A stretch of DNA of 54,452 bases from Sphingomicrobium sp. (lineage in GTDB: Bacteria > Pseudomonadota > Alphaproteobacteria > Sphingomonadales > Sphingomonadaceae): positions 1 to 54,452 of the forward strand of contig DATJKE010000104.1 in NCBI GenBank assembly GCA_035491735.1, written 5' to 3'. The position numbers and the translations under genes are program-made. Below, piece after piece: positions 1 through 54,452 of this stretch. The notes under the pieces are model-generated. The model had not been told where the DNA came from and did not search any database. It was given only the letters and a program-made list of their open reading frames with translations. Positions within the stretch are counted from its first letter, which is position 1; each line of letters starts with the position of its first letter.

Positions 1-1
1 C

Positions 2-196
2 ACCGTCCGCAAGATTTCGTTCGGCGAGGGCGTCGAGCGCGTCTTCCCGCTCTATTCGCCGATCATCGATTCGATCGAGGTCGTGCGCCGTGGCGCCGTG
101 CGCCGCGCCAAGCTCTATTATCTCCGCGGCCGCCGCGGCAAATCGGCGCGTATCGCCGAACGCCGCGAGCACCGCACCGAGAGCAAAGAGGGCTAA
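2..196 (+). CDS. rplS: 50S ribosomal protein L19, C-terminal part (5' truncated by window edge)
   Basis: Manual translation of frame 2: [20 protein letters not shown]...[21 protein letters not shown]...*, the L19 C-terminal signature; not in the ORF track. Confidence 0.95.
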
Positions 197-226
197 GCGC
201 CCCTCAGGCTCGAAATGGCTTGAAAC

Positions 227-269
227 GCGGCCGGGCTTTCCAACATGGAGGGTCCGGCCGTCGCTTTTT
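227..269 (+). terminator. Probable intrinsic terminator after rplS
   Basis: Long stem GCGGCCGGGCTTTCCA / TGGAGGGTCCGGCCGT (some G-U pairs) followed by CGCTTTTT. Confidence 0.55.
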
Positions 270-283
270 GAAGGAATGAAGGA

Positions 284-1318
284 ATGTCATCGGGCTATCG
301 GGTTGTTGTGGTCGGAGCGACCGGGAATGTCGGCCGCGAAATCTTGAATGTCCTCGTTGAGCGCCAATTCCCCTTCTCTGAAGTGGCGGCGGTAGCCAGT
401 TCGCGCTCGACCGGCGACATCATCGACCTCGGGGACAGCGGCAAGGAACTCAAGGTCCAGAACATCGATCATTTCGATTTCGAAGGGTGGGACATCGCTC
501 TGTTCGCCGCCGGTTCTGACGTCAGCCGTGCCCACGCTCCTCGCGCCGCGGCGGCCGGCTGCACGGTGATCGACAATAGCTCGCTCTACCGGATGGACCC
601 CGACGTTCCGCTGATCGTGCCCGAAGTGAATCCCGAAGCGATCTCCGGCTATCGCGCCAAGAACATCATCGCCAACCCCAATTGCTCGACCGCGCAGATG
701 GTCGTGGCCTTGAAGCCACTGCATGACGCCGCGACGATCAAGCGCGTCGTCGTCGCCACCTACCAGTCGGTCTCGGGCGCCGGAAAGGCGGGCATGGACG
801 AACTGTTCGAGCAGAGCCGCAACATCTTCGTTGGCGATTCCAACTCCCCGGTGAAGTTCACCAAGCAGATCGCCTTCAACGTCATCCCGCACATCGACAG
901 CTTCCTCGACGACGGCTCGACCAAGGAAGAATGGAAAATGGTGGTCGAGACCAAGAAGATCCTCGATCCCTCGATCAAGGTCAGCGCGACCTGTGTCCGC
1001 GTGCCGGTGTTCGTCGGCCATTCCGAAGCCGTGAACATCGAGTTTGAGAATGAGCTGTCAGCGAAGGAGGCCCAGGCGATCCTGCGGGAGGCTCCGGGCG
1101 TGATGCTGGTCGATAAGCGCGAGGATGGCGGTTACGTCACGCCGGTCGAATGCGTTGGCGAATATGCCACCTACGTCAGCCGCGTCCGCGAAGACCCAAC
1201 GGTCGACAATGGCCTCAGCATCTGGGTGGTCAGCGACAACCTCCGCAAGGGCGCGGCGCTGAACGCCGTGCAGATCGCCGAGTTGCTGGGGCGGAGGCAT
1301 TTGCAAAAGGCGGCTTGA
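284..1318 (+). CDS. asd: Aspartate-semialdehyde dehydrogenase
   Basis: GATGNVG nucleotide-binding motif, NPNCST catalytic Cys, YQSVSGAG, DNLRKGAALNAVQIAE; AAGGA RBS upstream. Confidence 0.97.
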   Translation: MSSGYRVVVVGATGNVGREILNVLVERQFPFSEVAAVASSRSTGDIIDLGDSGKELKVQNIDHFDFEGWDIALFAAGSDVSRAHAPRAAAAGCTVIDNSSLYRMDPDVPLIVPEVNPEAISGYRAKNIIANPNCSTAQMVVALKPLHDAATIKRVVVATYQSVSGAGKAGMDELFEQSRNIFVGDSNSPVKFTKQIAFNVIPHIDSFLDDGSTKEEWKMVVETKKILDPSIKVSATCVRVPVFVGHSEAVNIEFENELSAKEAQAILREAPGVMLVDKREDGGYVTPVECVGEYATYVSRVREDPTVDNGLSIWVVSDNLRKGAALNAVQIAELLGRRHLQKAA

Positions 1319-1320
1319 CC

Positions 1321-1767
1321 ATGGCTGATACGTTGACCGGCGGATGCGCCTGCGGGCGCGTGCGGTACGAGGCGGAAATTGCCGGTGACGAAGCCTATCT
1401 CTGCCATTGCCGCATGTGCCAGAAGGCCAGCGGCAACGTCTCGATCGCCTTCACCAATGTGAAGCAGGCCCAGGTGCGCTGGAGCCATGAGCCCGACTGG
1501 TATGAAAGCTCGGCCATCGCCGTGCGCCCCTACTGCCGGGAATGCGGCACTTCACTCGGCTTCAAATTCCGCGACGGCAGCGAAAATATGGACCTGACGG
1601 TAGCGAGCTTCGATGACCCGTCGCGGTTCAAGCCGCACCACCATTTCGGCGCGGAGAGCATGCATCGCGCATGGCTCAATACCGATGGCCTGCCGGAAAT
1701 GCGCACCCAAGACTATCAGAAACTGGTCGACAAATGGGTGGCAGCGACTGGAAAAATGCCTGAATAA
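1321..1767 (+). CDS. GFA family (Mss4-like, Zn-binding) protein
   Basis: GGCACG, CHCRMC and YCRECG pattern; ATG at 1321 two bases after the asd stop (ORF-track start 1150 overlaps asd). Confidence 0.88.
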   Translation: MADTLTGGCACGRVRYEAEIAGDEAYLCHCRMCQKASGNVSIAFTNVKQAQVRWSHEPDWYESSAIAVRPYCRECGTSLGFKFRDGSENMDLTVASFDDPSRFKPHHHFGAESMHRAWLNTDGLPEMRTQDYQKLVDKWVAATGKMPE

Positions 1768-1897
1768 CTTTGCACCCGCACCCATAAGACGCGCCGTTTA
1801 CTTGGCGTTCAGTTAGGTTGAACTGAGCCGTTTCTGCGGGCGAGCCGGGCAACATGCTTCCTTCGAGGCCGTTAGTCAGCCTGAAGGAGAACAAGTC

Positions 1898-2308
1898 ATG
1901 ACCCGTAAGTATATCCTTGGCCTTGCCGCGGCCGCTGCCACTCTTGTGGCAATCGCCCCCGCTGGCGCCCAGCAGTGGCGTTGGAACGAGGGGGGCTGGC
2001 GCACAATTGGTTACACTCGCGTCGATGGCCGCGACAGCGACACGATCAACCTGCCGGGCCGCACGCGCCAATCCGAGATCCGTTTGTGCGCCATGAACCA
2101 GCCTTTGGCCCTGCGTGATTTCGACATCCGCTTCGAAAACGGCCGCAGGCAGGACGTCAACACCCGCGCAAGGCTTGCTGCCGGTCGCTGCACTCGCGAT
2201 GTGGACTTGGTCGGAGGCCGCCGAGACATCGCCAGCGTCAGGCTGCGCTATGAGCCGATAACTCGCACTTGGCAGCGCCCGGTCGTGCGAGTCCAGGTCC
2301 GCGGCTAA
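1898..2308 (+). CDS. Secreted hypothetical protein (possibly DUF2541-like beta domain)
   Basis: AAGGAG RBS; Sec signal peptide ending APAGA; WRTIG..V...D.DTI and RFENG motifs resemble DUF2541/YaaI-like proteins. Confidence 0.7.
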   Translation: MTRKYILGLAAAAATLVAIAPAGAQQWRWNEGGWRTIGYTRVDGRDSDTINLPGRTRQSEIRLCAMNQPLALRDFDIRFENGRRQDVNTRARLAAGRCTRDVDLVGGRRDIASVRLRYEPITRTWQRPVVRVQVRG

Positions 2309-2315
2309 CGAGGTC

Positions 2316-2355
2316 GACTGGGGCAGGCGGTTCGGGCCTGCCCCGGTCCTTATTT
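2316..2355. terminator. Hairpin terminator between convergent genes
   Basis: GACTGGGGCAGGC / GCCTGCCCCGGTC stem followed by CTTATTT. Confidence 0.6.
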
Positions 2356-2382
2356 CGTCAAACCTGGAAGTCCGAGTTGCAA

Positions 2383-2937
2383 TTACTTTCGATCGCCACT
2401 GAGGCGCTTTGCAACCTCTCCCTGCGCGAGAAAATCCGCCATCATCACCGAGACCTTGTCCTCGGATCCGAGCAGCACGCGCGGGCCTCTCCCATACCAG
2501 CTTGCCCAGACTTTCCCGTCGTCGAGGCTGAAGAGAACACCACCTGCCGATTCATCGGCGCCGCTTCGCTGAATAGCGACAAAGACGCGGCGGGCCACGG
2601 CCACCAGGCAGATCATGCCCGCCGATGCCGCGAGGAAAATCCCCGAACTCGACTGAAAACATGACGACGCTGCAAGCTCAGCTGGTGTGCCTATGAACGA
2701 CAGGCCGAGGATGGGTACGGCGGCCAGCGCAACCATGCTCGCTTCCCACCACGGAAGGAGGATCGCGCAGAACACGACAAACGGCAGATAGGGCATGAAC
2801 TCGCAGCCGGTCACGACCGGGTCGATCAGCGCTCGAATTAGCGTTGCAAGGCTAAGCGCAAGGATCGCAGACAGCAGCGCTATCCTGCCATTGAGCGGCG
2901 GCGCTGTAAGCCATCGCGCGAATCGGAAACGAAGCAT
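2383..2937 (-). CDS. Membrane protein, DUF4118-like four-helix domain plus conserved C-terminal domain; paralog of 42641..43222
   Basis: About four hydrophobic segments with PYLPFVV motif; C-terminus LFSLDDGKVWASWYG...MMADFLAQ.E.AKRL aligns with the paralog; ATG 2937 chosen by that alignment (track start 2955). Confidence 0.75.
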   Translation of the reverse strand: MLRFRFARWLTAPPLNGRIALLSAILALSLATLIRALIDPVVTGCEFMPYLPFVVFCAILLPWWEASMVALAAVPILGLSFIGTPAELAASSCFQSSSGIFLAASAGMICLVAVARRVFVAIQRSGADESAGGVLFSLDDGKVWASWYGRGPRVLLGSEDKVSVMMADFLAQGEVAKRLSGDRK

Positions 2938-3055
2938 GGATTTGACTGTGACCACCGAGCTGTATCCGCCCTCACTACGGCTGCTGCGAAAGGCTGAATA
3001 TCGGGCTTACTACCTAGCTGATAGGCTCATTCGAACGGAAAATTCCGGCGAAGGC

Positions 3056-5041
3056 TCAGATCAGTCCGCAGAAAGGCGGAGCGTCCTTGCTGGAGCAGAC
3101 GTCGGGCTTGGCGCGCATTGTCTTCCAATAGGTCATCAGGCCGAATTTCTGAGCGTATGAGGGGAAGGCAGGATCGCGGATTGCGCCGGCCATCGCGGGC
3201 ATGAACAGCCATCCTGTCGCGTCGATCCTTCCGCGCTCCAGGTTTTGACTTACGAGCTGGAGAGCTTCGCGGTTTCCGCCAAGCGCAGCGACCAGCGTTG
3301 TGACGATTCGGCCCTGCGCCTCGGGCGGTAGCGCCGTCAGCTCTTGTACAGCCTGCGCCTTGGCCGTGGCATCGCCAGAAACCATTGCCTGAAAGCCGGC
3401 CTGCATGGCCGCCTTGACCCGTTCCGGAGTCTTGGTCTTCGGGCTATGCGCAGCCTTCAATGCGGCGGCATAGTCACCGGTGATGGCGGCCTGATGGATT
3501 ATAATGTCTTCCCTGAAATCCGGCGCCGACGACAGATCGATCGCTGCATCGATATGAGGCCGGGCTTTGTCGGCCCTGCCCTGCTGGAGCAGCGCTTCAG
3601 CGAGGCCTAGCTGGGAGTCCGAGTCGAGAGCGAGCACATCGGTCGAGCGCTGAAATTCATCCGCCGCATCGGCGATCCGGCCGACCGATTGGAGCATGGT
3701 TCCGTAACTGTGATGCTCGCAGCCGCATGCCAAAGGCCGCGCCGCCAAGGCTGCCTTGAACAGCTTCTCCTGGCCGACGAAATCGCGATAGTCGACCATC
3801 AGGGCCCTCATGATGAGGGCTTCGCTATTGCTCTTGTCGAGATCGATCGCCTTGTCGGCGGCTGCGGCCGCCTGTTTTCTAAGCTCTGCTACTCTAGGAT
3901 TAGTCGGGTCGGCCCAGGTGTTGCTCAATGCCGCAACCGAAACTGCCGACCATCCCCAGGAAAAGTCGGGTGCCGCGGCAACGATCTTGTTGGCCAGGTC
4001 GAGCGCTTTTCCAGGCTCGAACTGGACGAAGCCCTGGTTGTGGCAATAGCTCAAATAGTCCGTGAGCACCGCATCGGGCATCGCCTTGCGGTAGGTGGAC
4101 GCGCCGAACAGGCCGCAACGCACCATGTTCCCTGCGTCGACGGCGACGTGACGCGGGACACGCACTGCATCGTCATTTTCGTAGGTGAAAATGTTGGACC
4201 ATAGGGTCGCACCGGACCGTTCGTTTGTCAGGCGGACGTTGACCTTGATCTTGTCGCCGTCGTGGCGAACCGTGCCGCCGAGCGCATAAGCGGGCGCGGT
4301 TCCGGGCGGCGGCGTGGCCGCCGTCGAAACGCCTACCACGCCGTCGTCATTGAAGGCGGCGATGATCTCGTCGCGGATCGCGTCAGGCATTCCCCCCGGC
4401 AGATCGGTTGATAGGGAAGAAAAGCCGGTCAATCGCACCATCATGCTGTGCGCGGCTGCAGGGGCAGGGCGAAGCAGCCACCATCCTCCAGCAATGATTG
4501 CCAGAAGGAGTACGGCCATCATGGCAATTAGCGCAGGTCGGCGCGACCCCGGAAGCGCGCGGCGGTGCTTGGTTCCGTGCTCCTCGGCGTCCTTGTGGCC
4601 AGGGCCTGTCGTCAACCGCTCGATGTGCTGAACGAGCGAATCGATCGACTTGTCCCAGCTGTCGAACGCGTCGATCCACTGGCGCGTCGAAAGCTCGTAA
4701 GCGAAGGCGTCGCTGGGTTCGACATCCTCGATCCGGAACGCCATCACCGGGACATGGTACCGGCTCGCGAGCGACAATTCTTTCTTGATCTCGTCGCTGT
4801 TGTTTGCGGCCTCGGAGAAAACCAAAACCATCGCTTGCGCACTGCGCAATGAGCGGACGATCGCTTCCTGGTAATTATCGCCAGGTGCGACGTCGCGTGT
4901 GGAAATCCAACAGGTCGGACCGCGCCGTTCGATCGCGTCGCAGAGCGACAGGGCGTCCTTTCGATCGGACGTCGCATAGCTGACAAAAACGGGCCGCGTC
5001 AGTTCGCGGTCATCGCTGGTTACAGGACCCGGATCATTCAC
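3056..5041 (-). CDS. TIR domain - single TM - TolB-N-like/TPR protein
   Basis: VFVSYA...CWISTRDVAPGDNY.EAI...S.EIKKELSLA TIR_2 motifs; TM LIAMMAVLLLAIIAGGWWLL; GTVR.DGDKIKVNVRL..ERSG.TLWS TolB-N-like motif; helical TPR-like C-terminus; GTG at 5041 after a G-rich RBS is the likely start (track start 5206). Confidence 0.85.
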   Translation of the reverse strand: MNDPGPVTSDDRELTRPVFVSYATSDRKDALSLCDAIERRGPTCWISTRDVAPGDNYQEAIVRSLRSAQAMVLVFSEAANNSDEIKKELSLASRYHVPVMAFRIEDVEPSDAFAYELSTRQWIDAFDSWDKSIDSLVQHIERLTTGPGHKDAEEHGTKHRRALPGSRRPALIAMMAVLLLAIIAGGWWLLRPAPAAAHSMMVRLTGFSSLSTDLPGGMPDAIRDEIIAAFNDDGVVGVSTAATPPPGTAPAYALGGTVRHDGDKIKVNVRLTNERSGATLWSNIFTYENDDAVRVPRHVAVDAGNMVRCGLFGASTYRKAMPDAVLTDYLSYCHNQGFVQFEPGKALDLANKIVAAAPDFSWGWSAVSVAALSNTWADPTNPRVAELRKQAAAAADKAIDLDKSNSEALIMRALMVDYRDFVGQEKLFKAALAARPLACGCEHHSYGTMLQSVGRIADAADEFQRSTDVLALDSDSQLGLAEALLQQGRADKARPHIDAAIDLSSAPDFREDIIIHQAAITGDYAAALKAAHSPKTKTPERVKAAMQAGFQAMVSGDATAKAQAVQELTALPPEAQGRIVTTLVAALGGNREALQLVSQNLERGRIDATGWLFMPAMAGAIRDPAFPSYAQKFGLMTYWKTMRAKPDVCSSKDAPPFCGLI

Positions 5042-5259
5042 GGCCACCCCCCCCTGCCGGACCCTACTGACATTGAGCAAGAAAAAGAAGGTGCCGGCCC
5101 AACGGGTCCTTTCGGGCCGAGCAAACGTTGCAATGTAGGAGCTGTCTTGCCATCGGCGGTGCATGTCTCTGACGCGGTCCCGCCAATGCCCAATCCTCGC
5201 GTACACGGACGCGCACGCGCGCGTCCGTAGGGGTGCGACTCTTGTGACTTTTGGCGATC

Positions 5260-6015
5260 ATGACTGAAGCCACTACCCACCATTGGAACGCCTCCGATGG
5301 CGTCGAGCTAGCGTGGCGCGAGGTCGGGCAGGGCAGGCCCGTGATCCTCCTCCACGGCCTCTTCTCCGACGCGCAGATGAACTGGATCAAGTTCGGCACG
5401 GCGGACCGTGTCGCGGCCGGTGGCTTTCGGGTGATCATGCCCGACCATCGCGCCCATGGGCTCAGCGGCAAGCCGCACGGGGTGGAGTATTATCCGAAGG
5501 GTATCCTCGCACGGGATGTACGCGAACTGGTGGCGCTGCTCGGTCTCACCGACTTCGAACTCGGCGGCTTTTCGCTTGGGGCGCGGACCACGGTTGAGGC
5601 AATTGGAGAGGGGATGCGTCCCCGCCGCGCGGTCCTTGGCGGCGCCGGGCTCGAGGGTTTGCGCAACTGGAAGCGCCGCAAGAACTTCTTTCTTGAAGCG
5701 ATCGAACGGTTCGACACGGTACAGCGGGGCGACCCGCATTGGCTGTCGATCCAGTTCATGAAAAGCCAGAAGGTCGATCGCATTGCCGCGGCGCAATTGC
5801 TCGAAAGTTTTGAAGACGCCTTCATCGATTGGCTTCAGGCCTTTACCATGCCGACCCTCGTCGTGTGCGGCGAGGAGGACGATGATAATGGATCGGCGGA
5901 GGAGCTCGCCAACGTGCTGCCAAGTGCAACCTTCCGCGAAACGCCTGGGACGCACATGACCAGCATTACCAAGGCGGAGTTCGGCGAGGCGATAGCGCAG
6001 TTTCTAACCGCATGA
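5260..6015 (+). CDS. Alpha/beta fold hydrolase
   Basis: LLHGL, DHRAHGLS, GFSLG nucleophile elbow, C-terminal His (PGTH); ATG at 5260. Confidence 0.9.
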   Translation: MTEATTHHWNASDGVELAWREVGQGRPVILLHGLFSDAQMNWIKFGTADRVAAGGFRVIMPDHRAHGLSGKPHGVEYYPKGILARDVRELVALLGLTDFELGGFSLGARTTVEAIGEGMRPRRAVLGGAGLEGLRNWKRRKNFFLEAIERFDTVQRGDPHWLSIQFMKSQKVDRIAAAQLLESFEDAFIDWLQAFTMPTLVVCGEEDDDNGSAEELANVLPSATFRETPGTHMTSITKAEFGEAIAQFLTA

Positions 6016-6108
6016 AGACAGGCCGTCACCGCTTGACGAACGGACCCAGCAAGTTCCACTGCTAAGGCCGCGCGACACAAGAAAAAACTCCAGGGACGAG
6101 GACGCCTG

Positions 6109-7971
6109 ATGATGAAATTCGCCGCTTCCGTTTCGCTTGCCGCGCTGGCGCTGGCCGGCTGCGCTTCCACTTCTGCCGCCCCGGCCGCGCCGGTCGTTCC
6201 GGCCGCTGCCGCCGAGCCGGCTTCAGGCGCCGCGCCGACTGTCGCCGACGCCCAGGCGTTCGTTGCGGCGGTGGAAAAAGACCTCGCGGACCTTAACGTA
6301 ATTTCGCAACGCGCGGCCTGGGTCAACGCGACCCACATCACCGACGATACTGACGCGCTGGCCGCTTATTTCGGGACGATTGGCACCGAAAAGGGCGTCA
6401 AATACGCCAGCGATGCCGCCAAATACGCGGCCGTTCCGGGTCTCGATCTCGACAGCGCACGCAAGCTCAATATCCTGCGCGGCGCGCTGGTCTTGGCAGC
6501 GCCGAGCACCCCGGGCGCCGCGGCGGAGCTCAACGACATCGCGACCAAGCTCCAGTCGACCTATGGCAAAGGCCGCGCCCGGCATAACGGCAGGGAAATC
6601 ACTGGCGACGATGCCGAAGCGCTAATGGGGACGCTTCGCAATCCGGCCGAGCTCGCCGAAATCTGGCAGAGCTGGCATGAGAATGTCGGCCGGCCGATGC
6701 GGGGCGACTATGCCCGCATGGTCCAGATCGCCAACGCCGGCGCCAAGGACCTCGGCTATGCCGATAGCGGTGCCATGTGGCGGTCGCAGTATGACATGAC
6801 GCCCGAGGAATTCTCGGCGATGTACGACCGGCTGTGGGCGGAGACCAAGCCGCTCTACGACCAGCTTCACTGCTACACCCGGACCAAGCTCAACCAGAAA
6901 TATGGCGACAAGATCCAGCCCGCGTCGGGCCCGATCCGCGCCGACCTGCTCGGCAACATGTGGGCGCAGGAATGGGGCAATATCTACGACATTGTTGCGC
7001 CCAAGGGCGCCGGCGACATCGGCTATGATATTGGCGAGCTGCTGGAGGCCAAGAAGAAGGACCCGGTGGCGATGTTCAAGATCGGCGAGGGATTCTATTC
7101 CTCGCTCGGCTTTGCCCCGCTGCCCGGCTCATTCTGGCAGCGCAGCCAGATCACCCGCCCGCGCGACCGCGAAGTGGTGTGCCACGCCTCGGCCTGGGAC
7201 GTCGACAACAAGGACGACCTGCGCATCAAGATGTGCACCAAGGTCAACGCCGACGATTTCGTCACCATCCATCACGAGATGGGCCACAATTATTACCAGC
7301 GCGCCTACAACCAGCAGCCGTACCTCTATCTGAACGGCGCCAACGACGGCTTCCATGAAGCGATCGGTGACTTCATCGCACTGTCGATCACGCCAGAGTA
7401 TCTGGTGCAGATCGGCCTGCTCGACCGTTCCAAGGTCCCCTCGGCGGACAAGGACACCGGCCTGTTGCTCCGGCAGGCGATGGACAAGGTCGCCTTCCTG
7501 CCGTTCGGCCTGCTGGTCGACAAATGGCGCTGGGGCGTGTTCGACGGGTCGATCACCCCGTCCAACTACAACCAGGCATGGGTCGACCTGAAGCGCCAGT
7601 ATCAGGGGATAACCCCGCCAGTTGCGCGCAGCGAGGCAGACTTCGACCCCGGTGCCAAGTTCCACATCCCGGGTAACACGCCCTACGCCCGCTACTTCCT
7701 CGCCCGCATCCTGCAGTTCCAGTTTTACAAGGCGGCCTGCGATATGTCGGGTTGGAAGGGGCCGCTGCACCGCTGCAGCTTCTACGGCAACAAGCAGGTT
7801 GGCGAGCGGCTGAACGCGATGCTGAGCATGGGCCTGTCCAAGCCATGGCCCGACGCGCTGCAGGCGTTCACCGGCACGCGTGAAATGTCGGCCAAGCCGA
7901 TGTTGGAATATTTCGCGCCGCTGCAGGCCTGGCTCGAAAAGCAGAACGCCGGCAAGCAATGCGGCTGGTGA
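6109..7971 (+). CDS. M2 family metallopeptidase (ACE-like peptidyl-dipeptidase), lipoprotein
   Basis: LAGC lipobox; LLGNMWAQEW, VVCHASAWD, HHEMGH zinc motif, GANDGFHEAIGD, FDPGAKFH. Confidence 0.95.
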   Translation: MMKFAASVSLAALALAGCASTSAAPAAPVVPAAAAEPASGAAPTVADAQAFVAAVEKDLADLNVISQRAAWVNATHITDDTDALAAYFGTIGTEKGVKYASDAAKYAAVPGLDLDSARKLNILRGALVLAAPSTPGAAAELNDIATKLQSTYGKGRARHNGREITGDDAEALMGTLRNPAELAEIWQSWHENVGRPMRGDYARMVQIANAGAKDLGYADSGAMWRSQYDMTPEEFSAMYDRLWAETKPLYDQLHCYTRTKLNQKYGDKIQPASGPIRADLLGNMWAQEWGNIYDIVAPKGAGDIGYDIGELLEAKKKDPVAMFKIGEGFYSSLGFAPLPGSFWQRSQITRPRDREVVCHASAWDVDNKDDLRIKMCTKVNADDFVTIHHEMGHNYYQRAYNQQPYLYLNGANDGFHEAIGDFIALSITPEYLVQIGLLDRSKVPSADKDTGLLLRQAMDKVAFLPFGLLVDKWRWGVFDGSITPSNYNQAWVDLKRQYQGITPPVARSEADFDPGAKFHIPGNTPYARYFLARILQFQFYKAACDMSGWKGPLHRCSFYGNKQVGERLNAMLSMGLSKPWPDALQAFTGTREMSAKPMLEYFAPLQAWLEKQNAGKQCGW

Positions 7972-7986
7972 GGTGACGAAAAGCTG

Positions 7987-8011
7987 AGGGGAGCGGCACG
8001 ACCGCTCCCCT
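7987..8011. terminator. Hairpin, probably bidirectional terminator
   Basis: AGGGGAGCGG-cacga-CCGCTCCCCT perfect 10-bp stem between convergent genes. Confidence 0.65.
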
Positions 8012-8015
8012 TCGC

Positions 8016-8318
8016 CTATTTGGCAGTAGCGGTATTGGTGCTCCTGCCGGTTTCCTTGAGCGTCAGCGCCTCCTCGGCGATTTCCTGCTGGGTCGGCTGG
8101 TCACCCATCCTCTCCGCCTTGAACTCGCTCAACCGGTCCATGCCGCTGTTCAGCGCCTCGCCGATTTGCTCGCGGCGCGACCACAGGAATGCTCCTGCCG
8201 CAGCGACGCCCGCAATGCCGGCGGCCAATGCGGCTGTAGCTCCGGGATTATCCTTCGGCTTGGTGAAAAACGCCGCGTCCTTGAACCGGCCCTTCGAGTC
8301 TCTTCTTCTGTTGGGCAT
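8016..8318 (-). CDS. Small single-TM hypothetical protein, probable general-stress gene
   Basis: AAGGAGG RBS; one hydrophobic helix ATAALAAGIAGVAAAGAFLW; EcfG-type promoter upstream. Confidence 0.75.
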   Translation of the reverse strand: MPNRRRDSKGRFKDAAFFTKPKDNPGATAALAAGIAGVAAAGAFLWSRREQIGEALNSGMDRLSEFKAERMGDQPTQQEIAEEALTLKETGRSTNTATAK

Positions 8319-8347
8319 TTCAGGCCTCCTTCAAATTCCCCTTGGGG

Positions 8348-8374
8348 GGAACGCGCCAACCCAGTGCACGTTGC
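8348..8374. promoter_or_regulatory. Sigma-EcfG (general stress) type promoter, matching on both strands
   Basis: Minus strand GCAAC-N16-CGTT (8374-8350) about 30 bp upstream of the 8318 start; plus strand GGAAC-N16-CGTT (8348-8372). Confidence 0.6.
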
Positions 8375-8411
8375 CCCCGGAAGGCGAAGGGAAGGAGGCC
8401 TGCGACGAAAT

Positions 8412-8891
8412 TTACAGCTGGCCGAGCATCGTTTCGGCGCTGGAAGCCGAATATTCGCCCGGCGCCTCGACATTGAGTTGCTCGACCACGCCGTCGTTGA
8501 CGATGGCCGAGTAGCGCTGGCTGCGCTTGCCCATGCCGAATTTGGACGCGTCCATGGTGAGGCCAAGTGCCTCGGCGAACTCGCCATTGCCGTCAGCGAG
8601 CATCGTAATGTCCTGCGATCCCTGGTCACGGTTCCACGCTCCCATGACAAAGGCGTCGTTGACGCTGGTCGCGACGATTTCGTCGACTCCCTTGCCCTTC
8701 AGCTCAGCGGCTTTTTCGACATAGGAAGGCAGGTGCCGGGCCGAACAGGTCGGCGTGTAGGCCCCTGGCACGGCGAACAGCGCCACGCGCTTGCCGGCGA
8801 AATAGTCGCCGCTCTTCACTGGCACCGGTCCTTCCGGCGTAGCTAGCGTCAACTGGACGTCGGGAATGCGGTCGCCCACCTGGATGGCCAT
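8412..8891 (-). CDS. Peroxiredoxin (Prx5/redoxin family)
   Basis: PGAYTPTCSARHLP peroxidatic motif, SVNDAFVM.AW, LADGNG, RSQRY; AAGGAG RBS. Confidence 0.95.
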   Translation of the reverse strand: MAIQVGDRIPDVQLTLATPEGPVPVKSGDYFAGKRVALFAVPGAYTPTCSARHLPSYVEKAAELKGKGVDEIVATSVNDAFVMGAWNRDQGSQDITMLADGNGEFAEALGLTMDASKFGMGKRSQRYSAIVNDGVVEQLNVEAPGEYSASSAETMLGQL

Positions 8892-8922
8892 CGAATAATC
8901 TCCTTTGAAAGGTCAGGCCGCG

Positions 8923-8951
8923 ACATAGGCGCGGCGCATTACGGTCACAAG
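8923..8951 (-). promoter_or_regulatory. RpoH (sigma-32) type promoter of the peroxiredoxin gene
   Basis: CTTG-N18-CCTATGT on the minus strand, similar to the alphaproteobacterial RpoH consensus. Confidence 0.55.
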
Positions 8952-8983
8952 ACTTGCAGCCCTTACGCGGCAGGAGCATTTTC

Positions 8984-9550
8984 ATGGGCATGGAAACGCC
9001 TCGGTTCCTGTCCGGCAAGCTCCTCCTGGCCATGCCAGGCATTGGCGATCCGCGCTTCGAGCGCGCCGTGATCGCAATGTGCGTTCATGACGAAAATGGC
9101 GCAGTCGGCATCGGCATCGGGCACCAGCGTGCCGGCATCGGCGTGCGCGGCCTGCTCGAGCAGCTGGGAATCGATCCCGGCAAGGCGCCGGACGGCCCGG
9201 TGCTTCACGGCGGACCGGTCGAGCCGGGCAGGGGTTTCGTCCTCCACAGCGAGGATTGGGGCGGGCAGGATACTATCCAGGTCACCGGACTTGGCGCGCT
9301 GACTGGGACAATCGACGTGTTGAAGGCGATTGCCGAAGGGCGAGGGCCGAGCCGCTATTTGATCGCGCTCGGCTATGCCGGCTGGGGCGAAGGCCAGCTC
9401 GATGAGGAAATGACTCGTCCCGGCTGGTTTGCAGCCGACGGGCGCAAGGAAATCCTGTTCGAAACGCCTACCGCCGAGCGGTGGGTGGCCACCTTCAAGG
9501 CGGAAGGGATTGACCCACGGTTGCTGGATAGCGGCGGCGGTGCGGCCTGA
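8984..9550 (+). CDS. YqgE/AlgH family protein
   Basis: LLLAMP...DPRFERAVI, GGPVEP.RGFVLHS, LGYAGWGEGQLDEE; ATG at 8984 or 8990. Confidence 0.93.
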   Translation: MGMETPRFLSGKLLLAMPGIGDPRFERAVIAMCVHDENGAVGIGIGHQRAGIGVRGLLEQLGIDPGKAPDGPVLHGGPVEPGRGFVLHSEDWGGQDTIQVTGLGALTGTIDVLKAIAEGRGPSRYLIALGYAGWGEGQLDEEMTRPGWFAADGRKEILFETPTAERWVATFKAEGIDPRLLDSGGGAA

Positions 9551-10054
9551 TCAGACCGCAGGTTCGAATCCAGATGTCTTCGCCGTTTCGCCAGCGAACT
9601 TGGCTTCCCAGCCCAGGCTTGGGTCATAAACGTTGAATCCAACGGCGAGCCGGTTCCAGCCGTTTATCACGTTGATAACCATGGTCAGCTTGAGTTGTTC
9701 TTCCTTGCTGAACTGAGCATCGAGCGCCGCATAGACATCATCCGGCGCGCGACGATCGGCCACCAGGGTCAGATGTTCTGTCCATCCGAGCGCAGCCCGT
9801 TCGCGCTCACCATAGACGGGCGCTTCCTGCCACGCTGCGAGAAGATGAAGGCGCTGCTCGGTTTCGCCTGCCTTGCGCGCGTCGGCAGTGTGCATGTTGA
9901 GGCAATTGGCACACCCGTTGATCTGCGAAGCGCGGATCTTGACGAGCTCGATCAGGCTTCGCTCGAGCCCGCTGGCTTCGACCTTATTGGAGAAATCGAG
10001 GAATAGCTTCGTGAGCTCAGGTGCCGCGGTGTAGAGATTGATGCGAGGTTTCAT
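9551..10054 (-). CDS. Carboxymuconolactone decarboxylase / AhpD-like family protein
   Basis: ELVKIRASQINGCANCLNMH CxxC motif and INGWNRL; ATG at 10054 with CAGGAAG RBS (track start 10135). Confidence 0.92.
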   Translation of the reverse strand: MKPRINLYTAAPELTKLFLDFSNKVEASGLERSLIELVKIRASQINGCANCLNMHTADARKAGETEQRLHLLAAWQEAPVYGERERAALGWTEHLTLVADRRAPDDVYAALDAQFSKEEQLKLTMVINVINGWNRLAVGFNVYDPSLGWEAKFAGETAKTSGFEPAV

Positions 10055-10211
10055 GCGTACTTCCTGTGGATGAGTGACTGGCCATTGCGAAATGGTCGAT
10101 CGAAACCATATCGACCCGGCCCGCTCCCGGGACAAGGGAGCCCGCCAATTTGCTTTTACACCCGCCGCTGGCTAGGGGCGGCGCAACTCATTTCACCGGA
10201 GAATTGCACCC

Positions 10212-11621
10212 GTGGCCACCGCCGACACCCTAACCCGCGACTATATCGTCAAGGACATTTCGCTCGCCGATTTCGGCCGCAAGGAAATCGAAATCGCCGA
10301 AACCGAAATGCCGGGGCTGATGGCCCTCCGCCAGGAGTATGGCGCGGCGAAGCCTTTGAGAGGAGCCCGGATCACCGGCTCGCTGCACATGACCATCCAG
10401 ACCGCGGTGTTGATCGAAACGCTAACCGCGCTGGGCGCCGAGGTTCGCTGGGCCTCGTGCAACATCTTCTCGACGCAGGACCACGCCGCTGCGGCAATCG
10501 CGAGGTCGGGCGTTCCGGTGTTCGCGGTCAAGGGCGAAACGCTCGAGGAATATTGGGACTATGCCGCTCGTATCTTCGACTGGGGTCAGGACCAGACCTG
10601 CAACATGATCCTCGACGACGGCGGCGACGCCACCATGTTCGCGCTGTGGGGCGCACGGGTCGAGGCGGGGGAGAGCCTGTTCACGCCGCAGAATGAGGAA
10701 GAGGAGATCTTCGTCGCGACGCTGAAGCGCTTCCTAGCCGAGCGGCCGGGCTATCTCACCAAGACGGTCGAGACGATCAAAGGCGTCTCTGAGGAAACCA
10801 CCACTGGCGTCCATCGCCTCTACGACCTCGCCAAGCAGGGCAAGCTCCCTTTCCCGGCGATCAACGTCAACGACAGCGTCACCAAATCCAAGTTCGACAA
10901 CCTCTACGGCTGCAAGGAAAGCCTGGTCGACGCCATTCGCCGGGCGACGGACGTCATGTTGGCCGGCAAGGTCGCGACCGTCGCCGGCTTCGGCGACGTC
11001 GGCAAGGGCTCGGCGGCATCGCTACGCAACGGCGGCGCCCGCGTACTGGTGACTGAGGTCGATCCTATCTGCGCGCTGCAAGCGGCGATGGAAGGCTTTG
11101 AAGTCGTGACGATGGAGGAAGCGGCCAAGCGCGCCGACATCTTCGTCACCGCGACCGGCAATATGGACGTCATCACGCTCGATCACATGCGCGAAATGAA
11201 GGACATGGCGATCGTCTGCAACATCGGCCACTTCGACAGCGAGATACAGATCGGCGCGCTCAACAATTACAAGTGGACCGAGATCAAGCCGCAGGTCGAC
11301 GAGGTCACTTTCCCCGACGGCAAGCGCATCATCGTCCTGTCCAAGGGGCGGCTGGTCAATCTCGGCAATGCCACCGGCCACCCGAGCTTCGTGATGAGTT
11401 CCAGCTTCACCAACCAGGTGCTGGCGCAGATTGAGCTCTGGACCAAGTCGGACTCCTATCAGAACGACGTCTATGTCTTGCCCAAGCAGCTCGACGAGAA
11501 AGTCGCGGCGCTCCACCTCGACAAGCTCGGCGTCAAACTGACCAAGCTTTCGTCCAAGCAGGCGGCCTATATCGGCGTCGAGCCGGAAGGCCCGTTCAAG
11601 CCGGACCACTACCGCTACTAA
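10212..11621 (+). CDS. ahcY: Adenosylhomocysteinase
   Basis: [55 protein letters not shown]-terminal DHYRY. Confidence 0.98.
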
Positions 11622-11626
11622 AACGC

Positions 11627-12589
11627 CTATTCAGGGGTAAATCGGCGCTCCCGGATCCAGCGGCTGGCGAGAAATTTCTCGCCGGCGCTGACCGGTAGCC
11701 CCGCATGCTGCGCGGAGGGATCGGGAACGCCCGAAGAATCGGCGTTGCGGAACAGCAGGCCGTCCCCCTTCTTGCCTTTCACCTTGAGGCCGGTGGACAG
11801 GAATTCTGTCTCGCCGCCCTCATAATCGTCATTCAAATAGACCAGGAACGTCAGCACACGCTGGTTTTCGGAATCGCTTATCGCGTCGAAGTGAGGGCGG
11901 TATTGTTGCCCCGGCCGATATCGCAGCACCTGGAGCGGTTCGCCCTGTTTGACGTGGGTGTTGCTGGCTTCCGCCAGGCGGCGGCAGAGCGCGTGGATGG
12001 CCGGGCTCTCGCTTACGAGAGGGAATCCGATCGCGTCGGAAGTACGAACCGGATTTGGCACCTGCTGTCCGGTTTGCGGATCGACTACCAGGGACGGCCG
12101 AAGCGACGGCGCGGATCGCTCGATCAGGAAATCGCACTCCTCGGCCGAAAACAGGCCGGAAAAGAGTTGGACTTCCGGCGACGATGAGAGCTGCTCGCTG
12201 GGGAAGGGGCCTTTCGGCTCCCCAGCCTCGCCAAGCTGCATCGCGCGGATCGCTTTCATTTCGCGCACCGCGTCTGCATCGGATTGCGCAGCCCCTTCCA
12301 ATAGCTTGATCGCTGCGCCCCAATCGGCGGCACCACCTGTCCCGTTGGCGACGAACGCCCGGTAAGTCGCGGCCGCCGATGTGCTGCCGGCTTGTGCGGC
12401 CTTGCCATAAAGGTCGCGGGACAGCGCTAGGTCCCGGTTCACCATGTCGCCCGACAAAGCCATGGCGGCGAGCATTTCCAGCGCGCCGGCATCACCACTC
12501 CGAGCGGCTTGACCCAGCAGGTCCATGCCCTGGCGAAACTGCCTTGACGCAAACAGCGCCTGGGCCCGGTCGACTATCCCTTCAGCCAT
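11627..12589 (-). CDS. Sel1-like-repeat prolyl 4-hydroxylase-like 2OG-Fe(II) oxygenase
   Basis: EEC..LI, VRTS, EPLQVLRY..GQ.Y.PHFD (HxD), RVLTFLVYLN...GGETEF, HAGLPV..GEK (distal His and 2OG-binding Lys); N-terminal Sel1-like repeats (AA.SGD..A, KAAQAG, GTGG..DW..A). Confidence 0.9.
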   Translation of the reverse strand: MAEGIVDRAQALFASRQFRQGMDLLGQAARSGDAGALEMLAAMALSGDMVNRDLALSRDLYGKAAQAGSTSAAATYRAFVANGTGGAADWGAAIKLLEGAAQSDADAVREMKAIRAMQLGEAGEPKGPFPSEQLSSSPEVQLFSGLFSAEECDFLIERSAPSLRPSLVVDPQTGQQVPNPVRTSDAIGFPLVSESPAIHALCRRLAEASNTHVKQGEPLQVLRYRPGQQYRPHFDAISDSENQRVLTFLVYLNDDYEGGETEFLSTGLKVKGKKGDGLLFRNADSSGVPDPSAQHAGLPVSAGEKFLASRWIRERRFTPE

Positions 12590-12625
12590 GGCCCCTTGTT
12601 GGCAGCGGCTCTTCGCGCCCGCTAC

Positions 12626-12655
12626 AAAAAAAAGGCCGGGGCAAATGCCCCGGCC
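12626..12655 (-). terminator. Intrinsic terminator after TonB-dependent receptor B
   Basis: Minus strand GGCCGGGGC-attt-GCCCCGGCC followed by T8. Confidence 0.85.
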
Positions 12656-12682
12656 AAAAGGTTTGAGTGATTATCGATCGGA

Positions 12683-15600
12683 CTAGAAGCGCGCCCGGAA
12701 CCCGGCGAAGAACCGGCGCCCGAGGACGTTGTAGATGGCGCTGCCCGCGCCAGTCGCGGTCGTGCCCAACGGTGGCTTCTTGTTGGTGAAGTTGTCGATA
12801 CCGAAGAAGAACAGATAGTCCTTCCCAAGGCCGCCCAGGCTCTTGATGTTATAATCAAGGCGGATGTCATGATAGAAGACCGCCGGATAGTTCTTGTCAT
12901 CCGCAAAGTCCGCGTTGAACGGCGGGCAGGCTCCGGTAATCGGGTTGCAAGCGCCCGACGCCTTATTCTGGTCTTCATAGGCGGCGGAAACGGCCATCTT
13001 GCCTATGTAGCTCATCTGATAGCCGAGGGTGAACGGACCATAGGTCCCCGCGACATCCCAGCGGAACTCATCCTGCGGATCGCCGAGCTCCCCTAGAATC
13101 CTGTTCTCAAGCGACAGGAAGGTCGGGTTCTCGAAATTGCTGATCTGGATATTGTGCGTGTAGATCAGCCGGGTATCGAATTTCACCGGACCGATGTCGG
13201 TGCGATACGCCACTTCCGTGTCGACACCCTTGCGGACGCGCTTGGCGAAGTTCTGGGGCCCCGACAGCAGTGAGTTCCCCAGGACCTGACCCGGCACTTC
13301 GCCGAAAGGACCGAGGCCTGGACCCTGCCAACGCTGGAACAGCCCACAGAAGGGGTTGTTCAGGTTCGGTGCGTCGTAGCAGCTGTTGACGATCGTCTGG
13401 GCGCTGAGCGAGACGATCACGTCGTTCACGACGATCTTGTACCAGTCGACGCTGATCGAAAGACCCGGGACCCAGCGCGGCTGGATGACCGCACCGACCG
13501 TGTAGGAATTCGATTTTTCCGGCAGGAGGTCAGGGTTGCTGCCGCTCAAGATGGGCAGCGAAATGGTGACGCTCGGCAGCGTGCCGAAGAGTGCACCGAG
13601 GTCGGCCAGACAGTTCGCCGGACGGTTGGGATTGTTGGCGATGTTTGCCGTCTGGCACGGATCGATGAAGCCCGGTGCGAAGTTCGGAACGACCGGGAAG
13701 CCGGTTTCCGAAACGTTCGGGGCGCGGATCGCGCGGCCGTAGTTACCGCGGAAGCGGAGGTCGCGGACCGGGGCCCATTCGAGGCCGATGTTGTACGTTT
13801 TCACCGTACCGATCGCGCCGCCATACCAGGACAGACGCCCTGCGCCGCTCAGCGTCAGGTCTTCAAAGAAGGGCTCATCCTTCATGATCGGAACCTGAAT
13901 TTCGCCATAGAGCTCCTTCACCTTGAACGGATCCGGATCGAAGTCGCCGATGGAAACGCCGTTGGTGAAGCCGTCCGCCACGAACGGATCCTGCTTGTAG
14001 CTATTCTTTTCCTTGCGATATTCGCCGCCGATCACAAAGCTGACGGGGCCGCCTGGAAGTTCGAACAGCTGGCTGGAATCGCCGGCAACGAAGCCGAGGA
14101 TGTCCAGCTGGCTCATCCACGCCTTGTTGCGGGCGTTGTAGGTGAAGTAGGCCGCAGACGCCTTATTATCGCGCCCGCCGAACGGATTGTACGGAATGCA
14201 GGCCGCGATGTCCTGAGGCAGACGAGCAATATTCGCGGCGGTTCCGCCGAAAGCATCGCCATTAGCCGCCAATGGAGCAAACTTCGCGCGGCACTGAATG
14301 CCTGCGCCCGGGTTTGCAGGATCGATCCCGGCGTCCATCGCCAGCATGAAGCGCTGCTTGTCGACGAAGCCGAAGGTGGTCGTGTCTTCCTTCATCTTCC
14401 CGTAGTTGACCGAAACTTCGTAGTTCCAGTCATCGTTGAAGTTGCCGCGGACGCCGCCAACCACGCGATAGGTGTCACGCTTGAATTCCTCGTCGCGGAT
14501 GCCCGAGTCCGCCAGATGGCGGGCAATCACGAAGCGGTAGGTACCGGCCGCGATCTGCGCCTGTTGAGCAGCCGTAAGGTTGCCGAGAATGGTCAACCCG
14601 GTGCCCGGATCGGTGGAGGTATTGGGGCACGCAGCGGTGAGGCTGGTGTTGCAGTGTGAAGCCAGGATCTCGTTGGCGATCGTGGTCCGCTGGGCAGGGG
14701 TCAGGAACGGATTGTCGATCCGGACGCGCTCGCGGGAGTCGAACTGAGTCTGCTGGCCCTGGATGAAGGACGGGCCGAAGTTCGATCCGCGAGTCTTGAC
14801 GCGAACCCACTTGGCTTCGACGAACGGCTCGAACGCATCGCTGACGGTGTAGTGACCCAGCAGGTTGAAATTCACCCGGTCCATCTTCGGCAGCACCGAC
14901 AGCAATTGGGCTTCGCGGCCAGTCTGGCCATTGCCGCCTACGATGCTGCCGATGATGCCCGTACCAACGCGGGTGCCGGTCTGCGGCAACAGGTTGCCAG
15001 CCGCATCGAACACAAAGGTGCAGTTATAAGGGGAGCCGCCGACTGTCGTGGCCGCGCCATCGGAGGGACCCAGGCCCGTGCCGCAATCCGCGTCGGCGGG
15101 CCGTTGGTTGATCGGGATCAGGCCGAAGCGATTGATGCTGGCGCTGCGGATGTCCCTGAAGAAGGTGCGGTCCGCAACATCGTCACTGCCGTGCCGGTCA
15201 ATTGCAAGCGCCGGATCGACGTCGACCACCAGGAAGCCGTCCTGACTGCGCAGCCACGGAATGTCCGAAGCGAAGATGCGGTCCTGATGGGCATATTCGC
15301 CATGAACCGTGACGTTGCCGCGGCCATCGTCGAAATTGTGGCCGTACATTGCGGAAACATACTGGTTGCCGCCGAAACCTTCCCACGAGGTCGCTGCATT
15401 GCCGCGAACCTGCAGGCCGGTGAAATCGCGCTTCAAGATGAAGTTGACGACACCGGCAATGGCGTCCGAACCGTACACGGCCGAGTTACCGCCGGTGACG
15501 ATGTCGACGCGGTCGACCAGGTCGTTCGGGATGGTGTTGACGTCGGGCGAAACGGCGTTGTTGAGAATGTCGGCGCCGACGTGACGGCGGCCGTTGACCA

Positions 15601-16045
15601 GCGTCAGGGTGCGGACCGTGCCGAGGCCGCGAAGGTCGAGCAGGTTGAGGCCGGCGATGCCGATGCCGAGACCTGGGTTCGACTGGGCGAAAGTGCTGCG
15701 GAGCTGCGGTAGCTCGTTCAGCGTGTCGCCGATGCTGATCGACGATTGCTGAATGAACGATTCGCCGCTGATCGAGGTGATCGGAACCTGCGATTCAAGG
15801 TTCGGACGGCGGATGCGCGAACCGGTAACGACGATCGCCTTGTCCTCGCTCTCGGCCGACTTCTGCAACACTTCCTGAGTGCCCGAAGCGGCGTCCTGAG
15901 CAGGAGTGTCCTGGTCGGTTGCTTGTTCCGTAGTCGTGGGTGGCGGCGCAGCGTCCTGAGCAAATGCCGGAGTGGCAATAAAGGCAAGACCGCAAGCGGC
16001 GAATGTCTGGAGAGCCGTTGCTCCCAACAGCATCCTCTTAGTCAT
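12683..16045 (-). CDS. TonB-dependent receptor B (1120 aa, Cys-rich loops)
   Basis: Signal peptide ending PAFA, IVVTGSRI TonB-box region, LRGLG..RTLTLVNGRR and GGNSAVYGSDAIAGVVNF plug motifs, C-terminal RF. Confidence 0.96.
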   Translation of the reverse strand: MTKRMLLGATALQTFAACGLAFIATPAFAQDAAPPPTTTEQATDQDTPAQDAASGTQEVLQKSAESEDKAIVVTGSRIRRPNLESQVPITSISGESFIQQSSISIGDTLNELPQLRSTFAQSNPGLGIGIAGLNLLDLRGLGTVRTLTLVNGRRHVGADILNNAVSPDVNTIPNDLVDRVDIVTGGNSAVYGSDAIAGVVNFILKRDFTGLQVRGNAATSWEGFGGNQYVSAMYGHNFDDGRGNVTVHGEYAHQDRIFASDIPWLRSQDGFLVVDVDPALAIDRHGSDDVADRTFFRDIRSASINRFGLIPINQRPADADCGTGLGPSDGAATTVGGSPYNCTFVFDAAGNLLPQTGTRVGTGIIGSIVGGNGQTGREAQLLSVLPKMDRVNFNLLGHYTVSDAFEPFVEAKWVRVKTRGSNFGPSFIQGQQTQFDSRERVRIDNPFLTPAQRTTIANEILASHCNTSLTAACPNTSTDPGTGLTILGNLTAAQQAQIAAGTYRFVIARHLADSGIRDEEFKRDTYRVVGGVRGNFNDDWNYEVSVNYGKMKEDTTTFGFVDKQRFMLAMDAGIDPANPGAGIQCRAKFAPLAANGDAFGGTAANIARLPQDIAACIPYNPFGGRDNKASAAYFTYNARNKAWMSQLDILGFVAGDSSQLFELPGGPVSFVIGGEYRKEKNSYKQDPFVADGFTNGVSIGDFDPDPFKVKELYGEIQVPIMKDEPFFEDLTLSGAGRLSWYGGAIGTVKTYNIGLEWAPVRDLRFRGNYGRAIRAPNVSETGFPVVPNFAPGFIDPCQTANIANNPNRPANCLADLGALFGTLPSVTISLPILSGSNPDLLPEKSNSYTVGAVIQPRWVPGLSISVDWYKIVVNDVIVSLSAQTIVNSCYDAPNLNNPFCGLFQRWQGPGLGPFGEVPGQVLGNSLLSGPQNFAKRVRKGVDTEVAYRTDIGPVKFDTRLIYTHNIQISNFENPTFLSLENRILGELGDPQDEFRWDVAGTYGPFTLGYQMSYIGKMAVSAAYEDQNKASGACNPITGACPPFNADFADDKNYPAVFYHDIRLDYNIKSLGGLGKDYLFFFGIDNFTNKKPPLGTTATGAGSAIYNVLGRRFFAGFRARF

Positions 16046-16145
16046 GTTTTGAGACCCCTAGGTGTAAATTTCCCAGCCCCTCATCGGCGAAGCGGCGGAA
16101 TTTTCATACTGTCAGTTGGGGTGAAAAAAGAGATTCCTACTGCGA

Positions 16146-16163
16146 TGTTACATTAATGCCACA
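16146..16163. promoter_or_regulatory. 18-bp palindromic operator upstream of receptor B
   Basis: TGTTACATTAATGCCACA (TGT-N12-ACA), 101-118 bp upstream of the ATG; similar site upstream of receptor A. Confidence 0.5.
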
Positions 16164-16245
16164 TTCAGGTGACGGAGCACTCAAAAATCTTAATCCCAAT
16201 CAGTGGGATACCCCTGGGGGAGGGGTCGCAATGCATCGCTTGCGC

Positions 16246-18036
16246 TCAAGTCTCGTTCGGAACGACGGGATAGCAGTCGGCAATAGGACCCAGAGCCTGC
16301 TTTAGCGGTCCGAGCCACGGATCGAATGCTCGCCATTGCTCGAGCCCCTCGCGGTTGATCGGGCGCCTTACTTGTTCGGAACTGGCTGTCCGAACCTCAC
16401 GCTTGTTTTCGTGAAACCGCAGGCAACTATCGTCAAAAGCGACCCCAAGATAATCGAGCATTCTGCGAATCTCGAATTCGGGCTCGGTCACCAAATTCTC
16501 ATGGATCACGCGATGGATCCTGCCCGGAGCGATCACATCGAAATGGGCCAGCATGCGGATGTAATCCGAATAGAAACGGCCGATGTCGTGCAGGTCATAG
16601 GTAAACTCCTGGCCCGCCGCAAAAAATTGCCGGTAGTTTGAGAAGCAACAGGCAAGCGGATGCCGGCGCGCGTCGATGATCTTTGAATTGGGCAAGATCG
16701 ACAGGATGAAACCGATGTGCAGCCAATTGTTCGGCATCTTGTCGATGAAGAACGGCTTATCCGCTCGCCTCTTCAAACCGACATTCCATAGATAGGCACG
16801 GCCAAGCCGCTGTAGTTCCGCTCCCGGCAATTCAGCGAGGTGTTCGAGATATGCGCCGCCCTCGGCGACGGCCGTTTTCTCGTCGGATAGAAGGTCTGCA
16901 AGGTTGGATATCTCCGACAGCTCGCCGGTCGCCTCGATATCCGGATGGGACGACAAAATTTGCTCGATCAGAGTCGACCCGGAGCGAGGCAGCCCGAGTA
17001 CGAAGATGGCATCGGGGGCAGATTCTCCACCATGTTGGCGTTGGGCGAAATAGTTGCGGTCGAACAGCGCAATCGATTTATCGACGAGGCGAGTGATGGC
17101 ATCGGGATCATGATCGCTCGAAAGCGACCGCAACCGATTGCCCTCAACATAGGCTTCGAAAGACGATTGATAGTCTCCGAACTGTTCGGACGCACGTCCG
17201 AGAGCGAAGAAGAGTTGTGCCAGATCGGTTTCGCTTACACCGGGCGTCCGCACCAGCTGCTTCAACGTATCGAGATCGGTTTCGGTGAACCGGGAGGCTT
17301 TGAGGTCGCCGATCGCGCACCAGGCCTCACCAGCGCTGGGTCGAGCTTCGATCGCACGCCGATATTTCGCGACAGCCTCATCCTGCTCACCGATCGTCCG
17401 GAGCACGTGGCCATAACTCACCCAATGTTCCGGATTGTCCGGGTATCGCTGGACGAGGCGCCCGTAGAGTTGCAGACCCTCGTCAATCAGCCGCGCTCCG
17501 GGCTTTTCATCCGGCCAGGCGATTCTGCTGCGAAACGAGCCCGGTTTGCTGACTTCCCCGCCTGATCGAACCTGAGCAAGTGCCTCCCGGAGGGCTATCG
17601 CACGATCATAGTCGGGCGCGACGGCAAGCGCCCCTTCTACAAAGCGCTCCGCCTGGTCGAATTGGCCCATTCGCGCCGCGACTTCGGCGACCATCCGCAT
17701 GGCTGCGGCATTTTCGGGATGTTCCTCGAGGAACTTCAGGGCGAGGCGATGGCTTTTGCCAGGCTGTTGTTGCGCCAGCGTCATAAGCGCTTCGAACAAG
17801 GGAGGCTGGAACATCGACAGATCGACAGCCTCCTGCTCCGCATGGCGCGCTTCTTCGATCCGGGCTTGGCGCCGAAGCGCCAATCCAAGGAGGCTACGCG
17901 CATCGACGCATTCAGGATCGCCTTCGATGATAATCCGTGCCTGGCGCTCCGCGGACGCGGGGTCGCTGGCTAGCAGCCGTCGCCCATTCAGGAGGGCCTG
18001 CTCCTTGCTTCCTTCCGATTGAATCGTCGCGCTCAC
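16246..18036 (-). CDS. TPR-repeat sulfotransferase 2 (Sulfotransfer_3 / protein-tyrosine-sulfotransferase-like)
   Basis: GLPRSGSTLIEQIL 5'-PSB loop, DKMP, RRHP..CCFS 3'-PB motif, TASSEQVR.PI; N-terminal TPRs; GTG at 18036 overlaps the upstream TGA (track start 18048). Confidence 0.93.
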   Translation of the reverse strand: MSATIQSEGSKEQALLNGRRLLASDPASAERQARIIIEGDPECVDARSLLGLALRRQARIEEARHAEQEAVDLSMFQPPLFEALMTLAQQQPGKSHRLALKFLEEHPENAAAMRMVAEVAARMGQFDQAERFVEGALAVAPDYDRAIALREALAQVRSGGEVSKPGSFRSRIAWPDEKPGARLIDEGLQLYGRLVQRYPDNPEHWVSYGHVLRTIGEQDEAVAKYRRAIEARPSAGEAWCAIGDLKASRFTETDLDTLKQLVRTPGVSETDLAQLFFALGRASEQFGDYQSSFEAYVEGNRLRSLSSDHDPDAITRLVDKSIALFDRNYFAQRQHGGESAPDAIFVLGLPRSGSTLIEQILSSHPDIEATGELSEISNLADLLSDEKTAVAEGGAYLEHLAELPGAELQRLGRAYLWNVGLKRRADKPFFIDKMPNNWLHIGFILSILPNSKIIDARRHPLACCFSNYRQFFAAGQEFTYDLHDIGRFYSDYIRMLAHFDVIAPGRIHRVIHENLVTEPEFEIRRMLDYLGVAFDDSCLRFHENKREVRTASSEQVRRPINREGLEQWRAFDPWLGPLKQALGPIADCYPVVPNET

Positions 18037-19817
18037 GCCTGTGCCCATCGCTCGGGCACATTTGGATAGAAATCGACCACATCGCCGAGAGCAGTACGGA
18101 GGGGCTCAAGCCACGGTTCGTACGGACGAACCTCATCACTTGAGCTGGAATAGATCGGCTGGCGGACTTGCTCCGAGCTGGATGTCTTTACTGCCCGCGG
18201 ATTTTCATGCTGCCGCAAACAGGCTTCCTCAAACGGAAGGTCCAAATAGGCGAGCAGCTTCCTGATTTCCTCCTCGGGATTGGCCGTAAGCCTCTCGTAA
18301 TTCACCCGGTGGATTCGCCCCGGCAGCACCTGGTCGTAATGCGCCATCAGCTCGACGTAGGCCGAATAGTAGCGGCCGAGGTCCTCGAGATCGTAGGCGA
18401 AATTCTTGCCGCTCGCGAAGTTTTGCCGGAAGTTGGAAAAGCAGCAGCTCATCGGATCGCGGCGGACGTCGACGATGTAGGCGTTCGGAAGGATCATCTG
18501 GATGAGGCCGACGTGAAGCCAGTTGGACGGCATCTTGTCGGTGAAGTGGGGGCGTTTCGATTGGCGCTTCGATCGCGTCGAGTAAATATAGGACGCTCCC
18601 ATCGCAGACATTTCGTCAGGAGCGAGCCCGGTCAGCTTGTTCAGATAGGGCGGAGCTTCCATGCCGGCTACATGGCCGTCGGCAAGGAATTCGGTGAGCA
18701 GGATCAGCTCGAACAGTTCCTCGGTACCCTCGACCTGGCTGTGGGAGGACAGGATCTGCTCGACCAGTGTCGAGCCGGCACGCGGCATGCCGATGATGAA
18801 GATCGGCTCCCTGGTCGCCAGCCCGGAGCCCTTGCGGCTCTCGAAAAATTCCGGGGTAAACAGCGCCTTTGACTTTGCGACATGATCTTCCACGGAATTG
18901 GCGAAGTATGTCACCAGACTGCGTTTCAGCTTGTTCGCACTCTCATAGTGGCGGAATGACGCGGCGAAATCGCCCTGGTCGCGATACGCCTTGCCGAGGG
19001 CAAATTGGATTAGACTGCTCTGCTGCTTGCTTGTGCTGCTACTTTCAACAGCCTGGAGCATGGTTTCGATATCGTCGGGCGCGAACTTGAAAGTCTTCAG
19101 ATCGGCCAGCGACCACCACCCCTGACCGTAGGCTGGATTGATCTCAACAGACCGCCGGTAAGCGTCAAGGCTCTCCTGCGCGCGACCCGAGATCCGCAGC
19201 ACATGGCCATAGCTCAGCCAATGGTCCGGATTGCCCGGCCGCTCGGCCACCAACTGCTCGTTGCGTCGAAGCGCGTCATCGAATTCGTCCGTTCCAACCG
19301 GCGGCTCGTCGGCTGCGGACGAGGGGACGGCAAGGGCCTGTTCCTGGGCCCTGAACAAACTGCGAAGGTCATTCGCTGCCTCATCGAACGATGGTGCAAG
19401 ATGCAATGATCGCCGGAGAAATTCTTGCGCCCTTGCCAACTTTCCCCGTGAGGTCGCCAGTCGCGCAGACAATCGCAGTGCTTCGGGATCGTGCGGAGTG
19501 TCGTTGAGAAATAGGCCGAGCAGGCGCTCTGCGTTCGACAGCTGATCTGTGGCTAGATATTGCGCCACGCGGACCAGCACGGGGTCGGCTTTGGAAATCC
19601 GTATACCCTGCTGTTCGGCGTCATTTGCTCCCGCCACGTCCCCGGTCAGGCGCAGCGCCGCCGAAAGGATGAAATAAGTCTCGGCGATCGATGGCTCGAC
19701 GCGGATGATCTCGCGGGCCTGACGGACTGCGGCCTTTGGATTGGAAGGTGTCAGGCGGCGCGCGCTGGCCAAGGCCTCTTCAATGGTTGCCGTGCCCTGA
19801 GCGGGGGAATCATTCAT
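18033..19817 (-). CDS. TPR-repeat sulfotransferase 1 (Sulfotransfer_3 / protein-tyrosine-sulfotransferase-like)
   Basis: GMPRAGSTLVEQIL, DKMPSN, RRDP..CCFS, TSSSEQVRQPI; N-terminal TPRs; ATG 19817 (track TTG 19829). Confidence 0.93.
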   Translation of the reverse strand: MNDSPAQGTATIEEALASARRLTPSNPKAAVRQAREIIRVEPSIAETYFILSAALRLTGDVAGANDAEQQGIRISKADPVLVRVAQYLATDQLSNAERLLGLFLNDTPHDPEALRLSARLATSRGKLARAQEFLRRSLHLAPSFDEAANDLRSLFRAQEQALAVPSSAADEPPVGTDEFDDALRRNEQLVAERPGNPDHWLSYGHVLRISGRAQESLDAYRRSVEINPAYGQGWWSLADLKTFKFAPDDIETMLQAVESSSTSKQQSSLIQFALGKAYRDQGDFAASFRHYESANKLKRSLVTYFANSVEDHVAKSKALFTPEFFESRKGSGLATREPIFIIGMPRAGSTLVEQILSSHSQVEGTEELFELILLTEFLADGHVAGMEAPPYLNKLTGLAPDEMSAMGASYIYSTRSKRQSKRPHFTDKMPSNWLHVGLIQMILPNAYIVDVRRDPMSCCFSNFRQNFASGKNFAYDLEDLGRYYSAYVELMAHYDQVLPGRIHRVNYERLTANPEEEIRKLLAYLDLPFEEACLRQHENPRAVKTSSSEQVRQPIYSSSSDEVRPYEPWLEPLRTALGDVVDFYPNVPERWAQA

Positions 19818-19879
19818 TTGCCCGTCCAAGCACAGCCTACACCGGAAAACAAAAGGATTTCATTCGGTTGCACGCTGGC

Positions 19880-19914
19880 AAAAAGAAAAGGGGCCGGGCT
19901 CTTGTCCCGGCCCC
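19880..19914 (-). terminator. Intrinsic terminator after TonB-dependent receptor A
   Basis: Minus strand GGGGCCGGG-acaagag-CCCGGCCCC followed by TTTTCTTTTT. Confidence 0.85.
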
Positions 19915-19933
19915 CGAAGATTTGAATGACCGC

Positions 19934-22900
19934 CTAGAACCGAGCCTTGAAGCCGGCGTAGAAGAAGCGTCCGATGTTCCGGAAGACGCCCGTGCCACCG
20001 CCAATGCCGGTTGCTCCGAGCGGAGGCTTTTCATTGGTGATATCGTCGATGCCGACATAGAAATTATAGTTATTGCTGACATCGATCGCTGCCCGAACGT
20101 CGTGGTACCACATCGTCGGATAGAATTTCTGATCGGCAAAATCAGGATCCTGGGCCGGGCGACCCTGCTTCGAGAACCAGGTTTCATACTCGGTTCCGTT
20201 GAGCAGCTGTTTGCCGATGTAGCGCAGCTGATAACCGAACGAGAACTTGCCCGTCTTCAATGTGGTGTTCCAGCTGAACTCGTCCTTCGGGTCATTCAGT
20301 TCCAAAAGGATTTGGTCCGCAATACCCGGATCGGTGGGGTCGAGGAACTGGTCGTTCTGGAGAACATGAGTCCAAATCACGCGCGTATCGAGCATGCCGA
20401 TGTCGAACAGCCTGCCTCGATATGCTGCTTCGAAGTCGAGGCCCCGCACCTTGAGCTTCGCATAGTTCAGCGGGATGAGATGCAAGCTATTCTCGATGAT
20501 CCGCCCTTCTTCTTCGCCGCCCGGTCCGCCGCCCGGTCCCGCACGCTCGAACAGCGGGCAGAAGGGATTGTCGAGGTCGGGCAAGTCATAACAGGCGTTG
20601 ATCACGGCCTGGGCAGAAGGCGAGGTGATCACATCGTGGACGGTGATGTTGTAGTAATCGACCGACAAGGAGAAGCCGGGGACCCAGCGCGGCGTGAGAA
20701 CGCCGCCCAGCGTGATCGAATCCGAGCTTTCCGGTTTCAGGTCCGCGTTGCCGCCCGACAGATAGGCAAGCGACCGGGTATATTCGAAGTTGAAATCCGC
20801 CGGCACGCCGGCCGCTAGGCAATTGGCCTCCCGGAATTCTGATCCCTGTGCCCGGTTATCCAGAGCGCAGGGATCTTCCGGCGCCGGTGTGAAGTTCGAG
20901 CCCAGCGGCGTGAAAGCGTCCGCGAGACTTGGCGCGCGTACCGCTCGCGAAAAATTGCCGCGGAAGCGGATATCTCGGGTCGGAGCGAGTTCGCCGCCGA
21001 TGTTATACGCCCACACGCCGCCGAACGTTTTGTACTTTGCGTAGCGCGCTGCCCCCGAAAGGGTCAGCTCGTGGATGATCTGATCCTTCAGGATCGGTAG
21101 CCGGATTTCGCCGAAGACTTCATTCACCTTGAACGTCGGTGGGGTGAAGTCGGGAATCGCGTTGTAGAAAGTCATGCCGGCCGCCGTGGAATCATCCTGC
21201 TTGTAGCTGACGTCGTAGTTGCGATGCTCTGCGCCAAGCGCGAAACCGATCGCGCCGCCAGGCAGATTGATGAACTCGCTCGTGTCGCCCGAAACAAAGG
21301 CGTTCACCACAAACTGCTTGATCCAGCCCTTGGCCAGCGAATCCTGAAGGATATAGTCCTTTGCGGCCTGGCTGATGTTGCCGGATCCGAACGGGTTCAA
21401 CGGCACGCAGTTTGCGACATCGTTGGCGAGCTGGGCCGCGGCGAATGCAGGATCCAGATTATTGGCCAGCGGTATGGCATAATCAGGGTCGATTTTCGCA
21501 CGGCAGACGATATTGCCCGTGCCGTCGTCGACAGCGTCCTTGGCCAGCAGGAATCGCTGCGTGTTGACGTTGCCGAAGATGCGAGTTTTTTCCTTCAGCT
21601 TGCCGTAATTCAGCGAGACTTCGTACGACCAGTCGTCATTGAAATCGCCGCGTACGCCGGTGACGATCTGGAAGGTGTCGCGGCGAGCCTTTTCCTCACG
21701 GTTCCCCAAATCCAGGTAATTACGGTACATGTAGAAATAGCTCTGACCATGTCCTTCCAAGACGTCGCGAGCCTGGGGGTTGAGGAATGGATTGTCTGTG
21801 AAAAATACGTCGCGGCTGAAGGCTTCGTTGACATTGGGTGTGCTTGGATCGTCTCCCAGCGGATGGCCGTCCGGATAAACCTCGGATGTCGACGGAGTGA
21901 AGAACGGACCCGACGCATTACCAAGCGAGTCCGTCCGAACCCACTTCGCCTCGACGAACGGCACCAGCGCCGGCGAGACCTCATAATGGCCGATCAGGTT
22001 GAACGCGTAGCGATCCAGGGCTGGCGACAGCCCGAACTGCTTTCCGTCACGAGCATTGTCGCCATTGCCGCCCAGGAAATAACCGAAATATGGCACGCCG
22101 ATGCGCTCGCCAGTCTGTGGCGCGAGCGTTCCGTCAGGTTGGAAGATATAAGGATTGACGAATAAACCGGGCTGGCGGTTATTGGTGCCTTCCAGATAAG
22201 TGAAATAGCCAAAATAGGGCCCGGACCAAACGGTGCCGCCATTGGCGTAATAAACGAACCGCACGTCTTCGAAGAACCTGCGGTCGGGAGTGCCGTCCGA
22301 TGACTCGCCAACCGGATCTTCTTCAACCTGGAAGAAACCGCACACGTTCCTGAAGCATTTGCCACGCTGGGAAGCGTAGAAATCGTCCTGGCGGGCATAT
22401 TCGAAATTGAGCGCGACATTGCCGCGGCCGTCGGCGAAATTCGTGCCGCCGAGCGCGCTTATATAATAGCTGCCGGCGTCGCCATATTTGCTGATGCCGC
22501 CCTGGCCGCGCACCTGCAGACCCTCATAATCCTGTTTCAGGACGAAGTTCACGACGCCGGCGATCGCGTCGGAACCGTAGATCGCGGAATTGCCGCCGGT
22601 GACGACGTCAACGCGCTCGATCAGGTCGGTTGGGATGGTGTTGGTGTCGACTTCGACCGCGTTGCCGAGGATGTTCGAAGCAATGTGACGGCGGCCGTTC
22701 ACCAGCGTCAGGGTGCGCTGCGTACCGAGGCCGCGAAGATCCAGGATGTTGAGACCCGACGTGCCGAGGAAGCGAGTCGAGTTAGACTGGTTGAACGTGT
22801 TCCTAAGGGCCGGAAGCTCGTTCAGCGTATCGCCGACAGATGTCTGTCCGGTTTCGAAGAATGCGTCGCCTTGAACCGATGTGATTGGAACAGTCGATTC

Positions 22901-23140
22901 AAGGTTGGGGCGCTTGATGCGGGAACCCGTGACGACAATGGCGGCGCAATTGGGGTCGCTGGGGTTGGTGGCGCAGTCGACACCTTGGTTAGCTGCCGCC
23001 GTTGGTGCGGGTTGCTCTGCTGCTGCGGCATCCTGATCCGCCGGCGGAACGTCCTGCGCGAAGGCAGGCTGGGCCAGCATCACGGCACTGGTAAATGCGG
23101 CCGATTGGAGCACGGTCGCGCCGAGCAGCTTCATCCTCAT
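19934..23140 (-). CDS. TonB-dependent receptor A (1068 aa, Tyr-rich and Cys-rich loops)
   Basis: Signal peptide ending PAFA, IVVTGSRIKRPNLES, plug motifs LRGLGTQRTLTLVNGRR and GSDAIAGVVNF, C-terminal ARF; clear paralog of receptor B. Confidence 0.96.
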   Translation of the reverse strand: MRMKLLGATVLQSAAFTSAVMLAQPAFAQDVPPADQDAAAAEQPAPTAAANQGVDCATNPSDPNCAAIVVTGSRIKRPNLESTVPITSVQGDAFFETGQTSVGDTLNELPALRNTFNQSNSTRFLGTSGLNILDLRGLGTQRTLTLVNGRRHIASNILGNAVEVDTNTIPTDLIERVDVVTGGNSAIYGSDAIAGVVNFVLKQDYEGLQVRGQGGISKYGDAGSYYISALGGTNFADGRGNVALNFEYARQDDFYASQRGKCFRNVCGFFQVEEDPVGESSDGTPDRRFFEDVRFVYYANGGTVWSGPYFGYFTYLEGTNNRQPGLFVNPYIFQPDGTLAPQTGERIGVPYFGYFLGGNGDNARDGKQFGLSPALDRYAFNLIGHYEVSPALVPFVEAKWVRTDSLGNASGPFFTPSTSEVYPDGHPLGDDPSTPNVNEAFSRDVFFTDNPFLNPQARDVLEGHGQSYFYMYRNYLDLGNREEKARRDTFQIVTGVRGDFNDDWSYEVSLNYGKLKEKTRIFGNVNTQRFLLAKDAVDDGTGNIVCRAKIDPDYAIPLANNLDPAFAAAQLANDVANCVPLNPFGSGNISQAAKDYILQDSLAKGWIKQFVVNAFVSGDTSEFINLPGGAIGFALGAEHRNYDVSYKQDDSTAAGMTFYNAIPDFTPPTFKVNEVFGEIRLPILKDQIIHELTLSGAARYAKYKTFGGVWAYNIGGELAPTRDIRFRGNFSRAVRAPSLADAFTPLGSNFTPAPEDPCALDNRAQGSEFREANCLAAGVPADFNFEYTRSLAYLSGGNADLKPESSDSITLGGVLTPRWVPGFSLSVDYYNITVHDVITSPSAQAVINACYDLPDLDNPFCPLFERAGPGGGPGGEEEGRIIENSLHLIPLNYAKLKVRGLDFEAAYRGRLFDIGMLDTRVIWTHVLQNDQFLDPTDPGIADQILLELNDPKDEFSWNTTLKTGKFSFGYQLRYIGKQLLNGTEYETWFSKQGRPAQDPDFADQKFYPTMWYHDVRAAIDVSNNYNFYVGIDDITNEKPPLGATGIGGGTGVFRNIGRFFYAGFKARF

Positions 23141-23250
23141 AGTGAAACACCCCTTTTTTACGCTTTGAACAGGACAAGGCGGCGAGGCTTGGATATTTGC
23201 CGTTAATGATCAATCGAGGCTCGACGAACGGCGGCCCGTTTTCAAATGAC

Positions 23251-23268
23251 TGTGGCGATTTTATCACG
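23251..23268. promoter_or_regulatory. 18-bp imperfect palindromic operator upstream of receptor A
   Basis: TGTGGCGATTTTATCACG, 111-128 bp upstream of the ATG; shares the TGTGGC half-site and length with 16146..16163. Confidence 0.45.
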
Positions 23269-23340
23269 CAGCATTGCGCTGGGTTGATGAGACTGAGCAA
23301 TATTGCGCTGCTTTACTGTGTCTCTCCAGCGGCCCTATGA

Positions 23341-25719
23341 ATGTCTCATGATTTGCGGGGGCAGGGCAGGGTGATCGTCGGCGCACAGGCTGCTGCGGCA
23401 ATCATTGTCATCGCCGCTTTATGGGTCGCGCTCGCGGCGGCATTGGCCATTCTTGCGGCACGCCGGCTTCGCCGCGCACAGTCGGTGCTCGGCGCCGCAC
23501 GAACCATGCGTGCGCTTCTTGATGCCGCTCCGGCGCGTGCGCTGCTGGTATTTGGCGACGGAAGTATCGAGGCTGATTCAAAGCTGGTTCGCGAACTTGG
23601 GCTTCCCTCGCCGCCGGAACGGCTGGAGCAATTGGCCGGCGACGATCATGGTTTCGATCGCGAGGACTTCGCCGCCTTTGGCGAAGTCCTGGACGATGTC
23701 CGGTTGAGCGGCGCTGCGATCCGCCGGCAATTGCGTTTGGCCGGCCGTAGCAAGATCGTCGAGTTGCGCGCCGAGTTGGCGCCGCCTCCCGCCAAGCCTG
23801 GTTCGGTGCTGGTCTGGCTGTTCGACATCAGCGACGCCGATGCCGAGCGGGTCAAGCTGATCCGCCGGCTCGACCAGACCGAAGGTGCCCTGGATGCGCT
23901 CACCCACCTGATCGAAAGCGCGCCCTTCCCAATGTGGTATCGCGGGCCCGACCTCAGCCTCGGTCTGGTCAACGCCGCTTTCGTCACTGCTGTCCAGGGC
24001 CGCGATGCAGCCGAAGTGATCGAACGAGGCAATGAGCTGATCGATGCCGTCGGGTCGGATAGCGCCCGCGCCGGGGCCGAGGTCGCACTGGAAAGCGGGC
24101 GGCCCTATTCGCGGACCCAGCCGGCGACCATCGGCCAGGAGCGGCGGATGCTGCGGATCGTCGATGTGCCCTTGCCTACGGGTGCTGTCGCCGGCTTCGC
24201 GGTCGACATCCAGGATCTGGAGGATGCCCGGATCGAACTGGCCCGGCACCAGGAATCGCAACGCGAGCTGGCGGACCGCATGACCGCCGGCGCGGTACAG
24301 TTCGACGGTGAGCGGCAACTCGCTTTCTTCAATCAGCCGTTCGCGATCATGGCTCAGCTGGAGCCCGAATGGCTGTCGGAAAGGCCGGAATTCGACCGGG
24401 TTGTGGAGCGGATGCGTGAGAATGGCCGCTTGCCCGAAGTCCGCGATTTCCCGGCCTGGAAGGCCGAGCGGCGCGACTGGTTCACGTCCGCCGAAGAGAC
24501 CATCGAGGAAGACTGGATCCTAGCCAACGGCGACCATCTTCGACTGCTTGCTCAGCCATTGCCCGACGGTGGCCTCAGGCTGATCTTCGAGGACCGCACC
24601 GAGCAGGTCCGGCTGGCTTCGGCGCGCGATACTCTGTTGCGCGTTCGCGCCGCGACCTTCGACAATCTGTTCGAAGTGATCAGCGTGTTCGCTTCGGACG
24701 GACGGCTTTACCTATGGAACCGTCGGTTCAGCGAGCTTTGGGACCTCGACGAAGGCTGGCTGGCGGAGCATCCGCGCGTCGACGAACTGGTCCCGGCCAT
24801 GGCCAAGAGGCTGGTCAATCCGACCGCCGCCGCCCAGGTGCGCGAGCTGGTTCGGTCGACCACCAGCGGCCGCCAGTCCGGGACCGGCCGATTGTCGCTG
24901 ACCGATGGGCGCCACCTCGACTTTGCCGCAGTGCCTTTGCCCGACGGAAATGCGTTGTTCACGATGATCGATGTCACCGATTCCAGCCGGATCGAGGCCG
25001 CGCTTCGGGAGCGGGCAACTGCGCTCGAGGAGGCAGACCGGGTCAAGACCGATTTCGTCGCAAACATGAGCTACGAGCTTCGAACTCCGCTGACGTCGAT
25101 CGGCGGGTTCGCTGAAATGTTGGCGGCGGGATATGCCGGCAAGCTGCCCCCGGCGGCGTCGGATTATGTCGGCGCGATACTGGAATCGGTCGACCGCCTG
25201 TCGAAGCTGATAAACGACGTGCTCGACCTGACCCAGGGCGATACGCAAGGCGTCGTACTGGAACGCGAGCGCGTCGACATTGCCGGTATGTGCCGCGCCG
25301 CCTGCGAGGCGCTGCGCGCTCGCGCCGAAGAAAAGGGCCAGAAGCTGGAGGTCAATCTTGAGCCGAGCGCAGGCAGCGTCATCGGAGATGCCCGCCGTTT
25401 GCGGGAATCGGTCGAGCATATTCTTCGCAATGCCGTCGCTTACACCGATGACGGCGGGCATGTGTGGCTCAGGGCAAGCGGTGACGACGAGCAGGCCGTC
25501 GTAACGGTCGTCGATGACGGACCGGGAATCCCAAAGGAGGACCAGGCTCAGGTGTTCGCCCGTTTCCACCGCTCCGGAGTCAGGGGTGAGGCCGCACTCG
25601 GCCTTGGCCTGCCGCTTACCCGCCAGTTCATCGAGGCCCATGGCGGTGCAGTCGAGCTGGAATCGGCGATCGGCAAGGGCACCAGTGTTTCGCTCACCAT
25701 TCCGCGCGCCCCGCAATGA
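23341..25719 (+). CDS. divL: PAS-domain DivL-type pseudo-histidine kinase
   Basis: N-terminal TM, several PAS-like domains, H-box NMSYELRTPL with Tyr in place of His, HATPase DDGPGI/GLGL; located directly upstream of tsaE. Confidence 0.82.
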   Translation: MSHDLRGQGRVIVGAQAAAAIIVIAALWVALAAALAILAARRLRRAQSVLGAARTMRALLDAAPARALLVFGDGSIEADSKLVRELGLPSPPERLEQLAGDDHGFDREDFAAFGEVLDDVRLSGAAIRRQLRLAGRSKIVELRAELAPPPAKPGSVLVWLFDISDADAERVKLIRRLDQTEGALDALTHLIESAPFPMWYRGPDLSLGLVNAAFVTAVQGRDAAEVIERGNELIDAVGSDSARAGAEVALESGRPYSRTQPATIGQERRMLRIVDVPLPTGAVAGFAVDIQDLEDARIELARHQESQRELADRMTAGAVQFDGERQLAFFNQPFAIMAQLEPEWLSERPEFDRVVERMRENGRLPEVRDFPAWKAERRDWFTSAEETIEEDWILANGDHLRLLAQPLPDGGLRLIFEDRTEQVRLASARDTLLRVRAATFDNLFEVISVFASDGRLYLWNRRFSELWDLDEGWLAEHPRVDELVPAMAKRLVNPTAAAQVRELVRSTTSGRQSGTGRLSLTDGRHLDFAAVPLPDGNALFTMIDVTDSSRIEAALRERATALEEADRVKTDFVANMSYELRTPLTSIGGFAEMLAAGYAGKLPPAASDYVGAILESVDRLSKLINDVLDLTQGDTQGVVLERERVDIAGMCRAACEALRARAEEKGQKLEVNLEPSAGSVIGDARRLRESVEHILRNAVAYTDDGGHVWLRASGDDEQAVVTVVDDGPGIPKEDQAQVFARFHRSGVRGEAALGLGLPLTRQFIEAHGGAVELESAIGKGTSVSLTIPRAPQ

Positions 25720-26153
25720 GGATCAAGGACGAGAAGGCGATGCTCGCTTTCGGCCGAAAGCTTGCGGGAGCAGTTGGGCCCGGCGATGTGGTGACGCTGT
25801 CGGGTCCGCTGTCGGCTGGCAAAACCACTTTGGTGCGCGGACTTTTGGCGGCGCTGGGCCACAAAGGTGAAGTGCCCAGTCCCAGCTTCGCCCTGGTCCA
25901 GCCCTATGAGATGCTGGAACTGCCGGTGTGGCATGTCGATCTCTATCGCATTGATGATCCTTCCGAGCTCGACGAACTCGGCCTCGATGATGCCGGTGAA
26001 GAAGGCGTGTTGCTGGTCGAATGGCCGGAGCATGCCGGCCGCAAGCCGTGGCCCCGGGCGCTCGCCCTGTCGCTCGAAGTGCTGGAAGACGGTGCGCGCG
26101 CCTTGACAGCGGAGGTGCCGGCGGCATGGGAAGGGCGATGGCCTCCCCGATGA
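25716..26153 (+). CDS. tsaE: tRNA threonylcarbamoyladenosine biosynthesis ATPase TsaE
   Basis: GPLSAGKTT Walker A, VPSPSFALVQ.Y, HVDLYR, VEWP; ATGA overlap with the kinase gene. Confidence 0.95.
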   Translation: MRIKDEKAMLAFGRKLAGAVGPGDVVTLSGPLSAGKTTLVRGLLAALGHKGEVPSPSFALVQPYEMLELPVWHVDLYRIDDPSELDELGLDDAGEEGVLLVEWPEHAGRKPWPRALALSLEVLEDGARALTAEVPAAWEGRWPPR

Positions 26154-27139
26154 TTCCACCCGAGTCCGCTTCCGATTTTCTTTCCCGCCACGGCTGGAGC
26201 GACGCTGAGATCCTGCCGCTGGCCGGCGATGCAAGCTTCCGCCGCTACTTCCGCATTCTCGCAGGGGAACGGCGAGCGGTGTTGATGGACGCGCCTCCAC
26301 CCCAGGAAGACGTCCGGCCGTTCGTCGCGGTAGCGGGCTGGCTGGAACAGATCGGCCTGGTCGCGCCGAAAGTCCTCGCCGCTGATATCGACCGCGGATT
26401 GCTGCTGCTTGACGATCTGGGCGATGCGCGGATGCGCGAAGCGCTCGATGCCGATCCCGAGGCCGAACGGGAGCTTTATGAAACCGCGGTCGATGTGCTG
26501 GTTCATTTGCATCGCCAGCCGCCGATGGAGGGCCTGCCCAAGCATGGGCTCGCCGAATGGCTGGCCGAGGTTCAGCTATTCCCGGAATGGTATGCACCTG
26601 CCGTCGGCCTCGACCGGTTCGACCAGGCGGGCTGGGATCAGGCTTGGCGCGAAGTGCTCGAGCCTGTCGCCAACGACGGTCTCGCTCCTGTCACCGTGCT
26701 GCGCGATTATCATGCCGAAAATGTCATGCTGGTCGACGGAAGAGGGGGAATTGGACGGTTCGGATTGCTCGATTTCCAGGACGCGCTGGCCGGTCATCCG
26801 GCCTACGACCTGGTGTCAGTGCTGGAAGATGCCCGTCGTGATGTGCCGCTGGAGTTGGAACGCGAAATGATCGATCGCTATCGCGATTGCACTGGCGCAG
26901 ACGATCGGTTCGAGCGCGCCTATTGGGCCCTCGCGGCGCAGCGCAACACCCGCATCCTCGGTGTGTTTTGCCGATTGTGGAAGCGCGACGGGAAGGACCG
27001 TTACAAACAATTCCAGCCGCGGATGTGGGGGCTGCTGGAGCGTGATCTTGCACGGCCCGGCCTGGAACCGCTCAGGATATGGTTTGAGAATAATGTGCCG
27101 GCCTCGGCGCGCTCGGCGGCGTGGACGGAAGCGGCATGA
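26150..27139 (+). CDS. amgK: Aminoglycoside-phosphotransferase family protein, anomeric MurNAc/GlcNAc kinase-like
   Basis: GDASFRRYFR, LMDAPP, LRDYHAENVM, LDFQDA..GH.AYDLVS; ATG 26150 overlaps the tsaE stop; followed by a murU-like gene. Confidence 0.85.
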   Translation: MIPPESASDFLSRHGWSDAEILPLAGDASFRRYFRILAGERRAVLMDAPPPQEDVRPFVAVAGWLEQIGLVAPKVLAADIDRGLLLLDDLGDARMREALDADPEAERELYETAVDVLVHLHRQPPMEGLPKHGLAEWLAEVQLFPEWYAPAVGLDRFDQAGWDQAWREVLEPVANDGLAPVTVLRDYHAENVMLVDGRGGIGRFGLLDFQDALAGHPAYDLVSVLEDARRDVPLELEREMIDRYRDCTGADDRFERAYWALAAQRNTRILGVFCRLWKRDGKDRYKQFQPRMWGLLERDLARPGLEPLRIWFENNVPASARSAAWTEAA

Positions 27140-27897
27140 ACCGCAAGGCGCGCGCGCTGGCCGTTCGGCCCGAGATTGTGGCTGCCGTTCCCGACACGGC
27201 CATGGTCATGGCGGCGGGTCTCGGCAAGCGTATGCGCCCGCTGACCGCAACCCGTCCCAAGCCGCTGGTCGAAGTGGCTGGCAAGGCGCTGATCGACCAT
27301 GCGCTCGATCGGCTGCGCGCCGCCGGCGTGCACAAGATTGTCGTCAACGTCCATTATCTTGCCGACGCGTTGGAAGCCCATTTGAAGGCCAGGGCCAGCG
27401 ATCTCGATGTCAGGATCAGCGACGAGCGCAAGCTGCTGCTGGAAACCGGGGGCGGGCTCATCCAGGCCGACAGGCTGATCGATGCCGACCCGTTCCTGGT
27501 GATCAACAGCGACAATTTTTGGGTCGACGGTCCCGCCGACACGCTTCACCTGCTTGCCTCTCTCTGGCGAGACAAGGACATGGACGCGTTGTTGCTGGTG
27601 GTCCCGCAGGCACGGGCCGGGAATAATCGCGGGCCGGGTGACTTCCACATGAAGGCTGACGGACGGCTGACGCGGCGCCAGAAGGGCAAGGTCGCTCCGT
27701 TCGTTTTTACTGGAATCCAGATCGTGTCGAAGCGGCTGCTGCGCGATGCGCCCGAGGGGGCGTTTTCGACCAACATCCTGTGGGACCGGGCGATTGGGGA
27801 GGGCCGCTGCTTTGGCGCGGTCCACCAGGGGCTGTGGTTCGACGTCGGAAACCCCGCCGCGATAAAGGCCACGGAGCGCGCCCTCCAGCATGGCTGA
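27136..27897 (+). CDS. murU: Nucleotidyltransferase, MurNAc-1-phosphate uridylyltransferase-like
   Basis: AAGLGKRMRPLT..RPKPL, NVHYLAD, LETGGG, WFDVG; ATGA overlap at 27136. Confidence 0.83.
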   Translation: MNRKARALAVRPEIVAAVPDTAMVMAAGLGKRMRPLTATRPKPLVEVAGKALIDHALDRLRAAGVHKIVVNVHYLADALEAHLKARASDLDVRISDERKLLLETGGGLIQADRLIDADPFLVINSDNFWVDGPADTLHLLASLWRDKDMDALLLVVPQARAGNNRGPGDFHMKADGRLTRRQKGKVAPFVFTGIQIVSKRLLRDAPEGAFSTNILWDRAIGEGRCFGAVHQGLWFDVGNPAAIKATERALQHG

Positions 27898-30799
27898 GGG
27901 CTGGTTGTTTGATCGCCGGCGTCCCAACGACCCGCTCGTCTATTCAATTCCCGCGCACCGCAGCTTCGCGGATGCTCTTGCCGTTGGACTGATCGACGCG
28001 CTTGGCCGGGATCCCCAGACGCTCGCCCGCGGCCGAATTCTCCTGCCAAACAATCGCGCCGTGCGAACGCTCACTGAAGCATTTGTCAGGGCCAGCAATG
28101 GTGGACTGGTTCTGCCGCGGCTGATCGCGATTGGCGATCCGGATATTGGCGAACGGATCGGCGGCGCGCTGGACCCGCTCGAACTTGCTGACGACATTCC
28201 GCCGGCGATCGATCCTTTGCAGCGGCAATTATTGCTTGCCCGTCTGCTTCGCGCCGATGGCGAAAGCGCAGCCGAAGCCATGCGGCTAGCCGCGGAACTG
28301 GCGCGCACAATGGATGCGCTGGCCGTCGCGGAGGTGCCCTCGTCGCGCCTGTCGGAAGCAGTAGGCGAAGCCTCCGAAATGGCCGGCCACTGGCATCAGT
28401 CGATCGAGAGATTCCAGGCTGTACTTGACCGTTGGCCAAAGCTGCTGGCCGAACGCGGGCTGATCGACCTGGCCGGTCGACGTAGCAGGCTTTTGCATGC
28501 GCTGGCCGAGCGCTGGGAAAGCCAAACGCCTGACGGCTTTACCGTCGCCGCAGGTATTACAACGTCCGCCCCGGCGATCGCTGCGCTGGTTGGTCGGGTG
28601 GCCCGGCTTGCACAGGGGGCGGCGATCCTTCCGGCGCTGGCTGACGAGCGTTCGATGCCCAGGTCGGAATGGGAAGCGCTGGGACCGGACGAGGACGGGC
28701 GCGGCGAGGAGAGTCATCCGCAATACCATCTGAAACAGCTACTCGACCGGATCGCCGTGGCCCGTCAGGAAGTCCGGCCATGGCGCGGTGGTGGCCGCGT
28801 ATCGTCGCCCGTCGCCCGCAGCCGGGCGGTGGCCAATGCCATGTCGGCCCCGCGGTTCAGCGAGAAATGGACGCTGCTGGCTCCGGCCGGCCGAAGGCTG
28901 ACTGGCATCCGAGTGGCCGAACTGGCCGACCCTGCAAGCGAAGCCCAGGCCATCGCCATTGCTCTTCGCGATGCAATTGAAACGCCAGGCCGGACAGCAG
29001 CCCTGGTGACCCCGGACCGAGATCTCGCCCAGCGCGTTTCCGCACATCTCGAGCGCTGGGCAATTGAGGCCGATGACAGCGCAGGCCAACCGCTGTCGCA
29101 CACCCCAGCCGGAACGCTACTCTTGGCCGCCGCCGCGGCCTCGGTCGAGCGGCTCGCGCCGGTACCTTTGCTTGCCCTGCTGAAGCATCCGCTGGTCGGA
29201 GGGGAGGGCGAGCAACGGTTGTCATGGCTGGAAAAGGTTCGCGCGCTCGATCTCGCCTTGCGGGGACCGCGGCCCCGGCCGAGTCTCGAAGGTCTCGATG
29301 ACCGTTTCAAATTGCCGCGCGTGGGGCGCGCGTGGAAGGATGTTCGAGCGTTCGTTGCGCCCCTGGAGCCGGGCGTCGGTACCACACTTGCCCAGGTCGC
29401 CGCGCGTTTGCGTGAAATTGTCCAACCGCTGGCCGGTGACGCGGCGTGGCGCGGTCCGGACGGCCGGATGGCCTCCGAACTGCTCTCCCAAATAGAACAA
29501 TCGGCCGAGGCGGCGCTGATCGCCGTTGCTTCCGACGATGTCATGGCACTGCTGCGCGGCCTGATGGACGCGCTTCCAGTCCGCAGGCCCTACGGAGGCC
29601 ATCCGCGCGTTTATATCTGGGGTTTGCTCGAAGCGCGGCTGCAAAAGGCCGACCTGATGATCCTTGGCGGGATGAACGAGGGAGTTTGGCCGTCGCTTCC
29701 AAGCCCCGATCCATGGCTCCCACCGCAGGTCCGAAGGGCGCTTGCGCTGCCGGGACTCGAGTTTCGGACCGGGCTGGCCGCCCATGACTTCATGAGCGCA
29801 TTGGGTGCATCGCGCGTGCTGCTGACCCGGGCGCGGCGCGACAGCCGCTCGCCGACGGTGGCCTCGCGCCTCTGGCTGCGGCTGCAGGCGATGACCGGCG
29901 GGATGACCCGCGACCAACGTCTGGAGCGGCTGGCCGCGGCACTCGATGCAAGCTCGACTGTCGAACCTGCTGCGCGCCCGGCGCCCCGGCCGCCCGCTGA
30001 CGTACGCCCGAAACGCATCGCGGTGACCGATCTCGACCGCCTGAAAGCCGATCCCTTTGCCTTCTACGCAAAAGCCATCCTGCGGTTGGTAAAGCTTGAT
30101 CCAATCGATGCCGAACATCACGCTGCGTGGAAAGGAACCGCCGTCCACGAAGTGCTGGAGGCCTGGTTCGAGCAGGACGGCTGCGATCCGGCCAGGCTTA
30201 GGACGCGCGCCGAGGCAATGATCGCCGATGAAGCGATTCACCCGATGCTGCGCGCCCTTTGGTCGCCCCGGCTGATGGAAGCGATCGACTGGATCGCTGC
30301 GGAATCCACCCGGGACAGGGAGTCAGGCAGGACACCGATCCTGGCAGAACAGAAAGGCGAGGCCGAGGTCGGCGGCGTGACGCTTCATGGCCGCGTCGAC
30401 CGCATCGACCGGCTGGCTGACGGGAAGCTGGCGATTGTCGATTACAAGACCGGCCAGGCGCCGGCGAAGAAGGCGGTCGCGGAGGGCTTCGCGCTGCAGC
30501 TCGGCCTGTTGTCCCTGATCGCCCGCGATGGAGGCTTCGGGGACATCAAGGGCGAATCCGGCGCACACGAATATTGGTCGCTGGCGAAGAAGAATGGCCG
30601 GATCGGCTATCGCCAGTCACCCGACAAGGATGAAGGACCGGAGGCTTTCGTTGCCCGCGCCCATGTCCAATTTGCCGAGGCTGCCGCGAAATGGCTGCTT
30701 GGCGACGAGCCATTCCAGGCCAAGCTCAACCCGGCCTATGCACCTTACGAAGATTATGACCAGCTGATGCGGCTGGAGGAATGGTATGGCCGTGACTAG
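27890..30799 (+). CDS. addB: Double-strand break repair protein AddB
   Basis: LLPNNRA, ALVTPDR.LA, DDSAG.PL, LEARLQ, C-terminal nuclease GRVDRID...IVDYKTG. Confidence 0.95.
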   Translation: MAEGWLFDRRRPNDPLVYSIPAHRSFADALAVGLIDALGRDPQTLARGRILLPNNRAVRTLTEAFVRASNGGLVLPRLIAIGDPDIGERIGGALDPLELADDIPPAIDPLQRQLLLARLLRADGESAAEAMRLAAELARTMDALAVAEVPSSRLSEAVGEASEMAGHWHQSIERFQAVLDRWPKLLAERGLIDLAGRRSRLLHALAERWESQTPDGFTVAAGITTSAPAIAALVGRVARLAQGAAILPALADERSMPRSEWEALGPDEDGRGEESHPQYHLKQLLDRIAVARQEVRPWRGGGRVSSPVARSRAVANAMSAPRFSEKWTLLAPAGRRLTGIRVAELADPASEAQAIAIALRDAIETPGRTAALVTPDRDLAQRVSAHLERWAIEADDSAGQPLSHTPAGTLLLAAAAASVERLAPVPLLALLKHPLVGGEGEQRLSWLEKVRALDLALRGPRPRPSLEGLDDRFKLPRVGRAWKDVRAFVAPLEPGVGTTLAQVAARLREIVQPLAGDAAWRGPDGRMASELLSQIEQSAEAALIAVASDDVMALLRGLMDALPVRRPYGGHPRVYIWGLLEARLQKADLMILGGMNEGVWPSLPSPDPWLPPQVRRALALPGLEFRTGLAAHDFMSALGASRVLLTRARRDSRSPTVASRLWLRLQAMTGGMTRDQRLERLAAALDASSTVEPAARPAPRPPADVRPKRIAVTDLDRLKADPFAFYAKAILRLVKLDPIDAEHHAAWKGTAVHEVLEAWFEQDGCDPARLRTRAEAMIADEAIHPMLRALWSPRLMEAIDWIAAESTRDRESGRTPILAEQKGEAEVGGVTLHGRVDRIDRLADGKLAIVDYKTGQAPAKKAVAEGFALQLGLLSLIARDGGFGDIKGESGAHEYWSLAKKNGRIGYRQSPDKDEGPEAFVARAHVQFAEAAAKWLLGDEPFQAKLNPAYAPYEDYDQLMRLEEWYGRD

Positions 30800-30800
30800 C

Positions 30801-30965
30801 CTAGTCCGCGCCTTCACTGTCTTGGCTGCCGCCGCGCTTGGGCTTCTTGACCTTCGAGGCGTAGAGCAGCGCCGCGACGATCGCCGCCGAGCCGATACCG
30901 ACCGCGACTCCCGCCTTCACCAGCTTGGCCCGCCGTTCCTCGTCGCGTCTATCGTCGTCGCTCAT
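30801..30965 (-). CDS. 54-aa single-TM small protein (not in ORF track)
   Basis: Manual translation MSDDDRRDEERRAKLVKAGVAVGIGSAAIVAALLYASKVKKPKRGGSQDSEGAD*; GAGAGGA RBS; GC-rich third codon positions; fits the addB-addA gap without overlap. Confidence 0.8.
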   Translation of the reverse strand: MSDDDRRDEERRAKLVKAGVAVGIGSAAIVAALLYASKVKKPKRGGSQDSEGAD

Positions 30966-31030
30966 TCGATCCTCTCACCGGCTCTTCGGCCTCGTCCCTA
31001 TGCAATTCGCGCGGCCAAGGGAAGCGCCGC

Positions 31031-34000
31031 ATGAGCCGCCGGCTTAAACCTTTCCACCGGCTCGAAGGTGCTCAGGCGGGCGCGTCCGATCCCTTGTTTC
31101 ATGCCGCGCTTTCGGCGTCGGCCGGTACTGGCAAGACCCATGTGTTGACGTCGCGCGTGCTGCGCCTGCTGCTGCGTGGAACTCCACCTTCGTCAATCCT
31201 CTGTCTGACTTTCACCAAGGCCGGGGCGGCAGAAATGGCCAACCGCATCAGTGAGCGGCTGGCGCATTGGGTTCGATTGCCCGTGGAAGCGCTCCGCAAG
31301 GAGCTCTTCGCCCTCAACGAAGACAATAGTCCGCCGGCTCTCGAGCGCGCCCGACGGCTGTTTGCCGAGGTGCTCGAGGCGCCCGGCGGAGGTCTCAGGG
31401 TCCAGACCATTCACAGCTTTGCCCAGACGCTTCTGGCCTCCTTTCCGGCGGAAGCGGGCATCGCGGCTGGTTTCCGCCCGATCGAGGGGCGGGCGGAAGC
31501 GGAGTTGGTGCGGCGAACGCTGGCGGAGTTGCTCGAAAAGGCCGAAACGATCGGCGACCGGCAGCTGCTTGATGATGTCTCCGCGCTCAGCCTTCGCCTG
31601 GGCGAGGGGGGTGCCGAAAGCTATTTGATGGCCTGCGCTCGGGCGCATGAGGCGATGGAAGCGCTTGGTGATCCCGCAACCATCGAACCCCGCTTGCTCG
31701 CCATGATCGGAATCGAGAGCGACGATCCCGACGCTGACCTCATGCGGCGGCTCGACGACGATGAAATTGACCTCGATCTCATCAAACGACTGGTCGCTGC
31801 CAATCGGGGTTGGGGCACTGCGACCGGGGACAAGATCGTCGCTAACCTCACGGCCTTCCTCGCAGCCCCGCCGGTGTGGCGTAACGATCGTCTGGGCGAT
31901 ATCGGGGCCGGCCTTGTCACCGCCAAAGGCGAACCTTGTGCGATCAAACCGAAGCAGCGCGAAGCCGAGCCCGACTATGATCAGTTGGTCATCGAATTCG
32001 CGAATTGGTGCGTGTCGCTGCGCACCTTGGTTTGCGCGGCAGAGTTGGCGAAAACACAGGCTGCCGGCCTCCGCGCTGGCCAGGCATTTGCTCGCGCATA
32101 TGTCCGCGCCAAGCGTGCCGCGGGAGTGGCCGACTTCGACGATCTGATCGCCTGGACTCGGCGCCTGTTTGCCCAGCCGGGAATGGGCGAATGGGTTCGC
32201 TACAAACTGGACCAGCGCACCGATCATATCCTGGTCGACGAAGCGCAGGATACCAACCGCGACCAGTGGGAAATCATTGGCGCGCTCGCCGAGGAATTTT
32301 TCTCGGGCAATCCGGAAACCGAAGACCGTTGGCGCACCCTGTTCATGGTCGGTGACTACAAGCAGGCAATCTTCAGCTTCCAGGGCACCGACCCCAGGGA
32401 ATTCGAACGATTCAAGGTGACGGTGGCAGCGCGCGCTGGCCAACTGGTAGCGGCCGCCGACGATGCCGAGGTGAGTGCCCGCGAGTTTCGCGACCTGTCG
32501 ATCGACGCCAGTTTCCGCTCCTCGCCGCCGGTACTTCAGCTGGTCGATGCGCTGATTGGCGAGGTTGGCTATCAGGCAATGGGGCTTAGCGCGCCACCCA
32601 ATCCGCACCAGGCCTTTCACAGTAACCGCCCAGGCTGCGTCGAGCTGTGGCCGGCCTATGACCCCATCGTCGATTCCGACGAACTGGAGGAAGGCGAGGA
32701 AGGCTGGATCGACGAGCCCACCCGGCTTTACGCCGACGCCATTGCCGGGCGCGTCAAAGCCTGGCTGGAGGAAGCGCCGATCCTGGCGACCACCGGCCGG
32801 CCGTTGGCGCCCGGCGACATCATGATCCTGGTCCGCAGCCGGACGGAGCTGGCTTCGCTGATCGTTGCCCGACTTTACGCCCAGCGGGTTCCGGTTGCCG
32901 GTATCGACCGGCTTCATCTCCACAAACCGTTGGCGGTCAAGGACCTGCTCGCCGCGATTGGCTTCGCGGTGCAGCCGCTCGACGATCTCAATCTGGCCAA
33001 TGTGCTGGTCTCGCCGCTTATCGGCTGGACCCAGGAGCAGCTTTACGGTCTAGCACAGGGCCGCGAGGGCAGGCTGTGGGCCGAGCTCGCGAGCCGCCGC
33101 GAAGAACAGCCGCACTGGGCCGACGCGCACGCCATTCTCGCCGACTGGCTGGCGATGGCGGACTATGTGACGCCCGCTCGTTTCCTCGAGACGATCCTGT
33201 CAGGCCCGCTCGATGGACGGCGCAAGTTGCTGAGGCGTCTGGGCGAGGCGGCACGCGACCCGATCGAGGAACTGGTTTCAAGCGCGCTCTTGTTCGAACA
33301 GCAGGAAGTCGCCTCGCTCGACCGCTTCCTTGCCTGGTTCGGCCAGGGCGAAGTGGAAGTGAAGCGCGATCCGTCGGCTCCGTCCAATGCCGTCAGGGTG
33401 ATGACGGTCCATGGCGCCAAAGGACTGGAAGCGCCGCTGGTGATCCTCGCCGATGCCACGCACGATCCGGACAAGGTGGGAGGGACCTCGCCAATCGTGG
33501 AAGTGCCCGTGGCGGGCGCCGGTGACGTCCCGATGATCCGACCGCGCAAGGACGAATGCGCCCCGGTCTTCCGGGCTATACTCGACGCAGCGAAGGATGC
33601 CGACCGGGAAGAGCATTGGCGGCTCGCCTATGTCGCGCTGACCCGCGCCGCCGAACGGCTGGTGATCGCCGGGGTCAAGCCCAGGCGCGACGTGCCGCAG
33701 GCCAGCTGGCACGCGACTGCCGCCCGCGCCATGCAGGCGCTTGGGGCATCCTCGGTCGAGCTACAAGGTTGGGGCAGTAGTTTGGTGTGGGAGGGTGAGG
33801 GCAAGGCCTTGCTGCCCCGCAAGGCCGGCAAGCCCGAGATCGAGCCGATCCTCATTCCGCACTGGCTCCGGCAGCCTGCGCCAGTGGAAGCGCGTCCGCC
33901 GCGGCCGCTCTCTCCTTCGCAGATCGCAGAAGACCGCGATTCCGTTCCGCCGCCCGGCCCCGAGCTTCGTGCTGCCGCCCTGCGGGGCACACTGCTCCAC

Positions 34001-34438
34001 TCCCTCTTCGAGCGGCTGCCCGGCGTTCCAGCCGGCGATCGCCATTCGTTGGCGATGCGCTGGTTAGAGCGGATGGGCGTCGAGCTCGATGCGCGCGAAG
34101 AGATCGCCGAGGCCGCCTGCCGGGTCATTGGCGATCCGCAATTCGCCGGCCTGTTCGGCCCGGACTCGCTGGCCGAAGCTCCGATTGCCGCCACGCTGCA
34201 GGACGGACGGGTTGTCGCCGGGACCGTCGACCGGCTTTGCATCGGTCAGGAACTGGTTCGCGTGATCGACTTCAAGACGGGGCGGAACATCCCGGCCGAC
34301 CTGGCATCGATCCCGCCCGGTCATCGCGCCCAGATGGATGCCTATGCCGAAGCCCTCAAGATTATTTTCCCTGGGCGGCGAGTTGAGGCTTCATTGCTCT
34401 ACACAGCCGGGCCCGAGCTGATTACGCTGCCGGGTTGA
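31031..34438 (+). CDS. addA: Double-strand break repair helicase/nuclease AddA
   Basis: [57 protein letters not shown]-terminal IDFKTG. Confidence 0.96.
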
Positions 34439-34462
34439 GGTTCACCGAGTCCTTTCCCATAT
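34434..34462 (+). promoter_or_regulatory. RpoH-type promoter of trxA
   Basis: GTTG-N18-CCCATAT about 30 bp upstream of the trxA start. Confidence 0.5.
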
Positions 34463-34493
34463 CGGTTGCAAATCGCAATCCAAGGAGTCCCAA

Positions 34494-34853
34494 ATGGGCC
34501 AGAATACCAAGACCGTCACCGACCAGAGCTTCCAGGCGGATGTGCTCAGTGCCGACAAGCCCGTTCTTGTCGATTTCTGGGCGGAATGGTGTGGACCCTG
34601 CCGGATGATCGCGCCCGCGCTTGAGGAAATTGCGGCCGAGCTGGGTGATCAGGTCACCGTAGCCAAGATCAATATCGACGAAAATCCGGACACGCCCGGC
34701 CGTTATGGCGTTCGCGGCATTCCGACCATGCTGCTGTTCAAGAATGGCGAAGCCGTCGCCCAAAAGGTCGGTGCCGCCCCGCGGAGCCAGATCCAGCAGT
34801 GGCTGGAGAGCAATCTCGGCGCTGCGGCCCAGTCCCAGGCAGGCCAGGCTTAA
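34494..34853 (+). CDS. trxA: Thioredoxin
   Basis: [10 protein letters not shown] active site, YGVRGIPT; AAGGAG RBS. Confidence 0.97.
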
Positions 34854-34859
34854 CCGGGC

Positions 34860-35300
34860 TTACTCCGGAGGCTCGGTTCCCTCGAGCCCGACCGTATTCG
34901 GCCTGAAGCGATCGAATTTCGGCAGGCCGTCGTCGATCTGATTGTAGGGCACACGGCTTGCCCAGAAGATGTGGAAGCCGGGGCGCAAGCGTCCCGGCTC
35001 CTCCAAAGTCCCAGCACTGAAATCGATCGTGTCGGGTTGATGGTCGACATGGGTATAGAGCGGCGTCCCGCATTCGCCGCAAAACGCCCGGTGACCGAAA
35101 TTGCTGGAGGCGATGCGGCGGACCGCGCTTTCCCCGGCTTCGACCAGATAATCATCAAGAGGGACGGTCGCGAACACCATCGCCGGCGAGCCGCTGTTGA
35201 GCTGGCAGGTCCGGCAATGGCACCAGCCCGCGTCATAGGGTTCGCTCGCCAGCCGGAAGCGCACCGTCCCGCACAGGCATCCGCCAGTCCAATCGCTCAT
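34860..35300 (-). CDS. GFA family protein (second copy)
   Basis: GGCLCG, CHCRTC, FCGECG; ATG at 35300 (track start 35486 overlaps secA). Confidence 0.88.
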   Translation of the reverse strand: MSDWTGGCLCGTVRFRLASEPYDAGWCHCRTCQLNSGSPAMVFATVPLDDYLVEAGESAVRRIASSNFGHRAFCGECGTPLYTHVDHQPDTIDFSAGTLEEPGRLRPGFHIFWASRVPYNQIDDGLPKFDRFRPNTVGLEGTEPPE

Positions 35301-35335
35301 GCGATACGCGCTAAGGCGCGACATTCTCCGGGTCA

Positions 35336-35364
35336 ATTGACTAGGGCGGGGCTGCTCCCTACAT
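35336..35364 (+). promoter_or_regulatory. RpoH-type promoter of secA
   Basis: ATTG-N18-CCTACAT upstream of secA. Confidence 0.45.
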
Positions 35365-35445
35365 CGCCCGCCACCATCGCCCGCGCGCGGGCGATCCCTT
35401 TTTCCTGCCCTTCTGACTCGGGCCATTTGAGGAATTGTTCGTCCC

Positions 35446-38199
<2,754 letters not shown>

Positions 38200-38201
38200 C
38201 T

Positions 38202-39323
38202 TCAGCCGGCGCGCTTGATCGTACGCTGGCGGATCCAGCGCTGCGCCGGGAGCTCGAACCAGCGGTAGCTGAGCGCTGCGATGGCGAGGGTGCCGCCAAG
38301 GTAAGCAATCAGGAACCAGGGGCTGGTGAGCGGCGGAACGGCTCCGCTCGCCGCGACCAGGATCGCCAGTGCCATCTGCAGCGGAAAATGCAGCAAATAG
38401 CTCGAATAGGTGAGGTTGCCGGCGAATTGCACCTGCCTCTGCCAACGGGCCAGAAACGACCAATCCCCGGTTAGGATGACCAGCAGGCAGGGCACCGCCA
38501 GCAGGAAGATGGTCGGAAGCTTGTCGCGGTCGCCGAGAGTTCCGGTGGCAATACAGATGCCGATCAATGCAGTTAGCACGACGGCGGCCGGCACGACCGG
38601 CTTGGGTCTGATCAACGTGACCAGCCCGCCGGCGAAGAAATAAGTGGCGCAGCCGATCGACACCCAGTCAATGCCAATGAGCTGCATGCCAAGGCCAGCC
38701 GCGATCATCGCTGCGCAGAGCTGCAGCGTCGGTCCGAACCGCCGCACAGCCAAGAAGAAGCCGGCATAGACCGCCACCTCGGCCGAAATCGACCAGATCG
38801 GCCCATTGAAACTGAATGGCGGTTGCGGACCCCAGTCCGTCGCCAGAAACAGCTGGCGGACGAACAGGCCTGCATCGTCGGTCGGATAGATGAAATTCTC
38901 GCCTGTGTATTGGCGGTGCACCCACTGCAATCCGATCACAGCCGCCAGTGTCGCAAGGTGCAACGGGTAGAGGCGGGAAAACCTCAGCCAGAAGAAGTCG
39001 CGTGCGGCAACTGCTTTGGCATGGATCGCCGCGCCATATTTCCAGAAGAAAATATAGCCGCTGATCCCCCAGAAGATCTGAACGCCATATTGGCCATATT
39101 CGTAGAGCGGCCACAGCAGGCCGTAGAATGGTACTGTCGCTCGCCCGACCGCGGGCATTCCAACAAGATGCGCGAAATGGCGGTAGTGGAAGAACAGCAC
39201 CGCCAGCGCCGAGGTGAAACGCAGGAGTTCCAGCCCCAGCAGCTTGTCGGCGTCGGCGCGCGCGGGCGCGACGCGTCCGATCGGTGCGCTGGCTTCCAGG
39301 TCGAATAGGCGGGCATATCCCAT
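38202..39323 (-). CDS. Acyltransferase family 3 (OafA/YrhL-like) membrane O-acyltransferase
   Basis: GLE.LRF..AL.V.F.H, F..ISGY, R.SRLYPLH, WSIS.E, YSSYLLHFP, YRWFE.P; multiple TM helices. Confidence 0.9.
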   Translation of the reverse strand: MGYARLFDLEASAPIGRVAPARADADKLLGLELLRFTSALAVLFFHYRHFAHLVGMPAVGRATVPFYGLLWPLYEYGQYGVQIFWGISGYIFFWKYGAAIHAKAVAARDFFWLRFSRLYPLHLATLAAVIGLQWVHRQYTGENFIYPTDDAGLFVRQLFLATDWGPQPPFSFNGPIWSISAEVAVYAGFFLAVRRFGPTLQLCAAMIAAGLGMQLIGIDWVSIGCATYFFAGGLVTLIRPKPVVPAAVVLTALIGICIATGTLGDRDKLPTIFLLAVPCLLVILTGDWSFLARWQRQVQFAGNLTYSSYLLHFPLQMALAILVAASGAVPPLTSPWFLIAYLGGTLAIAALSYRWFELPAQRWIRQRTIKRAG

Positions 39324-39426
39324 GGCCTGCGCGGCTTACCAGAAAATGGTTACGAAAATGGCCGCTGGAAAGCCGTCGGCTAACCGCCTATCTCGCCGCC
39401 CGAACTTGCCTTCCGGAAAGCCTTTC

Positions 39427-42400
39427 ATGCTTGATCGTACCGCGCTTCGCCTTGCCTACCGCCCGCTGGAGGAAGAGGTCGTCGGTGAACGGCTGAAGCA
39501 GGCCCGGCTGGCGGCCGGCCAGCAAGGCGAAGCCAGCGCGATCGCCCGCACCCTCGTGAAGGCGGTGCGCGGCCATAAGGCGGCGGGGCTGGACGCCTTC
39601 CTCCAGGCCTACGATCTTGGTTCCGACGAGGGGATCGCTCTGATGTGCCTCGCGGAGGCGCTGCTGCGTATTCCCGATGCCGAGACGGCCGACGACTTGA
39701 TCGCCGACAAGCTTTCAGGACCCGACTGGGCGGAGAAGATGGGCGACAGCCGCTCGACCTTCGTTAATGCCGCGACCTTCTCCCTGCTTTTGACCGGCAG
39801 GGTGCTGGAGGAAGCCAACGACAAGTCGGACAACTGGCGCTCGGCAATCGGCCGCGCGGTCGGCCGCCTCGGCGAGCCGGTGATCCGCACTGCCGTCAGC
39901 CAGGCGATGAAAATTCTCGGACGCCAATTCGTTTTTGGCCGGACGATTGATGAGGCGCTGAAGCGGGCCGCGCCGGAGCAGGCAAAGGGCTGGAGCCACA
40001 GTTTCGACATGCTCGGCGAGGCAGCGAAGACCCATGCCGATGCTGCCCGCTATGCACGGGCCTATGGCGGGGCGCTCGACACTATCGCCAAGGTCGCGAA
40101 GGGCGGCTTTCGCGCTGCTCCTGGCATTTCCGTCAAGCTCAGCGCGCTGCATCCACGCTACGAATGGAGCCACGCCGAAGCGGCCAAGGCGGCCATTCTC
40201 CCGGTGCTTCGCGACCTGGCACTCAAGGCCTCCAAGGCCGACGTCCATTTCACGATCGACGCCGAGGAAGCCGACCGGCTCGAACTGTCGATGGACCTGA
40301 TCGAGGCGCTAGCCGCGGACGACGCCCTCTTCGCAAACGGCTGGAGTGGGTTCGGCCTTGCCATCCAGGCTTATTCGAAGCGCGCCGTGCCGCTGGTCGA
40401 CTGGACCGTCGAACTGGCCCGCAAGCACGGACGCAAGCTGATGGTCCGCCTGGTAAAGGGCGCCTATTGGGACAGCGAGATCAAGGTCGCGCAGGTAGCG
40501 GGCCTGTCCGATTACCCCGTCTTTACCCGCAAGGCCGCGACCGACGTCAGCTACCTCGCCTGCGCCAAGCGGCTGCTGGCGGCGAGCGACTGCATCTATC
40601 CCGCCTTTGCCACCCATAATGCTAACACCATCGGCGCGGTGAAGGCGCTGGCCGGCGATGCCCTGTTCGAGTTCCAGCGGCTGCACGGCATGGGCGAGGG
40701 GCTATATGAAGAGCTGGCGAAACTCGAACGGGGCATCGGCGAGGAGCCGACGCCGGTGCGCATCTACGCGCCGGTCGGCAGCCACAAGGAACTGCTCGCC
40801 TATCTGGTCCGGCGCCTGCTTGAAAACGGCGCCAATTCCAGTTTCGTCAATCGTATCGCCGACGACGATGTGCCGGTCGACGATTTGGTCCGCGACCCGG
40901 TCGCCGAGCTTGAGAAGCTCAGTCCCAAGCGCAACTCGGCGATCCCGCTGCCCAACGCCATCTTCGGCGAGGATCGCCTGAACAGCGCCGGCGTCGATCT
41001 CAGCGATCCGCTGGTCCGCGGCCCGCTGATGAAGAAGCTGGCCAAGCTGGAAAGCAAACATTGGACCGCGGCTCCAACAGGCGGCGGCAAGGGCGAGAAA
41101 CTGCCAATCTATTCGCCGTTCGACACGTCGATCGTTGTCGGCGGCGTGACCTATGCCAGCGAGGCCGATGTCGACCGAATGGTTCGGGCCGGGCTCGCTG
41201 CGCAAATCGAATGGGACCAACTCGGCGGCGATCGCCGCGCAACCTTGCTTAACCGCGCCGCCGACTTGTTCGAGCAGCATCGCGAGGAGCTCTTCTCCCT
41301 ATGCGTGCGGGAGGCGGGCAAGGCAGTTCCGGACGCCGTGCTCGAAGTGCGCGAAGCAGTGGATTTCCTCCGCTACTATGCCAGCGAGGCCCGCCGCCTG
41401 TGCGGCAACGTCACTGCGCTCCCTGGCCCGACCGGAGAGACCAACGAGCTCCGGCTGCATGGCCGCGGAGTGTTCGCCTGCATCTCGCCCTGGAACTTCC
41501 CGCTGGCGATCTTCATCGGCCCGGTCGCGGCGGCGCTTGCCGCCGGCAACGCCGCCATTGCCAAGCCCGCCGAACAGACTCCCTTGATTGGTGCGCGGGC
41601 GATCGAGTTGATGCATGCCGCCGGCATTCCCAAAGCGATCGTCCAGCTTGCGCCAGGCGACGGCAAGGTCGGCGCCGCTCTGACCAGCCACCCCAAGATC
41701 GCCGGCGTCGCCTTCACCGGTTCGACCGACACCGCGCGGGCGATCAACCGCAGCCTCGCCACCCGCGACGGCCCGATCGTCCCGCTGATCGCCGAGACGG
41801 GCGGCCAGAATGCGATGATCGTCGATTCATCGGCATTGCCGGAGCAGGTAACGCGCGACGTCGTCGCCTCCGCCTTCCAGAGCGCTGGTCAGCGCTGCTC
41901 GGCGCTGCGCGTGCTGTTCGTCCAGGACGATGTCGCCGATTCCATGCTGGAGATGATCGCCGGCGCGATGGAAGCCTTGAACGTCGGCAATCCCGGCGAC
42001 CTCACCACCGACGTTGGGCCAGTAATCGACAGTGAAGCCAAGGCGGCGCTCGACAAACACCTTGCAGACCTGAAGGCCAAGGGCTGCTTGCTTGCCCAAG
42101 TACCGCTTCCCGGCAGCGCCCAGCGCGGCCATTTCGTCATTCCGTCGATGTACGAGATCAAGGGTCTGGGCGAGCTCGACCGCGAACATTTCGGACCGAT
42201 CCTTCACGTCGTCCGCTGGAAATCTGGCGAGCTGGACAAGGTCATCGGCGACATCAACGCCACCGGTTACGGCCTGACGCTGGGTCTGCAGAGCCGGATC
42301 GATACCACCCGCCAATATGTCGAGGCCCACGCCCGCGTCGGCAACCTCTACGTCAATCGCAACCAGATCGGCGCGGTGGTCGAAAGCCAGCCGTTCGGCG

Positions 42401-42537
42401 GGGAGGGGTTGTCGGGCACCGGTCCCAAGGCGGGCGGGCCTCACTATGTGCCGCGCTTCGCTACCGAGCGGGTAACCTGCATCGACACCACGGCGGCGGG
42501 CGGTAACGCCAGCCTGATGGCCGCCATCGAGGGCTGA
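39427..42537 (+). CDS. putA: Bifunctional proline dehydrogenase / P5C dehydrogenase PutA
   Basis: EGIALMCLAEALLRIPD, FDMLGE, RLVKGAYWD, LVRRLLENGANSSF, ETGGQN, SAGQRCSA; ATG 39427 (track start 39214 overlaps the acyltransferase); no N-terminal RHH domain evident. Confidence 0.96.
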   Translation: MLDRTALRLAYRPLEEEVVGERLKQARLAAGQQGEASAIARTLVKAVRGHKAAGLDAFLQAYDLGSDEGIALMCLAEALLRIPDAETADDLIADKLSGPDWAEKMGDSRSTFVNAATFSLLLTGRVLEEANDKSDNWRSAIGRAVGRLGEPVIRTAVSQAMKILGRQFVFGRTIDEALKRAAPEQAKGWSHSFDMLGEAAKTHADAARYARAYGGALDTIAKVAKGGFRAAPGISVKLSALHPRYEWSHAEAAKAAILPVLRDLALKASKADVHFTIDAEEADRLELSMDLIEALAADDALFANGWSGFGLAIQAYSKRAVPLVDWTVELARKHGRKLMVRLVKGAYWDSEIKVAQVAGLSDYPVFTRKAATDVSYLACAKRLLAASDCIYPAFATHNANTIGAVKALAGDALFEFQRLHGMGEGLYEELAKLERGIGEEPTPVRIYAPVGSHKELLAYLVRRLLENGANSSFVNRIADDDVPVDDLVRDPVAELEKLSPKRNSAIPLPNAIFGEDRLNSAGVDLSDPLVRGPLMKKLAKLESKHWTAAPTGGGKGEKLPIYSPFDTSIVVGGVTYASEADVDRMVRAGLAAQIEWDQLGGDRRATLLNRAADLFEQHREELFSLCVREAGKAVPDAVLEVREAVDFLRYYASEARRLCGNVTALPGPTGETNELRLHGRGVFACISPWNFPLAIFIGPVAAALAAGNAAIAKPAEQTPLIGARAIELMHAAGIPKAIVQLAPGDGKVGAALTSHPKIAGVAFTGSTDTARAINRSLATRDGPIVPLIAETGGQNAMIVDSSALPEQVTRDVVASAFQSAGQRCSALRVLFVQDDVADSMLEMIAGAMEALNVGNPGDLTTDVGPVIDSEAKAALDKHLADLKAKGCLLAQVPLPGSAQRGHFVIPSMYEIKGLGELDREHFGPILHVVRWKSGELDKVIGDINATGYGLTLGLQSRIDTTRQYVEAHARVGNLYVNRNQIGAVVESQPFGGEGLSGTGPKAGGPHYVPRFATERVTCIDTTAAGGNASLMAAIEG

Positions 42538-42640
42538 ACTTAGCGGAATCCACTAAAAACATCCGCGTAAATAGACTGTTAACGAGCAAGCATTAAACGC
42601 TACACTAATGCAGTTGCGTGAATGCTCGGGATTGTATCAG

Positions 42641-43222
42641 ATGAGGTTTATTGACGGGCTGAGCAGATTGTTGCTCGCTCCCCCCGCAACTGGAAGACGC
42701 GCGCTAGTGTATGGCGTCGCGCTCATTACCATTCCAACTTTCATCCGTCTGTTGATTGGGCTGTACATCGATCGGCTGCCGTTCCTGCCATTCCTTCCAT
42801 TCGTGATCGTTGCAGCGATCGTCCTCGACGGGAAGTGGGCGGTCGCTACCGCGCTTGGTTCCTGGATTGTAGCCGACCTGCTATTTATTGGGCCGCGCTT
42901 CCAGCTGAATTTCGGCGCCTATGAGCTGATCGGATTCACAATATTTTTCGCGTCGACCCTGTTGCTCATCGCCCTTGCCAAGGCAGTAAGGGTAATCGTC
43001 GAAAATTCGCTCCGTCCGGCCCGGCCCGACGGAATCGCCGCTCCGGTCGTGTTCAGCCTCGAAGGGGGCCAGGCTTGGGCCAGCTGGTATGGCTCCCATA
43101 GCTGGGTTCGGCTGGGCCCCGAAAGCGAGGTCGCCGAAATGATGCGGGATTTCCTGGCCCAGCGGGAGCTCGCGAAACGACTGGAATTGTCAGCGAGGCG
43201 TCGGCCAGCCCCTAAGGGTTAG
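42641..43222 (+). CDS. Membrane protein, DUF4118-like; paralog of 2383..2937
   Basis: About four TM segments with PFLPFLPFVIV; C-terminal VVFSLEGGQAWASWYG...MMRDFLAQRELAKRL; ATG 42641 aligns with the paralog start (track start 42608). Confidence 0.75.
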   Translation: MRFIDGLSRLLLAPPATGRRALVYGVALITIPTFIRLLIGLYIDRLPFLPFLPFVIVAAIVLDGKWAVATALGSWIVADLLFIGPRFQLNFGAYELIGFTIFFASTLLLIALAKAVRVIVENSLRPARPDGIAAPVVFSLEGGQAWASWYGSHSWVRLGPESEVAEMMRDFLAQRELAKRLELSARRRPAPKG

Positions 43223-43318
43223 TCCCGATGTTGATAACTCGGACTCTGCCCTTAATCTGTGTTATACCTTGAAGTCAGCCCGAGTCCGCGATTTTGGGGC
43301 AAATACGCGGGGTAAAGT

Positions 43319-44491
43319 ATGGAGTTGGGTCCGGACGTACCCGTAGTTGTGGGGATCCATTACGAGGAATCCCCCGATCTACCATTCCTGGACCTGCCCT
43401 TGGCAGGTGCTTTTCCCGACCACGCGCTCAAATCCGAACCAGCCTTCATCGAGACTTTCCAGCAGATCATTGACGGCCTGCCCGAGCAGATCGCATTGGT
43501 CGACGAAGATTGGACCATTCTTGCGGTCAACCCGGCCTGGACCAGGACCGCCGCCCTTTATGACTATGGCGAGCTGACGCCCGGAGCGAACTACCTGGCT
43601 TTTTGCGAGAAGGTAGCGGTCCAGGGACATAATCCGGCCGGCATCGCCGCCAAGGGCATCCGCGACATGAAGCGTAACGGTCAACCGTCCTTCAGCTTCG
43701 TCTACCATGGCAAGGATCGCTGGGAGGGGTTTGCCTTCCAGCTTTGCGTCAAGTGGATCGAAGTGGCGGGCCGGACCATGTATACGGTTACCCGCTATGA
43801 CGTCAGCGAGCTGGTTCACCTTCGCCAGATGCGAGAAGAGTTCAGCCACTCATTGATCGAGCATCAGGACGAAGAGCGGCGCCGGATGGCACGCGAAGTC
43901 CATGATTCGACCATGCAGCTGGTTGCCAGCCTCGGTCTCTCCCTGGGGCAGATCCGACGGTCGAAAAGCGTGAAGTCCAGAACCGACATAGTTGACGAAA
44001 TGGAGGATCTGCTTGCGCAGATCCATCGCGAACTGCGCGCCATTTCCTTCCTAGCCCATCCGCCGATGGTTAGCGAGCTAGGGCTTGCCAAGGCGGTGCG
44101 GCAGCTCGCCGGAGGCTTCGCCCGCCGCACCGGCCTCACCATCGCAGTCGACGCAGCCGAAGGGAGTCCGCTTTCGCCAGCTGCCGAGGTCGCTGTCTTT
44201 CGGATGATGCAGGAGGCCCTGTCGAACGTCTATCGCCATGCGAAAGCCACGCATGTCTCCATTGGATTGTACCAGCGCCGTTCCATGCTCCATATCAGTA
44301 TCGCCGACGATGGTGTCGGCCTTCCGGAAAAGCTGAGGACGGGGGTCGGCCTGTCGAGCATGCGCGAACGGATCGAGGAAATTGGCGGCCGCCTCATGAT
44401 CCGGGCCGGAAAGCCGGGCATGATCCTGCTCGCGAGCGTGCCGTTGCACGGTGAAACGCGCGCCGTTGGCGATCTCGCGCTTGCCGTCTGA
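43319..44491 (+). CDS. Soluble PAS-domain sensor histidine kinase (HisKA_3 / NarX-UhpB type)
   Basis: PAS-like LPEQIALVD..W.ILAVN.AW, H-box ERRRMAREVHD, N-box QEALSNVYRHA, DDGVG and GVGLSSMRER; no TM segment. Confidence 0.9.
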   Translation: MELGPDVPVVVGIHYEESPDLPFLDLPLAGAFPDHALKSEPAFIETFQQIIDGLPEQIALVDEDWTILAVNPAWTRTAALYDYGELTPGANYLAFCEKVAVQGHNPAGIAAKGIRDMKRNGQPSFSFVYHGKDRWEGFAFQLCVKWIEVAGRTMYTVTRYDVSELVHLRQMREEFSHSLIEHQDEERRRMAREVHDSTMQLVASLGLSLGQIRRSKSVKSRTDIVDEMEDLLAQIHRELRAISFLAHPPMVSELGLAKAVRQLAGGFARRTGLTIAVDAAEGSPLSPAAEVAVFRMMQEALSNVYRHAKATHVSIGLYQRRSMLHISIADDGVGLPEKLRTGVGLSSMRERIEEIGGRLMIRAGKPGMILLASVPLHGETRAVGDLALAV

Positions 44492-44514
44492 CTAGCGGTC
44501 AAACGAGCGCTGCA

Positions 44515-44997
44515 GTGCGCGTACGCCCCTTCAAGAAGGGTGACGAAGCCAGCCTCGCTTCGCTCTTCCATGCGGCTATCCATCAAATTGCCGCCCATCA
44601 CTACTCAGCCGAGCAGGTTAGGGCCTGGGCGCCGCGGGTGCCGGATCCGTCACGCTTCCTCGCTCGCGGTACCGACGGCCGCATCCTGCTGCTGGCGGTC
44701 GACGAGCATGACGATCCGCTGGCCTATGGCGACGTCGAGGCTGACGGCCACATCGACCACCTCTTCTGCCGGCCCGATGCCGCCGGCACCGGCGTTACGG
44801 CACGGCTATATGAGGAATTGGAGCGCGCGGCCCGCGAACATGGAATCGTGCTTTTGTTCACCGAGGCCAGCGAGCCTGCCCGGCGCTTCTTTTCCAGGCA
44901 GGGATTCGACGTGATCGAGCGCCGCGAATTCGAGATTTCCGGCGTCCCGATTCATAACTTCCGCATGGAAAAGCGGCTCAAACCTGTCCCGCGCTGA
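44515..44997 (+). CDS. GNAT family N-acetyltransferase (YafP-like)
   Basis: YS.EQ..AWAP, HIDHLFC.P...G.G, EASE.AR.FF..QGF, N.RMEK. Confidence 0.88.
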   Translation: MRVRPFKKGDEASLASLFHAAIHQIAAHHYSAEQVRAWAPRVPDPSRFLARGTDGRILLLAVDEHDDPLAYGDVEADGHIDHLFCRPDAAGTGVTARLYEELERAAREHGIVLLFTEASEPARRFFSRQGFDVIERREFEISGVPIHNFRMEKRLKPVPR

Positions 44998-45087
44998 CAC
45001 AGGCAAAAAAAGCCTCTGGAGCGATTGCCGCAAAGCTGCTGTTGAAGAGGTTGCGGGGTGGTCCCCTGGGACATGAACGCACTTCGC

Positions 45088-45125
45088 CGAAGCGGTCGGG
45101 CTCATGCCTGGCCGCTTCGTTTTTT
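45088..45125 (+). terminator. Intrinsic terminator on the plus strand
   Basis: CGAAGCGGTCGGGC-tcat-GCCTGGCCGCTTCG 14-bp stem (two G-U pairs) followed by T6. Confidence 0.7.
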
Positions 45126-45139
45126 GTGCCTGAAAGTGG

Positions 45140-45214
45140 TGGCTCCCCGAGTTGGATTCGAACCAACGGCCGCTCGATTAACAGTCGAGAGCTCTACCGC
45201 TGAGCTATCGGGGA
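45140..45214 (-). tRNA. tRNA-Asn (GTT)
   Basis: Acceptor stem TCCCCGA/TCGGGGA, D arm TAGCTCAGCGGTAGAGC, anticodon arm CTCGA-CTGTTAA-TCGAG, T loop GGTTCGAATCC, discriminator G and encoded CCA. Confidence 0.97.
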
Positions 45215-45230
45215 ACATGAAGCGACGCCG

Positions 45231-45258
45231 CCTATAACGCCCTCGTCGCGTGTTGCAA
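45231..45258 (-). promoter_or_regulatory. Sigma-70 type promoter of tRNA-Asn
   Basis: TTGCAA-N16-TATAGG ending 16 bp upstream of the tRNA 5' end. Confidence 0.55.
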
Positions 45259-45301
45259 GCGGTCTAAGCCCCTCTTTGCCACAGAAAATCTGAATGCGCG
45301 G

Positions 45302-46117
45302 TTAGTGGGCAAATTGCTCCATCGCAATTCGCTCGTCGAGCGCATGTTCGGGGTCGAACAGGAGGGTCAGTGACCGATCGCGGTCAAGGGTCACGTCGAC
45401 GGTGCAAACCTCGCGCACCTCGAACTGGTCGGCGACGGCCGCAACGGGCCGTTTGTCCGCTTCCAGCACCTTGAAGCGGATCGACACGTCATCGGGCAGG
45501 ATCGCCCCGGACCAGCGCCGCGGCCGGAAGGGGCTGATCGACGTCAGTGCCAGCATCTTCGCCGCCAGCGGCAGGATCGGGCCGTGCGCGGACAGATTAT
45601 AGGCGGTCGATCCAGCCGGTGTCGCCACCAGCACGCCATCGGCGACCAGTTCCGGCATCACCACCCGGCCATTGACGATGATTTCGATCTTGGCGGTTTG
45701 GCGAGTCTCGCGCAGCAACGACACTTCGTTGATCGCGGGGTGCATCCAGCTCTCGCCGCGGATATTGGTCGCTTTCATTGCGAGGGGAGCGACGCGGATA
45801 TGCTTGGCATTGCTGATCCGCTCGAACAGCCGATCGAGGCGCCACTCGTTCATCAGGAAGCCAAAAGTGCCGCGGTTCATGCCGAATACCGGACGCGATT
45901 CGCCTTGCTCGAGCATTGCATGGAGCGTCTGCAGCATGAAGCCGTCGCCACCTAGTGCGACCAGCGTCTCGGCCTGGTCCTCATCGGCCCAGCTATAGCG
46001 GCGTCGAAGCATCGCTTCGGCCGATTTGGCCGCTTCGCCGGGGGAGGCGACCAGCCCGATCCGATGCGCGGCAAGGTCCCGCTCGGGCGTTGCTGGGGAG
46101 GGGCGAGCGACGTTCAC
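45302..46117 (-). CDS. nadK: NAD kinase
   Basis: LGGDGFML, GMN.G..GFLMN, AINEVS, DG.LVATPAGSTAYNLSA.GP; start uncertain, GTG 46117 avoids overlap with the EAL gene (track start 46366). Confidence 0.93.
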   Translation of the reverse strand: MNVARPSPATPERDLAAHRIGLVASPGEAAKSAEAMLRRRYSWADEDQAETLVALGGDGFMLQTLHAMLEQGESRPVFGMNRGTFGFLMNEWRLDRLFERISNAKHIRVAPLAMKATNIRGESWMHPAINEVSLLRETRQTAKIEIIVNGRVVMPELVADGVLVATPAGSTAYNLSAHGPILPLAAKMLALTSISPFRPRRWSGAILPDDVSIRFKVLEADKRPVAAVADQFEVREVCTVDVTLDRDRSLTLLFDPEHALDERIAMEQFAH

Positions 46118-46219
46118 GCGGCTAAAATACGGATTTGCAGGGAAAGCGCCACTGTCCCGAAAGGACACGCGCCCAACAGGCGCCTTGGTCAGGTACCAGT
46201 GCAGGGCTAACTCTCCTTC

Positions 46220-47062
46220 ATGCGTATGTGGCTTAAATGGCCAGGGTTCGGGGGCAAGCGGGCGTCGGACAATCGAGTGGCTCCGGCGTCCGCTTTGCCG
46301 CTGCGCGACCGCGCGCTTGAACAGGCGATCGGCCGCGATCGCATCGAACTTCGCTTCCAGCCGCAAATCGAGCCGGCCAGCGGCCAGGTGATGGGCGTCG
46401 AGGCGCTGGCGCGCTGGGACGGAGCCGAAAGTCCCGAGGAGCTATTCGCCCGTGCCGAAGCCGCCGGACTCGCCGAGCGCCTGTCGCGCGCGATCCAGCG
46501 CAAAGCTTTGCGAGCAGCCGGACGATGGACCGGACCGCTTGCTGGCATGTGCCTGTCGATTAACCTCCTCCCACGGGACCTCGACCGTCCGGGCTATGAG
46601 CAATGGCTGCTGGAGGAAATCGCCTCAGCCGGCCTCGAGCCCGAACAAATCACTGCCGAGATCGTCGAAAGCAGCCTGATGGCGGACAGCCTGGAGGTCG
46701 CCGGCCGGCTCTCCCGGCTGCGCGCCGCGGGTGTGCGCATCGCAATCGATGATTTCGGGACCGGCTATTCCAGCCTTGCCTATCTGACTTCATTGCCGAT
46801 TGACGCGATTAAGATCGACCGCGGCCTCATCAACCACATCGTGGGCGGCAGCCGCGACCGGATCGTCGTCAAGGCGATGATCCGCCTGGCCCGCGAGCTA
46901 AGCCTCAAGGTGATCGTCGAGGGCGTCGAGAACATCGCCCAGCTCCACCTGCTAGAGGAGTGGGGCTGCGACCTTTACCAGGGCTTCCTTGGCGCACAGC
47001 CGCTCGACGAGGCCGAATTGAAGCGCTTCGTTGCCTCGGGGGAGCAGACGGCGGCGGCCTAG
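46220..47062 (+). CDS. Stand-alone EAL domain c-di-GMP phosphodiesterase
   Basis: FQPQ, EALAR, SINL, EIVE, IDDFGTGYSSL, KID, EGVE, YQG all present. Confidence 0.92.
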   Translation: MRMWLKWPGFGGKRASDNRVAPASALPLRDRALEQAIGRDRIELRFQPQIEPASGQVMGVEALARWDGAESPEELFARAEAAGLAERLSRAIQRKALRAAGRWTGPLAGMCLSINLLPRDLDRPGYEQWLLEEIASAGLEPEQITAEIVESSLMADSLEVAGRLSRLRAAGVRIAIDDFGTGYSSLAYLTSLPIDAIKIDRGLINHIVGGSRDRIVVKAMIRLARELSLKVIVEGVENIAQLHLLEEWGCDLYQGFLGAQPLDEAELKRFVASGEQTAAA

Positions 47063-50000
47063 GCCGGCTCCAGTTCTTTTTTCTCAGCCGCCGCCAACAC
47101 CCGCATCAACCCGCGCGAAATTTGCAGGGCGCCCTGCAAGCGAGCCTCGCCAGTCGGCCATTCGCGGCTAATCACCAGCTTGCTGTCGGGCCGGAGCCTC
47201 GCGGCGCCCTTCAGTTTTTCGACATAGTCGAGCAAGCCGGCCAGGTCAGGGAACCCGCTCGGCGCAAAGGTCACCACCGCGCCTTTCGCCCCGACGTCCA
47301 ATTTGGCGATCATCGCTTTTCTGCAATTGATCTTTGTTTCAACGATTTGCAGCAGGTTCTGGGTTTCCGATGGCAGCTTGCCGAAGCGGTCGATCAACTC
47401 TGCGGCAAACTCCTCGACTCCCTGCCGGTCTTCCAGCTCGCCAAGCCGGCGGTAGAGGCCCATGCGAAGGTCGAGATCGGGCACATAATGTTCCGGGATC
47501 AGGATCGGCGCCTCAACATTGATCTGAGGCGTGAATTCCTCCCGCCGTTCGGCAGCGCCCGATTTCTGCTCGAGGATCGCGTCCTCCAGCATCGATTGGT
47601 AGAGCTCGAAGCCGACCTCCTTGATGTGGCCCGACTGCTCGTCGCCCAGCAAATTGCCCGCGCCGCGGATGTCGAGGTCGTGGCTGGCAAGCTGGAATCC
47701 GGCTCCCAGGCTGTCGAGATTGGCCAGGACCTGCAGCCTCTTGTCGGCACCTTCTGTCAACGACCTTTCGGGCGGGGTCGTCAGATAGGCATAGGCGCGC
47801 GTCTTCGACCGGCCGACCCGGCCGCGCAGCTGGTAGAGCTGGGCCAGCCCGAACCTGTCGGCGCGATGGACGATCAGCGTATTGGCCGACGGAATGTCCA
47901 GTCCGCTCTCGACAATGGTGGTCGACAGCAGCACGTCATATTTTTTGTCGTAGAAGGCGCCGATCCGCTCCTCGACCTCGCTCGCACCCATCTGGCCGTG
48001 GGCGGTAACCGCCTTCACCTCGGGCACTTCGTCGCGCAGCCATTCTTCGAGATCCGGCAGGTCCGCGATCCGCGGCGCGACCAGGAAGCTTTGCCCGCCA
48101 CGATAATGTTCGCGCAGCAACGCCTCGCGCATCACCACGGCGTCCCACGGCGCCACATAGGTGCGGATCGCGAGCCGGTCGACCGGCGGGGTCTGGATCA
48201 CGCTGAGCTCGCGCAGCCCCGACATTGCCATTTGCAGCGTCCGGGGGATCGGCGTGGCGGTAAGGGTGAGGACATGCACATCCTCCTTCAGCGCCTTGAG
48301 CTTCTCCTTGTGGGCGACCCCGAAATGCTGCTCCTCGTCGACAATGACCAGCCCCAGCTTCTTGAATTTGATCGATTTCGACAGCAGCGCGTGGGTGCCG
48401 ATGACGATATCGACCTTGCCCTGCTCGAGCCGCTCGCGGGTCGTCTTCGCTTCGCCCGCCGGCACCAGCCGCGACAGCCGCCCGATCTCGATCGGAAAAC
48501 CCTGGAACCGCTCGACGAAATTTCTGTAGTGCTGCCGCGCCAGCAGGGTGGTCGGGCAGATCAGCGCCACCTGGTATCCTGCCATCGCCGCAACAAACGC
48601 CGCTCGCAGCGCAACTTCGGTCTTGCCGAAGCCGACATCGCCGCAAACCAGCCGGTCCATCGGCTTGCCACTGCCCAGGTCCTCCAGCACCTCGGCGATT
48701 GCCCGGTCCTGGTCGTCGGTCTCCTCATAGGGAAAGCGATCGACGAATTCGGGCAAGGTCGAGTCCGCCTCGGCGACCTGGCCAGGCCGTGTTGCGCGGA
48801 TCGCAGCGGTCTTGATCAACTCGCCCGCGATCTCGCGGATCCGCTCCTTCATCCGCGACTTGCGCCGCTGCCAGGCTTCACCGCCCAGCCGGTCCAGGTT
48901 TGCGCCGTCGCCGGCCCCGCCATAGCGCGTCAGAACGTCGATATTCTCGACCGGCACATAGAGTCTGTCGCCACCGGCGTAGGAGAGGGCGACGCAGTCA
49001 TGCGGCGCCTTGCCGACCATCACCGACGTCAGCCCTTCGTAGCGGCCGATGCCATGCTCCATGTGCACGACCAGGTCGCCGGGTGTCAGCGCAGCCAGTT
49101 CCGCGAGGAACGCGTCAGCGCTCTTGCGACGCTTCTTCCTCCGCACTAGCCGGTCGCCGAGCATGTCCTGCTCGGTCAGGACGGCCACTTCCAGCCCGGT
49201 GAAGCCATGGTCGAGCGGCAGCACGATCAATGCCGCGTCGGTCCTCGACCCAAGCGCCTCCTGCCAGCTTTCAGCCGGCTTCAGGCTTTTGAGGCCATGA
49301 TCCTCGAGCAGCCCCGCAAGGCGCTCGCGCGCACCTGCCGTATAGCTCGCCAGCACGATCTTCTTCTTGTCTTTCCGAAGCTTGGCAACATGCTTGGTGA
49401 CGGCTTCATAGACATTGGCGCCCTGCGTGCGCTCGGGCGCGAAGTCGCGCGGTCCGTCGACGCCGAAGTCGATGACCTTGTCGCTTTCCGGCTCTTGGAA
49501 GGGTGTCGCCAGATGGATCGGCCGTCGGGCAACGGTGCCGCGCCACTCCTTGCTCGACAGGTACAGCGCCGACGGCGCCAGCGGGCGATAGCTTCCGGGC
49601 TCGGCGACCATCGCCTTCTCGCGATTGGCGAAATAATCCTCGATCGCCTCGTGCCGGGCTTCTAGCGCCCCGTCGGTGTTGGCATCCCGGACGATGACGT
49701 CATCCTCGCCGAGATGTTCGGACAGCGTGGCCAGCTTTTCCTCGAGCAGCGGCAGCCAATGCTCCATCCCGGCCAGCCGCCGCCCGTCGCTGATCGCCTG
49801 GTAGAGCGGGTCGCCGGTGGCATTGGCACCGAATTGCTCGCGGTAGCGGGCGCGGAAGCGTTTGACCGTCTCCTCGTCCAGCAGCGCCTCGCTGGCCGGC
49901 ATCAGGGTGAAGGAGCCTGCCTTACCGATTGACCTTTGGTCTGCAGGGTCGAACCTGCGCATCGTTTCGATCTCGTCGCCGAAAAAGTCCAGCCGGAGCG

Positions 50001-50553
50001 CCTGGCTCTCGCCCGCCGGGAACAGGTCGACGATCGACCCGCGCACGGCATATTCGCCGGCGTCATGGACGGCATCGGTCCGCTGGTAGCCATTGGCCTG
50101 CAGCAGCTCGACCAGCCTGTCCCGCTCGATCCGCTCGCCTTCGGCCAGCCGCCGGGTCAGCTGGCGAATGCGGAACGGCGTCAGGTTCCGCTGAGTGGCC
50201 GCATTGGCCGTGGTCAGCAGCAGTTGCGGCCCCTTGCGCTTCCCCTGCAGCTTCTCGAGCGTAGCCAGCCGCTCCGCCATCACCCTCAGGGCCGGGGAGG
50301 CGCGGTCGTACGGCAGGCAGTCCCACGCCGGAAAGCTCAGCACCTCCACTTCGGGCGCAAACACCGGCACCGTGTCCTGCAGCGCGCGCATCGCCGCTTC
50401 GTCGGCGGCGATGATCACCGCCCGCCCGCCGGCTCCAGTGCCGTGCGCTGCCCGCGCAAGGTCGGCCGCGAGCCACGGGAGGAAACCCGCCGGTACTCCG
50501 GCCAGCGTCAGCGGCGACTGCGCTTTCAGGATGCGGTTTAGCGGTTCGCTCAC
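47059..50553 (-). CDS. mfd: Transcription-repair coupling factor Mfd
   Basis: [61 protein letters not shown]. Confidence 0.97.
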   Translation of the reverse strand: MSEPLNRILKAQSPLTLAGVPAGFLPWLAADLARAAHGTGAGGRAVIIAADEAAMRALQDTVPVFAPEVEVLSFPAWDCLPYDRASPALRVMAERLATLEKLQGKRKGPQLLLTTANAATQRNLTPFRIRQLTRRLAEGERIERDRLVELLQANGYQRTDAVHDAGEYAVRGSIVDLFPAGESQALRLDFFGDEIETMRRFDPADQRSIGKAGSFTLMPASEALLDEETVKRFRARYREQFGANATGDPLYQAISDGRRLAGMEHWLPLLEEKLATLSEHLGEDDVIVRDANTDGALEARHEAIEDYFANREKAMVAEPGSYRPLAPSALYLSSKEWRGTVARRPIHLATPFQEPESDKVIDFGVDGPRDFAPERTQGANVYEAVTKHVAKLRKDKKKIVLASYTAGARERLAGLLEDHGLKSLKPAESWQEALGSRTDAALIVLPLDHGFTGLEVAVLTEQDMLGDRLVRRKKRRKSADAFLAELAALTPGDLVVHMEHGIGRYEGLTSVMVGKAPHDCVALSYAGGDRLYVPVENIDVLTRYGGAGDGANLDRLGGEAWQRRKSRMKERIREIAGELIKTAAIRATRPGQVAEADSTLPEFVDRFPYEETDDQDRAIAEVLEDLGSGKPMDRLVCGDVGFGKTEVALRAAFVAAMAGYQVALICPTTLLARQHYRNFVERFQGFPIEIGRLSRLVPAGEAKTTRERLEQGKVDIVIGTHALLSKSIKFKKLGLVIVDEEQHFGVAHKEKLKALKEDVHVLTLTATPIPRTLQMAMSGLRELSVIQTPPVDRLAIRTYVAPWDAVVMREALLREHYRGGQSFLVAPRIADLPDLEEWLRDEVPEVKAVTAHGQMGASEVEERIGAFYDKKYDVLLSTTIVESGLDIPSANTLIVHRADRFGLAQLYQLRGRVGRSKTRAYAYLTTPPERSLTEGADKRLQVLANLDSLGAGFQLASHDLDIRGAGNLLGDEQSGHIKEVGFELYQSMLEDAILEQKSGAAERREEFTPQINVEAPILIPEHYVPDLDLRMGLYRRLGELEDRQGVEEFAAELIDRFGKLPSETQNLLQIVETKINCRKAMIAKLDVGAKGAVVTFAPSGFPDLAGLLDYVEKLKGAARLRPDSKLVISREWPTGEARLQGALQISRGLMRVLAAAEKKELEPA

Positions 50554-50810
50554 TTGGCGGTCCTGATGAAATCGAGGCGCTTGAAGGCGTCCATCATGGG
50601 TCCCTGATAACGCTCCGGCACGTCCTGCGTGCCGATCGCCCAGGCCATGATGTCGACGTCCTGCTCGGTCAGCAGCGCGGCGAACAGCGCTCGCTCATGC
50701 GCGTTCCACGACCCATGATGCGCGTCGAAAAAGCCGCCGATCATCATGTCCGCCTCGCGCGTCCCGCGATGCCAGGCACGGTACTTCAGCGCCCTCAGCA
50801 CGTCATCCAC
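50550..50810 (-). CDS. sdhE: Succinate dehydrogenase flavinylation/assembly factor SdhE
   Basis: YRAWHRGTREAD (RGxxE motif), 86 aa, between recG and mfd. Confidence 0.9.
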   Translation of the reverse strand: MDDVLRALKYRAWHRGTREADMMIGGFFDAHHGSWNAHERALFAALLTEQDVDIMAWAIGTQDVPERYQGPMMDAFKRLDFIRTAK

Positions 50811-50912
50811 GAACGGCTATCCTCCAACGCAAATTGACCCGCAGCGGAATCGCAGCGGGTTCGTGAAGAGCCCATGTAGGCAGTTGCGTTCCTCCTCGCT
50901 AGTGTCGCGCCG

Positions 50913-52970
50913 ATGCGCCCCGACGTGCTCAACCCGCTGTTCGCCGAAGTCGAAGCGCTGAAGGGCGTCGGGCCGGGCATTGCCAAGGGGCTGGCCAAGC
51001 TCGGCCTCACTCGGGCGATCGACCTTGCCTATCATCTGCCCACTGGGACAATCGACCGCGTCCGCGCTCCCCACGCCAGCCAGGCGTTGCTCGGCAGGAT
51101 CGTGGTGCTCGACGTCGTCCCCGTGGACGTTCGGGTCGGATCGGGAAAGGCGCCGCTTCGTATTTTTGCCCGCGATTCTGACGACAACACGCTAACCCTG
51201 ACCTTCTTCAACAATCCCGCCTGGGCGAAGAAGCAGTTGCCGCTACACGAGAAGCGCACCGTGATCGGCAAGCTCGATCAATGGGGGCAGGAGTGGCAGA
51301 TCGTCCATCCCGAGGTGCTTGAGCCCGCCAAGGCCGCGGAAGTCGCGCTTCGCGAGCCGGTCTATGGCCTGACCGAAGGCATTTCCAACAAACGCATGCG
51401 CGAACTGGCGCTGACCGCTCTCGATCGCGCGCCCGAGCTTCCCGAATGGATCGAGCCGTCGAAACAAGCCCGCGATCATTGGCCTGCCTGGCGCTCGGCA
51501 CTGGCCGAAATTCATTCCGATCCAGCCGCAACAGTCGCCCGTAAACGACTGTCATACGACGAGATTTTTGCCAATCAGCTAGCCCTGATGCTGCTCCGCC
51601 AGGTGGCGCGGCGCAAGAAAGGGGTGCCACTGCAGGGGGACGGCCGCCTCAGCGGAAAGCTGCAATTGCCTTACCGCCTGACCAACGCCCAGCAGCGCGT
51701 GGTCGGCGAAATCCGCGGCGATATGGCGCAAGACAAGCCGATGCTCCGCCTGCTTCAGGGCGATGTCGGCTCGGGCAAGACGCTGGTTGCGCTGCTGGCG
51801 ATGCTGGAGGCAGTCGAGGCCGGCGCCCAGGCGGCAATGCTCGCCCCGACCGAGATCCTCGCCCGCCAGCACCATGCAACACTGCAGCGCCAGTGCGAGG
51901 CGATCGGCGTCCGCATCGCCATCTTGACCGGCCGCGAGAAAGGCCGCGCTCGTGATTCCGTCCTGATGGGCCTCGCCGACGGCTCGATCGACATCCTCGT
52001 CGGCACCCACGCCATCTTCCAGCAGCATGTCGCCTACAAGAAGCTCGGCCTCATCGTGATCGACGAGCAGCATCGCTTCGGCGTCTCCCAGCGGCTGTTG
52101 CTCGCCGAAAAGGCCGAGCATCCGCCGCACCTGCTGGCGATGACCGCCACGCCCATCCCGCGCACGCTGACCCTGACCCATTATGGCGAGATGGATGTCA
52201 GCCGGATCGACGAGATGCCGCCGGGCCGCACGCCCGTCGAGACTCTGGTGATCAGCGATGCCAAGCTAGGCGACGTGATCGACGGCCTCGGCCGGCACCT
52301 GTCGGCGGGCGGCCAGGCCTATTGGGTCTGCCCGCTAGTTGAGGAGAGCGAGGCGATCGACGCCGCCGCGGCCGAAGAGCGGGCGAAGCTGCTGCGCTTT
52401 CGCTTCGGCGAGGACCGCGTCGGCCTGGTCCATGGCCGGATGAAGGGCACGGACAAGGATGATGTCATGGCGTCATTCGCCAATGGCGAGCTCGGCGTGC
52501 TGGTGGCGACGACGGTGATCGAGGTGGGGGTCGACGTGCCCAACGCCTCGCTGATCATCGTCGAGGGGGCCGAGCGGTTCGGCCTCGCCCAGCTCCACCA
52601 GCTGCGTGGCCGCGTCGGCCGCGGCGCCGCGGCCAGCCGCTGTATCCTGCTCCGCGGCCAGCAATTGAGCGAGACGGGCCGGGCGCGCCTCGCCCTGATG
52701 CGCGAAACCAACGACGGCTTCCGCATTGCCGAAGAGGATTTGAAACTGCGCGGACCTGGTGAGGTACTCGGCACCCGCCAGTCGGGCGACATCGAGTTCA
52801 AGGTCGCCAGCCAGGAGGACGTCGCCGAACTTGCGCCCATCGCCCAGGGCGATGCCCGCCTGCTGCTCGACCGAGACGGCGGCCTCGCCAGCGAACGAGG
52901 CCAGGCCGCGCGGTTGTGCCTTTACTTGTTCGAACGCGACGCGGCGGTCGGATTGCTCAGGAGCGGGTAA
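50913..52970 (+). CDS. recG: ATP-dependent DNA helicase RecG
   Basis: [57 protein letters not shown]. Confidence 0.97.
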
Positions 52971-54186
52971 GCAACCCGTGCTTCTTCTTGCCGAGGCTGA
53001 GCTTCACCGGCGCGCCGCCAACATCGATCACCAGCATCGGGTCGCTGACAGCCTCGCCGTTGAGCCTGACTGCACCTTCACCGATCTTGCGCCGCGCTTC
53101 GCCATTCGACGCCGCAAAGCCTAGCCCCGTCAGCGCCTGGACCACGCCGATGCTGCCTTCGGGCACCTGCAGCGTCGGCAAATCCCCGCCGGCTGCACCT
53201 TCCTCGAAGGTCCGCCGCGCCGTCTCCGCGGCCGCTACGGCCGCCTCGCGCCCATGCAGCATGGCCGTCGTTTCATTGGCGAGAGCAATCTTGGCCTCGT
53301 TGATCGCCTGGCCTTCAAGCTTCGCCAGCCCCTCGATCCGCTCGAGTGGCAAGTCGGTGAACAGCTTCAGGAACTTGACCACATCCGCATCGGCCGTGTT
53401 CCGCCAGAATTGCCAATAGTCGTAGGCAGGCAGCTGGTCGGCGTTGAGCCACACCGCGCCTGATGCGGTCTTGCCCATCTTGGCCCCGTCGGCGGTGGTG
53501 ATGAGGGGCGTGGTGACGCCGAACAGCTCCAGCCCGTCCATCCGCCGGCCGAGGTCGACGCCGTTGACGATATTGCCCCACTGGTCCGACCCGCCCAGCT
53601 GCAGCACGCATTTGTGGCGCAAAGACAGCTCGCGGAAGTCATAGGCCTGGAGGATCATGTAATTGAATTCCAGGAAGGTCAGCGGCTGCTCGCGGTCGAG
53701 CCGCAATTTGACCGAATCGAAGGTCAACATACGGTTGATGGTGAAATGCGGGCCGACGGTCCTTAGCAGGTCGATATAGGCCAGCTGGTCGAGCCAGTCG
53801 GCATTGTCGACCATGATCGCATCGGTCGGGCCGTCCCCGAAGGTCAGGAAATGCTCGAACACCTTGCGGATCGAGGCGATATTTTCCTGGATCTTCTCAT
53901 GGGTGAGCAGCTTGCGGCTCTCATCCTTGCCGCTGGGGTCGCCGATCTTGGTCGTCCCGCCGCCCATCAACACGATCGGCTTGTGCCCGGCCTGCTGCAT
54001 CCGCCGTAGCATCATGATCTGCACCAGGCTGCCGACGTGCAGAGAAGGGGCGGTCGCGTCGAATCCGATGTAACCGGTCACCACCTCGCGTGACGCCAAG
54101 GCGTCCAGTCCCGCGGCATCAGTCGCCTGGTGGATATAGCCGCGCTCCTCGAGCAGGCGGAGTAGGGTGGAACCGTAGCCAGTCAT
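52957..54186 (-). CDS. tyrS: Tyrosine--tRNA ligase
   Basis: [15 protein letters not shown] (HIGH-like), [20 protein letters not shown]-terminal S4-like domain. Confidence 0.97.
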
Positions 54187-54232
54187 GAACGGGCGCGTAG
54201 CACAAATCGCGCACGCGTCATCATAGTTGGAT

Positions 54233-54450
54233 TCAGGCGGTGGCGAGCCTTCGCTCGATCATCACGGAACCCCGGGTTCGACGCAGGTGGATCTCGGCCA
54301 AGACCAGATTGGTGATCCAGCCGAGCCAGGCAATCACGCCATAGGCAGCGAAGAAGTCGAAGCCCATCACGCCCGCAAGGGGAAGCATCAGGCGCAGTGT
54401 GATCGCGTTGGCGGTGATGGCGTAGGATCGGATCATCCACTCGCGGTGTG
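54233..54450 (-). CDS. Membrane protein, DUF2306-like, C-terminal part (5' truncated by window edge)
   Basis: Frame open from the window edge: [11 protein letters not shown]...ITLR followed by WLGW..NL..AE, typical of DUF2306 C-termini. Confidence 0.7.
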
Positions 54451-54452
54451 TG

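What the first reader, a model, noticed from the sequence alone, without database searches (positions are those of the whole stretch)
11627..23140. Candidate undescribed system: paired TonB-dependent receptors, each followed by dedicated protein-modifying enzymes (sulfation and proline hydroxylation)
Seen: order on the minus strand is receptor A, terminator, TPR-sulfotransferase 1, TPR-sulfotransferase 2, promoter region, receptor B, terminator, Sel1-prolyl-4-hydroxylase-like oxygenase. The receptors are paralogs (LLGAT.LQ...PAFAQD signal peptides, IVVTGSRI.RPNLES.VPITS) with similar terminators and upstream palindromes, so the unit looks like a duplicated receptor-plus-enzyme module. All three enzymes lack signal peptides and carry TPR/Sel1 repeats. 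No hydrolase, sulfatase, inner-membrane transporter or precursor peptide is present. Known: Sulfotransfer_3 includes protein-tyrosine sulfotransferases (eukaryotic TPST; Xanthomonas RaxST is a bacterial precedent for Tyr sulfation), P4H-type oxygenases act on peptidyl-Pro, and PAPS and 2OG are cytoplasmic. Inference: the enzymes modify the unfolded receptor precursors before Sec export, decorating surface loops for ligand binding or phage evasion. The alternative is that they modify imported or separately encoded peptides. I know of no characterised system of this kind, but cannot search the literature.
Basis: partly seen in the sequence, partly recalled or inferred. Interest (0 to 1): 0.88.

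Follow-up and report, generated by a model that had tools for sequence, protein, structure and literature searches.

The report
Enzymes that decorate TonB receptor loops
Two outer-membrane transporter genes in a soil bacterium are followed by enzymes resembling animal protein hydroxylases and sulfotransferases, and one proline in a surface loop of the transporter comes and goes with the hydroxylase gene across relatives, so these enzymes likely modify the transporters themselves before export.

Summary
The anatomy is confirmed: receptor A, terminator, two TPR-sulfotransferases, receptor B, terminator, Sel1-prolyl-4-hydroxylase (P4H). The enzymes keep their catalytic motifs, have no signal peptide, and no precursor peptide is evident. 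This scan noted similar clusters on other DNA before, without a substrate.

New here is a residue-level signal. A proline in extracellular loop 7 (N-F-A-P-G-x-x-D-P-C type; Pro791 in B, Pro752 in A) occurs in 44 of 44 related receptors with the P4H in their cassette and in 3 of 65 without. It switches with the gene in 8 of 11 independent tree pairs and never against it (p about 0.008). It held in 24 of 24 fresh loci and in 3 of 3 members of a second receptor family. So the P4H likely hydroxylates the receptor precursor, probably both A and B.

Tyrosine sulfation is weaker. Sulfotransferase-linked receptors have about 1.6-1.8 times as many loop tyrosines in two families, but there are only two supported pairs, and a third family shows nothing. 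About half of the P4H copies stand alone. No modification is shown biochemically, its purpose is unknown, and no paper on it was found.

The parts
19934..23140 (-). TonB-dependent receptor A (1068 aa): signal peptide, plug, predicted 22-strand barrel with large extracellular loops; 23 Tyr in loops
20885..20887 (-). Codon of Pro752 of receptor A (NFTPAPEDPC, loop 7): predicted hydroxylation site
21698..22387 (-). Loops 2-3 region of receptor A (residues 252-481) with 14 loop Tyr, including Tyr298 (Tyr in 13 of 15 sulfotransferase-linked relatives, 4 of 94 others): candidate sulfation sites
23251..23268 (-). Imperfect family palindrome upstream of receptor A (8 of 12 consensus positions)
19889..19915 (-). 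Intrinsic-terminator-like hairpin after receptor A
18033..19829 (-). TPR-sulfotransferase 1 (likely start ATG at 19817); PAPS-binding motifs intact
16246..18048 (-). TPR-sulfotransferase 2, overlapping the ST1 stop (likely GTG start at 18036, translationally coupled; inference)
16146..16163 (-). Family palindrome upstream of receptor B (11 of 12 consensus positions)
12683..16045 (-). TonB-dependent receptor B (1120 aa), 44% identical to A; 9 Tyr in loops
13673..13675 (-). Codon of Pro791 of receptor B (NFAPGFIDPC, loop 7): predicted hydroxylation site, an X-Pro-Gly triplet
12634..12655 (-). Intrinsic-terminator-like hairpin after receptor B
11627..12589 (-). Sel1-like helical domain + prolyl-4-hydroxylase domain (320 aa); His233, Asp235, His295, Lys305 invariant in 46 cassette homologs
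10212..11621 (+). ahcY: conserved border of the slot in which receptor-enzyme cassettes vary (context, not part of the system)
23341..25719 (+). PAS histidine kinase: the other conserved border of the slot (context)

Best explanation
The three enzymes are likely cytoplasmic protein-modifying enzymes whose substrates are the TonB-dependent receptors themselves: the Sel1-P4H likely hydroxylates one loop-7 proline that tracks its gene (Pro791 of B, probably also Pro752 of A), and the TPR-sulfotransferases possibly sulfate loop tyrosines of receptor A. The helical repeats would hold the unfolded precursor before or during Sec export, because Fe/2-oxoglutarate and PAPS are cytoplasmic and the sites end up on the outer face. 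The mature receptor would then show hydroxyproline (and sulfotyrosine) on its loops. Shown: gene order, intact catalytic motifs, no signal peptides, predicted loop position of the sites, co-variation of the proline with the P4H gene. Inferred: the chemistry, its timing, and the tyrosine arm. My odds are about 0.8 for the proline arm and 0.55 for the tyrosine arm. The purpose is a guess: without P4H the site is often Asn, Gln, Thr or Ser, so the hydroxyl would most likely supply a polar contact for loop structure or ligand binding rather than only disguise.
For: Proline arm. The motif [ND][FY][AST]P-x3-DPC is in 44 of 44 receptors with the P4H in their cassette and 3 of 65 without (109 of 117 rows; 8 with too little flank left out). 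It is the best of 3845 column/residue tests (phi 0.93; next 0.66 is its neighbour Phe754). On a tree built without loop columns, 10 supported independent pairs give 8.9 same, 0 opposite, p about 0.004; on the bootstrapped 78-row tree, 11 pairs give 8 same, 0 opposite, p about 0.008. On extending flanks, 6 of 7 motif-bearing loci showed a P4H (one partly seen before) and 0 of 13 motif-less loci did. In a fresh sample drawn from the enzyme side, 24 of 24 receptors lying directly upstream of a P4H with loop 7 readable carry the motif, none in the training set. Genome level: 33 of 56 P4H-positive genomes hold the DNA pattern against 4 of 245 negative ones, three of those not in a receptor gene. 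In a second receptor family about 25% identical to A, 3 of 3 members with a P4H have Pro at the same distance from DPC and 0 of 25 others listed do. The triplet is Ala-Pro-Gly in 31 of 44 and 13 of 24; X-Pro-Gly is the collagen P4H site (abstract listing of 10.1101/2023.06.28.546674). The enzyme's best sequence and fold matches are peptide-directed P4Hs. Another enzyme class shows the same logic: all 5 TPR-2OG_Oxy_5-linked receptors carry a Pro-rich loop-7 insert and 0 of 71 others do; 2 of 2 supported pairs agree. Tyrosine arm. Loop Tyr averages 24.9 in 15 sulfotransferase-linked receptors against 13.9 in 93 others, with barrel Tyr 25.5 against 23.9; 28.6 against 17.6 in the second family, barrel 24.7 against 26.3. 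In the window A has 23 loop Tyr and B has 9. The best catalytic-domain matches are protein-tyrosine sulfotransferases. The genome encodes CysD- and CysN/C-like proteins for PAPS.
Against: No modification was observed. The motif was found by scanning the same data that gave 44 of 44. Exceptions: motif without a P4H in the cassette in L130, L244, L031 (ortholog elsewhere), G881 (no P4H at E 1e-70 or better) and L375 in the second family. 23 of 56 P4H-positive genomes lack the motif, and in 10 of them searched only 3 had a receptor with Pro at that distance, against 1 of 5 P4H-negative genomes, so the enzyme has other or unknown substrates. More distant P4H types next to receptors show no motif (L312, L369). 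Tyrosine arm: only 1-2 supported independent pairs; 14 of 93 receptors without a sulfotransferase also have 20 or more loop Tyr; a Xanthomonadales family shows no difference (6.5% in 25 linked, 6.8% in 15 unlinked); L059 and L273 are sulfotransferase-linked with only 13 loop Tyr. Two Arg that follow the catalytic Glu in animal enzymes are Phe and Leu in ST1, and most loop Tyr of A lack acidic neighbours. No column tracks the AspH-type enzyme. A terminator separates each receptor from its enzymes.
Confidence: 0.7

Rival explanations
1. Ligand coupling: the receptor imports a peptide or small molecule that the cytoplasmic enzyme then converts, as proposed for PiuA-PiuC and CciT-CciO. The loop proline and tyrosines would track the enzyme because both are tuned to the same ligand.
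For: Receptor-plus-oxygenase pairs are read this way in PMC12004943 (passages). Loop residues shape ligand sites and Tyr is a common ligand contact (established knowledge). Receptor and P4H distances correlate across 31 cassettes (Mantel r 0.46), which linkage alone also gives.
Against: A change of ligand should move many pocket residues, yet one column stands out of 3845 and it is a proline, mostly in X-Pro-Gly, beside a prolyl-hydroxylase-like enzyme. The same Pro appears in a second receptor family only with P4H, bar one exception. No inner-membrane transporter or catabolic gene is in the cassette, and 50 of 93 close homologs first examined have no enzyme beside them. The oxygenase folds like P4H (rank 1) rather than PiuC (rank 44).
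Confidence: 0.12
2. Split answer: the P4H modifies the receptors, but the two sulfotransferases act on something else (another exported protein, a lipid or glycan, or the new hydroxyl itself), and the loop tyrosines are a clade trait.
For: Few independent pairs for Tyr; null result in the Xanthomonadales family; low-Tyr linked receptors L059 and L273; missing acidic-subsite Arg. PMC2938197 proposes hydroxylation followed by sulfation of the hydroxyl for collagen-like substrates (passages).
Against: The excess Tyr is confined to loops in two separate families. Sulfotransferase-less neighbours in the tree have fewer (L244 9, L213 19, L130 18, against 20-34). Nine of 15 sulfotransferase-linked receptors have neither the Pro nor a P4H, so sulfation of that hydroxyproline cannot be general.
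Confidence: 0.13
3. Biosynthesis of a secreted modified peptide or siderophore-like metabolite that the receptor re-imports or exports (the RaxST-RaxX type, or the reading of Iyer et al. 2010).
For: PMC2938197 predicts siderophore-like products for related neighbourhoods (passages); RaxST sulfates a small secreted peptide (abstract listings).
Against: No precursor ORF, peptidase, exporter or synthetase in the cassette here or in the wider relatives examined. It does not explain why one receptor proline tracks the P4H.
Confidence: 0.05

Closest known systems
HMW1C-HMW1A (Haemophilus) and FlmG-flagellin (Caulobacter): cytoplasmic enzymes that modify a surface protein before export
   Same: Cytoplasmic enzyme, surface-protein substrate, modification before export (10.1101/2020.09.10.281741, passages); FlmG binds its substrate through an N-terminal TPR domain (PMC7591256, passages).
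   Different: Those add sugars to adhesins or flagellins. Here the predicted chemistry is prolyl hydroxylation and sulfation, and the predicted substrate is a beta-barrel transporter loop.
Chlamydomonas, Bacillus anthracis, viral and collagen prolyl 4-hydroxylases; Pseudomonas PPHD
   Same: Fold (TM 0.80 to the algal enzyme), HxD..H..K centre, peptide-directed family. Bacterial P4Hs act on a protein, EF-Tu (PMC7864055, passages; title of PDB 5v7y).
   Different: N-terminal Sel1-like domain; gene sits behind outer-membrane receptors; predicted target is one proline in an outer loop.
Animal TPST1/2 and Xanthomonas RaxST
   Same: PAPS-binding motifs, the Glu and Lys at catalytic positions, best PDB matches.
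   Different: TPR fusion; the two Arg after the Glu are absent in ST1; no RaxX-like precursor or RaxAB-like exporter.
CciT-CciO / PiuA-PiuC / Fiu-YbiX
   Same: TonB-dependent receptor followed by a cytoplasmic 2OG oxygenase.
   Different: There the oxygenase is proposed to process the imported cargo (PMC12004943). Here it is P4H-like with helical repeats, and the receptors are about 1050 aa with only weak plug matches to siderophore receptors.
Dioxygenase / sulfotransferase / TonB-receptor neighbourhoods of Iyer et al. 2010 (PMC2938197)
   Same: Co-occurrence of 2OG oxygenases, sulfotransferases and TonB-class receptors in proteobacteria.
   Different: In the 12 passages seen, the reading is siderophore-like metabolites, or collagen-like and tail-collar proteins as substrates; the receptor is not named as substrate. 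The supplement was not read.

Membership tests
Prolyl 4-hydroxylase (collagen/algal type) | HxD...H iron triad and 2OG-binding Lys | tested here: met
   His233, Asp235, His295, Lys305 invariant in 46 homologs, aligned to the algal enzyme
Prolyl 4-hydroxylase (collagen/algal type) | P4H-type double-stranded beta-helix with peptide-binding loops | tested here: met
   Model pLDDT 96.5; top fold hits 2jig and 3gze, TM 0.80-0.81
Prolyl 4-hydroxylase (collagen/algal type) | trans-4-hydroxylation of peptidyl-proline | not testable with these tools
   Only indirect: co-varying proline
Protein-tyrosine sulfotransferase (TPST/RaxST) | 5'-PSB and 3'-PB motifs, catalytic Glu and Lys | tested here: met
   GMPRAGST/GLPRSGST, EL, DKMP, RRDP/RRHP..CCFS; the roles of these residues are recalled
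Protein-tyrosine sulfotransferase (TPST/RaxST) | Basic subsite for acidic residues beside the Tyr | tested here: not met
   The two Arg of EETRxIPR align to Phe and Leu in ST1; their role is recalled. So ST1/ST2 are not filed as TPST members, only as working like them
Protein-tyrosine sulfotransferase (TPST/RaxST) | Tyr as acceptor | tested here: inconclusive
   Loop-Tyr excess in two families, null in a third
TonB-dependent transporter | Signal peptide, plug, 22-strand barrel, C-terminal Phe | tested here: met
TonB-dependent transporter | Known ligand class | tested here: inconclusive
   All NCBIfam hits far below cut-off; 14% identity or less to the solved structures listed
CciT-CciO / PiuA-PiuC | PiuC-family oxygenase beside an iron-uptake receptor | tested here: not met
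   PiuC is rank 44 in the fold search against rank 1 for P4H
RaxX-RaxSTAB type modified-peptide cluster | Small precursor ORF and dedicated exporter | tested here: not met
   No such genes in the cassette; a distant precursor was not excluded
Pre-export modifiers of surface proteins (HMW1C, FlmG) | Cytoplasmic location and repeat domain for substrate binding | tested here: met
   No hydrophobic N-terminus; TPR and helical repeats
Pre-export modifiers of surface proteins (HMW1C, FlmG) | Enzyme-dependent modification on the exported protein | not testable with these tools
   Needs proteomics

The most novel reading that the evidence does not exclude
Sphingomonads run a modular code of animal-like protein modifications on their outer-membrane transporters: swappable cassettes pair a receptor with a repeat-domain prolyl hydroxylase, a second oxygenase or a tyrosine sulfotransferase, and each enzyme has its own target site or insert in the receptor's outer loops, gained and lost with the enzyme.
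Probability: 0.5. Interest if true: 0.9.

Novelty: new variant of a known kind. Interest (0 to 1): 0.82.

Why it matters
Hydroxyproline and sulfotyrosine on surface proteins are thought of as eukaryotic. The bacterial examples seen here are EF-Tu hydroxylation and the secreted peptide RaxX. A site-specific hydroxyproline in a transporter's outer loop, installed before export, would be a new use of this chemistry in bacteria and would give a substrate to a widespread family of repeat-fused oxygenases and sulfotransferases that has none. The finding names exact residues, so one mass-spectrometry experiment in a cultured sphingomonad can settle it. It also offers soluble bacterial enzymes for site-specific hydroxylation and sulfation.

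Tried and rejected
Complex prediction of the P4H with a 50-residue loop-7 piece of receptor B gave no answer (0.28 and 0.15, mark 0.32); not used as evidence. Bulk proline content of loops does not differ (40.4 with P4H, 42.2 without), so a general Pro-enrichment reading was rejected. Acidic-Tyr counts did not separate the classes. Column scans for an AspH target found nothing clear (4-5 linked rows). A search for targets of stand-alone P4Hs in 10 genomes, with 5 controls, was inconclusive. Contigs of four RNA libraries (three studies) cover most of receptor B and pieces of A but almost none of the enzymes; contigs cannot rank expression and DNA may be present. PDB searches gave no ligand class for the receptors. 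L148 was first auto-labelled sulfotransferase-linked but holds only a 110-aa fragment and was recoded. Broken or partial receptors (under 850-900 aa) were dropped before counting. Literature: seven searches on this system found no paper on modified TonB receptors or these enzymes' substrates; three more were for precedents. The library lacks most subscription papers, and no supplements were read.

Full report
Observation. The five genes, their order and the two terminators are as described. Receptors A and B are 44% identical and the sulfotransferases 40%. Independent soil contigs bridge the gene junctions. The genome is a 2.2-Mb, 63% G+C assembly. Named records holding the nearest relatives of ST1 are mostly Sphingomonadales. 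The cassette lies between a PAS histidine kinase and ahcY.

The enzymes. The 320-aa oxygenase has a helical N-domain and a catalytic domain whose best sequence and fold matches are algal, Bacillus, viral and collagen prolyl 4-hydroxylases. Its iron triad and 2OG lysine are invariant in 46 cassette homologs. The sulfotransferase domains best match protein-tyrosine sulfotransferases and keep the PAPS motifs, but ST1 lacks two arginines that follow the catalytic Glu in the animal enzymes (residue roles recalled). None of the three has a hydrophobic N-terminus. The genome has CysD- and CysN/C-like genes.

The receptors. The model of A (pLDDT 88) is a plug plus 22-strand barrel. I assigned extracellular loops from strand alternation: L2 252-373, L3 408-481, L7 736-803 and others. 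No solved structure listed is closer than 14% identity, so the ligand is unknown.

A natural experiment. Close homologs occur in 42 of 151 genus genomes and 56 of 301 order genomes searched. Of the first 93, the next gene was a TPR-sulfotransferase in 11, a Sel1-P4H in 23 (plus 1 as second gene), a TPR-2OG_Oxy_5 in 5, a TPR-AspH in 3, and no enzyme in 50. The same five-gene cassette is intact in G080 and G183. Other combinations fill the same slot beside ahcY. The receptor therefore occurs without enzymes, and enzyme class changes along its tree.

The proline signal. Bulk loop proline is flat. A column scan of 117 receptors found one outlier: Pro at position 752 of A, in loop 7 just before a conserved Asp-Pro-Cys. 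With an alignment-free motif and P4H scored per cassette, the table is 44 of 44 against 3 of 65 (8 rows with short flanks left out). It is the best of 3845 tests. Independent pairs on a tree without loop columns go 8.9 same and 0 opposite of 10 (p about 0.004), and 8 same and 0 opposite of 11 on the bootstrapped tree (p about 0.008). Because the motif was found in these data, I tested it outside them. Extended flanks revealed a P4H at 6 of 7 motif loci and 0 of 13 motif-less loci (these labels then entered the 44). A fresh sample drawn with a P4H profile gave 24 of 24 adjacent receptors with the motif. A DNA pattern search of the same 301 genomes hit 33 of 56 P4H-positive and 4 of 245 negative genomes, with 2 hits for the reversed control; three of the four are not in receptor genes. 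In a second family about 25% identical to A, the three members with a P4H read GF(Y/F)PSGVDPC, and 25 others have no Pro there; one later locus, L375, has it without a P4H in the cassette. Many of those 25 had only 1.5 kb of flank. The triplet is Ala-Pro-Gly in 31 of 44. Both window receptors carry the Pro. Where it is missing the residue is Asn in 20, Phe 11, Leu 10, Thr 8, Gln 8, Ser 3 and other 3 of 63. A parallel case: the five Oxy_5-linked receptors alone carry a Pro-rich insert of about 20 residues in the same loop.

Limits of the proline signal. About 30 of the 62 P4H copies fetched have no such receptor beside them, and 23 of 56 P4H-positive genomes lack the motif. In 10 of those, 3 had some receptor with Pro at that distance, against 1 of 5 controls. 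In G866, G721 and G843 a motif-bearing receptor lies away from the P4H, which fits action in trans; G881 has the motif and no P4H at the cut-off. Distant P4H types show no motif.

The tyrosine signal. All 15 sulfotransferase-linked receptors have 20-34 loop Tyr (mean 24.9) against a mean of 13.9 in 93 others, 14 of which also reach 20. Barrel Tyr is level. Several carry DYYGDYYD-like stretches in loop 3. The second family repeats the contrast (28.6 in 13 against 17.6 in 16; L375, nested in the linked clade with a sulfotransferase just upstream and 31 loop Tyr, was left out of both means). But there are only 1-2 supported pairs, a Xanthomonadales family shows no difference, and two linked receptors are Tyr-poor. 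This arm is plausible, not established.

Mechanism. The simplest account is that the repeat domains catch the unfolded precursor in the cytoplasm, the catalytic domains modify chosen residues, and Sec and BAM then place them on the outer loops. This is inference. It follows the pattern of HMW1C and of the TPR enzyme FlmG (passages of 10.1101/2020.09.10.281741 and PMC7591256). The ligand-coupling rival, proposed for CciT-CciO (passages of PMC12004943), does not explain why the one outstanding column is a proline in X-Pro-Gly. The purpose is open. Polar residues replace the Pro in 40 of 63 cases, which hints at a structural or ligand contact; cassette swapping at one locus would also fit pressure from phages, which I did not test.

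Prior knowledge. Iyer et al. 2010 noted oxygenase, sulfotransferase and TonB-receptor neighbourhoods and read them as metabolite pathways or as modifying collagen-like proteins (PMC2938197, 12 passages, supplement not read). Seven searches found no report of hydroxylated or sulfated TonB receptors. This scan has recorded the cluster type on at least eight other windows, some suggesting the receptor as substrate without proof. Searches of those notes for the proline co-variation returned nothing.

Data note. One of the 44 P4H-linked receptors (L131) comes from G175 and one genome in the tally is G020; both are flagged unpublished and need the depositors' permission before publication. Removing L131 would leave 43 of 43.

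Verdict. A real, widespread, uncharacterised system. The proline arm has strong comparative support for the receptor as substrate at a named residue; the sulfation arm has moderate support. It is a new variant of pre-export surface-protein modification. Interest 0.82.

Noticed in passing
L140:10577-13885, L350-L353, L240 (receptor loop 7): Receptors followed by a TPR-2OG_Oxy_5 enzyme carry a Pro-rich loop-7 insert (GGTD..NP..P.PNP) and an extra Cys in loop 3, seen in 5 of 5 and in no others; a likely substrate tag for that enzyme. In the six cassettes read in full, these also hold a P4H.
   Followed up: partly
window 16146-16163 and 23251-23268; 93 upstream regions of relatives: An 18-bp palindrome (TGTnGCA-n4-TGCnACA type) lies mostly 110-150 nt before these receptor genes whether or not an enzyme follows (81 of 93 against about 7 in shuffles); the regulator is unknown.
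   Followed up: partly
L204-L207 (G000 contigs C34, C38, C65, C58): The same genome holds more such enzymes: a TPR-sulfotransferase directly before an 870-aa receptor, a run of TPR-sulfotransferase, TPR-AspH and TPR-Oxy_5, and two more distant stand-alone P4H homologs.
   Followed up: partly
L390, L416: A Sel1-P4H sits beside ahcY with no receptor directly upstream; its substrate in those genomes was not found.
   Followed up: partly
L213:4073-11146: A close relative of receptor A lies after a FecI/FecR-like pair and before an M13 peptidase, a hint that this receptor family may import peptides.
   Followed up: no
L164:381-1493: A gene resembling a nucleotidyltransferase-family protein (my recalled label, not scanned) converges on a receptor of this family in place of the usual enzymes.
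   Followed up: no
L059:7186-7980 and L140:537-1352: A short (about 265 aa) sulfotransferase-like ORF without TPR recurs near the slot; in L059 it lies between a Tyr-poor receptor and a TPR-sulfotransferase.
   Followed up: no
L375-L376 (G139): Three different receptor-plus-sulfotransferase cassettes are stacked in the kinase-ahcY slot of one genome, which has 13 Sulfotransfer_3 matches.
   Followed up: partly
window 3056-5206 and 6109-7971: A TIR-TPR protein and an angiotensin-converting-enzyme-like M2 peptidase lie near the slot; a similar peptidase is seen near ahcY in several relatives.
   Followed up: no
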